The notes beneath the pieces were generated by a model that made no database searches, was not told the origin of the DNA, and saw only the letters and a program-made list of their open reading frames with translations. Shown here one piece after another: positions 1 through 64,000 of a DNA stretch of 64,000 nt. The translations under genes were made by a program, and so were the position numbers. The DNA lies in assembly GCA_964016885.1 (NCBI GenBank), contig OZ024748.1:44516001-44580000 (forward strand), written 5' to 3'. Within the stretch, counting starts at the first letter, position 1, and every line of letters starts with the position of its first letter. This DNA is from Eledone cirrhosa. Its lineage: Eukaryota.

Positions 1-117
1 AAACTTCAACCTTAAGACTTTGGTCAACACACACACATGACTATAGGAGAAGGTACTTGCTTAAGGTGCTGAGAAATAGGATCAAAGCCAAAACTATACA
101 GTTGTAATGGGACATAC

Positions 118-195
118 CATTTCCTGATAACGGTCAAAGAGATCTTGCATCAAGTTGTAGGCAGCATCACGGGAGACAAACGACCCAAAGACATA
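118..195 (-). CDS. GRAM-domain protein, exon F (last exon visible; gene continues beyond window start)
   Basis: Minus strand reads ttatttatttcag|TATGTC...GAAATG|gtatgt; 78 bp, phase 0-0. Encodes YVFGSFVSRDAAYNLMQDLFDRYQEM, the C-terminal strand and helix of the GRAM/PH fold (cf. Y-x-F-x-S-x-x-S-R-D in GRAMD proteins). Confidence 0.9.
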
Positions 196-267
196 CTGAA
201 ATAAATAAAAATTTGATTGGTAGGTATCAATAATATAAGAGGAATACATACAAATGTTATGTAAACT

Positions 268-1430
268 GGTAGTGTTGGTATCACGACAAGCACCCAGTCC
301 ACACTGTAAAGTTGTTATGTTGGTATCACGACAAGCACTCAGTCCACACTAAAGTGGTCATGTAGGGTGAGTCGTGTTGGTATCAAGACAACAAGCACCC
401 AGTCCACACTAAAGTGGTTATGTAGGGTGAGTCGTGTTGGTATCAAGACAACAAGCACCCAGTCCACACTAAAGTGGTTATGTAGGGTGAGTCGTGTTGG
501 TATCAAGACAACAAGCACCCAGTCCACACTAAAGTGGTTATGTAGGGTGAGTCGTGTTGGTATCAAGACAACAAGCACCCAGTCCACACTAAAGTGGTTA
601 TGTAGGGTGAGTCGTGTTGGTATCAAGACAACAAGCACCCAGTCCACACTAAAGTGGTCATGTAGGGTGAGTCGTGTTGGTATCAAGACAACAAGCACCC
701 AGTCCACACTAAAGTGGTTATGTAGGGTGAGTCGTGTTGGTATCAAGACAACAAGCACCCAGTCCACACTAAAGTGGTTATGTAGGGTGAGTCGTGTTGG
801 TATCAAGACAACAAGCACTCAGTCCACACTAAAGTGGTTATGTAGGGTGAGTCGTGTTGGTATCAAGACAACAAGCACTCAGTCCACACTAAAGTGGTTA
901 TGTAGGGTGAGTCGTGTTGGTATCAAGACAACAAGCACCCAGTCCACACTAAAGTGGTTATGTAGGGTGAGTCGTGTTGGTATCAAGACAACAAGCACCC
1001 AGTCCACACTAAAGTGGTTATGTAGGGTGAGTCGTGTTGGTATCAAGACAACAAGCACCCAGTCCACACTAAAGTGGTTATGTAGGGTGAGTCGTGGTGG
1101 TATCAAGACAACAAGCACTCAGTCCACACTAAAGTGGTTATGTAGGGTGAGTCGTGTTGGTATCAAGACAACAAGCACCCAGTCCACACTAAAGTGGTTA
1201 TGTAGGGTGAGTCGTGTTGGTATCAAGACAACAAGCACCCAGTACACACTGTAAAATTGTTATGTAGGTGTCATGACAAAAAACTCCTAGTCCACACTGT
1301 AAAGTGGTCATGTAGGTGTCACGACAAAAAACACCCAGTCCACTGTAAAGTGGTCGTGGACGTGTCACGACAAAAAACACCCAGTCCACACTGTAAAGTG
1401 GTCGTGTAGGTGTTACGACAAAAAGCACCT
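268..1430. repeat. 60-bp minisatellite (about 15 near-identical units) with flanking ~48-bp degenerate units, SINE-derived
   Basis: Unit tgtagggtgagtcgtgttggtatcaagacaacaagcacccagtccacactaaagtggtta repeats line by line from 361 to 1240. The core aagcacccagtccacact..aaagtggt matches the SINE middle segment (e.g. 57770-57800). Confidence 0.95.
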
Positions 1431-1662
1431 ACATGATACCTACACAAACACTTTACAGTGTGGACTGGGTGCCTACATACAGCCCTCCCACTCACCACCA
1501 CAGCCAACACCACCCCCATCACCAAGCCAAGATCCAACCATTTAAGCTGGCGTCTTACCATCTGTGTTATGTGAAGAAAAAAAAACAAAACGTTTTTAGT
1601 TTGAATCAAAGACAATTATGTTGGTAATAATAGGTACAACTAGGTGAGTGTATATATATATT

Positions 1663-1697
<35 letters not shown>

Positions 1698-1711
1698 TTA
1701 TATATATATAT

Positions 1712-2055
1712 CATTTCATTTTTTTTTTTCATTTTACGTCCACTTTTTCCCTGCTTGCAAGGGTGGGACAGGAACTGATTCTGGCTTGATTTCTACAGCT
1801 GGATGCCCTTCCTAACACCAACCTCATTTACAGTGAGTGCTGGGGGCTTTTTTGCCGTGGCACCTCCACGACCACTTTGCAGTGGAATGATAGGGACCGC
1901 AGTCCCTATCATCTCATTTCTACAGCTGATTAAACTGGAGCAATGTGAAATAAAGTGTCTTGCTCAAGGAAACAACACATCACCCGGTCCGAGGATTGAA
2001 CTCACAACCTTTCGATTGCAAGGCCAATGCTCTAACCACTAAGCCATGTGCCTCC
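1712..2055 (-). mobile_element. tRNA-derived SINE with RTE-derived middle and tail (family A)
   Basis: Minus strand has ggaggcacaTGGCTTAGTGGttagagc (A box), gaGTTCAATCC (B box), aggaagggcatccagctgtagaaa and cccacccttgcaagcagggaaaa. Nearly identical to 49246-49587. Confidence 0.9.
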
Positions 2056-2106
<51 letters not shown>

Positions 2107-2693
2107 GTGAAAAAATGGGGAGAAGAATATATATATGTGTGTATATATATATATATATACACACACATATACACGACAACGACCAGCACCAGCAGCAGCG
2201 TCTGTGTTGAATGTGTGTGTATGTATGTATTTATATATATGCGACTACAATAACAGCAACAGCACCATTGTCTGCAGCATCAGTGAAATGAAGAACAACA
2301 ACAACGGTGGCGGCAGCAGCAACAACAACAGCAACTACAATAACAACAGCAACAACAACTGCCACCACCATCACTGACACTATCCACCACCATCACCACC
2401 ACCATTCACCACCGCCACCACCATTACCAGCGTAAAGCAAACAATTATTATTATTATTATATATAACTGAACTGGACTGGGAAAAGTCAACAGTTGACAT
2501 GATTTTGATTTTGTATCAGTACTGCCGGTAATATATATATATATATATATATGTGTGTGTTTGTATGCATGAATGAGTGTTGGTGTGCGAGTGGCGTGTG
2601 TGTTTGTGGTTTGTATGCATGAGTGTTGGTGTGTGAGTGTGTGTGTGTGCGCGTGTCGTGTCAATAAGTGTTTTTTTTTTTTTTTTTTTTTTA

Positions 2694-5600
2694 ATGACCA
2701 TGCTGTAAAATGGAGGGGTAGAGAGGGCCCTTGAGTCTAGTAAGACATCCTCTCTAGTGCTGCTGGCACAAATAAAAGCACCCAGTCCTTGCTGTAAAGT
2801 GGCGCTCATGTTAGGAAGGGCATCGAACCAGTGTATCAATGCCAAAACGCTTATCAGCACAGCAACAAATAGGAACAACAACAACAAAGTATGAAAACGT
2901 CGCATCTCAGAGTTGCAACACTTAATGTTGGCACTCTCAGAGGTAGATCTGCTGAAATAGCGGAGATGCTGGAGAGAAGGCAGGTGGATGTGTGCTGCGT
3001 GCAAGAGGTGAGATGGAGAGGTGCCTCTGCGAGACTAGTTGTAGGCAAACGTCTTAGCTATAAGCTTTTCTGGGTAGGTAAGGATAATGGGTTAGGGGGA
3101 GTAGGCATTTTCCTGGCTGAGAGATGGATCAATAGGACAATAGAGGTAGTTCGAGTTAGTAATCGAATAATTAAGCTTAGATTAGTTGTAGGCAGGAGAC
3201 TACTGACAATCATCTCTGCCTATGCTCCCCAAGCAGGCCTAGGCAAAGAAGAGAAAGGCTGCTTTTACGAGCAACTTTACAAACAGCTGCAATGACAGAG
3301 GACAGAGACATCGTTATGCTAGTAGGAGACTTCAATGGTCATGTTGGACAGCTCCAGGATGGTTACACTGGGGTACATGGTGGGTACGGTTACGGCTCAA
3401 GAAATGAAGAAGGAGACTTCTTGAATTTTGTGATGCAGGTACACTGACTATTTGCAGCACAAACTTCCAGACACCTGCCAATCACCTAATAACCTATAAA
3501 TTTGGCGAGCACATAAGCCAGATTGACTTCTTACTAGATAGGCAGCGGGACAGGCAGATAGTGTCTAATACCAAGGCATACCCTGGGGAAGAATGTACTC
3601 CACAGCATAGGTTAGTCGTTAGTGATATCTCAGTAAGCAAGAGATGGAATGAGACATACAGGAAGGTGTGGAGAAGAAAGGTCTGGAAGCTAAAAGACCT
3701 TTCACTAAAATACAAATTTAGGAAAGCCCTTCAAGATGTATATGATGAAAAAGAAGACGATTTAGAGACGTATGACATAGATAATAACTGGAATTTCTTA
3801 CGTGACAACTTACTGCAGACTACTGATGAAACTTGTGGCTGGAGCAGAGCTCCAACCAGACAGATAGTGACCTGGTGGTGGAACAGCACAGTAGATAAGG
3901 CCATTGGAGACAAAAGACTAGCATGGAAGGCTTAGAAAATGGGTGGGAGTAGGGAAGAATATACAGCCGCTAAGAGAGAAGCTAGACGTCAGGTGTACTT
4001 AGCACGCAGGGAGGCGGAAAGTAGGAGGTTTGCCAATGTTCTTTGACGGGAAGATCAGAGGCGTGCGGTGTTCCACATTGCAAGGCAGTGTGTCAATGCA
4101 AATCAGGATGTTGTTGGAGATAAATGTGTCCGGGATGATGCCGGTGTACTTAGTGTCACGAATGATCAGAAAAAGGAGGCCTGGAAATATCATTATGAGA
4201 GACTGATGAATGTGGAGAACGATTGGGAGAGAGAGAAATTACCCTTAGTAGATCCGACAGAGGGACCAGCTATTGAGATTGATGAATATAGGGTCCAAGA
4301 GGCGATTAAGGAAATGAAAAATGGTAAGGCTGCTGGACCATCGGGAATAGTTGCTGAGATGCTGAAGGCATCAGGGGACGTAGGCACTAAACTGGTTGCA
4401 CGCATCATCAATCAGGCTATATATGGTAGTGTCATACCCAAAGACTGGTGCAGCAGTATTCGCATAAATTGCTACAAAAGTAAAGGGGATGCTCTGGAGA
4501 GGAGCAATTATAGGAGTATAAAACTGATGGATCAGGTTATGAAAGTGACAGAAAGGATATTAGCACAACTAATTAGAGAAAGGGTCAAACTAGATGAGAT
4601 GCAGTTTGGTTTTGTGCCTGGGAAGAGTACAACAGATGCCCTCTTCTTGGTGAGACAATTGCAAGAGAGGTTCTTAGAGAAAAATAAGGCACTGTACTTA
4701 GCCTTTGTTGACCTAGAGAAGGCCTTTGATAGGGTACCCCGATCTGTCATCTGGTGGTCCCTAAGGAAGCTAGGTGTTGAGGAATGGCTTGTGAGGACAG
4801 TGCAAACTTTGTACAGAGATACTCTCATTAAAGTCAGGGTAGGAATGGAGTTTAGTGAGGAATTCCAGATACAAGTAGGAGTACATCAAGGTTCGGTCCT
4901 CAGCCCGCTCTTGTTCATTATAGTCCTCCAAGCCACAACAGAGGAGTTTAAGACTGGCTGTCCATGGGAACTTCTCTATGCTGATGATCTGGTTCTTATA
5001 GCAGAATCAGTAGAGGAGCTAGAGAATATGGAAACAGCAGTTGGAAGCAAGAGGACTGAGAGTGAACCTAGCTAAGACAAAAGTGTTGATGAGTAGAAAA
5101 GAGGACAAAACTCTGATTCCATCAGGGAAATGGCCATGTTCGATATGCAGAAAAGGAACTGGCATAAATTCTATAAAATGCACACAATGCAGATCCTGGG
5201 TACACAAGAGATGTAGCGGGATAGCAGGCAAACTAACAGGTAGGGAGAAATATGTATGCAGTAGATGTACAGGGAAATTAGACAGTAGAAGTCGCATTGA
5301 TAGACACATTTTTCAAATGCAGGAGGGCGCTATAGAAGTGGTGGATAGCTTCCGGTACCTAGGAGATCAGATTAGCATGAGAGGAGGGCATTCCGAGGCC
5401 ATAGTATCTAGAAAAAGGACGGGTTGGAAGAAGTTTAGGGAGCTGTTTCCTCTACTGACGAAGAAGGGTTTCTCCCTGCGTACGAAAGGCCAGTTGTATG
5501 ATGCCTGTGTGAGGAGCGTGATGCTGCATGGTAGTGAGACATGGGCAGCAACTGCAGAGGATATGCAACGGCTGGAGAGAAATGAGGCAAGCATGCTCCG

Positions 5601-5936
5601 TTGGATGTGCAGTGTAAATGTGCGTGAACGACCCAGCATGAATGTGTTGAGAGAGAAACTGTGTCTGAGAGGGATAGAATGTAGTGTACGGGAAAGGAGA
5701 CTGAGGTGGTATGGACATGTGATGCGCATGGAGGATGACCGATGGGTGAAGAAGTGCCAGGAAATGCCAGTTGAAGGAAGACGTGGTAGAGGTAGACCAC
5801 AAAAAACATGGGCGGAGGTGGTGAGAACAGACCTCAGATCGTTGAAGCTCACGGTGGAGATGACGAAGGACCGTGACGAGTGGAGAGATGCTGTGCTGAA
5901 TAAGACCCGCCCCACCCTTGCAAGCAGGGAAAAGCA
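2694..5936 (+). mobile_element. RTE-clade non-LTR retrotransposon, near full length, decayed (APE endonuclease + RT + PHD finger)
   Basis: APE motifs TLNVGTL, CVQEVRW, SAYAPQ, GDFNGHVG (2891-3600). RT motifs NYRSIKLM, QFGFVPGKSTTDA, FVDLEKAFDRV, GVHQGSVLSPLLF, LLYADDLV (4068-5030). RTE C-terminus RRLRWYGHVMRM...GRGRPQKTW. Interrupted by stops (3933, 4046) and frameshifts (~3290, ~5030). Confidence 0.95.
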
Positions 5937-8027
5937 TGGGAGGTCGGGTACTCTGTATTACTGCGTGACACCAGAGGTCACGGTCATGTGTCATCGCCTT
6001 TGAGAGGTGTAATTGGGTAAGGTCGGCTTTTATCACCTCATCCCAGGTCATCTTGGGTCTCCCCACTCAGCGGTTTCCATTGACTTCTAGTGCTCTGCAC
6101 CTTTTTATGCAACTGTCATCCTTCATATGCATCACATATCCATACCAATGCAACCGCCTCTCCTGCACACAGCATTTGATTCCTCTTATGCTCAGTCTCT
6201 CTCTCAATTCATTTATGCTTTGTCGTTCGCATATATTACTATTACACATCCATCGGAGCATGCAGGCTTCGTTTCTCTCTAATCTACGTAAGTCTTCCAC
6301 CTTCACCGCCCAGGTCTCACTACCATGCAACATCGCCGTTCGGATACACGCATCATACAGTCTGCCTTTCATTTTGAGGGAGAAGCCTTTTGCAGCTAGC
6401 AGTGGTAGTAGTTCCCTAAACTTCTTCCATCCCGTTCTTACCCTAGTTATTGTACTTTCTGAACACCCACCTCCGTTGCTAATTCGGTCACCTAGGTAGC
6501 AGAAGCTGTCTACTGTTTCTACAGAGCCCTCCCAGAGATTAGTGGTACTTGTTTTCTGTGGCTGTTTGCTGGTTGCTGTCCCAGCACAGCTGCTGCATGT
6601 GAAGCCTACATTCTTAATTAAGCTTCCTGAGATCCCGCTACATCTCTTGTGTACCCATTGTTTGCATTTGGGGCAGAGAATGGAGTTCCTACCTACACCT
6701 TTCCTACATACTGAGCAAGGCCATTTGCCTGAGGGGATCTGGGTTCTGTCTTCTCGTCTACTTACAAGGACCTTAGTCTTTGTCATGTTGACTTTGAGAC
6801 CCTTTCTTTCTAGTCCCTGCTTCCAGGTTTGGAATTTATTCTCTAGTTCTACCATAGATTCAGCTATGAGTGTGAGGTCATCAGCATACAGGAGTTCCCA
6901 TGGGCATCCGGTCTTAAACTCCCCCGTTATTGCCTGCAGGACTATGATGAACAGGAGGGGGCTAAGAACAGAGCCCTGGTGGACCCCAACCTGTACGCTA
7001 AATTCCTCGCTATACTCATTGCTAATCCTAACTTTGCTGACTGCTCCCCTATACATAGCTTGTACCGCTTTCACAAGCCATTCATCTACTCCTAGTTTTC
7101 TAAGAGCCCACCAGATTACAGCACGTGGAACTCTGTCAAAGGCTTTCTGCCAGGTAGAGTGGCTTACTTTTAGCTAGGTACTTTTCCTGTAACTGCCTCA
7201 CAAGGAAGAGGGTATCAGTGGTGCCTCTTCCTGGTACAAACCCAAATTGCATCTCATCTAGTTTCACCCGGTCCCTAATCAACTGTGCTATAACTCTTTC
7301 TGTTACTTTCATGACCTGGTCCATCAGCTTTATACCTCTATAGTTTCCTCTATCTAGTGCATCACCTTTACCTTTGTAGCAGTTGACAATGATGCTACTG
7401 CACCAATCTTTTGGTATGACATCTTCTAGTATTACCTGGTTAACAATACGTGTGGTTATAGTGTGACCTACAGACCCAGATGCCCTCAGCATCTCGGCAG
7501 CTATACCCGATGGACCTTCCCCATCTTCATATCTTTGATTGCCTTACTTACTACGCTGCTGCTGACTTGTACTGCTGGCCCCTCTATAGGGTCTACTTGG
7601 GGTAGGGTTTCTTCTTCCCATGCATTCTCCTCATTTAGTTATCTATCATAATGACTCTTCCATGTATCTTTCTTCTCAGCACTTGTGAGAGGAAGCTCAC
7701 CTTTATCATTCCGGATACACTTCTCTCCAATGACATCACAATTCTCTCTGACACACTGCCTCGCAATCTTGAACACCTCCTGTTTCTGGTCCTCACGTTG
7801 CAAAACATGCTTGAATTTTCTATCCTCTGCTTCCCTCCTAGCTAAGTATACTTGTCGCCTAGCTTCCCTCTTGGTGTCTATGTAATGTACTCTGCTCCCC
7901 CTGTTCTTCCATTCTTTCCATGCCTGTCTCTTGGCCTTAACTGCCTCATCTACCTTATTGTTCCACCACCAAGTCACTCTCCTCCTGCTTGAGGTCTTAC
8001 TCCAGCCACAGACCTCATCCGTCGCCT
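5934..8027 (-). mobile_element. Second RTE-clade element (related subfamily), 5'-truncated, decayed, inverted relative to the first
   Basis: Minus-strand ORFs 7639-7977, 7136-7492 and 6067-7074 give TWWWN, NYRGIKLMDQ, QFGFVPGRGTTD, GVHQGSVLSPLLF, LLYADDL, the PHD-like CSVC...CPKC...HKRC...CSSC, and RRLHWYGYVMHM. Confidence 0.95.
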
Positions 8028-8034
8028 CTATCTC

Positions 8035-8067
<33 letters not shown>

Positions 8068-8790
8068 ATGTGTGTATGTATGTATATATATCTATGTATA
8101 TGTGTATTAGTGTATGTATGTGTGTGTGTGTGTGTATGTATATATATATATATGTGTGTGTGTATGTATGTATGTATATATGTATGTATATATATCTATG
8201 TGTATGAGTATGTATGTGTGCGTGTGTATATATATATATATATACAGAAGAGATGACCCCTTAGCTTTTGTCAAGGCAGAATTCTAGGAGAAGGAAAACT
8301 CTGATATAACACCTGCAACTCTGATGGTATCCAATGATGTTGACTTGTTCTTCTTTTTGGTAAATATCATCCTGGTTAAGAGAGTGGGACTGGCTTTGTG
8401 CAGTGCCTTTGCTCACTATAAAAGCTTCACGGCACAGGCATTGCTTTATATCTGGAGATCTCTCTGCACTTGTCGTCACATGGTACCATGGGCCCAGCAC
8501 TATGTGTCAATAATTGTCACAAGTGTAGTGTTTGTACCAGAATTTTCAAGTCGTGGGCTGGACTAAAATGTCACACTCGTTCAGCGCTTCGGTAGGGGTT
8601 CTCCTACATGGATATAAAGTAGTGGCCGTACTCGAAAATGAGTTGGCAGCCACCATGTATGTATATATATATATAAATATACACACACAGCAAGTTATTT
8701 TGGTCACACATCACTTCACAATGATGTTTTGGTGGTGGTTGTGTTAATGATGGTGATAGTGGGAGGGAAAGCGTGATACACACACACACG

Positions 8791-8833
<43 letters not shown>

Positions 8834-8864
8834 GTATATATATATATATATACACACACACACG

Positions 8865-8896
<32 letters not shown>

Positions 8897-9492
8897 CACA
8901 CACACACGTATATATATATATAAATATATATATACACGCACCAAGTTATGTTAGTCACAGACACACACACACAGCAAGTTCTGTTGGTCACACACACACA
9001 CACACCAAGTTATGTTGGTCACACACACGCACACACACACACAGCAAGTTATGTTGGTCACACACACACACACACACACAGCAAGTTATGTTGGTCACAC
9101 TTCACTTAACACTAATGTCTTGTAACTTACTTTCAGTTCAGCTTAAAATAGCAGCCAAGTGGCTCCATCTGCAGTACTCATTCAATACGTTTGCTGCCTC
9201 TGTGTGTGTGTGTCTCTGCTACCTGTATGTGTGTGTGTGTCTCTGCTACCTGTCTGTGTGTGTGTCTCTCTGCTACCTGTGTATGTGTGTGTGTCTGCAT
9301 TTAGTGCATGTGTCAATGTGTCAATGTGTGTGTATGTGTGTGTGTGTGTTGTGTCTCTCTCTGCATATGTGTGTGCACATATATATAATCATGGCATTAA
9401 GCCTATTACCAAGTGTATATATATGTGTATGGGTATGTGTGTATGGGTATATACGCGTGTGTGTGTGTATATATATATGTGTGTGTGTATGA

Positions 9493-9537
<45 letters not shown>

Positions 9538-9542
9538 TTTGT

Positions 9543-9660
9543 GATGGTGCATGGTTGAGTGGTAAGAGAATTGGATTCACAATCATGAGATTGTGAGTTT
9601 GATTCCCGGACTTGGCAATGCGTTGTCCTTGTGCAAGACACTTTATTTCACATTGCCCTT
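9543..9660 (+). mobile_element. Truncated tRNA-derived SINE head
   Basis: TGGTTGAGTGG (A box) and GAGTTTGATTCC (B-box-like), followed by gttgtccttgtgcaagacactttatttcacattgc, which is shared with SINE family A. Confidence 0.7.
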
Positions 9661-9745
9661 ACCTGCAGTTGCGACTGATAGATAGCATTAGTAATTGGAA
9701 GTCGAGCGACAGTCGATATACATATATATTTATACGTATATGTAT

Positions 9746-9784
<39 letters not shown>

Positions 9785-9818
9785 ACATTAGTTTCAAACA
9801 GTGGACTTGTATTCTTAC

Positions 9819-9914
9819 CTTCTCTGATGCTGTTTGTACCCCGATGGCATTTGGAATGATAAATGCTGTTTTCTCTTTAGTTACACTATGAACATTGTCA
9901 AGAGGGATTTCAAT
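9819..9914 (-). CDS. GRAM-domain protein, exon E
   Basis: catttctttcag|ATTGAA...GAGAAG|gtaaga; 96 bp, phase 0-0. Encodes IEIPLDNVHSVTKEKTAFIIPNAIGVQTASEK, which carries the K-x-KTA-x-x-x-PNAI GRAM signature. Confidence 0.95.
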
Positions 9915-9924
9915 CTGAAAGAAA

Positions 9925-10545
9925 TGGCAGCAGTTATAACTGTTATATAGGACTATCTTAAAGATATGACAGCAGTTTAACTGTTATATAAGACTATCTA
10001 AAAGATGTGATAGCAGTTATAACTTATATAGGACTATCTTAAAGATATGACAGCAGTTATAACTGTTACGTAGGACTATCTTAAAAATATGACAGCAGTT
10101 TAATTGTTATATAAGACTATCTTAAAGATATGACAGCAGTTATAACTGTTATATAAGACTATCTTAAAGATATGACAGCAGTTAAACTGTTATATAAGAC
10201 TATCTTAAAAATATGACAGCAGTTATAACTGTTATATAAGACTATCTTAAAGATATGACAGCAGTTATAACCATTATATAGGACTATCTTAAAAATATGA
10301 CAGCAGTTTAACTGTTATATAAGACTATCTTAAAGATATGACAGCAGTTAAACTGTTATATAAGACTATCTTAAAAATATGACAGCAGTTATAACTGTTA
10401 TATAGGACTATCTTAAAGATATGACAGCAGTTATAACCATTATATAGGACTATCTTAAAAATATGACAGCAGTTTAACTGTTATATAAGACTATCTTAAA
10501 GATATGACAGCAGTTATAACTGTTATATAAGACTATCTTAAAAAT
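9925..10545. repeat. ~42-bp minisatellite (~15 units) abutting the exon E acceptor
   Basis: Unit gactatcttaaagatatgacagcagttataactgttatataa, containing the palindrome cagttataactg. Confidence 0.9.
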
Positions 10546-10991
10546 ACACATGGTTAGGACTAATTTAAAGACTCACATGGTTAAGACTACATTAAAGAGA
10601 CACATGGTTAAGACTATCTTAAAGTCACACATAGCTCAAACATGATAGACACATTATATATATATATATGTAGCAATATCTGTAGGTCATCATCATCATC
10701 ATTGTTTAAATATTGAATCAAGAAGAGAGCAGAACTATTATATTATATTATTTATGTTCACACATGGAACAAATGTGCTACTCAAGGTTTCAAGGTCTTC
10801 TTGTTTTCTGGAGGGATGGTCAAATTTGGACCTTGTAAACTTCGGCAGTATTTCTGTTGTTCTGTTCTGTGTATGAACATAAATAAATGATATATATATA
10901 TATTATATAATTTATTTATGACTATCCAGCGAATTTCCGATCGTTAAGGTTGATTTTCATGGGTATGTTGTTATTTATAAAACAAATTTTG

Positions 10992-11056
10992 TATTTTATC
11001 TGATGAAAGCGCACCAAGATTGGCTTGGTCGCCCTCGAAATATATATAATAAAATA
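10992..11056 (+). ncRNA. Minimal type-I hammerhead ribozyme motif (Penelope-like element type)
   Basis: tattttat-CTGATGA-aagcgcaccaag(attgg)cttggtcgccctc-GAA-ATATATAT-A-ataaaata. Perfect 8-bp stem I, imperfect stem II, palindromic stem III, AUA cleavage triplet. Confidence 0.65.
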
Positions 11057-11097
11057 AATATGGTTTTATAAATATAGTTTCCATTTATTAATATCTT

Positions 11098-11159
<62 letters not shown>

Positions 11160-11255
11160 GGAGGTGAGTTTTATTGTAGCACAATAAAGCAATGCAAATA
11201 TCGGATAAGTAGCACTCAACAGTTTATAGGACTGGAGTATAAATAATATAAAATA

Positions 11256-11559
11256 AAAAGATGGTTAAAAGAGTTCCATGTATTTTATTATGCGCATATC
11301 AAAAACAAATATCATCATGGGATGATATTTGCGTTCTCATCAGATAAAATAGGGAGACATGATATGAAGCTTAAAAAACACTTGCGAGCAGTGAAGTGTT
11401 GTTTATGTTGATTTAACACTTCACTGCTCGCAAGTGTTTTTTAAGCTTCATATCATGTCTCCCTATTTTATCTGATGAGAACGCAAATATCATCCCATGA
11501 TGATATTTGTTTTTGAAATGCGCATAATAAAATACATGGAACTCTTTTAACCATCTTTT
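11256..11559. repeat. Long inverted repeat: 145-bp arms (11256-11400 / 11415-11559), 14-bp spacer, one mismatch
   Basis: Arms compared by eye are identical except at 11298 versus 11517. An inverted terminal piece containing a hammerhead is typical of Penelope-like element remnants (inference). Confidence 0.95.
11464..11534 (+). ncRNA. Minimal type-I hammerhead ribozyme motif, intact core
   Basis: tattttat-CTGATGA-gaacgcaaatatcatc(ccat)gatgatatttgttttt-GAA-ATGCGCAT-A-ataaaata. Stem I is 8 bp, stem II has 11 perfect bp plus G-U pairs, stem III is the palindrome ATGCGCAT, cleavage triplet AUA. Confidence 0.8.
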
Positions 11560-11817
11560 GATTATATATATATATATATATATAGTAAAAGAGTTGGGAC
11601 CCTGATGGCTGAGCTCTACTACCCTAAATATTGAGTACTCTGGTGTGCTATGGTCCACCTGGTATCTTACCACACCCTCTTTCTTATATATTTATATATA
11701 TATATCACCATTATTTAACATGAGCTTTTCCTGTTTGCAAAGGTTGGACATATATGTGTGTGTGTGTGTGTGTGTGTATAAAAGTGATGATGATGATGAT
11801 ATATATGTGTTACTTAC

Positions 11818-11921
11818 ATGCCTGCCACGGCCTCTGATCTTGGAATAGAAACAAAACCAACCAAGAGATATGTATAGGTGACCCTGGAGGAGAATATCTC
11901 CTTGGTATGCACAGGAATAGT
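11818..11921 (-). CDS. GRAM-domain protein, exon D
   Basis: ataatttcag|ACTATTCC...AGGCAT|gtaagt; 104 bp, phase 1-0. Encodes (H)YSCAYQGDILLQGHLYISLGWFCFYSKIRGRGRH, matching the GRAM core (cf. GRAMD1 YSCALQRDILLQGRLYLSENWICFYS, recalled from family knowledge). Confidence 0.97.
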
Positions 11922-12032
11922 CTGAAATTATCACCAAAATGTACACAAGAATTAGAATGGCAGAAAATCTTCAATTCAAAGACAAACAAACAAACAAACT
12001 AGCGAATGGAAACAATGGACTCATTTCCAGGT

Positions 12033-15000
12033 ACAGTCCCTAATCCACAATGACCACACAAATATCACAGTCCCTAATCCACAATGACCACACAAATATC
12101 ACAGTCCCTAATCCACGATGACCACACAAATATCACAGTCCCTGACCCAGAATGACCACACAAATATCACAGTCCCTAATCCACGATGACCACACAAATA
12201 TCACAGTCCCTAATCCACAATGACCACACAAATATCAGTACCTGATCCAGAATGACCACACAAATATCACACTCCCTAATCCACAATGACCACGCAAATA
12301 TCACAGTTCCTAGTCCACAATGACCACACAAATATCACAGTCCCTAATCCACAATGACCACACAAATATCACAGTCCCTAATCCACAATGACCACACAAA
12401 TATCAGTCGCTGACCCAGAATGACCACGCAAATATCACAGTCCCTAATCCACAATGACCACACAAATATCACAGTCCCTAATCCACGATGACCACACAAA
12501 TATCACAGTCCCTAATCCACAATGACCACACAAATATCACAGTCCCTAATCCACAATGACTACACAAATATCACAGTCCCTAATCCACAATGACTACACA
12601 AATATCACAGTCCCTAATCCACAATGACCACACAAATATCACAGTCCCTAATCCACAATGACCACAGAAATATCAGTCGCTGACCCAGAATGACCACGCA
12701 AATATCACAGTCCCTAATCCACAATGACCACACAAATATCACAGTCCCTAATCCACAATGACCACACAACTATCACAGTCCCTAATCCACGATGACCACA
12801 CAAATATCACAGTCCCTAATCCACAATGACCACACAAATATCACAGTCCCTAATCCACAATGACCACACAAATATCACAGTCCCTAATCCACGATGACCA
12901 CACAAATATCACAGTCCCTAATCCACAATGACCACACAAATATCACAGTCCCTAATCCACGATGACCACACAAATATCACAGTCCCTAATCCACAATGAC
13001 CACACAAATATCACAGTCCCTAATCCACAATGACCACACAAATATCACAGTCCCTAATCCACGATGACCACACAAATATCACAGTCCCTAATCCACAATG
13101 ACCACACAAATATCACAGTCCCTAATCCACAATGACCACACAAATATCACAGTCCCTAATCCACGATGACCACACAAATATCACAGTCCCTAATCCACAA
13201 TGACCACACAAATATCAGTCCCTAATCCACGATGACCACACAAATATCACAGTCCCTAATCCACAATGACCACACAAATATCACAGTCCCTAATCCACAA
13301 TGACCACACAAATATCACAGTCCCTAATCCACGATGACCACACAAATATCACAGTCCCTAATCCACAATGACCACACAAATATCACAGTCCCTAATCCAC
13401 AATGACCACACAAATATCACAGTCCCTAATCCACGATGACCACACAAATATCACAGTCCCTAATCCACAATGACCACACAAATATCACAGTCCCTAATCC
13501 ACAATGACCACACAAATATCACAGTCCCTAATCCACAATGACCACACAAATATCAGTACCTGACCCAGAATGACCACACAAATATCACACTCCCTAATCC
13601 ACAATGACCACGCAAATATCACAGTTCCTAGTCCACAATGACCACACAAATATCACAGTCCCTAATCCACGATGACCACACAAATATCACAGTCCCTAAT
13701 CCACGATGACCACACAAATATCACAGTCCCTAATCCACAATGACCACACAAATATCAGTACCTGACCCAGAATGACCACACAAATATCACAGTCCCTAAT
13801 CCACAATGACCACACAAATATCACAGTCCCTAATCCACAATGACCACACAAATATCACACTCCCTAATCCACAATGACCACGCAAATATCACAGTTCCTA
13901 GTCCACAATGACCACACAAATATCACAGTCCCTAATCCACAATGACCACACAAATATCACAGTCCCTAATCCACAATGACCACACAAATATCAGTCGCTG
14001 ACCCAGAATGACCACACAAATATCACAGTCCCTAATCCACAATGACCACACAAATATCACAGTCCCTAATCCACAATGACCACACAAATATCACAGTCCC
14101 TAATCCACAATGACCACACAAATATCAGTCGCTGACCCAGAATGACCACGCAAATATCACAGTCCCTAATCCACAATGACCACACAAATATCACAGTCCC
14201 TAATCCACAATGACCACACAAATATCAGTCGCTGACCCAGAATGACCACGCAAATATCACAGTCCCTAATCCACAATGACCACACAAATATCACAGTCCC
14301 TAATCCACAATGACCACACAAATATCAGTCGCTGACCCAGAATGACCACGCAAATATCACAGTCCCTAATCCACAATGACTACACAAATATCACAGTCCC
14401 TAATCCACAATGACCACGCAAATATCACAGTCCCTAATCCACAATGACCACACAAATATCACAGTCCCTAATCCACAATGACCACACAAATATCAGTCGC
14501 TGACCCAGAATGACCACGCAAATATCACAGTCCCTAATCCACAATGACCACACAAATATCACAGTCCCTAATCCACAATGACCACACAAATATCACAGTC
14601 CCTAATCCACGATGACCACACAAATATCACAGTCCCTAATCCACAATGACCACACAAATATCACAGTCCCTAATCCACAATGACCACACAAATATCACAG
14701 TCCCTGACCCAGAATGACCACACAAATATCACAGTCCCTAATCCACGATGACCACACAAATATCACAGTCCCTAATCCACAATGACCACACAAATATCAG
14801 TACCTGACCCAGAATGACCACACAAATATCACACTCCCTAATCCACAATGACCACGCAAATATCACAGTTCCTAGTCCACAATGACCACACAAATATCAC
14901 AGTCCCTAATCCACAATGACCACACAAATATCACAGTCCCTAATCCACAATGACCACACAAATATCACAGTCCCTAATCCACAATGACCACACAAATATC

Positions 15001-15657
15001 AGTCGCTGACCCAGAATGACCACGCAAATATCACAGTCCCTAATCCACAATGACCACACAAATATCACAGTCCCTAATCCACAATGACCACACAAATATC
15101 AGTCGCTGACCCAGAATGACCACGCAAATATCACAGTCCCTAATCCACAATGACCACACAAATATCACAGTCCCTAATCCACAATGACCACACAAATATC
15201 AGTTGCTGACCCAGAATGACCACGCAAATATCACAGTCCCTAATCCACAATGACCACACAAATATCACAGTCCCTAATCCACAATGACCACGCAAATATC
15301 ACAGTCCCTAATCCACAATGACCACACAAATATCACAGTCCCTAATCCACAATGACCACACAAATATCAGTCGCTGACCCAGAATGACCACGCAAATATC
15401 ACAGTCCCTAATCCACAATGACCACACAAATATCACAGTCCCTAATCCACAATGACCACACAAATATCACAGTCCCTAATCCACGATGACCACACAAATA
15501 TCACAGTCCCTAATCCACAATGACCACACAAATATCACAGTCCCTAATCCACAATGACTACACAAATATCACAGTCCCTAATCCACGATGACCACACAAA
15601 TATCACAGTCCCTAATCCACAATGACTACACAAATATCACAGTCCCTGACCCAGAAT
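12033..15657. repeat. 34-bp minisatellite (~105 units) with interspersed 32-bp variant
   Basis: Unit acagtccctaatccacaatgaccacacaaatatc. The variant agtcgctgacccagaatgaccacgcaaatatc recurs periodically. Confidence 0.97.
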
Positions 15658-15838
15658 GAAGAAGGTGAGGAAGAAGAAGAAGGCAAAGAAGAAGAAAAAG
15701 AAGGCGAGGAAGAAGAAGAGAAGAAGGCGAAGAAGAAGGCGAAGCAGAAGAAGAAGAAGAAAGCGAAGAAGAAGGCGAAGCAGAAGAAGAAGGCGAAGAA
15801 GAAGAAGAACAAGAAGAAAGCGAAGAAGAAGAAGAATT
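15657..15838. repeat. (GAA)n-rich microsatellite
   Basis: gaagaagaaggcgaagaag... runs. Confidence 0.9.
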
Positions 15839-16004
15839 AAAAGCTTCAAAATAGAATTCCATTTTCTAACAGACAGCAGACTTCATTAGATATGAAGTTA
15901 TTGATTCCTAAAGTTTTGGCAGGTTTCCTTATAACATTGATCTTGAGACTTCTGCTGCCAAATTTCACCTCATGAAAGAATCTACTGTCATAGAATTGTG
16001 TCTG

Positions 16005-16512
16005 CTATGTCCCAGGGGTCTTGGAGTTACCTCAGGGGTCTTGGAGCTACCCCAGGGGCCATGGAGCTATCCCAGGGGCCATGGAGTGACCCCAGGGCAT
16101 GGAGCTATGCCAGGGATCTCGGAGCCACCCCATGGGCATGTCTTGGAGCGACCCCAGGGGCCATGGAGCTATCCCAGGGGCCATGGAGTGACCCCAGGGC
16201 ATGGAGCTATGCCAGGGATCTCGGAGCCACCCCATGGGCATGTCTTGGAGCGACCCCAGGGGCCATGGAGCTATCCCAGGGGCCATGGAGTGACCCCAGG
16301 GCATGGAGCTATGCCAGGGATCTCGGAGCCACCCCATGGGCATGTCTTGGAGCGACCCCAGGGGCCATGGAGCTATCCCAGGGGCCATGGAGTGACCCCA
16401 GGGCATGGAGCTATGCCAGGGATCTCGGAGCCACCCCATGGGCATGTCTTGGAGCGACCCCAGGGGCCATGTCTTGGAGCGACCCCAGAGGCCATGTCCT
16501 GGAGTCACCCCA
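16005..16512. repeat. GC-rich 102-bp higher-order repeat (~4 units) built of ~20-bp subunits
   Basis: cccaggggccatggagcta recurs at 16051 and 16153 (period 102). Subunits share ggagc..ccccaggg. Confidence 0.9.
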
Positions 16513-16590
16513 GTCATATTTAGGACAGCTGGTGTGTACTTAAGAAAATACTATATATTTCCAACTGTTCAATGGACTGGCAGAAGTATG

Positions 16591-16631
16591 CAGTCCTGAT
16601 GAAGGGTAATGACCCAGAAACATGTTGATTG
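16591..16631 (+). ncRNA. Minimal type-I hammerhead ribozyme motif (slightly degenerate)
   Basis: cagtc-CTGATGA-agggt(aatg)accca-GAA-ACATGT-T-gattg. 5-bp stem I with one G-U, 4-bp stem II, palindromic stem III, GUU triplet. Confidence 0.6.
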
Positions 16632-17179
16632 TTTCTCAAAGCCAGTGTTGAACACCCAGGTGATGACAGGTCACCGGGACAGCTTCAGATTGGCCCGTTT
16701 GTTTACAAATGAATCGAACATTATTATTAGTGTTCGATATAACCCACACACACATATCTATTTATGTGTGTGCATATGTATATATATATATATATATGGT
16801 GATGGTGATGATAATGGTGATGATGATGATAATGGTGATGGTGATGATAATGGTGATGGTGATGATAATGTTGATGGTGATGATGGTGATGATAGTGATG
16901 GTGATGATGGTGATGGTGACGATGGTGACGATGGTGATAATGGTGATGATGATGGTGATGATGGTGATGGTGATGGCAGAAATCTTATACAAAAATCCAA
17001 ACAAAACAGACCATGTCCTCATAATCCGTTGTGTGAAATAAAAGACCTCAATGGTGATTAAGCCCACAAGTTAATCACAGCTGAGGTGATTAAGCTGATT
17101 ACAGTGTATTATCCAGATATGTGGTCTGTATGGGTTGTAAATGGTTGCTATGGTTACATATCAGGTGACTGGACAGAGA

Positions 17180-18345
17180 CCAGTGTTGTTGTTGTTTAAC
17201 CCAAGGTCAGTCTTGATCCAGCTCCAGCAGACCTATGATCAAAGATGTTACAGATGTGATGATCCTGTCTTTTATACAAACAATCAATGTCCAAAGAGAA
17301 GTGTTGTTGTTTAGCCCAAGGTCAGTCTGGATCCTGCAGACCTATGATCAAAGATGTTACAGATGTGATGATCCTGTCTTTTATACAAACAATGTCCAAA
17401 GAGAAGTGTTGTTGTTTAGCCCAAGGTCAGTCTGGATCCAGCAGACCTATGATCAAAGATGTTACAGATGTGATGATCCTGTCTTTTATACAAACAATGT
17501 CCAAAGAGAAGTGTTGTTGTTTAGCCCAAGGTCAGTCTGGATCCTGCAGACCTATGATCAAAGATGTTACAGATGTGATGATCCTGTCTTTTATACAAAC
17601 AATGTCCAAAGAGAAGTGTTGTTGTTTAGCCCAAGGTCAGTCTGGATCCAGCAGACCTATGATCAAAGATGTTACAGATGTGATGATCCTGTCTTTTATA
17701 CAAATGATCAAAGATGTTACAGATGTGATGATCCTGTCTTTTATACAAACAATGTCCAAAGAGAAGTGTTGTTGTTTAGCCCAAGGTCAGTCTGGATCCT
17801 GCAGATCTATGATCAAAGATGCTACAGATGTGATGATCCTGTCTTTTATACAAACAATGTCCAAAGAGAAGTGTTGTTGTTTAGCCCAAGGTCAGTCTGG
17901 ATCCAGCAGACCTATGATCAAAGATGTTACAGATGTGATGATCCTGTCTTTTATACAAACAATCAATGTCCAAAGAGAAGTGTTGTTGTTTAGCCCAAGG
18001 TCAGTCTGGATCCAGCAGACCTATGATCAAAGATGTTACAGATGTGATGATCCTGTCTTTTATACAAACAATGTCCAAAGAGAAGTGTTGTTGTTTAGCA
18101 CAAGGTCAGTCTGGATCCAGCAGACCTATGATCAAAGATGTTACAGATGTGATGATCCTGTCTTTTATACAAACAATCAATGTCCAAAGAGAAGTGTTGT
18201 TGTTTAGCCCAAGGTCAGTCTTGATCCACGGTCAGACCTATGATCAAAGACATCCCAGCCACCGTGTATCAAGGACTACATTATTTTGTCTGTTCTTCCT
18301 CGATGTTATTTAGCCCAAGGTCAGTCTTGATCCAGCAGAACAATG
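17180..18345. repeat. 105-bp minisatellite (~9-10 units)
   Basis: Unit gttgtttagcccaaggtcagtctggatccagcagacctatgatcaaagatgttacagatgtgatgatcctgtcttttatacaaacaatgtccaaagagaagtgtt. A related single copy lies near 42270. Confidence 0.92.
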
Positions 18346-18435
18346 ATCAAAAGAGGGAGGGAGAGGGAGAGATGACGGGAGAAAGAGAGAGAGCGCGCAA
18401 GAGAGAGGACAAGAGAGAGAGAGCAAGAGAGAGAG

Positions 18436-18508
<73 letters not shown>

Positions 18509-18518
18509 TAATACTTAC

Positions 18519-18615
18519 GATCAATTAGAGACTCCAACCGAGGCACAGATTTGAAGAGTTTGTGGAATTTTGCCACCTTTGACTTACTGACAGTTGGGAC
18601 GTGAAGCAACATTTC
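18519..18615 (-). CDS. GRAM-domain protein, exon C
   Basis: ttttgttttgtgtttcag|GAAATG...ATTGATC|gtaagt; 97 bp, phase 0-1. Encodes EMLLHVPTVSKSKVAKFHKLFKSVPRLESLID, with the FHKLF..VP..E.L start of the GRAM domain. C+AC joins exon D in frame. Confidence 0.95.
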
Positions 18616-19177
18616 CTGAAACACAAAACAAAAAAAAAACATTCAATAAAAGAAATGGAGGAAGTTTGCAAGTTAACTACAACAGCCACTGGTTCTTGAA
18701 ACTCAATCTTTACATCATATTGAAATGGATGGAGTTTGCAAGTTAACTACAACAGCCAAGTGGCTCTTGAAACTCAATCAGGGGTCAGCAACTCTCTCGA
18801 CCCGTGAAGGATTTTTGTTCAGCTCGCCAACAGGTTTCAATCTTAGGTTAAGTGAGCCCTGGAAAAGTGCTCTGAATTATTTTGGATTATAATACCAACT
18901 GGAGAACAAGTCTGTAACAAACAATCAAACTCAGTATAGTCAGACATCGAGGGGACTGTGTCTGCTGGTATCATTATTTGGCAGTACCTATACCTGGGAC
19001 AGCTTTTTTTCCAAAATAAAATATACCAAAGATTGTTTAAGGACAAGGCTGAGTGATAACCATCTGGACGATGTTCTATGTGCCCTACAAAGAGCTGAAA
19101 CTAAGTACCAGAAGTAGCTGGGTTTAACCCTGCAATAGACTGGTATCCTGTCCAGTGGGGGTGTGTCTTGTACTTTC

Positions 19178-20900
19178 ATGTAGGTGTCATGGCAAAAAGC
19201 ACCCAGTCCTCCCTGTAAAGTGGTATGTAGGTGTCATGACAAAAAGCACCCAGTCCTCACTGTAAAGTGGTATGTAGGTGTCATGACAAAAAGCACCCAG
19301 TCCTCACTGTAAAGTGGCCATGGTGGTGTCATGACAAAAAACACCCAGTCCTCACTGTAAAGTGGTAGTGTAGGTGTCATGACAAAAAACACCCAGTCCT
19401 CACTGTAAAGTGGTAGTGTAGGTGTCATGACAAAAAACACCCAGTCCTCACTGTAAAGTGGTAGTGTAGGTGTCATGACAAAAAACACCCAGTCCTCACT
19501 GTAAAGTGGTAGTGTAGGTGTCATGACAAAAAAGCACCCAGTCCTCACTGTAAAGTGGTAGTGTATGTGTCATGACAAAAAACACCCAGTCCTCACTGTA
19601 AAGTGGTAGTGTAGGTGTCATGACAAAAAACACCCAGTCCTCACTGTAAAGTGGTAGTGTAGGTGTCATGACAAAAAAGCACCCAGTCCTCACTGTAAAG
19701 TGGTAGTGTATGTGTCATGACAAAAAAACACCCAGTCCTCACTGTAAAGTGGTAGTGTAGGTGTCATGACAAAAAGCACCCAGTCCTCACTGTAAAGTGG
19801 TAGTGTAGGTGTCATGACAAAAAGCACCCAGTCCTCACTGTAAAGTGGTAGTGTAGGTGTCATGACAAAAAGCACCCAATCCTCACTGTAAAGTGGTAGT
19901 GTAGGTGTCATGATAAAAAGCACCCAGTCCTCACTGTAAAGTGGTAGTGTAGGTGTCATGACAAAAAGCACCCAGTCCTCACTGTAAAGTGGTAGTGTAG
20001 GTGTCATGACAAAAAGCACCCAGTCCTCACTGTAAAGTGGTAGTGTAGGTGTTATGACAAAAAGCACCCAGTCCTCACTGTAAAGTGGTAGTGTAGGTGT
20101 CATGACAAAAAGCACCCAGTCCTCACTGTAAAGTGGTAGTGTAGGTGTCATGACAAAAAGCACCCAGTCCTCACTGTAAAGTGGTAGTGTAGGTGTCATG
20201 ACAAAAAGCACCCAGTCCTCACTGTAAAGTGGTATGTAGGTGTCATGACAAAAAGCACCCAGTCCTCACTGTAAAGTGGTAGTGTAGGTGTCATGATAAA
20301 AAAGCACCCAGTCCTCACTGTAAAGTGGTAGTGTAGGTGTCATGACAAAAAACACCCAGTCCTCACTGTAAAGTGGTAGTGTAGGTGTCATGACAAAAAG
20401 CACCCAGTCCTCACTGTAAAGTGGTAGTGTAGGTGTCATGACAAAAAGCACCCAGTCCTCACTGTAAAGTGGTAGTGTAGGTGTCATGACAAAAAACACC
20501 CAGTCCTCACTGTAAAGTGGTAGTGTAGGTGTCATGACAAAAAGCACCCAGTCCTCACTGTAAAGTGGTAGTGTAGGTGTCATGACAAAAAGCACCCAGT
20601 CCACACTGTAAAGTGGTAGTGTAGGTGTCATGACAAAAAAGCACCCATTCCTCACTGTAAAGTGGTAGCGTAGGTGTCATGACAAAAAGCACCCAGCACA
20701 CACTGTAAAGTGGTAGTGTAGGTGTCATGACAAAAAGCACCCAGCACACACTGTAAAGTGGTAGTGTAGGTGTCATGACAAAAAGCACCCAGCACACACT
20801 GTAAAGTGGTAGTGTAGGTGTCATGACAAAAAACACCCAGTCCTCACTGTAAAGTGGTAGTGTAGGTGTCATGACAAAAAGAACCCAGTACGCACTGTAA
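19178..20900. repeat. 48-bp minisatellite (~35 units) expanded inside an RTE-tailed SINE-like element (about 19120-21045, + strand)
   Basis: Unit gtgtcatgacaaaaagcacccagtcctcactgtaaagtggtagtgtag. The array runs directly into ggttggtgttaagaagggcacc...cccatgctagcgtgcaaaatagacgttaaacgatgacgac, an RTE-type SINE tail. Confidence 0.92.
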
Positions 20901-21139
20901 ATGTGGTTGGTGTTAAGAAGGGCACCTAGCCAAAGAAACCAAGCCAGAAACAGTTCTGTGTGAGCAAGACACGGTCACCTGATCTAACACGTCTAACCCA
21001 TGCTAGCGTGCAAAATAGACGTTAAACGATGACGACGATCATGATTATTGATGATAATGAAATCTGATGAAAGAATTTTTTCTAACATAGGCACAAGGCC
21101 AGCAATTTGGGGAAAGAGGAAAGTCAATTATATTGACCC

Positions 21140-21484
21140 TGCCAGACACTCCACGCTGTAATGTGGCCGTGTAGGCAACACGGTAGAAACCTCCCAGCCC
21201 CACACTGTAAATGTGGTTGGTGTTAGGAAGGGCATCCAGCCGTAGAAAACCCGCCAGACAGTCCACGCTGTAATGTGGCCGTGTAGGCAACACGGTAAAA
21301 ACCTCCCAGTTCCACACTGTAAATGTGGTTGGTGTTAGGAAGGGCATCCAGCCGTAGAAAACCTGCCAGACAGTCCTATGCGAGCAAGACAACTACTCTT
21401 GCCTCAAGTGGGAAAACTCCCGTCCAAACCCATGCAAGCGTGGAACATAGACGTTAAACGATGATGATGATGATGATGATGATT
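21140..21484 (+). mobile_element. RTE-tailed SINE fragment with internal duplication and (GAT)n tail
   Basis: Two copies of cacactgtaaatgtggttggtgttaggaagggcatccagccgtagaaa, then cccatgcaagcgtggaacatagacgttaaacgatgatgat. Confidence 0.75.
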
Positions 21485-21580
21485 GAGCCCAGTGCATTAC
21501 TGGTACTTTATTTTATTGGCCTTGGTAGGACAAAGGGCAAAGTTGACCGCCTAAAGATTTGAACATAAAATGTAACTTAA

Positions 21581-21902
21581 CCCTTTAGCATTCACATTAT
21601 ACTATATTTACTATAATCAAATCGTATCACTTCAGTGATACGATTTGATTTTGGAGCTAATGTTACAATCCTTTCTTTTGGCTCTTTTGCACTAAATCAG
21701 CCATGTATTTTCACTATATTTACAATTGTAATTTCACAGAAAAGGATTTATCTTACATAATTATCTCACATAATATCAAATCTATGAGATTTTGATACGT
21801 TAACACCGGTATGAACGGCCAGTTACGACCAGTTATGACCGGTTTGAAGAGAAAGAGGTAAGAGTATTCTGGTTGGATATGGCTGGTTTAAATGCTAAAG
21901 GG
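21581..21902 (+). mobile_element. piggyBac-type (TTAA) MITE, unexpanded copy
   Basis: TTAA|ccctttagcatt ... aatgctaaaggg|TTAA: perfect 12-bp TIRs and a TTAA duplication. It carries one diverged copy of the 72-bp unit (21712-21775). Confidence 0.9.
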
Positions 21903-21960
21903 TTAATTAAACGTTGCTACACAAGCACAACGATATAGTAGATTATTCAAACATTCTTAC

Positions 21961-22000
21961 CCTGCCAGGATATTTTTTCATGCCTGCTATAGGACTGGAA
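21961..22000 (-). CDS. GRAM-domain protein, exon B (40 bp)
   Basis: cttgtctctccttttcag|TTCCAG...GGCAGG|gtaaga; phase 2-0; encodes (C)SSPIAGMKKYPGR. It bridges exon A (ends TG) and exon C (starts phase 0) exactly. Confidence 0.85.
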
Positions 22001-22359
22001 CTGAAAAGGAGAGACAAGGATAGAAATAATAAGGGTTTCTGATTTAGGCACCAGGCCAACAATTTTGGGGCATGTGGTTAGAATATCTGAGGAAAGAATC
22101 GTTGGGCAGATTTCATAGGCAAAACCAACCAGCAGGAGACCCAGGGGCTGACCTCTGAGCAAGATGGTTTGATGACATCCATGAGCTTGGCTGGTCTTTC
22201 TTGGGAATCCAGCCTGATCAGTTGGAGACAGTTACTTCTGTCTCAGTTACTAGTTGGAGACATGGAGGGAGTGTTTGAGGACTCTGCCCACTTATTCCTG
22301 AGAGGGTCATGGGGGCAAAGAAGAAGAAAAAGAAGAAAAAGGAGAAAAAGGAGAAAGTC

Positions 22360-23725
22360 AATTAAATCAACCCCCCCCTCCCCCCAGTGCATCACTGGTA
22401 CTTTATTTTATCGATCCTGTAAGGATGAAAGGCAAAGCTAGCCTTGGCGGGATTTAAACCCGGAGCATAAAGGGCCGTAACTCCTCGTCGTGAAGCATGT
22501 TGTCTGACGCACTACTGATTACTACCAATCCCCAAGAAATAATTGATTCTACTTTAGGCACAAGGCCAGCAATTACCCAGTGTATTACTGGTACTTTATT
22601 TTATCGACCCCGTAAGGATGAAAGGCAAAGTTAACCTCGGCGGGATTTGAACTCAGAATGGCAAGGGTCATAACTATGCGTCAAAGCATGGCATCCGACC
22701 CTCTACCAATATTGCCAATCCCCAAGAAATAATAATTGTTTCTACTTTTGGCACAAGGCCAGCAATAACCCAGTACATTACTGGTACTTTATTTTATCGA
22801 CCCCCCCCCGTAAGGATGAAAGGAAAAGTTAACCTACATGGCTAGCAAATTGAAGGGAAGAGGGAAATCGATTAAATCAGCACCAGTGTATTACTGGTAC
22901 TTTATTTTATCGACCCCCCCGTAAGGATGAAAGGAAAAGTTAACCTACATGGCTAGCAAATTGAAGGGAAGAGGGAAATCGATTAAATCAGCATCAGTGT
23001 ATTACTGGTACTTTATTTTATCGACCCCCCCGTAAGGATGAAAGGAAAAGTTAACCTACATGGCTAGCAAATTGAAGGGAAGAGGGAAATCGATTAAATC
23101 AGCACCAGTGTATTACTGGTACTTTATTTTATCGACCCCCCCGTAAGGATGAAAGGAAAAGTTAACCTACATGGCTAGCAAATTGAAGGGAAGAGGGAAA
23201 TCGATTAAATCAGCACCAGTGTATTACTGGTACTTTATTTTATCGACCCCCCCGTAAGGATGAAAGGAAAAGTTAACCTACATGGCTAGCAAATTGAAGG
23301 GAAGAGGGAAATCGATTAAATCAGCACCAGTGTATTACTGGTACTTTATTTTATCGACCCCCCCGTAAGGATGAAAGGAAAAGTTAAACTACATGGCTAG
23401 CAAATTGAAGGGAAGAGGGAAATCGATTAAATCAGCACCAGTGTATTACTGGTACTTTATTTTATCGACCCCCCCCGTAAGGATGAAAGGAAAAGTTAAC
23501 CTACATGGCTAGCAAATTGAAGGGAAGAGGGAAATCGATTAAATCAGCACCAGTGTATTACTGGTACTTTATTTTATCGACCCCCCCCCGTAAGGATGAA
23601 AGGAAAAGTTAACCTACATGGCTAGCAAATTGAAGGGAAGAGGGAAATCGATTAAATCAGCACCAGTGTATTACTGGTACTTTATTTTAATGACTCCCCC
23701 GTAAGGATGAAAGGAAAAGCTAGCC
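22360..23725 (-). repeat. Cluster of tRNA-derived SINE family B copies and a 111-bp tandem array (~8 units) derived from them
   Basis: ccagtgtattactggtactttattttatcgaccccgtaaggatgaaaggaaaagttaacc recurs with period 111 (gtaagg at 22810, 22921, 23032). The same segment occurs in dispersed SINEs at 42372-42566 and 48584-48772. Confidence 0.88.
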
Positions 23726-24059
23726 TTGGCTGGATTTGAACATCAGGAATAACAAGAATGTACAAAATTGCAAGGATTATTAAATCATGTACTAATTATA
23801 ATGGAACATATTGAAAAGTATAGTGACAGGAACCCATGATCTGTAAGTAAAATAACCAAATGCTTAAAACAGTGAGTATTTTGACAAAGATCCTGAAGGA
23901 CCAGATGCTGTGTAAGCCCTAACAGTCAAGGACAAGGTGGTGTGTCAGACACATCATCTAGAGATCAGCTTGTGTAGTGTAGTAGTGTCTTGGTAGTGCT
24001 TTGATGTGTTGTACTAGTGGTTTTGGTTCTTACTACAAACCTTAACCTTTGAGACACAC

Positions 24060-24478
24060 ACTGGTCCTTACAATACAACCTGGTCCTTACAACACAACTT
24101 GGTCCTTATAACAGAACCAGGTCCTTACAACAGAAACCGGTCCTTACAACACAACCTGGTCCTTTCAATACAACACAGTCCTTACAACAGAACCAGGTCC
24201 TTACAACACAACCTGGTCCTTACAACAGAACCCAGTCCTTACATCAGAACCAGGTCCTTACAACACAACCTGGTCCTTACAACAGAACCCGGTCCTTACA
24301 TCAGAACCAGGTTCTTACAACACAACCTGGTCCTTACAACAGAACCCGGTCCTTACAACAGAACCAGGTCCTTACAACAGAACCAGGTCCTTACAACAGA
24401 ACCAGGTCCTTACAACAGAACCCGGTCCTTACAACAGAACCAGGTCCTTACAACAGAACCTGGTCCTTACAACACAAC
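24060..24478. repeat. 19-bp minisatellite (~22 units)
   Basis: Unit acaacagaaccaggtcctt and variants. Confidence 0.9.
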
Positions 24479-24514
24479 ATGGAGACAAAGAGAATACTTG
24501 AAATGATACATTAC

Positions 24515-24673
24515 CAAGGCTTGCTGATGAGATGTTCATTCTGTGACATTGAGCCTATAACAGATACTGAGCAAGGAACAACCTGTTTCACTTCCTCTGG
24601 ACTGCTGGGAGATGCTGATATCATACATATTCCTTCATCTCTATCAGGTGTGGACGGAGTAGTGATAGGGGCT
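24515..24673 (-). CDS. GRAM-domain protein, exon A (minimal form; 5' boundary uncertain, may extend to 42157)
   Basis: cttccattttcag|AGCCCCT...AAGCCTTG|gtaatg; 159 bp, phase 2-2. Encodes non-repetitive APITTPSTPDRDEGICMISASPSSPEEVKQVVPCSVSVIGSMSQNEHLISKP. TG+T joins exon B in frame. Confidence 0.75.
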
Positions 24674-27600
24674 CTGAAAATGGAAGTAGTAGTAGTAGCA
24701 GTATTAGTAGGGGCTCTGAAAATGGAAGTAGTAGTAGTAGTAGCAGTATTAGTAGGGGCTCTGAAAATGGAAGTAGTAGTAGTAGTAGCAGTATTAGTAG
24801 GGGCTCTGAAAATGGAAGTAGTAGTAGTAGTAGCAGTATTAGTAGGGGCTCTGAAAATGGAAGCAGCAGTAGTAGTATTAGTAATATTAATAGGGCTCTG
24901 AAAATCGTATTAGTATTATTATTAGTAGTAATAGTAACAGTATTAATATGGGCTCTGAAAATAGTAGTAGTAGGAGTTTTGAAAAGAGGAGTACCAATAG
25001 TAGTAGTAGTAGTGGGGGTTTTGAAAAAAGGAGTACCAATAGTAGTAGTAGTAGTGGGGGTTTTGAAAAAAGGAGTACCAATAGTAGTAGTAGTAGTAGT
25101 GGGGGTTTTGAAAAAAGGAGTACCAATAGTAGTAGTAGTAGTGGGGGTTTTGAAAAAAGGAGTACCAATAGTAGTAGTAGTAGTAGTGGGGGTTTTGAAA
25201 AAAGGAGTACCAATAGTAGTAGTAGTAGTAGTAGTAGTGGGGGTTTTGAAAAAAAGAGTACCAATAGTAGTAGTAGTAGTAGTGGGGTTTTTGAAAAAAG
25301 GAGTACCAATAGTAGTAGTAGTAGTAGTAGTGGGGGTTTTGAAAAAAGGAGTACCAATAGTAGTAGTAGTAGTAGTGGGGGTTTTGAAAAAAGGAGTACC
25401 AATAGTAGTAGTAGTAGTAGTGTTGGTTTTGAAAAAAGGAGTACCAATAGTAGTAGTAGTAGTAGTGGGGGTTTTGAAAAAAAGAGTACCAATAGTAGTA
25501 GTAGTAGTAGTGGGGTTTTTGAAAAAAGGAGTACCAATAGTAGTAGTAGTAGTAGTGGGGGTTTTGAAAAAATGAGTATCAATAGTAGTAGTAGTAGTAG
25601 TAGTAGTAGGGGGGTTTTGAAAAAATGAGTACCAATAGTAGTAGTAGTAGTAGTAGTAGGGGGGTTTTGAAAAAAGGAGTACCAATAGTAGTAGTAGTAG
25701 TAGTGGGGGTTTTGAAAAAAGGAGTACCAATAGTAGTAGTAGTAGTAGTGGGGGTTTTGAAAAAATGAGTATCAATAGTAGTAGTAGTAGTAGTAGTAGT
25801 AGTAGGGGGGTTTTGAAAAAATGAGTACCAATAGTAGTAGTAGTAGTAGTAGTAGGGGGGTTTTGAAAAAAGGAGTACCAATAGTAGTAGTAGTAGTAGA
25901 AGTAGGGGGGTTTTGAAAAAAGGAGTACCAATAGTAGTAGTAGTAGTAGTAGTAGTAGGGGGGTTTTGAAAAAATGAGTACCAATAGTAGTAGTAGTAGT
26001 AGTAGAAGTAGGGGGGTTTTGAAAAAAGGAGTACCAATAGTAGTAGTAGTAGTAGTAGTAGTAGGGGGGTTTTGAAAAAATGAGTATCAATAGTAGTAGT
26101 AGTAGTAGGGGGATTTTGAAAAAAGGAGTACCAATAGTAGTAGTAGTAGTAGTAGTACCAAACCTTTCAGTGCAAGGTGTAGTAGTAGTAGTAGTACCAA
26201 ACCTTTCAGTGCAAGGTGTAGTAGTAGTAGTAGTGATAGTACTAAACCTTTCAGTACAAGGTGTAGTAGTAGTAGTAGTACCAAACCTTTCAGTGCAAGG
26301 TGTAGTAGTAGTAGTAGTACCAAACCTTTCAGTGCAAGGTGTAGTAGTAGTAGTAGTGGTAGTACTAAACCTTTCAGTACAAGGTGTAGTAGTAGTAGTA
26401 GTAGTACTAAACCTTTCAGTACAAGGTGTAGTAGTAGTAGTGATAGTAGTAAACCTTTCAGTACAAGGTGTAGTAGTAGTAGTAGTGGTAGTACTAAACC
26501 TTTCAGTACAAGGTGTAGTAGTAGTGATAGTACTAAACCTTTCAGTACAAGGTGTAGTAGTAGTAGTAGTAGTACTAAACCTTTCAGTACAAGGTGTAGT
26601 AGTAGTAGTGGTAGTACTAAACCTTTCAGTACTAGGTGTAGTAGTAGTAGTGGTAGTACTAAACCTTTCAGTACTAGGTGTAGTAGTAGTAGTGGTAGTA
26701 CTAAACCTTTCAGTACAAGGTGTAGTAGTAGTAGTGGTAGTACTAAACCTTTCAGTACAAGGTGTAGTAGTAGTAGTGGTAGTACCAAACGTTTCAGTAC
26801 AAGGTGTAGTAGTAGTAGTGGTAGTACTAAACCTTTCAGTACAAGGTGTAGTAGTAGTAGTGGTAGTACTAAACCTTTCAGTACAAGGTGTAGTAGTAGT
26901 AGTAGTGGTAGTACTAAACCTTTCAGTACAAGGTGTAGTAGTAGTAGTGATAGTACTAAACCTTTCAGTACAAGGTGTAGTAGTAGTAGTAGTACTAAAC
27001 CTTTCAGTACAAGGTGTAGTAGTAGTAGTAGTGGTAGTACTAAACCTTTCAGTACAAGGTGTAGTAGTAGTAGTGATAGTACTAAACCTTTCAGTACAAG
27101 GTGTAGTAGTAGTAGTAGTGGTAGTACTAAACCTTTCAGTACAAGGTGTAGTAGTAGTAGTAGTGGTAGTATTAAACCTGTCAGTACAAGGTGTAGTAGT
27201 AGTAGTAGTACTAAACCTTTCAATACAAGGTGTAGTAGTAATAGTAGTACTAAACCTTTCAGTACAAGGTGTAGTAGTAGTAGTAGTACTAAACCTTTCA
27301 GTACAGGGTGTAGTAGTAGTAGTACTAAACCTTTCAATACAAGGTGTAGTAGTAATAGTAGTACTAAACCTTTCAGTACAAGGTGTAGTAGTAGTAGTAG
27401 TACTAAACCTTTCAGTACAGGGTGTAGTAGTAGTAGTACTAAACTTTTCAGTACAAGGTGTAGTAGTAGTAGTAGTATTAAACTTTTCAGTACAAGGTGT
27501 AGTAGTAGTAGTACTAAACATTTCAGTACAAGGTGTAGTAGTAGTAGTAGTAGTAGTACTAAACTTTTCAGTACAAGGTGTAGTAGTAGTAGTACTAAAC

Positions 27601-30600
27601 ATTTCAGTACAAGGTGTAGTAGTAGTAGTAGTAGTAGTACTAAACTTTTCAGTACAAGGTGTAGTAGTAGTAGTAGTAGTAGTAGTACTAAACATTTCAG
27701 TACAAGGTGTAGTAGTAGTAGTAGTACTAAACTTTTCAGTACAAGGTGTAGTAGTAGTAGTAGGAGTAGTACTAAACCTTTCAGTACAGGGTGTAGTAGT
27801 AGTAGTATTAAACTTTTCAGTACAAGGTGTAGTAGTAGTGGAAGTACTAAACTTTTTAGTACAGGGTGTAGTAGTAGTAGTAGTACTAAACCTTTCAGTA
27901 CAAGGTGTAGTAGTAGTAGTAGTACTAAACTTTTCAGTACAAGGTGTAGTATTAGTAGGAGTAGTACTAAACCTTTCAGTACAGGGTGTAGTAGTAGTGG
28001 TAGTACTAAACCTTTCAGTACAGGGTGTAGTAGTAGTAGTATTAAACTTTTCAGTACAGGGTGTAGTAGTAGTAGTACTAAACTTTTCAGTACAAGGTGT
28101 AGTAGTAGTAGTGGTAGTACTAAACCTTTCAGTACAAGGTGTAGTAGTAGTAGTGGTAGTACTAAACCTTTCAGTACAAGGTGTAGTAGTAGTGGTAGTA
28201 CTAAACCTTTCAGTACAAGGTGTAGTAGTAGTGATAGTTCTAAACCTTTCAGTACAAGGTGTAGTAGTAGTAGTAGTAGTACTAAACCTTTCAGTACAGG
28301 GTGTAGTAGTAGTAGTACTAAACTTTTCAGTACAAGGTGTAGTAGTAGTATTAAACTTTTCAGTACAAGGTGTAGTGGTAGTGGTTGTACTAAACTTTTC
28401 AGTACAAGGTGTAGTGGTAGTGGTAGTGGTAGTACTAAACCTTTCAGTACAGGGTGTAGTAGTAGTAGTAGTAGTAGTACTAAACTTTTCAGTACAAGGT
28501 GTAGTGGTAGTAGTAGTACTAAACTTTTCAGTACAAGGTGTAGTGGTAGTGGTAGTACTAAACCTTTCAGTACAAGGTGTAGTAGTAGTAGTAGTAGTAC
28601 TAAACTTTTCAGTACAAGGTGTAGTGGTAGTAGTAGTACTAAACTTTTCAGTACAAGGTGTAGTGGTAATAGTAGTAGTAGTATTAAACATGTCAGTACA
28701 AGGTGTAGTAGTAGTAGTAGTACTAAACCTTCCAATACAAGGTGTAGTAGTAGTACGAAACCTTTCAAAAAAGGGAAAAGGATCAGTAGAACAGTAAGAA
28801 AAAGGAGTAGTAGGAGGGTGGTAAAAACGCCAATCAGTACAAGTATTAGTTGTATTAGTATTAGTAGTAGTAGTGGGGGTTTTGAAAAAAGGATTAGCAC
28901 TAGTAGTAGTAGTAGTGGGGGTTTTGAAAAAAGGATTACCACTAGTAGTAGTAGTAGTAGTAGTGGGGGTTTTGAAAAAAGGAGTACCACTAGTAGTAGT
29001 ATTGTTTTTGGAAAAAAGAGTAGTATTACCAAACCTTTCAAAAGAGGGTGTAGTAGTAGTACCAAACCTTTCAAAAGAGGGTGTAGTAGTATTACCAAAC
29101 CTTTCAAAAGAGGGTGTAGTAGTATTACCCAACATTTCAAAAGAGGGTGTAGTAGTATTACCAAACATTTCAAAAGAGGGTGTAGTAGTAGTACCAAACC
29201 TTTCAAAAGAGGGTGTAGTAGTAGTACCAAACCTTTCAAAAGAGGGTGTAGTAGTAGTACCAAACCTTTCAAAAGAGGGTGTAGTAGTAGTACCAAACCT
29301 TTCAAAAGGGGGTGTAGTAGTATTACCAAACCTTTCAAAAGAGGGTGTAGTAGTATTACCAAACATTTCAAAAGAGGGTGTAGTAGTATTACCAAACCTT
29401 TCAAAAGAGGGTGTAGTAGTAGTACCAAACCTTTCAAAAGAGGGTGTAGTAGTAGTACCAAACCTTTCAAAAGGGGGTGTAGTAGTAGTACCAAACCTTT
29501 CAAAAGGGGGTGTAGTAGTATTACCAAACATTTCAAAAGAGGGTGTAGTAGTATTACCAAACCTTTCAAAAGAGGGTGTAGTAGTATTACCAAACCTTTC
29601 AAAAGAGGGTGTAGTAGTAGTACCAAACCTTTCAAAAGAGGGTGTAGTAGTAGTACCAAACCTTTCAAAAGAGGGTGTAGTAGTAGTACCAAACCTTTCA
29701 AAAGAGGGTGTAGTAGTAGTACCAAACCTTTCAAAAGAGGGTGTAGTAGTAGTACCAAACCTTTCAAAAGAGGGTGTAGTAGTAGTACCAAACCTTTCAA
29801 AAGAGGGTGTAGTAGTAGTACCAAACCTTTCAAAAGAGGGTGTAGTAGTAGTACCAAACCTTTCAAAAGAGGGTGTAGTAGTAGTACCAAAACTTTCAAA
29901 AGGGGATGTAGTTGTAGTACCAAACCTTTCAAAAGGGGGTGTAGTAGTAGTATTACCAAACCTTTCAAAAGGGGGTGTAGTAGTAGTAGTACCAAACCTT
30001 TCAAAAGGGGGGTGTAGTAGTAGTAGTACCAAACCTTCCAAAAGGGGGTGTAGTAGTAGTAGTAGTACTAAACCTTTCAAAAGGGGGTGTAGTAGTAGTA
30101 GTACCAAACCTTTCAAAAGGGGGTGTAGTAGTAGTAGTACCAAACCTTTCAAAAGGGGGTGTAGTAGTAGTAGTACCAAACCTTTCAAAAGGGGGGTGTA
30201 GTAGTAGTAGTACCAAACCTTTCAAAAGGGGGTGTAGTGGTAGTAGTACTAAACCTTCCAAAAGGGGGTGTAGTAGTAGTAGTACCAAACCTTTCAAAAG
30301 GGGGTGTACTAGTAGTAGTACCAAACCTTTCAAAAGGGGGTGTAGTAGTAGTAGTACTAAACCTTCCAAAAGAGGGTGTAGTACTACCAAACCTTTCAAA
30401 AGACAGTGTAGTAGTAGTAACAAACCTTTCAAAAGAGGGAAAAGGATCAGTAGAACAGTCAAAAAAAGGAGTATTAGGGGGTGAATTGTTAAGAGGAGTA
30501 GTAGGAGGGTGGTAAAAACGATTATCAGTACAATTATTATTATTATTATTAGTAGTAGTAGTGGGGGTTTTCAAAAAAGGAGTACCACTAGAAGTAGTAG

Positions 30601-33600
30601 TGGTAATAGTAGTATTGTTTTTGGAAAAAAGAGTAGTGGTAGTACCAAACCTTTCAGTACAAGGTGTAGTAGTAGTAGTAGTGGTAGTACCAAACCTTTC
30701 AGTACAAGGTGTAGTAGTAGTGGTAGTACCAAACCTTTCAGTACAAGGTGTAGTAGTAGTAGTAGTGGTAGTACTAAACCTTTCAGTACAAGGTGTAGTA
30801 GTAGTAGTAGTGGTAGTACCAAACCTTTCAGTACAAGGTGTAGTAGTAGTAGTAGTGGTAGTACCAAACCTTTCAGTACAAGGTGTAGTAGTAGTAGTAG
30901 TGGTAGTACTAAACCTTTCAATACAAGGTGTAGTAGTAATAGTAGTACTAAACCTTTCAGTACAGGGTGTAGTAGTAGTAGTAGTATTAAACTTTTCAGT
31001 ACAAGGTGTAGTAGTAGTAGGACTAAACATTTCAGTACAAGGTGTAGTAGTAGTAGTAGTAGTAGTACTAAACTTTTCAGTACAAGGTGTAGTAGTAGTA
31101 GTAGTACTAAACATTTCAGTACAAGGTGTAGTAGTAGTAGTACTAAACATTTCAGTACAAGGTGTAGTAGTAGTAGTAGTATTAAACTTTTCAGTACAAG
31201 GTGTAGTAGTAGTAGTACTAAACATTTCAGTACAAGGTGTAGTAGTAGTAGTAGTAGTAGTACTAAACTTTTCAGTACAAGGTGTAGTAGTAGTAGTACT
31301 AAACATTTCAGTACAAGGTGTAGTAGTAGTAGTACTAAACATTTCAGTACAAGGTGTAGTAGTAGTAGTAGTATTAAACTTTTCAGTACAAGGTGTAGTA
31401 GTAGTAGTACTAAACATTTCAGTACAAGGTGTAGTAGTAGTAGTACTAAACATTTCAGTACAAGGTGTAGTAGTAGTAGTAGTATTAAACTTTTCAGTAC
31501 AAGGTGTAGTAGTAGTAGTACTAAACATTTCAGTACAAGGTGTAGTAGTAGTAGTAGTAGTAGTACTAAACTTTTCAGTACAAGGTGTAGTAGTAGTAGT
31601 ACTAAACATTTCAGTACAAGGTGTAGTAGTAGTAGTACTAAACATTTCAGTACAAGGTGTAGTAGTAGTAGTACTAAACATTTCAGTACAAGGTGTAGTA
31701 GTAGTAGTAGTAGTAGTACTAAACTTTTCAGTACAAGGTGTAGTAGTAGTAGTACTAAACATTTCAGTACAAGGTGTAGTAGTAGTAGTAGTAGTAGTAC
31801 TAAACATTTCAGTACAAGGTGTAGTAGTAGTAGTACTAAACATTTCAGTACAAGGTGTAGTAGTAGTAGTAGTAGTAGTACTAAACTTTTCAGTACAAGG
31901 TGTAGTAGTAGTAGTACTAAACATTTCAGTACAAGGTGTAGTAGTAGTAGTACTAAACATTTCAGTACAAGGTGTAGTAGTAGTAGTACTAAACATTTCA
32001 GTACAAGGTGTAGTAGTAGTAGTACTAAACATTTCAGTACAAGGTGTAGTAGTAGTAGTACTAAACATTTCAGTACAAGGTGTAGTAGTAGTAGTAGTAG
32101 TAGTACTAAACTTTTCAGTACAAGGTGTAGTAGTAGTAGTACTAAACATTTCAGTACAAGGTGTAGTAGTAGTAGTAGTAGTAGTACTAAACATTTCAGT
32201 ACAAGGTGTAGTAGTAGTAGTACTAAACATTTCAGGACAAGGTGTAGTAGTAGTAGTAGTAGTAGTACTAAACTTTTCAGTACAAGGTGTAGTAGTAGTA
32301 GTACTAAACATTTCAGTACAAGGTGTAGTAGTAGTAGTACTAAACATTTCAGTACAAGGTGTAGTAGTAGTAGTACTAAACATTTCAGTACAAGGTGTAG
32401 TAGTAGTAGTAGTATTAAACTTTTCAGTACAAGGTGTAGTAGTAGTAGTACTAAACATTTCAGTACAAGGTGTAGTAGTAGTAGTAGTAGTAGTACTAAA
32501 CTTTTCAGTACAAGGTGTAGTAGTAGTAGTACTAAACATTTCAGTACAAGGTGTAGTAGTAGTAGTACTAAACATTTCAGTACAAGGTGTAGTAGTAGTA
32601 GTAGTATTAAACTTTTCAGTACAAGGTGTAGTAGTAGTAGTACTAAACATTTCAGTACAAGGTGTAGTAGTAGTAGTACTAAACATTTCAGTACAAGGTG
32701 TAGTAGTAGTAGTAGTATTAAACTTTTCAGTACAAGGTGTAGTAGTAGTAGTACTAAACATTTCAGTACAAGGTGTAGTAGTAGTAGTAGTAGTAGTACT
32801 AAACTTTTCAGTACAAGGTGTAGTAGTAGTAGTACTAAACATTTCAGTACAAGGTGTAGTAGTAGTAGTACTAAACATTTCAGTACAAGGTGTAGTAGTA
32901 GTAGTAGTAGTAGTACTAAACTTTTCAGTACAAGGTGTAGTAGTAGTAGTACTAAACATTTCAGTACAAGGTGTAGTAGTAGTAGTAGTACTAAACTTTT
33001 CAGTACAGGGTGTAGTAGTAGTAGTATTAAACTTTTCAGTACAAGGTGTAGTAGTAGTAGTAGGAGTAGTACTAAACCTTTCAGTACAGGGTGTAGTAGT
33101 AGTAGTATTAAACTTTTCAGTACAAGGTGTAGTAGTAGTGGAAGTACTAAACTTTTTAGTACAGGGTGTAGTAGTAGTAGTACTAAACATTTCAGTACAA
33201 GGTGTAGTAGTAGTAGTAGTAGTAGTACTAAACCTTTCAGTACAAGGTGTAGTAGTAGTAGTAGTACTAAACTTTTCAGTACAAGGTGTAGTATTAGTAG
33301 GAGTAGTACTAAACCTTTCAGTACAGGGTGTAGTAGTAGTGGTAGTACTAAACCTTTCAGTACAGGGTGTAGTAGTAGTAGTATTAAACTTTTCAGTACA
33401 GGGTGTAGTAGTAGTAGTACTAAACTTTTCAGTACAAGGTGTAGTAGTAGTAGTGGTAGTACTAAACCTTTCAGTACAAGGTGTAGTAGTAGTAGTGGTA
33501 GTACTAAACCTTTCAGTACAAGGTGTAGTAGTAGTGGTAGTACTAAACCTTTCAGTACAAGGTGTAGTAGTAGTGATAGTTCTAAACCTTTCAGTACAAG

Positions 33601-36600
33601 GTGTAGTAGTAGTAGTAGTAGTACTAAAGCTTTCAGTACAGGGTGTAGTAGTAGTAGTACTAAACCTTTCAGTACAGGGTGTAGTAGTAGTAGTACTAAA
33701 CTTTTCAGTACAAGGTGTAGTAGTAGTATTAAACTTTTCAGTACAAGGTGTAGTGGTAGTGGTTGTACTAAACTTTTCAGTACAAGGTGTAGTGGTAGTG
33801 GTAGTACTAAACCTTTCAGTACAGGGTGTAGTAGTAGTAGTAGTAGTAGTAGTAGTACTAAACTTTTCAGTACAAGGTGTAGTGGTAGTAGTAGTACTAA
33901 ACTTTTCAGTACAAGGTGTAGTGGTAGTGGTAGTACTAAACCTTTCAGTACAAGGTGTAGTAGTAGTAGTAATAGTACTAAACTTTTCAGTACAAGGTGT
34001 AGTGGTAGTAGTAGTACTAAACTTTTCAGTACAAGGTGTAGTGGTAATAGTAGTAGTAGTATTAAACATGTCAGTACAAGGTGTAGTAGTAGTAGTAGTA
34101 CTAAACCTTCCAATACAAGGTGTAGTAGTAGTACGAAACCTTTCAAAAAAGGGAAAAGGATCAGTAGAACAGTAAGAAAAAGGAGTAGTAGGAGGGTGGT
34201 AAAAACGCCAATCAGTACAAGTATTAGTTGTATTAGTATTAGTAGTAGTAGTAGTGGGGGTTTTGAAAAAAGGATTACTACTAGTAGTAGTAGTAGTGGG
34301 GGTTTTGAAAAAAGGAGTACCACTAGTAGTAGTATTGTTTTTGGAAAAAAGGGTAGTATTACGAAACCTTTTAAAAGAGGGAAAAGGATCAGTAGAACAG
34401 TAAGAAAAAGGAGTAGTAGGAGGGTGGTAAAAACGCCAATCAGTACAAGTATTAGTTGTATTAGTATTAGTAGTAGTAGTGGGGGTTTTGAAAAAAGGAT
34501 TACCACTAGTAGTAGTAGTAGTAGTAGTGGGGGTTTTGAAAAAAGGAGTACCACTAGTAGTAGTATTGTTTTTGGAAAAAAGAGTAGTATTACCAAACCT
34601 TTCAAAAGAGGGTGTAGTAGTAGTACCAAACCTTTCAAAAGAGGGTGTAGTAGTAGTACCAAACCTTTCAAAAGAGGGTGTAGTAGTAGTACCAAATGTT
34701 TCAAAAGAGGGTGTAGTAGTATTACCAAACCTTTCAAAAGAGGGTGTAGTAGTAGTACCAAACCTTTCAAAAGAGGGTGTAGTAGTAGTACCAAACCTTT
34801 CAAAAGAGGGTGTAGTAGTATTACCAAACCTTTCAAAAGAGGGTGTAGTAGTAGTACCAAACCTTTCAAAAGAGGTTGTAGTAGTAGTACCAAACCTTTC
34901 AAAAGAGGGTGTAGTAGTATTACCAAACCTTTCAAAAGAGGGTGTAGTAGTATTACCAAACCTTTCAAAAGAGGGTGTAGTAGTAGTACCAAACCTTTCA
35001 AAAGAGGGTGTAGTAGTAGTACCAAATGTTTCAAAAGAGGGTGTAGTAGTATTACCAAACCTTTCAAAAGAGGGTGTAGTAGTAGTACCAAACCTTTCAA
35101 AAGAGGGTGTAGTAGTAGTACCAAACCTTTCAAAAGAGGGTGTAGTAGTATTACCAAACCTTTCAAAAGAGGGTGTAGTAGTAGTACCAAACCTTTCAAA
35201 AGAGGTTGTAGTAGTAGTACCAAACCTTTCAAAAGAGGGTGTAGTAGTAGTACCAAACCTTTCAAAAGAGGGTGTAGTAGTATTACCAAACCTTTCAAAA
35301 GAGGGTGTAGTAGTAGTACCAAACCTTTCAAAAGAGGTTGTAGTAGTAGTACCAAACCTTTCAAAAGAGGGTGTAGTAGTAGTACCAAACCTTTCAAAAG
35401 AGGGTGTAGTAGTATTACCAAACCTTTCAAAAGAGGGTGTAGTAGTATTACCAAACCTTTCAAAAGAGGGTGTAGTAGTATTACCAAACGTTTTAAAAGA
35501 GGGTGTAGTAGTAGTACCAAACCTTTCAAAAGGGGGTGTAGTAGTAGTATTACCAAACCTTTCAAAAGGGGGTGTAGTAGTAGTAGTAGTACTAAACCTT
35601 TCAAAAGGGGGTGTAGTAGTAGTAGTACCAAACCTTTCAAAAGAGGGTGTAGTAGTAGTACCAAACCTTTCAAAAGAGGGTGTAGTAGTAGTACCAAACC
35701 TTTCAAAAGAGGGTGTAGTAGTAGTACCAAAACTTTCAAAAGGGGATGTAGTTGTAGTACCAAACCTTTCAAAAGGGGGTGTAGTAGTAGTAGTACCAAA
35801 CCTTTCAAAAGGGGGTGTAGTAGTATTACCAAACCTTTCAAAAGGGGGTGTAGTAGTATTACCAAACCTTTCAAAAGGGGGTGTAGTAGTAGTAGTAGTA
35901 CCAAACCTTTCAAAAGGGGGTGTAGTAGTATTACCAAACCTTTCAAAAGGGGGTGTAGTAGTAGTAGTAGTACCAAACCTTTCAAAAGGGGGTGTAGTAG
36001 TATTACCAAACCTTTCAAAAGGGGGTGTAGTAGTAGTAGTAGTACCAAACCTTTCAAAAGGGGGTGTAGTAGTATTACCAAACCTTTCAAAAGGGGGTGT
36101 AGTAGTAGTAGTAGTACTAAACCTTTCAAAAGGGGGTGTAGTAGTAGTAGTACCAAACCTTTCAAAAGAGGGTGTAGTAGTAGTACCAAACCTTCCAAAA
36201 GGGGGTGTAGTAGTAGTAGTAGTACCAAACCTTTCAAAAGGGGGTGTAGTAGTAGTAGTACCAAACCTTCCAAAAGGGGGTGTAGTAGTAGTAGTACCAA
36301 ACCTTCCAAAAGGGGGTGTAGTAGTAGTAGTAGTACCAAACCTTCCAAAAGGGGGTGTAGTAGTAGTAGTAGTACCAAACCTTTCAAAAGGGGGTGTAGT
36401 AGTAGTAGTACCAAACCTTTCAAAAGGGGGTGTAGTGGTAGTAGTACCAAACCTTTCAAAAGGGGGTGTAGTAGTAGTAGTACCAAACCTTTCAAAAGGG
36501 GGTGTAGTGGTAGTAGTACCAAACCTTTCAAAAGGGGGTGTAGTAGTAGTAGTAGTACCAAACCTTCCAAAAGGGGGTGTAGTAGTAGTAGTAGTACCAA

Positions 36601-38458
36601 ACCTTTCAAAAGGGGGTGTAGTAGTAGTAGTACCAAACCTTTCAAAAGGGGGTGTAGTGGTAGTAGTACCAAACCTTTCAAAAGGGGGTGTAGTAGTAGT
36701 AGTAGTACCAAACCTTCCAAAAGGGGGTGTAGTAGTAGTAGTAGTACCAAACCTTTCAGAAGGGGGTGTAGTAGTAGTAGTACCAAACCTTTCAAAAGGG
36801 GGTGTAGTGGTAGTAGTACCAAACCTTTCAAAAGGGGGTGTAGTAGTAGTAGTACCAAACCTTTCAAAAGGGGGTGTAGTAGTAGTAGTACCAAACCTTT
36901 CAAAAGGGGGGTGTAGTAGTAGTAGTACCAAACCTTTCAAAAGGGGGTGTAGTGGTAGTAGTACCAAACCTTTCAGAAGGGGGTGTAGTAGTAGTAGTAC
37001 CAAACCTTTCAAAAGGGGGTGTAGTAGTAGTAGTACCAAACCTTTCAAAAGGGGGGTGTAGTAGTAGTAGTACCAAAACTTTCAAAAGGGGGTGTAGTAG
37101 TAGTAGTACCAAACCTTTCAAAAGGGGGTGTACTAGTAGTAGTACCAAAACTTTCAAAAGGGGGTGTAGTAGTAGTAGTACTAAACCTTCCAAAGGAGGG
37201 TGTAGTAGTACCAAACCTTTCAAAAGACAGTGTAGTAGTAGTAACAAACCTTTCAAAAGAGGGAAAAGGATCAGTAGAACAGTCAAAAAAAGGAGTATTA
37301 GGGGGTGAATTGTTAAGAGGAGTAGTAGGAGGGTGGTAAAAACGATTATCAGTACAATTATTATTATTATTATTAGTAGTAGTAGTGGGGGTTTTCAAAA
37401 AAGGAGTACCACTAGAAGTAGTAGTGGTAATAGTAGTATTGTTTTTGGAAAAAAGAGTAGTGGTAGTACCAAACCTTTCAGTACAAGGTGTAGTAGTAGT
37501 AGTAGTGGTAGTACCAAACCTTTCAGTACAAGGTGTAGTAGTAGTAGTAGTGGTAGTACCAAACCTTTCAGTACAAGGTGTAGTAGTAGTAGTAGTGGTA
37601 GTACCAAACCTTTCAGTACAAGGTGTAGTAGTAGTAGTGGTGGTAGTACCAAACCTTTCAGTACAAGGTGTAGTAGTAGTAGTAGTGGTAGTACCAAACC
37701 TTTCAGTACAAGGTGTAGTAGTAGTAGTGGTGGTAGTACCAAACCTTTCAGTACAAGGTGTAGTAGTAGTAGTAGTGGTAGTACTAAACCTTTCAGTACA
37801 AGGTGTAGTAGTAGTAGTGGTGGTAGTACCAAACCTTTCAGTACAAGGTGTAGTAGTAGTAGTAGTGGTAGTACCAAACCTTTCAGTACAAGGTGTAGTA
37901 GTAGTAGTGGTGGTAGTACCAAACCTTTCAGTACAAGGTGTAGTAGTAGTAGTAGTGGTAGTACTAAACCTTTCAGTACAAGGTGTAGTAGTAGTAGTGG
38001 TGGTAGTACCAAACCTTTCAGTACAAGGTGTAGTAGTAGTAGTAGTGGTAGTACCAAACCTTTCAGTACAAGGTGTAGTAGTAGTAGTAGTGGTAGTACC
38101 AAACCTTTCAGTACAAGGTGTAGTAGTAGTAGTAGTGGTAGTACTAAACCTTTCAGTACAAGGTGTAGTAGTAGTAGTAGTACTAAACCTTTCACTACAG
38201 GGTGTAGTAGTAGTAGTACTAAACTTTTCAGTACAAGGTGTAGTAGTAGTAGTAGTATTAAACTTTTCAGTACAAGGTGTAGTAGTAGTAGTAGTATTAA
38301 ACTTTTCAGTACAAGGTGTAGTAGTAGTAGTAGTATTAAACTTTTCAGTACAAGGTGTAGTGGTAGTAGTAGTAGTAGTAGTAGTAGTAGTATTAAACTT
38401 TTCAGTACAAGGTGTAGTAGTAGTAGTAGTATTAAACTTTTCAGTACAAGGTGTAGTG

Positions 38459-38491
<33 letters not shown>

Positions 38492-41400
38492 TTAAACTTT
38501 TCAGTACAAGGTGTAGTAGTAGTAGTAGTACTAAACATTTCAGTACAAGGTGTAGTAGTAGTAGTAGTAGTAGTAGTAGTACTAAACTTTTCAGTACAAG
38601 GTGTAGTAGTAGTAGTACTAAACATTTCAGTACAAGGTGTAGTAGTAATAGTAGTACTAAACTTTTCAGTACAAGGTGTAGTAGTAGTAGTGGTACTAAA
38701 CTTTTCAGTACAAGGTGTAGTAGTAGTAAGAGTAGTACTAAACCTTTCAGTACAGGGTGTAGTAGTAGTAGTATTAAACTTTTCAGTACAAGGTGTAGTG
38801 GAAGTACTAAACTTTTTAGTACAGGGTGTAGTAGTAGTAGTAGTACTAAACCTTTCAGTACAAGGTGTAGTAGTAGTAGTAGTACTAAACTTTTCAGTAC
38901 AAGGTGTAGTATTAGTAGGAGTAGTACTAAACCTTTCAGTACAGGGTGTAGTAGTAGTGGTAGTACTAAACCTTTCAGTACAGGGTGTAGTAGTAGTAGT
39001 ATTAAACTTTTCAGTACAGGGTGTAGTAGTAGCAGTACTAAACTTTTCAGTACAAGGTGTAGTAGTAGTAGTGGTAGTACTAAACCTTTCAGTACAAGGT
39101 GTAGTAGTAGTAGTGGTAGTACTAAACCTTTCAGTACAAGGTGTAGTAGTAGTGGTAGTACTAAACCTTTCAGTACAAGGTGTAGTAGTAGTGATAGTAC
39201 TAAACCTTTCAGTACAGGGTCTAGTAGTAATAGTACTAAACCTTTCAGTACAAGGTGTAGTAGTAGTGGTAGTACTAAACCTTTCAGTACAAGGTGTAGT
39301 AGTAGTAGTAGTACTAAAGCTTTCAGTACAGGGTGTAGTAGTAGTAGTACTAAACCTTTCAGTACAGGGTGTAGTAGTAGTAGTACTAAACTTTTCAGTA
39401 CAAGGTGTAGTAGTAGTATTAAACTTTTCAGTACAAGGTGTAGTGGTAGTGGTTGTACTAAACTTTTCAGTACAAGGTGTAGTGGTAGTGGTAGTACTAA
39501 ACCTTTCAGTACAGGGTGTAGTAGTAGTAGTAGTAGTAGTACTAAACTTTTCAGTACAAGGTGTAGTGGTAGTAGTAGTACTAAACTTTTCAGTACAAGG
39601 TGTAGTGGTAATAGTAGTAGTAGTATTAAACCTGTCAGTACAAGGTGTAGTAGTAGTAGTAGTACTAAACCTTCCAATACAAGGTGTAGTAGTAGTACGA
39701 AACCTTTCAAAAGAGGGAAATGGATCAGTAGAATAGTAAGAAAAAGGAGTAGTAGGAGGGTGGTAAAAACGCCAATCAGTACAAGTATTAGTTGTATTAG
39801 TATTAGTAGTAGTAGTGGGGGTTTTGAAAAAAGGAGTACCACTAGTAGTAGTAGTAGTGGGGGTTTTGAAAAAAGGAGTACCACTAGTAGTAGTATTGTT
39901 TTTGGAAAAAAGAGTAGTATTACGAAACCTTTTAAAAGAGGGAAAAGGATCAGTAGAACAGTAAGAAAAAGGAGTAGTAGGAGGGTGGTAAAAACGCCAA
40001 TCAGTACAAGTATTAGTTGTATTAGTATTAGTAGTAGTAGTGGGGGTTTTGAAAAAAGGATTACCACTAGTAGTAGTAGTAGTAGTAGTGGGGATTTTGA
40101 AAAAAGGAGTACCACTAGTAGTAGTATTGTTTTTGGAAAAAAGAGTAGTATTACCAAACCTTTCAAAAGAGGGTGTAGTAGTATTACCCAACATTTCAAA
40201 AGAGGGTGTAGTAGTAGTACCAAACCTTTCAAAAGAGGGTGTAGTAGTATTACCAAACCTTTCAAAAGAGGGTGTAGTAGTATTACCCAACCTTTCAAAA
40301 GAGGGTGTAGTAGTATTACCAAACCTTTCAAAAGAGGGTGTAGTAGTATTACCAAACCTTTCAAAAGAGGGTGTAGTAGTATTACCCAACATTTCAAAAG
40401 AGGGTGTAGTAGTAGTACCAAACCTTTCAAAAGAGGGTGTAGTAGTATTACCCAACATTTCAAAAGAGGGTGTAGTAGTAGTACCAAACCTTTCAAAAGA
40501 GGGTGTAGTAGTATTACCCAACATTTCAAAAGAGGGTGTAGTAGTAGTACCAAACCTTTCAAAAGAGGGTGTAGTAGTATTACCAAACCTTTCAAAAGAG
40601 GGTGTAGTAGTATTACCAAACCTTTCAAAAGAGGGTGTAGTAGTATTACCCAACCTTTCAAAAGAGGGTGTAGTAGTATTACCCAACATTTCAAAAGAGG
40701 GTGTAGTAGTAGTACCAAACCTTTCAAAAGAGGGTGTAGTAGTATTACCCAACATTTCAAAAGAGGGTGTAGTAGTAGTACCAAACCTTTCAAAAGAGGG
40801 TGTAGTAGTATTACCAAACCTTTCAAAAGAGGGTGTAGTAGTATTACCAAACCTTTCAAAAGAGGGTGTAGTAGTATTACCCAACCTTTCAAAAGAGGGT
40901 GTAGTAGTATTACCCAACATTTCAAAAGAGGGTGTAGTAGTAGTACCAAACCTTTCAAAAGAGGGTGTAGTAGTATTACCAAACCTTTCAAAAGAGGGTG
41001 TAGTAGTATTACCAAACCTTTCAAAAGAGGGTGTAGTAGTATTACCCAACATTTCAAAAGAGGGTGTAGTAGTAGTACCAAACCTTTCAAAAGAGGGTGT
41101 AGTAGTATTACCCAACATTTCAAAAGAGGGTGTAGTAGTAGTACCAAACCTTTCAAAAGAGGGTGTAGTAGTATTACCAAACCTTTCAAAAGAGGGTGTA
41201 GTAGTATTACCAAACCTTTCAAAAGAGGGTGTAGTAGTATTACCCAATATTTCAAAAGAGGGTGTAGTAGTATTACCCAACATTTTAAAAGAGGGTGTAG
41301 TAGTATTACCCAATATTTCAAAAGAGGGTGTAGTAGTATTACCCAACATTTCAAAAGAGGGTGTAGTAGTATTACCCAATATTTCAAAAGAGGGTGTAGT

Positions 41401-42097
41401 AGTATTACCCAACATTTCAAAAGAGGGTGTAGTAGTATTACCAAACCTTTCAAAAGAGGGTGTAGTAGTATTACCAAACCTTTCAAAAGAGGGTGTAGTA
41501 GTATTACCAAACCTTTCAAAAGAGGGTGTAGTAGTATTACCCAACATTTCAAAAGAGGGTGTAGTAGTAGTACCAAACCTTTCAAAAGAGGGAAAAGGAT
41601 CAGTAGAACAGTAAGAAAAAGGAGTATTAGGGAGAGATTTGTTAAGAGGAGTAGTAGGAGGGTGGTAAAATCGATTATCAGTACAATTATTATTTATACT
41701 AGTAGTAGTAGGGGTAGTAGCAGTAGTAGTGGGGGTTTTGAAAAAAGGAGTACCACTAGTAGTAGAAGTAGTAGTAGTGGGGGATGTTTTGAAAAAAGGA
41801 GTACCACTAGCAGTAGTAGTAGTATGCTTGTAAAGGGAGGAAAAAGAAGTAGGAAGAGGAGTAGTAGAAAGGGGAGTAGTAGGAAGAGGATAGTTGAAAA
41901 GAGAAGTAGTAGGAGGAGGAGGGGGGCGGTAAACACGAAAATCTGTACAAGTATTAGTATTAGTGGTAGTAGTAGTGGGGGATTTCAAAAAAGGAGTACC
42001 AATAGTAGTATTAGTAGTAGTAGGGGTTTTGAAAAATGAACTAGCAGTAGTAGTAGTGGTGGTGGTAGCAGCAGCAGTAGTAGTAGTAGTAGTAGTG

Positions 42098-42142
<45 letters not shown>

Positions 42143-42157
42143 CTAGTGGTAGGGGCT
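24674..42157 (-). repeat. 17.5-kb (ACT)n-based compound repeat array; Thr-rich frame gives PSFERFG(T)n, PCTERFS(T)n and GTPFFKTP(T)n units; candidate giant exon
   Basis: The Thr frame is open over 42157-37048, ~36900-30188 and most of 30005-24893. Frame breaks occur only at G runs. The array begins at a polypyrimidine/CAG acceptor (42158-42190). The repeat is certain; coding status is uncertain. Confidence 0.9.
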
Positions 42158-42371
42158 CTGAAAATTAATTTAAAAAAATACAAAAAAAAACGATAATGAA
42201 TAAACATGAAAATGTAAATAGATGAATATAAATATTCATTTATTTACATGTTGTTGTTGTTGTTGTTGTTGTTTAGAGCCCTGATTGATCAGACCTAGGG
42301 TTAAAATATGTCCCAACTGTTGATCATAGTAAGTACTGTCTCTATGTTTTATATTTTATTATCAAACAGAA

Positions 42372-42566
42372 ATAGGTGGTGTTTTGGCAGTATCGGTAGA
42401 CGGGTCGGCCGCCATGCTTTGACGCAAAGAGTTACGGCCCTTTCCATTCTGAGTTCAAATCCCGCTGAGGTTAACTTTGCCTTTCATCCTTACGGGGGTC
42501 GATAAAATAAAGTACCAGTAATGCACTGGGTAATTGCTGGCCTTGTGCCAATAGTAGAAACAATTA
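42372..42566 (+). mobile_element. tRNA-derived SINE family B (other copies: 44120-44330 -, 44440-44620 -, 47235-47435 -, 48584-48772 -, 56770-56900 +)
   Basis: TGGCAGTATCGG (A-box-like) and GAGTTCAAATCC (B box), then ctttgcctttcatccttacgggggtcgataaaataaagtaccag and ctggccttgtgcc. Confidence 0.8.
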
Positions 42567-42602
42567 TCAAACAGAAGTATATGTTAATGGAAATAGTTTA
42601 AA

Positions 42603-44098
42603 CTCTTTAGCATTTACACCGGCCGTATCTGGACAGAAGATCCTCACCTCTTTCTGTTCAAACCAGCCATAACTGGCTACTCATACTGATGTTGAGGTAT
42701 TGTCCTCAAAATAAATAATATCAAAATCTCATAGATTCAATATTATGTGAGGTAAAGCCTTTACTGTGACAATACAATAGTATATATAGAGTAATGTAAA
42801 TGTTATGTGAGATATTATGTGAGGTAAAGCCTTTACTGTGAAAATACAATAGTATATATAGAGTAATGTAAATGTTATGTGAGATATTATGTGAGGTAAA
42901 GCCTTTACTGTGAAAATACAATAGTATATATAGAGTAATGTAAATGTTATGTGAGATATTATGTGAGGTAAAGCCTTTACTGTGAAAATACAATAGTATA
43001 TATAGAGTAATGTAAATGTTATGTGAGATATTATGTGGGGTAAAGCCTTTACTGTGAAAATACAATAGTATATATAGAGTAATGTAAATGTTATGTGAGA
43101 TATTATGTGAGGTAAAGCCTTTACTGTGAAAATACAATAGTATATATAGAGTAATGTAAATGTTATGTGAGATATTATGTGAGGTAAAGCCTTTACTGTG
43201 ACAATACAATAGTATATATAGAGTAATGTAAATGTTATGAGATATGTGAGGTAAAACCTTTACTGTGAAAATACAATAGTATATATAGAGTAATGTAAAT
43301 GTTATGTGAGATATTATGTGGGGTAAAGCCTTTACTGTGAAAATACAATAGTATATATAGAGTAATGTAAATGTTATGTGAGATATTATGTGAGGTAAAG
43401 CCTTTACTGTGAAAATACAATAGTATATATAGAGTAATGTAAATGTTATGTGAGATATTATGTGAGGTAAAGCCTTTACTGTGACAATACAATAGTATAT
43501 ATAGAGTAATGTAAATGTTATGTGAGATATTATGTGAGGTAAAGCCTTTACTGTGACAATACAATAGTATATATAGAGTAATGTAAATGTTATGAGATAT
43601 GTGAGGTAAAACCTTTACTGTGAAAATACAATAGTATATATAGAGTAATGTAAATGTTATGTGAGATATTATGTAAGGTAAAGCCTTTACTGTGAAAATA
43701 CAATAGTATATATAGAGTAATGTAAATGTTATGTGAGATATTATGTGAGGTAAAGCCTTTACTGTGAAAATACAATAGTATATATAGAGTAATGTAAATG
43801 TTATGTGAGATATTATGTGAGGTAAAGTCTTTACTGTGGAAATACAATAGTATATATAGAGTAATGTAAATGTTATGTGAGATATTATGTGAGGTAAAGC
43901 CTTTACTGTGACAATACAATAGTATATATAGAGTAATGTAAATGTTATGTGAGATATTATGTGGGGTAAAGCCTTTACTGTGAAAATACAATAGTATATA
44001 TAGAGTGTAATGTAAATGTTATGTGAGATATTATGTGAGGTAAAGTCTTTACTGTGAAAATACAATAGTATATATAGAGTAATGTAAATGGTAAAGGG
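42603..44098 (-). mobile_element. TTAA-type MITE of the same family as 21581-21902, with internal 72-bp tandem array (~19 units, 42741-44090)
   Basis: Ends are ctctttagcattta and taaatggtaaaggg|TTAA. Unit (minus) acagtaaaggctttacctcacataatatctcacataacatttacattactctatatatactattgtattttc. Subterminal aatctatgagattttgata is shared with 21779-21797. Confidence 0.85.
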
Positions 44099-44744
44099 TT
44101 AAAATACTTCCAATAATGATTTCTACTATAGGCACAAGGCCAGCAATTTAGGGGGTGGAGGAAAAGAATCTATTAAATCAACCCCAGTGTATTACTGGTG
44201 CTTTATTTTATCGACCCTGTAAGGATGAAAGGCAAAGCTAACATTGGTGGGATTTGAACTCAGAACGTAAAGGGCCGTAACTATGGTGCAAACATGGTGT
44301 CTGACGCTCTACACTATTCTGCCATCCTTGCTGGGATTTAGACTCACAGTGGAACGAATACTTCAAAGGATGTTCTAACGAATCTACTAATTCCACACCT
44401 TATTAATTAAACAGCTAAACTAAAATATAATTGTTTCTGATTTAAGCAGAAGGCCAACAATTTTGGGAGGGGGAGAATTAATTAAATTGACCCCAGTAGT
44501 GATGAAAGGCAAAGGTAACCTCAGCGGGATTTGAACTCAGAACATAAAGGGCCGTAATTCTATGCTGCAAAACATGGTGTCTGACACTCTACCGATTCTA
44601 CTGCCAATCCACTGCCCTAATAATTCCGACAACCAAAGAGAGAAAGATGAAATAAAATGTGGCATTAGGAAGGGCATCCATTCATAGAAATCATTCCAAA
44701 TATGAAAAAGATACCGTATTTCCAGGTGTCGAAGATGCTACTTT

Positions 44745-44982
44745 TTTCCCTAAAATAAGTCTCAACGCTCAGAGTTGCTGAAGCATGGAACAAACTACCT
44801 GCATCAGTTGTTAGCTGTCGAGACACTGCATCCTTTAAGGCCTCCATGCTTCCCGAGATCCGCCAACAGAACAGCTAACACATACACACATGTACTTCCC
44901 TGACATTTGTGTATTATTCTATGTACTATATTGACGAGTTGTAGTGCACCTGAGCACTTTACACAATAATTTCATTATTATC
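44745..44982 (+). mobile_element. 3' fragment of a CR1/L2-like LINE; inverted copy of its tail at ~45110-45160
   Basis: Translates to TLRVAEAWNKLPASVVSCRDTASFKASM (the RV...WN.LP..VV C-terminal motif) and ends in cattattat. Reverse complement of the tail is at 45110-45160. Confidence 0.65.
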
Positions 44983-46409
44983 ATATTAAAATCTACCAGG
45001 AGTCCTAGAGGCTGAAGGTTGTTTTTTTTTTGTTTCTTTCAAGTTTCTGGTTGTCAAAATTAGGGTGCATCCTCGAGGACGAAGTGTCTTCAGCGCCGGG
45101 AAATATGGTAATAATAATAATAATGAAATTATTGCGTACAGTGCTCAGGGGCACTACAACTATGGTAAAATTGAGGTCAAATTGACCTGTCGGCTCGAAG
45201 ACCATCACAACCTCTCCAACCAATGTCAGCTTGGAAATGAGACTCTCAGAGGAGATGATGAAGGATACAGCGAGGGGAGAGATGCTGTGCTGAAAAGGAC
45301 ACATCCAACCCATGCAAGCGTGGAAAAAACAGACGTAAAAACGATGATGATGATAACATTTGAATTGGGATGCCGTCAGATGAGATTTTGGTTTTGCCTG
45401 ATTAACAAAACTGATGAGTGGAATCGGGTTGGAGTCAGGTCTATGACACTAATAGGGACCCTGAGCCATCCACCTGTGAAACATATGTAACTACGTATAA
45501 TCAATAAAGACCTTAACGAGAGACCTTACTTTGTTTTTAATATACATATATACTTAAATATATATATATATATACTTATATATATATATACTTATATATA
45601 CTTTGTAATATACTTGTTATTTTACATTGAGTTGTTCTCATACTTGAAATTAGATAATATTTAATATTACCCACATGTTATATATATATATATATACGCA
45701 TATATACTTAAATATATACGTACATATATATATATACTTAAATATATACGTACATATATATATATACTTAAATATATACGTACATATATACTTAAATATA
45801 TACATATATATATATATACTTAAATATATACATACATATATATATACTTAAATATATACATACATATATATATATACTTAAATATATACATACATATATA
45901 TATATACTTAAATATATACATACATATATATATATATATACTTAAATGCATACATATATATATATATACTTAAATACATACATATATATATACTTAAATA
46001 CATACATATATATATATACTTAAATATACACACATATATATATACTTAAATATACACATATATATACTTAAATATATATATATATATACTTAAATATATA
46101 TATATATATATACTTAATATATATACTTGAATATATACATACATATATATATATGTATGTGTATAAATATATACACACACATGAACACAAGCACAGAGAG
46201 AGATACATCACACACACTGATATATAAATACACACTCCACACACACACACACACACAGACACACACACACACCGTACTGTTATCTTCTACTTCATTTCCT
46301 TACTGTGAGAATCCTAACAAGTCTATGAGATAAGACTGGAAATCTCCACAGGAATGGTTAATGTCACTCAAGATGGCGGTGGAGTTCTATGGATGTTCCA
46401 TGTTCCTTT

Positions 46410-47210
46410 GGTGGTGGCGGTGATGGTGATGGTGATGGTGGTGTGGTGGATGCAGTGGTGGCGATAGTGGTGGTGGCGGCGGTGATGGCGGTGGTGGTGA
46501 TGGCGGTGATGGTGATGGTGATGGTGGTGTGGTGGATGCAGTGGTGGCGATAGTGGTGGTGGCGGCGGTGATGGCGGTGGTGGTGATGGCGGTGATGGTG
46601 ATGGTGACGGTGGTGTGGTGGATGCAGTGGTGGCGATAGTGGTGGTGGCGGTGATGGTGGTGGTGGTGATGGTGGTGGTGGCGGTGATGGTGATGGTGAT
46701 GGTGGTGGTGGTGTGGTGGATGCAGTGGTGGCGATAGTGGTGGCGGTGATGGCGGTGGTGGTGATGGTGGTGGTGTTGTTGATGATGGTGGTGGTGGTGT
46801 GGTGGTAGCAGTGGTGGCGATAGTGGTGGTGGCGGTGATGGCGGTGGTGGTGATGGTGGTGGTGTTGTTGATGATGGTGGTGGTGGTGGTGGTGATGTGG
46901 TGGCGATAGTGGTGGTGGCGGTGATGGTGGTGGTGTTGTTGATGATGGTGGTGGTGGTGGTGTGGTGGTGGTGGTGTGGTGGTAGTGGTAGTAGTGGTAG
47001 TGTTGTTGATGATGGTGGTGGTGTTGGCGGTGGTGGTGGCGGTGATGATGATGGTGGTGGTGGTGTGGTGGTGGTAGTGTTATTGATGATGATGGTGGTG
47101 GTGGTGTGGTAATGGTGGTGTGGTGGTGGTGGTAGTGTTGTTGATGATGATGGTGGTGGTGGTGTGGTGGTGGTGGTGAGGTGGTGTGGTGGTGGTGGTG
47201 GTGGTGGTGG
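46410..47210. repeat. (GGT/GAT)n compound microsatellite
   Basis: ggtggtggcggtgatggtgat... with longer-period internal duplication. Confidence 0.9.
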
Positions 47211-48479
47211 CATGGAGTGTTGTGTAATATTTTCAATAATGGTTTAAGATTTAGGCACAAGGCCAGCAATTCTGGGGGAGGGGAAAGTTTATTAAATCGA
47301 CCCCAGTGCATCACTGGTACTTTATTTTATCGACCCCGTAAGGATGGAAGCTAAAGTTAACCTCGGTGGGATTTGACCTCAGAACGTAAAGGGTCGTAAC
47401 TCTATGCCATAAAACATCTTAGATGCTCTACCAGCATTGTCATGTGACCTCTATTATTGGAGGTGGGGGCGTGTATAGATTCCAGTAGGTAAAATAACAC
47501 ACATATATACACATAGGTACACATACATACGTACACACACACATACATACATTCATACATACACACGTACATACATACATACGTATATAGACATACGTAC
47601 ATACACATACATACATACACACGTACATACATAGACACACGTAAATACACACGTACATACATACATAGACACATACACACACACACACATTCGTACATAC
47701 GGATATACACACACACATGTACACATATATACACACACACATACCACGCACACATACACACATACACGTACACACATACATACACACACACATGTACACA
47801 TATACACCCATGCATACACACAAACATACACACAAACATACACACACATACACTCAGATAGATATACAAAGATGGACACAGACACAGGCACACACATACA
47901 AACATATGCATAGGTACACACAGAAATAGACACATATACAGATGGAGACATCTAAACACACACACACACACACAGATACTCACACGCACATGCAAATGCA
48001 CAAGGGAAATAGACACACACAGGTACAGAAACACATATATATATATACACATACAAACACAAAGAAATAGACACATGCACAGACACATAGATATATGCAT
48101 ACAAACATACATACATACAGACACATAGATATATACATACATACATACACATAGATATATACATACAAACATACATACATACAGACATACATACATACAG
48201 ACACATAGATATATGCATACAAACATACATACATACAGACACATAGATATATGCATACAAACATACATACATACAGACATACATACATACAGACACATAG
48301 ATATATACATACATACATACACATAGATATATACATACATACACAGAATGTGTGCATATTAATACAGTTATTCAGTTGATATGATTGAAATGTCAACAGG
48401 TAGAATACCTGAGATTAGAGATTAGAGATTAAGAGGTATGTATTAGAATAACAAACAACACATGCCTCTCAATATAGAC

Positions 48480-49993
48480 CAGCGGTCGCCGACTGGTGAT
48501 CTGTGACCCTCTGGTGGCCCGAGAGAAAATTTTGGTGGTCTGCAGAAAAATGTGAACATTATTTGCAATTTTTGTTTTATAAATAATTGTTTCTACTTTT
48601 TGGCACAAGGCCAGCAATTACCCAGTGCATTACTGGTACTTTATTTTATCGACCCCGTAAGGATGAAAGGCAAAGTCAACCTCAGCGGGATTTGAACTCA
48701 GATCGTTAAGGGACGTAACTATGCTGGAAAGCATGGCATCCGACCCTCTACCGATACTGCCAATTCACCGCCTTTTGTTTTATAAATAATAAAACAAAAA
48801 TAATATTCAGTTAAAATATATTCTATAACACCCCACCACCCTAAAAATGTTTCTCCTCAGTAAAGAACCAACATCCATGAAAGAATTTTACACATATGTA
48901 TCATCTATCGACAATATGACATATGTACACTTCAGTATTGTTTAATAAAATGGAAGCTCTCTGATCATTATTTTACATATATGTATCATCTATCGACAAT
49001 ATGACAATATGACATATGTACACTTCAGTATTGTTTAATAAGATGGAAGCTCTCTGATCATTATTTTACATATATGTATCATCTATCGACAATATGACAT
49101 ATGTACACTTCAGTATTGTTTAATAAAATGGAACTTCTCTGATCATTATTTTACATATATGTATCATCTATCGACAATATGACATATGTACACTTCAGTA
49201 TTGTTTAATAAAATGGAACTTCTCTGATCATTATTTTACATATATGGAGGCACATGGCTTAGTGGTTAGAGCATTGGCCTTGCAATCGAAAGGTTGTGAG
49301 TTCAATTCTCAGACCGGGTGATGTGTTGTTTCCTTGAGCAAGGCACTTTATTTCACATTGCTCCAGTTTACTCAGCTGTAGAAATGAGATGATAGGGACT
49401 GGGGTCCCTATCATTCCACTGTAAAGTGGTCGTGGAGGTGCCATGGCAAAAAGCACCCAGCACTCACTGTAAATGAGGTTGGTGTTAGGAAGGGCATCCA
49501 GCTGTAGAAATCAAGCCAGAATCAGTTCCCGTCCCACCCTTGCGAGCAGGGAAAAGTGGATGTAAAATGATGATGATGATGATGATGTATCATCTATCGA
49601 CAATATGACATATGTACACTTCAGTATTGTTTAATAAGATGGAAGTTCTCTGATCATTATTTTACATTACATATATGTATCATCTATCGACAATATGACA
49701 TATGTACACTTCAGTATTGTTTAATAAAATGGAAGCTCTCTGATCATTATTTTACATATATGTATCATCTATCGACAATATGACAATATGACATATGTAC
49801 ACTTCAGTATTGTTTAATAAAATGGAAGCTCTCTGATCATTATTTTACATATATGTATCATATATCGACAATATGACATATGTACACTTCAGTATTGTTT
49901 TCAACATTGACCATTAATTCATATTAGTGGTCCACGTGATTTAAAAATTATGAATTTAGTGGTCTGTAAGGTCCGAAAGATTGGCAACCAGTG
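48480..49993. mobile_element. Old hAT-type non-autonomous element with nested SINEs and an 85-bp tandem array (48885-49900)
   Basis: Imperfect TIRs cagcggtcgccgac / attggcaaccagtg. Flanks atatagac (48472-48479) and gtattgac (49994-50001) match 6/8, as for an eroded 8-bp TSD. 85-bp period (tcatctatcg at 48901, 48986). Confidence 0.6.
49246..49587 (+). mobile_element. Full-length SINE family A inserted into the 85-bp array
   Basis: A box TGGCTTAGTGG, B box GAGTTCAATTC, RTE-like middle, cccacccttgcgagcagggaaaag and (GAT)n tail. It splits one unit at catatat|gtatcatc. Confidence 0.92.
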
Positions 49994-50001
49994 GTATTGA
50001 C

Positions 50002-50245
50002 GGCATTGGTATGGACATATGATGTGCATGGAAGATAACTGCTGGGTAAAGAAGTGCCAAGAAATACTGGTGGAAGGAAGACGCAGTTGAGGAAGACCAG
50101 GAAAAACATGGGCAGAGGTGGTGAGAACTGACCTCAGATCACTGACGCTCACAGAGGAGTGTGATGAATGGAGAGATGCTGTGCTGAAAAGGACCCATCC
50201 CACCATTGCAAGCAGGGAAAAGCAGATGTAAAATAATGAAGATGA
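50002..50245 (+). mobile_element. 3' fragment of the RTE family at 2694-5936
   Basis: Aligns by eye to 5705-5936 (tggtatggacat...aagaagtgcca...gaggtggtgagaac.gacctcagatc...gagatgctgtgctgaa...gcaagcagggaaaagca). Confidence 0.85.
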
Positions 50246-50811
50246 GTTCTCTTTAAACCAGTGTTTACATTACTCAATATTTACTATTGTATTTTCTCAG
50301 TACAGGCTTTACCTCACATTACATTTACATTACTCTATATATACTATTGTATTTTCTCAGTACAGGCTTTACCTCACATAACATTTACATTACTCTATAT
50401 ATACTATTGTATTTTCACAGTAAAGGCTTTACCTCACATAATATCTCACATAACATTTACATTACTCTATATATACTATTGTATTGTCACAGTAAGGGCT
50501 TTACCTCACATAATATCTCATATAACATTTACATTACTCTATATATACTATTGTATTTTCACAGTAAGGGCTTTACCTCACATAATATCTCACATAACAT
50601 CTCGTATACGAGAGACGTGTGTTGACGTGTGTGAACAAGCTCGGCTACCGAGTCGGATTTACTTACTCAAAAAGTGAGTTTTGATTAATTTTTTTATACT
50701 GTAATATACGTTAACCCCTTGCCTTGGTCGTCAAACTTTGAGTTTATTTATTTTCGCCCCTTTTTGGGGCGAATTTTCCAGTTAAAAATTTATTACGGCA
50801 AACTAATAGAA

Positions 50812-52548
50812 ATGGACGGAATTTTCACATCTCATCCTAACGTGAAAGCCACGCCCCCTAAGAAAGGTGATACAGAGAAGCTAGAAGCACAAGGCTCTAA
50901 GTCTTCCCTCCTCACTTCTGCAAAAGAAACATGGAACACGGAATTAAAAGAAAAATTTGTAGAAATGGGTGAAAACCCAGAAAGTCACATAAACGCAGAC
51001 AAAAACATCAACGACAATAACAGCAATAGTCACAACACCAACCAAGGAAAAAATAACGATAACACCAAACAAAGTGAACCCACTACTGGTACCTCCTTTG
51101 CACAGGCGGTCCGGAAAACACAAACCTGCAAGCAACTGGACATTACAACTCTGAGAGAAAAGATGAAGGAAGCGAAACAGTATGTAACTTTCAAAGAAGG
51201 AGGAGACTTCACAATCACCTCCCCACAAGAAATCAAAAGAGACACGACGCTAAGAACGATATCTTTCAGAACAATTTCCAACATAACAAGGAAACCAACT
51301 CAATTATCCCAAAAAGAGATTGAGCTGGTCCTAAAAAATGTGTGGAGTGATATATCGTTCATACAAAAAGGGCCACTCTATGGGAATATAACGGTCCTAA
51401 TGAAGGATCAATTGACGGCCAGGAAATACTCTGTGGCACCAATTGTTTCCAAGATATATACATTTTTCCCCACATATTTAGGGAAAAGAACGCAGAAGAT
51501 AAGGGTCTCCGGAATCCGGCCAAATGCATGCATTTCCTGGGTACTAACAGGATTTTTAGAAGACGAGGACGGAATCCTCTCAGTAGGAGAAGTCACCACA
51601 GACGTTTTCGGCGGTTTGAGCGTGGAGGTTCTGGTCCAAATGAGACCAGAACGAATCGCTAGAATACCACAGAGGGTGTCCCTCGATGGAGAAACATTTA
51701 TATATATTTCAGCCGAGGGTAGGAGGCCCATATGTTACTACTGTTCAAGCAGGGGTCATCTAAGGGCTGCTTGTCCTCAATTGACAAAAAAAAAGGCTCT
51801 TTTGCCTACACCCCACACACCACCACCGCCACCACCACCACCACCTCCACCACCACCACCACAACAACAACAAAAACAACAGGGAAAAATAACACAAGAC
51901 ACGGCCCCACCCAAAACAACTCCCAAAACACACACAAATACAACAAAACCCCAAAATACACCACTACCCGACAGCACGGACGAGGACCCAGCGGAAACGG
52001 CACCTAGTGACGAAGAGGGGGAACCCTTCCAACCTGTAAAAAGGAAAAAAAGAAAGCACCACTCGAACATAAACGAAACAAACACACAACCACCAACAAA
52101 AACAAAACAAACAGAACAAACAAAATCCGCCCCACCCCAAAACATAACACATACAACAAAACGTAAGCACACACAAGAACAACAAACAAACACAACACAA
52201 ATAAAACAGTATACATACATTAACACAAATAACAAAGAACTAGTAAAAACAATACACAAAGACCCTTTGGTGGAAACTGAAGGGCAATTCTTTGCAAGCG
52301 CGGCCAACAAACCGCATTTAAAAATGATAAGACTCCCAATGGACACCTATGCAAAACTAAGAGAGAACTTTCCTGAGGACGTGGGGAAAACATGTACTCG
52401 ACCCTATAACCGCGTCCTCTTGAAACGTTTCCCCACCCACACCTCACCAAACACCCCCACTCCACCACAGAACAACACCCCACCAAACAACCCCTCCAAT
52501 ACGCCCATGGATATTGTGCAACCTGCTCCTCAGGAGCCGAACAGGTAG
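50812..52548 (+). CDS. Tx1-like ORF1p (578 aa from first ATG): CCHC zinc knuckle, Pro/Thr/Lys-rich tail
   Basis: SFAQAVR motif, CYYCSSRGHLRAAC (CX2CX4HX4C), poly-Pro, and basic FQPVKRKKRK. Confidence 0.9.
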   Translation: MDGIFTSHPNVKATPPKKGDTEKLEAQGSKSSLLTSAKETWNTELKEKFVEMGENPESHINADKNINDNNSNSHNTNQGKNNDNTKQSEPTTGTSFAQAVRKTQTCKQLDITTLREKMKEAKQYVTFKEGGDFTITSPQEIKRDTTLRTISFRTISNITRKPTQLSQKEIELVLKNVWSDISFIQKGPLYGNITVLMKDQLTARKYSVAPIVSKIYTFFPTYLGKRTQKIRVSGIRPNACISWVLTGFLEDEDGILSVGEVTTDVFGGLSVEVLVQMRPERIARIPQRVSLDGETFIYISAEGRRPICYYCSSRGHLRAACPQLTKKKALLPTPHTPPPPPPPPPPPPPPQQQQKQQGKITQDTAPPKTTPKTHTNTTKPQNTPLPDSTDEDPAETAPSDEEGEPFQPVKRKKRKHHSNINETNTQPPTKTKQTEQTKSAPPQNITHTTKRKHTQEQQTNTTQIKQYTYINTNNKELVKTIHKDPLVETEGQFFASAANKPHLKMIRLPMDTYAKLRENFPEDVGKTCTRPYNRVLLKRFPTHTSPNTPTPPQNNTPPNNPSNTPMDIVQPAPQEPNR

Positions 52549-52569
52549 GTCCTTCCTCTTTTAACCAAC

Positions 52570-55500
52570 ATGGCTGATATAAGAGTTGGGTTTCTGAATG
52601 TACGTGGCCTGGGACTGTCTTGGAAACAAGGCAAACTTTTAAACGATCTCAGGTCACATAGAATGGATGTAATGGCTATTTGCGAGTCCAGGATCAGCAG
52701 CGAGCACCAACTGGCGCCCCTCTTCGACGACTTTGAGATCTTCGCATCTCTCTGTCAACCGGGGGGTGGGGGTGGAGTTGTCGTTCTGCTGCGAAAACAC
52801 CTGGGCCTCGCCATACAGAAGGTGCACCTGGACCCGGAGGGTCGACTGGTGGTTTTAGACGTCGGCAGTAGTGAAAGTGGAGCCCTTAGACTAATAGCTG
52901 TGTACGCCCCTTTTTGGGCAGCGCGGCCGGAATACTTCCAACGTCTGGAAACTTTTCTGGGAACGTCCCGCTCCTTGCTTTTAGTGGGGGACTGGAATGG
53001 TATCCTGGATGCACGTTGGGACTATGTAGGGGCATGTGCCAATAGAGGGGGGTGTAAAAGCCTCAAAAGGTTAATCGGCCGATTTGACCTGGCCGATAGA
53101 TATCGACTAGATTTTCCGACTGTACCACTATGGACGTGGACCAATCGCAGTGGAACATCTAGGTCGTACCTAGATAGGGTCCTAGTTAGAGAGAACAATA
53201 GGGACACATTTAGCTGTCCAAAAATGTTCATGGTTGACTATTCGGATCACAAGTTAGTGACCTGCATAGCCAACCTTGATAGAACCCATAGACAGGGACC
53301 CGGTTACTGGAAGCTGAACTTGTCCTTACCGAGAAGCAAAGCTTACAGTAAACGGATTAGCACGTTAGTTAAGCAGAATTTGACAGGGGCAATTGTCAAC
53401 AACAGGTGGTGGAGCTCTCTTAAGAGAGCAATTAGAATAGAATCGATAGGTTTTAGTCAGGAATTAGCAAGGGATAGGAACAAGACGGAAAGGGAATTAG
53501 TAGATAGAGTAGAAGAGGCGATTAGGAGTGGCAATGTAGCCGGCGTGCTGGCATCAAGAATGGCCTTAGACCAGTTCTTTGAGGTGAAGCATGAAGGCTG
53601 CGTTGTCAGGAGTAAAATACGTGCTCTGGGTAATGAGGGAGCCAAAGCTGTAAGCTGGGCCCGAGTGACAGAGGCAAAAAGTGGGAACAAGTCCACGATT
53701 CGGTCTTTGAAGGACCAGGATGGGCGTGTGATCCTTGAACCTGGGCAGATGTGTGCGGCCTTTCAGCGGCACTTTGCACGACTGTTCGAGAGGGGCGGCG
53801 CGCCGGGTGAGACTATGGATTTCAATCCATACCTCGACGGTCTGCCGCGCCTCTCGGACGCGGAGGCGAAGTCCTGCGAAAGGACGATTTCAGCTGCTGA
53901 GATAGGGGCGGCGCTGAGCCAATGCGGCAAACGCAAATCCCCGGGTCTCGATGGTCTACCATACGAGCTATATGTAGCGATGCCGGACTTGTTCTCCGAT
54001 ATCCTCGAAGCGGTCTACTGCAACTGGCAGCAGAACGGGAGAATTCCCAGTTCTGTGACCAAGGGCGTAGTTACGCTGGTGAGGAAGGATGAGAACAAGG
54101 GGGATGACATAAGTAACTTCAGGCCCATAACTCTGCTAAATACAGAGTTAAAGATTTTGGCCAAGGTGTTAGCGAAGAGGTTGGCGCTTGTCGTTGGAAA
54201 CCTGGTGGGAGAAGCGCAGACATGCGCAATCCCGTCCAGGTCCATTCACGACAATCTCCACCTTATGCGATACATCATAGAGAGGGTAGGGAATGAACCC
54301 GGCTTTGGTGGGGCCCTGATCAACTTGGATCAATCTAAAGCTTTCGATAGGGTTGACCATCGTTACCTGGATGCGGTGCTCGCGGCGGCAGGCTTCGGAC
54401 CCGTTTTCAGGGGTTGGATTGCTGCGATGCACAGCAGCAACGTCTGCTCAAGGGTCAAGGTGAACGGCCACCTCTCGGAGCCGTTCCAAATCATGCGATC
54501 CATCCGACAGGGATGCCCTCTCTCCTCCCTACTGTATGTGCTGGCTCTTGAGCCACTACTGCGGAAGTTGGAGCGGTTGCAGGGCATCCCTTTGGAACCG
54601 GGATTGCAGAAAGCGGCGTCGGCCTACGCCGATGACGTGACAGTAATGGTGTCGAAAACCTCGCAAATCGGTGAGATCGGCACCTTACTGGAGGAATATG
54701 AAAGGTTTACAGGAGCCAAGCTGAACCGGGACAAGTCCGTCGGTTTGCAACTCGGAACATGGAGAGGCAAACCGATGCCCTCCAACGACGTCGTCGGACG
54801 CTGGACGGAGGGCCCGGTGAAGCTGCTTGGGGTCTGGTTCGGACCAGACCTCCAGGTGGAGAAAAACTGGAACGAGGTAACGGCCAGGGTGTTTGCACTC
54901 ACCCAGAAGTGGGCCCAGTGCAAACTATCCCTGAAAGGTCGAGCGGAGGTGGCGAATACTTATATAGCATCCGTCATCTACTACCGCTTGACCGTCGTGC
55001 CTTGCCCAGTGAAAAGACTCGCCAAAATGGAGTGCGCGCTGTTCCAATTTCTTTGGAACAAGCGGACCCCTTTGGTGAGGAGATCCATCTGCTGTCAACA
55101 CCCTTCGAAAGGAGGGCTGGGGATGCCGTGGCTACAGATGCGTAAACACGCATTAAGGCTACGGCACCTCCAGGTATTCCTCACCGGTCAACCGGTGTGG
55201 GCCCCGTTTGTGAGGCGAGCCTTTCCCAGACTCGTCTCGCTCACCGAGCTGCAATCCTGGGTCAAGCAAAGACCGAGAAAAGTGGGCGACTGGCACATTG
55301 AATGTGCCCAGGCGCTCACGGCCCTCTGGAAAGCGGACCCGGCAATCAGTGGAGACTCCACCTCGACATTCTATAGAGGGTTGGTACGCAGCAGGTGCGA
55401 CGATGCTCTCGGAGAAGCTCTAGGCATGGAGGAAGATGAACTGGCCAGTCTGTTCGGTAGGACGTTTGGCCCTGGACCGATGGACAACTTCCAAAAGTCC

Positions 55501-56007
55501 CTGGCTTGGCAGTGCTACCGAGGGGCTCTACCCGTTCGAGACAAGCTCCACAGGCATGGGAGCCTGGGTAGAGATCCTTTGAATAAGATCTGTCCGAGAT
55601 GCGTGCATGATGACGAAACCGTTGCGCACGCATTCGTACACTGCCCAGGCATTGCTGACCTGTGGGGCTATGTGGAACGACTACTGTCGAGGGTGGGACC
55701 AATCCGGTTGACCACCGAGTCCATTGTCACGATCAAACCGCCTCCCCCTTTCAAAAACGAAGGAGAGGCGGTTTTTCTCTGTGTGGTAGCCATGGCTAAA
55801 GAAGTTGTATGGTGGACGAGGCTGAAAGGGCTGAGGTCAGACACCTTTCTCTCCGGCCAACAACTGGTCCCCTTTTTCAAATACCATTTTAAAAGAAGGA
55901 TCAGAATGGAGAGAGAGGTGCTCTACCCCAGCAAGTTTTATGAAAGGTGGGTGAAAGTAGGGAGAATGGCCAGAGTGAATGGGTCTTCTCTCTATATCAG
56001 CCTGTAG
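52570..56007 (+). CDS. Tx1-like ORF2p (1145 aa): APE endonuclease, reverse transcriptase, C-terminal CCHC zinc finger
   Basis: LNVRGL, VYAP, GDWN, YLDR, SDH (APE). GPGYWKLN. SPGLDGLPYE, FRPITLLN, DQSKAFDRVDH, IRQGCPLS, YADD (RT). KGGLGMP. CPRCVHDDETVAHAFVHC. Confidence 0.97.
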   Translation: MADIRVGFLNVRGLGLSWKQGKLLNDLRSHRMDVMAICESRISSEHQLAPLFDDFEIFASLCQPGGGGGVVVLLRKHLGLAIQKVHLDPEGRLVVLDVGSSESGALRLIAVYAPFWAARPEYFQRLETFLGTSRSLLLVGDWNGILDARWDYVGACANRGGCKSLKRLIGRFDLADRYRLDFPTVPLWTWTNRSGTSRSYLDRVLVRENNRDTFSCPKMFMVDYSDHKLVTCIANLDRTHRQGPGYWKLNLSLPRSKAYSKRISTLVKQNLTGAIVNNRWWSSLKRAIRIESIGFSQELARDRNKTERELVDRVEEAIRSGNVAGVLASRMALDQFFEVKHEGCVVRSKIRALGNEGAKAVSWARVTEAKSGNKSTIRSLKDQDGRVILEPGQMCAAFQRHFARLFERGGAPGETMDFNPYLDGLPRLSDAEAKSCERTISAAEIGAALSQCGKRKSPGLDGLPYELYVAMPDLFSDILEAVYCNWQQNGRIPSSVTKGVVTLVRKDENKGDDISNFRPITLLNTELKILAKVLAKRLALVVGNLVGEAQTCAIPSRSIHDNLHLMRYIIERVGNEPGFGGALINLDQSKAFDRVDHRYLDAVLAAAGFGPVFRGWIAAMHSSNVCSRVKVNGHLSEPFQIMRSIRQGCPLSSLLYVLALEPLLRKLERLQGIPLEPGLQKAASAYADDVTVMVSKTSQIGEIGTLLEEYERFTGAKLNRDKSVGLQLGTWRGKPMPSNDVVGRWTEGPVKLLGVWFGPDLQVEKNWNEVTARVFALTQKWAQCKLSLKGRAEVANTYIASVIYYRLTVVPCPVKRLAKMECALFQFLWNKRTPLVRRSICCQHPSKGGLGMPWLQMRKHALRLRHLQVFLTGQPVWAPFVRRAFPRLVSLTELQSWVKQRPRKVGDWHIECAQALTALWKADPAISGDSTSTFYRGLVRSRCDDALGEALGMEEDELASLFGRTFGPGPMDNFQKSLAWQCYRGALPVRDKLHRHGSLGRDPLNKICPRCVHDDETVAHAFVHCPGIADLWGYVERLLSRVGPIRLTTESIVTIKPPPPFKNEGEAVFLCVVAMAKEVVWWTRLKGLRSDTFLSGQQLVPFFKYHFKRRIRMEREVLYPSKFYERWVKVGRMARVNGSSLYISL

Positions 56008-56663
56008 GTGAAAGAAGAGGAAAAAGCGGAGACGAGGGAAGCACCTACTCTTTGTGCTCCTGAGGAGAAGGGTTACACATTTTTTCCGGGGTGTGTGCGA
56101 CCCATGTTAATGCCCCCTCCCTATTGAGGACTTCGTTTGTTGTTGTTATTTCATTGTTATATTTTTGTACTCGTTAATTATATGTAAACTTCCCCCCTTG
56201 TATCTGTCCCTACCTTTTGTGCCCTAGTGGCAAATAAAGAAACCACTCTATATATACTATTATATTTTCACAGTAAAGGCTTTACCTCACATAATATCTC
56301 ACATAACATTTACATTACTTTATATATACTATTATATTTTCACAGTAAAGGCTTTACCTCACATAATATCGAATCTATGGGATTTTGATATTATTTATTT
56401 TGAGAACAATACCTTATCATTGGAAAGAGGTGAGAGAATTCTCGCTGGATACGGCTGGTTTAAATGATAAAGGGAATGGTTCCACAAAACATTTCAGGGA
56501 TTCTGTGAAATAAGGTGCTTTAATAAAATCCAAGAAATGCAGGGTTTGAGCCCTTGCAAGTCCCTCTAGTCATTTTTTCCATATCAAGGGGTGCTTAATG
56601 ATTCCAGCTTAGCAATTGGAACACCAGCCACTGTTTTGCTACAGTTTTTTCACCCTTGCTTCC

Positions 56664-56717
<54 letters not shown>

Positions 56718-57283
56718 GACGGACGGAAATTACTCAAATTTATTTAAATCAATTGTATAAAGTTGCAAAGCAGTGATTTGTCAGAGTCGTTAGAACGTCA
56801 GATAGAAAGCTTTGTGGTATTCATTTCAACCTTCTGCTCTCTGAGTTCAAATCCTGTCGCAGTTAACTTTGCCTTTCATCCATTCGAGATCGATAAAAAA
56901 GCCTTTTGCTGTCCCCTCAGTCCAACCCCTCTGGCTCAAGCTGGGAATGGAAGCCTATGCCATCCAGGCCATACTTTATGATCTCGTTGCGAGCAGCATG
57001 GCGTGGGGGTTGGCCAGCACTGTTACAGTACAGCAGTGGGTGGAGACCGACAGGATCCACAGTGGTACTGCAGTGGCATTTGTGAGGTTCACAGAGGCAG
57101 AGGCCAAGCCTCAGCGAAACATTGATGAACAACTGTTTTGAAACTCACATGAGGGGTCAGGAATCTTGGGGAAAATTTCTGAAGGGTTTTGTGAATATAA
57201 AATATGTTTGGGAACCAATGGTACATACAAACATCCCTTATAGCATTCTCTCCCCCATTGTCTAATTATTCTCTCCCCACTCC

Positions 57284-57362
<79 letters not shown>

Positions 57363-57423
57363 ATAATAATAAATTTGAAGACTAAAACCCAAAGAGGGCT
57401 CGATAAGGATAAATATATATCAA

Positions 57424-57577
57424 ATATATATTTATTAAAATAACAGATTAAAGTTTAAGCAAAGAATCGCTGCTTTCACCCTTAACAGGATCTTCTGAAA
57501 CTTCAGAAGATCCCGTTAAGGGGGAAAGCAGCGATTCTTTGCTTAAACTTTAATCTGTTATTTTAATAAATATATAT
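57424..57577. repeat. Near-perfect palindrome: 76-bp arms, 2-bp spacer, two mismatches
   Basis: ...gctttcacccttaacaggatcttctgaa-ac-ttcagaagatcccgttaagggggaaagc... Confidence 0.92.
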
Positions 57578-57586
57578 ATATATAGC

Positions 57587-58041
<455 letters not shown>

Positions 58042-58404
58042 TATATAGGAAAAGGGTCAGGCTTCTGACGGTTGAGCTCCGGTCGTTTCGCCAGCTAAAA
58101 CCGTACAGTTTGGATCTAGCTGTCGAAACAGCAATGGTGGTGGAGGGTGGATGAGGGGGGGGGGTAGGGCAATGGCAGTGGTGGTGGCGGGGCGTGATGA
58201 TGTGGTGGTGGCGTCGGCAGTGGGGGGTGGGGGGGATTAGCTTTTGAAGAATTTTGTGCCAAAATAATTCCCTGTTAGAATCAAAACAAGGAAGAGGAAG
58301 AAAAAGAAGGAAAAGAAGGAGAAGAAAGAGAAGTTATTTAATTGTAATAACGTAAGGTGGAAGACTTATCTTAGCAGGAAGCAGTGATAGATGTGTTATA
58401 TAAC

Positions 58405-59730
58405 AGGTGGTGGTGGTGGTGGTGGTGGTGGTGGTGGTGGTGGTGGTGGTTGTGGTGGTGGTGGGTTGTAGTGGTGGTGGTGGTGGTGGGTTGTAGTGGT
58501 GGTGGTTGTGGTGGTGGTGGTGGTGGTGGTGGTGGTGGTGGTGGTGGTGGTTGTAGTGGTGGTGGTGGTGGGTTGTAGTGGTGGTGGTGGTGGGTTGTAG
58601 TGGTGGTGGTGGTGGTGGTGGTTGTGGTGGTGGTTGTGGTGGTGGTGGTGGTGGTGGTGGTGGTGGTTGTGGTGGTGGTGGTGGTGGTTGTGGTGGCGGT
58701 GGTGGTGGTAGTGGTGGTGGTGGTAGTGGTGGTGGTGGTGGTGGTGGTGGTGGTGGTGGTGGTGGTAGTGGTGGTGGTGGTGGTGGTGGTGGTGGTGGTG
58801 GTGGGTTGTGGTAGTGGTGGTTGTGGTGGTTGTGGTGGTGGTGGTGGTGGTGCTGGTGGTGGTAGTGGTGGTGGTGGTGGTGGTGGTGATGGTGTTGGTT
58901 GTGGTGGTGGTAGTGGTGGTGGTGGTGGTAGTGGTGGTGGTGGTGGTGGTGGTGGTGGTGGTGGTGATGGTGGTGGTTGTAGTGGTTGTGGTGGTTGTGG
59001 TGGTGGTGGTGGTGGTGGTGATTGTAGTGGTGGTGGTGGTTGTAGTGGTGGTGGTGGTGGTGGTTGTGGTGGTTGTGGTGGTGGTGGTGGTTGTGGTGGT
59101 GATGGTGGTTGTGGTGGTTGTAGTGGTTGTGGTGGTGGTGGTTGTGGTGGTGGTGGTGGTGGTGGTTATGGTGGTGGTAGTTGTAGTGGTGGTGGTTGTA
59201 GTGGTGGTGGTGGTGGTGGTTGTGGTGGTGGTGGGTTGTAGTGGTTGTGGTGGTGGTGGTTGTGGTGGTGGTAGTGGTTGTAGTGGTGGTGGTCGTGGTG
59301 GTGGTTGTGGTGGTAGTTGTAGTAGTGGTGGTCGTGGTAGTTGTAGTGGTGGTGGTTGTGGTGGTTGTAGTGGTGGTGGTTGTAGTGGTTGTAGTAGTAG
59401 TAGTTGTAGTGGTGGTTGTGGTAGTAGTAGCAGTGGTGGTTGTAGTGGTGGTGGTGGTGGTTGTTGTAGTGGTGGTGGTTGTAGTGGTGGTGGTGGTGGT
59501 GGTGGTGGTTGTTGTAGTGGTGGTGGTTGTGATGGTGGTGGTCGTGGTGGTTGTAGTGGTGGTTGTAGTGGTGGTGGTTGTGGTGGTGGTCGTGGTGGTT
59601 GTAGTGGTGGTGGTTGTGGTGGTGGTTTTAGTGGTGGTGGTCGTGGTGGTGGTGGTCGTGGTGGTTGTGGTTGTAGTGGTGGTGGTTGTAGTGGTGGTGG
59701 TTGTAGTTGTAGTGGTAGTTGTGGTGTTAG
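58405..59730. repeat. (GGT)n / (TGT,AGT) compound microsatellite
   Basis: ggtggtggttgtagtggt... runs. Confidence 0.92.
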
Positions 59731-60113
59731 TGATGGTGGTGATGATAGTGATGTGATGATAATAATGGAGATGGTGATGATATATGGTAATAGTGTTGAT
59801 GCTGGCGATGATTATGATGATGGTGACCCAATAGTGCTGTTTGTGATGACAGTGACAATAGTAATGCTGGTGATGACAAAAATGCCAGCAGTATTATCAA
59901 ATGAGACAACAAGTGATGACAGATGACAACACTAAGATCGGTATCACAAGGTAGCAGCCTGGTAATGCTGATGATGATGATAAGAATTGTTTTAAAAGAT
60001 AGAAAACATATGTTTGTATGTGTATCTGGTTGAGAATAGGAACACAGTAGCCCTGGATGTCACATGGGGCAGCTGAAAATTGAATTCTACAGAGATATTT
60101 TCACAGCTTCAAC

Positions 60114-61243
60114 ATATCACATTGGACGAGGGAGTTAGTGTGAAGATATCACTGAAAGAGGGAGTTAGTGGGAAGATATCACATTGAATGAGGGAGTTAG
60201 TGTGAAGATATCACTGAAAGAGGGAGTTAGTGGGAAGATATCACATTGAATGAGGGAGTTAGTGTGAAGATATCACTGAAAGAGGGAGTTAGTGGGAAGA
60301 TATCACATTGAATGAGGGAGTTAGTGTGAAGATATCACTGAAAGAGGGAGTTAGTGGGAAGATATCACATTGAATGAGGGAGTTAGTGTGAAGATATCAC
60401 TGAAAGAGGGAGTTAGTGGGAAGATATCACATTGAATGAGGGAGTTAGTGTGAAGATATCACTGAAAGAGGGAGTTAGTGGGAAGATATCACATTGAATG
60501 AGGGAGTTAGTGTGAAGATATCACTGAAAGAGGGAGTTAGTGGGAAGATATCACATTGAATGAGGGAGTTAGTGTGAAGATATCACTGAAAGAGGGAGTT
60601 AGTGGGAAGATATCACATTGAATGAGGGAGTTAGTGGGAAGATATCACATTGAATGAGGGAGTTAGTGGGAAGATATCACATTGAATGAGGGAGTTAGTG
60701 TGAAGATATCACTGAAAGAGGGAGTTAGTGGGAAGATATCACATTGAATGAGGGAGTTAGTGTGAAGATATCACTGAAAGAGGGAGTTAGTGGGAAGATA
60801 TCACATTGAATGAGGGAGTTAGTGGGAAGATATCACATTGAATGAGGGATTTAGTGTGAAGATATCACATTGGATGAGGGAGTTAGTGTGAAGATATCAC
60901 TGAAAGAGGGAGTTAGTGGGCAGATATCACATTGAATGAGGGAGTTAGTGTGAACATATCACATTGGACGAGGGAGTTAGTGTGAAGATATCACATTGAA
61001 AAAGAGAGTTAGTGTGAAGATATCACATTGGATGAGGGAGTTAGTGTGAAGATATCACTGAAAGAGAGAGTTAGTGTGAAGATATCACATTGGACGAGGG
61101 AGTTAGTGTGAAGATATCACTGAAAGAGGGAGTTAGTGTGAAGATATCACTGAAAGAGGGAGTTAGTGGGAAGATATCACATTGGACGAGGGAGTTAGTG
61201 TGAAGATATCACATTGAAAGAGGGAGTTAGTGGGAAGATATCA
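60114..61243. repeat. 30/32-bp alternating minisatellite (62-bp dimer)
   Basis: gagggagttagtgtgaagatatcactgaaa (30) alternates with gagggagttagtgggaagatatcacattgaat (32). Confidence 0.95.
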
Positions 61244-61403
61244 CACACACACACACACATATATATAGTCCAGAATTAGCCGTTGAAACGGCTTGAGCTC
61301 AGCCGTCGGGGTCCTACTCGTTCCTATTACCCACTCTACTACCCTAAGTATTGAGTACTTTGGTGCGTTATGGTCCATCTAGTTCCTTACCACATTTCTT
61401 TCG

Positions 61404-61438
<35 letters not shown>

Positions 61439-61625
61439 GATATACATTCATACATACACACGCACACATACATTCATACGCACGCACACACACACACACA
61501 CACACCCACATATATTATATTTATATATATATCATGTATTTATATAAACATACATAAATATATAAATACATACATAAACATGCATTTATACATACAGACA
61601 TATCCATATATATATACATATATAT

Positions 61626-61666
<41 letters not shown>

Positions 61667-62091
61667 TATATCCATATATATATACATATACATATATATA
61701 TATATACATATACGCACACATATATTGCACAGACTATGATGTTGAAACATTCATGGTTCTGCCAAATCTTGAAAATATATATTTTTTTCACACCTGAAGA
61801 CTCAGTAATAAATACACACGCATATTACAAAGACACACACACATACACACACATACATATATTACAAAGGCAAACGCACACATTTTACAAAAACACATGC
61901 ACACACACACATATATTACAAAGGCGAACAGATATACATATATTTAAAGGCAAACACACACGCACACACGCACACACACATACATACAGATGCAACTGTA
62001 CTTAACCATCCTCACTACAAAAACAAATAATTATACACACACTAAACAGACTACAAAAATACATATTCACACACATTCACTACAGAGACAA

Positions 62092-62135
<44 letters not shown>

Positions 62136-62315
62136 GTGAACTCACAGACTACATACACATACATTAACACACACACAGGCCAAACATACAGACACGCTAT
62201 GAAATCTATAGTGTTATGATGTTCAAAGAACGATTCTTTGATAATTTTAGAAATGTTTCACCAAAATATTGGAAGAAGCTTTGTATTGGAAAATAAGTCT
62301 GTGGCAAAATAGATT

Positions 62316-64000
62316 AGCTTTTGTGTGGTACCATTAATGGTAGATGGTACTGTGGTGGTATTTAGATAGAGCAGCTTTTGTGTGGTACCACGAATTGTGG
62401 ATGATATTGTGGTGGTATTTAGATAGAACAGCTTTTGTGTGGTACCATTAATGGTAGATGGTACTGTGGTGGTATTTAGATAGAACAGCTTTTGTGTGGT
62501 ACCATTAATGGTAGATGGTACTGTGGTGGTATTTAGATAGAACAGCTTTTGTGTGGTACCATTAATGGTAGATGGTACTGTGGTGGTATTTAGATAGAAC
62601 AGCTTTTGTGTGGTACCAGGAATGGTAGATGGTACTGTGGTGGTATTTAGATAGAACAGCTTTTGTGTGGTACCACGAATTGTGGATGATATTGTGGTGG
62701 TATTTAGATAGAACAGCTTTTGTGTGGTACCATTAATGGTAGATGGTACTGTGGTGGTATTTAGATAGAACAGCTTTTGTGTGGTACCATTAATGGTAGA
62801 TGGTACTATGGTGGTATTTAGATAGAACAGCTTTTGTGTGGTACCAGGAATGGTAGATGGTACTGTGGTGGTATTTAGATAGAACAGCTTTTGTGTGGTA
62901 CCACGAATTGTGGATGATATTGTGGTGGTATTTAGATAGAACAGCTTTTGTGTGGTACCATTAATGGTAGATGGTACTGTGGTGGTATTTAGATAGAACA
63001 GCTTTTGTGTGGTACCATTAATGGTAGATGGTACTGTGGTGGTATTTAGATAGAACAGCTTTTGTGTGGTACCATTAATGGTAGATGGTACTGTGGTGGT
63101 ATTTAGATAGAACAGCTTTTGTGTGGTACCATTAATGGTAGATGGTACTGTGGTGGTATTTAGATAGAACAGCTTTTGTGTGGTACCATTAATGGTAGAT
63201 GGTACTGTGGTGGTATTTAGACAGAACAGCTTTTGTGTGGTACCATTAATGGTAGATGGTACTGTGGTGGTATTTAGATAGAACAGCTTTTGTGTGGTAC
63301 CATTAATGGTAGATGGTACTGTGGTGGTATTTAGATAGAACAGCTTTTGTGTGGTACCATTAATGGTAGATGGTATTGTGGTGGTATTTAGACAGAACAG
63401 CTTTCTGTGGTACCAGGAATGGTAGATGGTATTGTGGTGGTATTTAGATAGAACAGCTTTTGTGTGGTACCATTAATGGTAGATGGTACTGTGGTGGTAT
63501 TTAGATAGAACAGCTTTTGTGTGGTACCATTAATGGTAGATGGTATTGTGGTGGTATTTAGATAGAACAGCTTTTGTGTGGTACCATTAATGGTAGATGG
63601 TATTGTGGTGGTATTTAGATAGAACAGCTTTTGTGTGGTACCATTAATGGTAGATGGTACTGTGAAGGTATTTAGACAGAACAGCTTTTCTGTGGTACCA
63701 TTAATGGTAGATGGTACTGTGGTGGTATTTAGATAGAACAGCTTTTGTGTGGTACCATTAATGGTAGATGGTACTGTGGTGGTATTTAGATAGAACAGCT
63801 TTTGTGTGGTACCATTAATGGTAGATGGTACTGTGGTGGTATTTAGATAGAACAGCTTTTGTGTGGTACCATTAATGGTAGATGGTACTGTGGTGGTATT
63901 TAGATAGAACAGCTTTTCTGTGGTACCATTAATGGTAGATGGTACTGTGAAGGTATTTAGACAGAACAGCTTTTCTGTGGTACCATTAATGGTAGATGGT
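62316..64000. repeat. 57-bp minisatellite (~30 units, runs off window end)
   Basis: Unit agcttttgtgtggtaccattaatggtagatggtactgtggtggtatttagatagaac, with the 14-bp palindrome taccattaatggta. Confidence 0.97.

Follow-up and report, generated by a model that had tools for sequence, protein, structure and literature searches.

A 17.5-kb threonine-codon array at the start of an exon in a GRAMD2B-like octopod gene: a probable exon-start expansion, now predicted to be intronic

A compound array of threonine codons, about 17.5 kb long, is located at the start of exon A of a gene on the minus strand of the analyzed Eledone cirrhosa DNA (64,000 nucleotides of contig OZ024748.1, here called the window). 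It is best explained as an expansion of the exon start that has probably become intronic and is predicted to be spliced out. Judged from the sequence, the host gene is a GRAMD2B-like octopod gene for a membrane tether, the array is grown from a repeat of exon A's own acceptor plus its first threonine codons, and the predicted outcome would be a near-normal GRAMD2B-like tether with 0 to 59 extra residues. The original prediction had treated the 17.6 kb as one translated exon, which is disfavored by nearer acceptors, internal donor-like sites, the orthologues, and omega. The exons of the gene in the window are as follows (splice junctions are indicated by a slash).

24515..24673, minus strand: exon A in its ancestral 159-nt form (APITTPSTPD...KP), donor TTG/GTAATG
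21961..22000, minus strand: exon B
18519..18615, minus strand: exon C, start of GRAM
11818..11921, minus strand: exon D, Pfam GRAM PF02893 (E 2.6e-6, over the cut-off)
9819..9914, minus strand: exon E, GRAM
118..195, minus strand: exon F

Exons C to F match the orthologue, including the GRAM domain of a GRAMD2 protein, and seven more exon matches, up to the stop codon, are located directly left of the window. All 499 residues of the orthologue map onto exons here, among them the hydrophobic stretch MVLAICAA/MIFLLVSAVTL as C-terminal anchor. PF02893 is the sole Pfam domain of the orthologue, which lacks a VASt domain. A short N terminus that is unstructured, the GRAM domain, no VASt domain, and a C-terminal hydrophobic segment are features in common with the GRAMD2A and GRAMD2B tethers as described in the available part of PMC5823543. 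Exon A and the downstream exons are open and about 83 to 93% identical to the orthologue in well-bounded matches; exon A is 88% identical to its Octopus bimaculoides counterpart. That the unique sequence of exon A splices in frame to the GRAM exons was borne out for exons B to F. In the same excerpt, GRAMD2 N termini precede the cytosolic GRAM domain, which supports the earlier statement that anything encoded upstream of GRAM is cytosolic, and localization between endoplasmic reticulum (ER) and plasma membrane as well as PIP binding are demonstrated for human GRAMD2a only. A search of the open-access full-text literature found nothing on GRAMD2 in cephalopods.

An upstream phase 2 exon, listed earlier as missing, was found in three alternative forms beyond the window end, with donors near contig positions 44587734, 44703385, and 44779129, the nearest first exon encoding just 10 residues. 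All three fit an exon start at 42157 and at five downstream acceptor copies (24850 to 24673) equally well in phase, which supports the claimed phase of the frame opening at 42157. The same alternative first exons join the same second exon in the Octopus GRAMD2B-like proteins XP_052829797.1 and XP_029647135.1. Comparison of the orthologous exon in relatives, proposed originally as a check, went against a giant exon: the 159-nt exon is shared, 0 of 11 Octopus-cluster orthologues carry the array, and conservation of a giant exon was not observed. The first-exon peptide is joined directly to AP(T/I)..TPSTPD in 10 of these 11, and the eleventh begins later. Among the GRAMD2B-like relatives compared, a 17.5-kb array at the start of this exon occurs in this genome only; the homologue searches covered proteins of up to 2,000 residues. 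A reading of APTT at 42157 as the ancestral start was dropped, as Logan protein P0011 has API too.

The array and the acceptor copies at its two ends comprise the following features.

24674..42157, minus strand: compound minisatellite of about 17.5 kb, (ACT)n runs with 18- to 78-nt spacers in about three higher-order copies (TRF), at this locus only
42158..42280, minus strand: distal acceptor (AG at 42159-42158) and unique intron DNA with a T-rich tract, 121 nt AG-free
41579..42157, minus strand: the array's least repetitive stretch (579 nt), which would form an in-frame phase 2-2 cassette with AAG/GTTTGG at 41579 as donor (putative)
24955..26140, minus strand: GTPFFKTP units, that is, the acceptor unit with AG changed to AA (TTTTCAAAACCCC versus TTTTCAGAGCCCC)
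24851..24960, minus strand: two out-of-frame acceptor copies (exon starts 24954 and 24897) and the last frame break (about 24893)
24673..24895, minus strand: five in-frame acceptor copies (exon starts 24850, 24805, 24760, 24715, and 24673) in 42- to 45-nt units

Threonine-codon repeats at the start of exon A are thus flanked by acceptor copies at both ends. The acceptor motif TTTCAG/AGCCC is present eight times, five 3'-end copies being in frame, and the GTPFFKTP units, which recur near 42040-41730 and at every higher-order junction, are the same unit with AG changed to AA; this points to an array built from the acceptor unit. Its 107 distinct spacers are arranged as an ordered gradient. The higher-order copies are near-identical (1 mismatch in 261 and 8 in 551 aligned bases) and differ in unit number and variants. 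Tandem repeats make up 43% of the surrounding 264 kb, in which this array is the largest, followed by others of 9.2, 7.5, and 6.5 kb. It is confined to the locus: every exact match of one unit (97 of 97) and of the acceptor unit (4 of 4) falls here. An origin from a dispersed satellite or a transposon was rejected, since all strong matches are at this locus and the rest are generic ACT tracts (about 70%).

The translations given earlier for units and spacers were reproduced. The conceptual array product contains 45.6% T, 10.8% F, and 9.5% P with 426 TP and 164 FG motifs, and FSTTTTTTPCTER would be one of its peptides. Mucin PTS and FG-nucleoporin repeats are similar to such a product; the likeness is in composition only, and the position of the array would be cytosolic. 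The ESM Atlas lead for the translation was the FG-nucleoporin family PF13634 with 0.79, below the Atlas threshold of 0.9 and with low recognition (838). A homologue search with the translation of the 5' end of the array returned no relative among 8,000 longer and 7,498 similar-length candidates, which is weak evidence.

The distal acceptor ...aattaattttcag/AGCCCCT with AG at 42159-42158 was found as described and is probably the original intron end. With 70% T and 121 nt AG-free, it surpasses the other seven copies in strength, which counts against an intronic array. The five in-frame copies at the 3' end are 38 to 43 nt AG-free with 75% pyrimidine and CTAAT at -28 to -34, compared to 45 and 23 nt AG-free and 55% and 70% pyrimidine for the genuine acceptors of exons D and E. 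In sequence they look like normal acceptors, competent to bypass the array, and they are positioned 159 to 336 nt from the exon A donor. Use of 24673 restores 159 nt with 52 full codons, as in the orthologues. The MQPG exon joined to 24673 or 24850 and to exons B to F is open without a stop; joined to 42157, it ends after 1,714 residues. The gene itself holds a precedent for the use of the last copy of an acceptor repeat.

9913..10546, minus strand: 42-bp minisatellite, the last copy of which is the real acceptor of exon E

The 14 copies preceding the last one have AAG or TAG instead of CAG, and this layout supports an intronic reading of the array at exon A as well.

Donor-like sites inside the array would offer another use of the distal acceptor. 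There are 62 out-of-frame TKG/GTAAT sites, the first 617 nt from 42157, which almost copy the exon A donor TTG/GTAATG and are equally good, and 149 in-frame AAG/GTTTG sites. In this case, 42158 would define a short cassette exon ended by an internal donor and followed by a downstream acceptor. With AAG/GTTTGG at 41579, the cassette of 42157-41579 has 579 nt (0 mod 3), spans the least repetitive part of the array, reads through to GRAM, and would add 193 Thr/Pro-rich codons in frame; with TGG/GTAATA at 41541, the frame would shift and the cassette would act as a poison exon. Cross-exon proximity favors the nearest donor, as far as PMC9225289 was available. On the other hand, AAG/GTTTG has a T at +3, unlike all 14 genuine donors of the gene with a purine there (five of them read by eye from tblastn flanks), 579 to 617 nt exceed the exon-definition range of about 500 nt, and the candidates mentioned above, 8,000 longer and 7,498 of similar length, contained no related protein, again weak evidence. 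Such a cassette appears unlikely, albeit with some chance left to it, and could coexist with an intronic array as a minor isoform.

Translation of the whole segment 42157-24515 as a giant exon would yield a cytosolic, disordered chain of about 5,900 Thr-, Phe-, and Pro-rich residues before GRAM. A canonical acceptor, strong in itself, and a canonical donor in matching phase are present, the phase fits all three upstream exons, and the internal acceptor copies are without AG. The continuous open frame of a giant coding exon is not present as assembled, with 14 breaks. The stated length of 17,643 nt is right (0 mod 3), and the 5881 codons derived from it are an arithmetic coincidence of the assembly, since the breaks sum to -6, and no evidence for a frame. 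As stated originally, the frame from 42157 stops at 37045-37047. The breaks had been located properly, at C runs of the gene strand, and their number is 14 rather than about six: +1 breaks at about 37051, 36906, 30191, and 30007, nine -1 breaks in 26110-25600, and one at about 24893, in a run of 3 only.

36900..37060, minus strand: first two +1 breaks (C6 for C5), stop TGA at 37047-37045
30000..30200, minus strand: second +1 pair, aligned with the first pair across higher-order copies
25600..26116, minus strand: nine units with a shared -1 variant, net 0 mod 3

When two higher-order copies are aligned (431 aligned bases, 6 mismatches), both C6 sites coincide, and the nine -1 breaks go back to one unit variant present 7+2 times (C6-T, or just as well ACT without its A). 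On these grounds, the breaks look like real, inherited variants; they are clustered with a P of 0.006 to 0.013. The original prediction had regarded them as classic long-read errors. Against this, they recur across copies, and 121 of 121 protocadherin matches in this assembly are in open frames of 727 to 1000 codons, which makes a general homopolymer error unlikely. The open reading frames of a LINE at 50689-56007 are intact. Intact unique genes are still compatible with errors confined to arrays. In a direct comparison, 13 of 95 C/G runs were broken versus 0 of 26, a P of only 0.068, which counts against an intronic array.

A giant exon needs at least five of the breaks (four +1 and the -1 at 24893) to be assembly errors or a null allele. 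In its favor, all breaks are at C runs, and the nine -1 units cancel, so that one frame reads through them without a stop, which counts against an intronic array. Long internal exons often encode disorder and hold tandem repeats, according to the available parts of PMC9825244 and PMC12457776. At least five errors would have to lie within 12 kb, however, in an assembly with open protocadherin frames, and the four +1 sites pair across higher-order copies. The array is absent from all 11 orthologues, and the spliceosome must ignore five nearer in-frame acceptors and the 62 internal donor-like sites.

Evaluation of the coding signal needs to consider the repeat background. An open threonine frame comes easily in (ACT)n DNA: 23 unrelated tracts, chosen by likeness to the array and thereby biased towards in-phase, contained 0 stops in 4,320 codons, and 17 of the 23 had no shift. 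A T at the third codon position was discarded as a coding sign (78% in the control tracts versus 53% in the array). In the array, 341 of 354 complex spacers, representing three to four founding families, preserve the triplet phase; in 676 kb of control DNA, 17 of 54 families do so, and 2 of 11 among the repeated ones. This excess above the control rate, in favor of a giant exon, has a P of roughly 0.01 to 0.03, calculated by hand and before any correction for the choice of this array by its open frame. Unit cores also have somewhat few frame-breaking events, 3 to 4 per 64 substitutions, compared to 11.1 (all non-3n) or 6.3 (1-nt only) expected from 31 neighboring arrays (P 0.005 to 0.25); this count omits two mutually cancelling 4-nt gaps, which are alignment artefacts, and with them it is 6 (P 0.07 to 0.56). 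The unit variants, 58 non-synonymous, 14 synonymous, and 0 stop (P for 0 stops, 0.18 to 0.40), have an omega of 1.2 to 1.6 and, by this measure, show no clear amino-acid constraint, which speaks against a giant exon. Coding repeats too can have an omega near 1. Taken with these data, a translated giant exon is improbable.

If the breaks are real and the distal acceptor is nevertheless used with the exon A donor, the premature stop after 1,714 residues would make the isoform unproductive or leave a Thr-rich protein that is cut short, without GRAM or membrane anchor. The sequence as assembled does encode this, and the breaks have the look of inherited variants. The objections from exon size apply here too, and exon A and the downstream exons are open and conserved, so that productive splicing must dominate. 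Such an isoform is very improbable.

Sequencing runs were considered next to the assembly. No RNA data set was listed as a match to exon A and its 45-bp units. The runs X1 to X3 (one sample, which may be the assembly's own) behave as DNA, with a contig crossing the exon A donor unspliced; their contigs match exon A and part of the 45-bp units exactly at about 2 to 3.5 times single-copy depth. No long contig of these runs crosses 24850-24960, and they are thus uninformative on the break at 24893; run X4 had no depth on the unique part of exon A. An array that is for the most part an assembly artefact, through over-expansion or a mixture of haplotypes, would agree with the very close higher-order copies and with read contigs in which its 3' end alone is seen. 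Such an artefact is at odds with the ordered spacer gradient, the differences between the copies in unit number and variants, and the exact matches of the X1 to X3 contigs, and is hardly credible.

The preferred reading, an exon-start expansion now intronic, may have the following history. A short segment over the intron end and GCC CCT ACC ACT would have been duplicated in tandem, and the ACT codons would then have expanded through slippage. Early growth probably occurred while the distal acceptor was still in use, which would explain the frame-keeping spacers. The exon may then have outgrown exon definition, with flanking introns of 29.6 kb or more and of 2.5 kb, and one of the five in-frame acceptors of 24850-24673, the copies nearest the donor, would have taken over. 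Afterwards, the array would have turned over neutrally, collecting frameshifts. Human minigene exons between long introns were efficiently included only below about 500 nt; competing human 3' sites overall still lean upstream, a lean that long introns merely reduce, which counts against an intronic array (both from the part of PMC9225289 available).

This history resembles intron gain by tandem duplication of a splice site in that a duplication carries the splice signal and the intervening sequence may come to be spliced out (PMC3265369 and PMC2891723, in excerpts). In contrast, the duplicated unit here has an acceptor only (CAG/AGCCC, no GT) and does not conform to the AG/GY proto-splice site, an existing intron is predicted to have grown by 17.5 kb rather than a new one to have formed, and the size is owed to (ACT)n and to amplification at the higher-order level. 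Other array units do hold AAG/GTTTG, a putative donor. Exon elongation by repeats, as outlined in the accessible portions of PMC9825244 and PMC12457776, shares the start in the first codons of a disorder-coding internal exon and founding units that are multiples of three; the frame here is instead broken 14 times as assembled, can be bypassed by downstream acceptors, and is not conserved. Octopod intronic minisatellites (31 control arrays and the exon E array) have in common a head-to-tail, locus-specific arrangement, an omega near 1, and homopolymer length variants, and differ in that the exon A array is compound with higher-order copies and phase-keeping spacers. A search of the open-access full-text literature found nothing on giant exons in connection with splicing and exon definition, or on large internal exons with disorder and splicing.

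If a giant exon were nevertheless true, a disordered domain of several thousand residues would have been born de novo on a conserved tether in one lineage. With low probability, a 17.6-kb exon that arose in one octopod lineage from acceptor duplication and (ACT)n slippage would add about 5,900 cytosolic residues, 46% of them threonine and with Phe and Thr-Pro sites at intervals, to an ER-plasma-membrane tether, and the choice between acceptors 17.5 kb apart would switch this arm on or off. The ease with which (ACT)n DNA yields long Thr frames calls for caution. On the preferred reading of a now-intronic expansion, this locus would be a clear young case of an exon start repeating its own acceptor until the expansion left the exon; the eight competing copies of a single acceptor would also put exon definition to a natural test. 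The locus offers one route by which octopod introns may swell with minisatellites, and the second acceptor-spanning array in the gene, at exon E, suggests that this route may recur.

Six exons of a GRAMD2B-like gene with GT-AG borders form one frame on the minus strand of the window (host genome, 3.0 Gb):

Exon A, ending at 24515, minus strand, GT-AG, in frame with exons B to F
Exon B, 22000-21961, minus strand, GT-AG, in frame
Exon C, 18615-18519, minus strand, GT-AG, in frame
Exon D, 11921-11818, minus strand, Pfam GRAM match (E 2.6e-6)
Exon E, 9914-9819, minus strand, GT-AG, in frame
Exon F, 195-118, minus strand, GT-AG, in frame

The gene continues immediately left of the window, where its remaining parts are located, among them a hydrophobic stretch near the C terminus. 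Human GRAMD2 proteins, according to an excerpt of PMC5823543, possess an N terminus that is unstructured, a GRAM domain as well as an ER anchor, without a VASt domain. The search with exon A yielded a single cluster of 11 Octopus GRAMD2B-like proteins (88% identity), with named proteins from O. bimaculoides, O. sinensis, and O. vulgaris and one Logan protein. Their first exons, of several kinds, were spliced directly onto AP(T/I)..TPSTPD, and none of the 11 carried the array, the ~17.5-kb compound minisatellite of Thr codons, (ACT)n, at 24674-42157 at the start of exon A. Another GRAM-domain gene at G000:C1 168748343-168757704 (plus strand) was 38 to 47% identical to the query.

The upstream phase-2 exon missing from the original prediction is now represented by three orthologue-type first exons, 7.7, 123, and 199 kb past the window end on G000:C8 (OZ024748.1), which span ~190 kb and all end in phase 2:

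~44587734-44587765, alternative phase-2 upstream exon of the GRAMD2B-like gene
~44703385-44703430, alternative phase-2 upstream exon of the GRAMD2B-like gene
~44779129-44779232, alternative phase-2 upstream exon of the GRAMD2B-like gene

A fourth type, MENLSII... of O. vulgaris, was not found within 200 kb. A 200-N scaffold gap at 44615028 lies in the intron between two of these first exons, MQPG and MSVF. The phase-2 exons give an exon start at 42157 no advantage because TTTCAG/AGCCC occurs eight times, with five copies (24850-24673) in the same phase. The last copy, 24673, restores the 159-nt exon of the orthologues. When the MQPG exon was joined to 24673 or 24850, the frame was open through to GRAM; joining to 24897 or 24954 was out of frame, and joining to 42157 led to a stop after 1,714 residues. 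With 70% T and 121 nt without AG, the acceptor at 42158 is stronger than any other copy; the five 3' copies (75% pyrimidine, 38 to 43 nt without AG, CTAAT at −28 to −34) fall within the range of the genuine acceptors D and E. Contigs from three sequencing runs of one sample (X1 to X3), perhaps the assembly's own, matched exon A and part of the 3' acceptor units exactly.

The introns on either side of exon A are long. In human, as excerpted from PMC9225289, exons between long introns are included efficiently only below ~500 nt and the splice sites closest across the exon are preferred, with a net upstream lean of 3' sites that long introns merely reduce. A 17.6-kb exon would have to bypass 62 TKG/GTAAT sites resembling the exon A donor TTG/GTAATG (the first 617 nt in) and 149 in-frame AAG/GTTTG sites. 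The latter, the first being 579 nt in, make a short in-frame cassette exon from 42157 possible, although a purine occupies +3 in every one of the 14 genuine donors.

The original prediction was borne out for the acceptor AG at 42159-42158, for a span of 17,643 nt, for the peptides of the units, and for the stop at 37045-37047. That the span is 0 mod 3 is uninformative on the frame because the 14 shifts in the Thr frame (four +1, nine −1, and one last −1) sum to −6. Within this frame itself no stop codon occurs; its piecewise translation runs to 5,754 residues, of which 45.6% are T, 10.8% F, and 9.5% P. In composition this conceptual product resembles mucins, and an FG-nucleoporin match is a sub-threshold lead. 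One spacer variant (~37290-37270 and 30465-30445, minus strand) encodes PFFDCSTD, presumably reminiscent of an FFAT motif, which matters only if the array is translated.

The explanation of the breaks as long-read errors at G runs was not supported by indirect tests. In the array, 13 of 95 C/G runs of at least 5 were broken. For comparison, all 121 protocadherin first-domain matches genome-wide (150 of 255 candidates scored) were located within open frames of 727 to 1000 codons. Twenty fetched matches contain 17 C/G runs of at least 5, and two intact LINE frames of the window contain 9; compared with the 13 of 95 in the array, this alone gave P = 0.068. Large protocadherin clusters occur at G000:C2 ~237.7-241.7, 251.6-253.6, and 331.7-339.6 Mb and on C7 at 2.0-8.7 Mb. 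The four +1 sites form pairs where two higher-order copies begin, aligned base for base with unit-sized gaps allowed, and are clustered (P 0.006 to 0.013). The nine −1 sites are a single variant (7 + 2 units) that totals 0 mod 3 and is read through by one frame, from which the coding view gains slightly. Errors limited to arrays, or read correction copying among near-identical copies, may also account for the breaks. An artefactual array is very improbable. The array is restricted to this locus, where 97 of 97 exact matches of one unit and 4 of 4 of the acceptor unit are located.

A LINE-like element at 50689-56007 (plus strand), inserted in a 72-bp minisatellite family and apparently young, carries two open frames side by side, of 619 and 1152 codons; by eye, the start of the 1152-codon frame is endonuclease-like. 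Two reverse-transcriptase-like remnants in opposite orientation at ~2900-8000, also named by eye, have open stretches of 326 to 368 codons.

An open Thr frame is generic to ACT tracts: 23 unrelated tracts, picked because they resemble the array and drawn from 19 of 20 fetched loci, had no stop in 4,320 codons and 1.6 shifts per kb, compared to 0.8 in the array. Minimum spanning trees of unit variants, omitting 8 multi-base changes, gave 58 nonsynonymous, 14 synonymous, and no stop changes (omega 1.2 to 1.6; P 0.18 to 0.40 for zero stops). In contrast to these results, two others point to constraint, both weakened because the array was selected for its open frame. Complex spacers kept phase in 341 of 354 cases (3 to 4 founding families) versus 17 of 54 control families from 676 kb of DNA not selected for likeness, and 3 to 4 frame-breaking events per 64 substitutions compare with 11.1 or 6.3 expected from 31 neighboring arrays (P 0.005 to 0.25). 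We take this to mean that the founders kept the frame and that neutral turnover came later, consistent with an expansion starting inside the exon. Translation of one giant exon (42157-24515), as originally predicted, is improbable, considering the stop, the five nearer in-frame acceptors, and the orthologues without the array; an unproductive giant isoform using the strong 42158 acceptor is more doubtful still.

The ACT runs of the array are separated by 107 distinct spacers and arranged in about three higher-order copies. These copies are young, as their spacers differ at only 1 of 261 and 8 of 551 bases. A change from AG to AA turns the acceptor unit into the GTPFFKTP unit. In the simplest history, the intron end and first codons of exon A would have been duplicated in tandem, followed by ACT slippage and then amplification; the Thr frame would then owe its register with exon A to descent. 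The surrounding 264 kb are 43% tandem repeats, with arrays of 9.2, 7.5, and 6.5 kb. Degenerate (ACC)n in the same intron at 58406-59741 and 46409-47210 (minus strand), with open frames of at least 445 and ~300 codons, is a further sign of cheap Thr/Pro frames there.

Exon E has the gene's second acceptor-spanning array, with the same layout: a 42-bp minisatellite at 9913-10546 (minus strand), the last copy of which contains the acceptor and the first two exon bases (CAG/AT) and, judged by the orthologous protein, is in use. The 14 copies upstream have AAG or TAG instead of CAG.

The open-access literature (main text) yielded nothing on GRAMD2 in cephalopods, on giant exons together with splicing and exon definition, or on large internal exons together with disorder and splicing. 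The exon A array is real, unusual DNA, most likely intronic now. The mechanism is similar to intronization in which a splice signal was first duplicated in tandem (parts of PMC3265369 and PMC2891723) and to exon elongation by tandem repeats (parts of PMC9825244 and PMC12457776). In contrast to both, the acceptor alone is repeated here, so that an existing intron would gain 17.5 kb.
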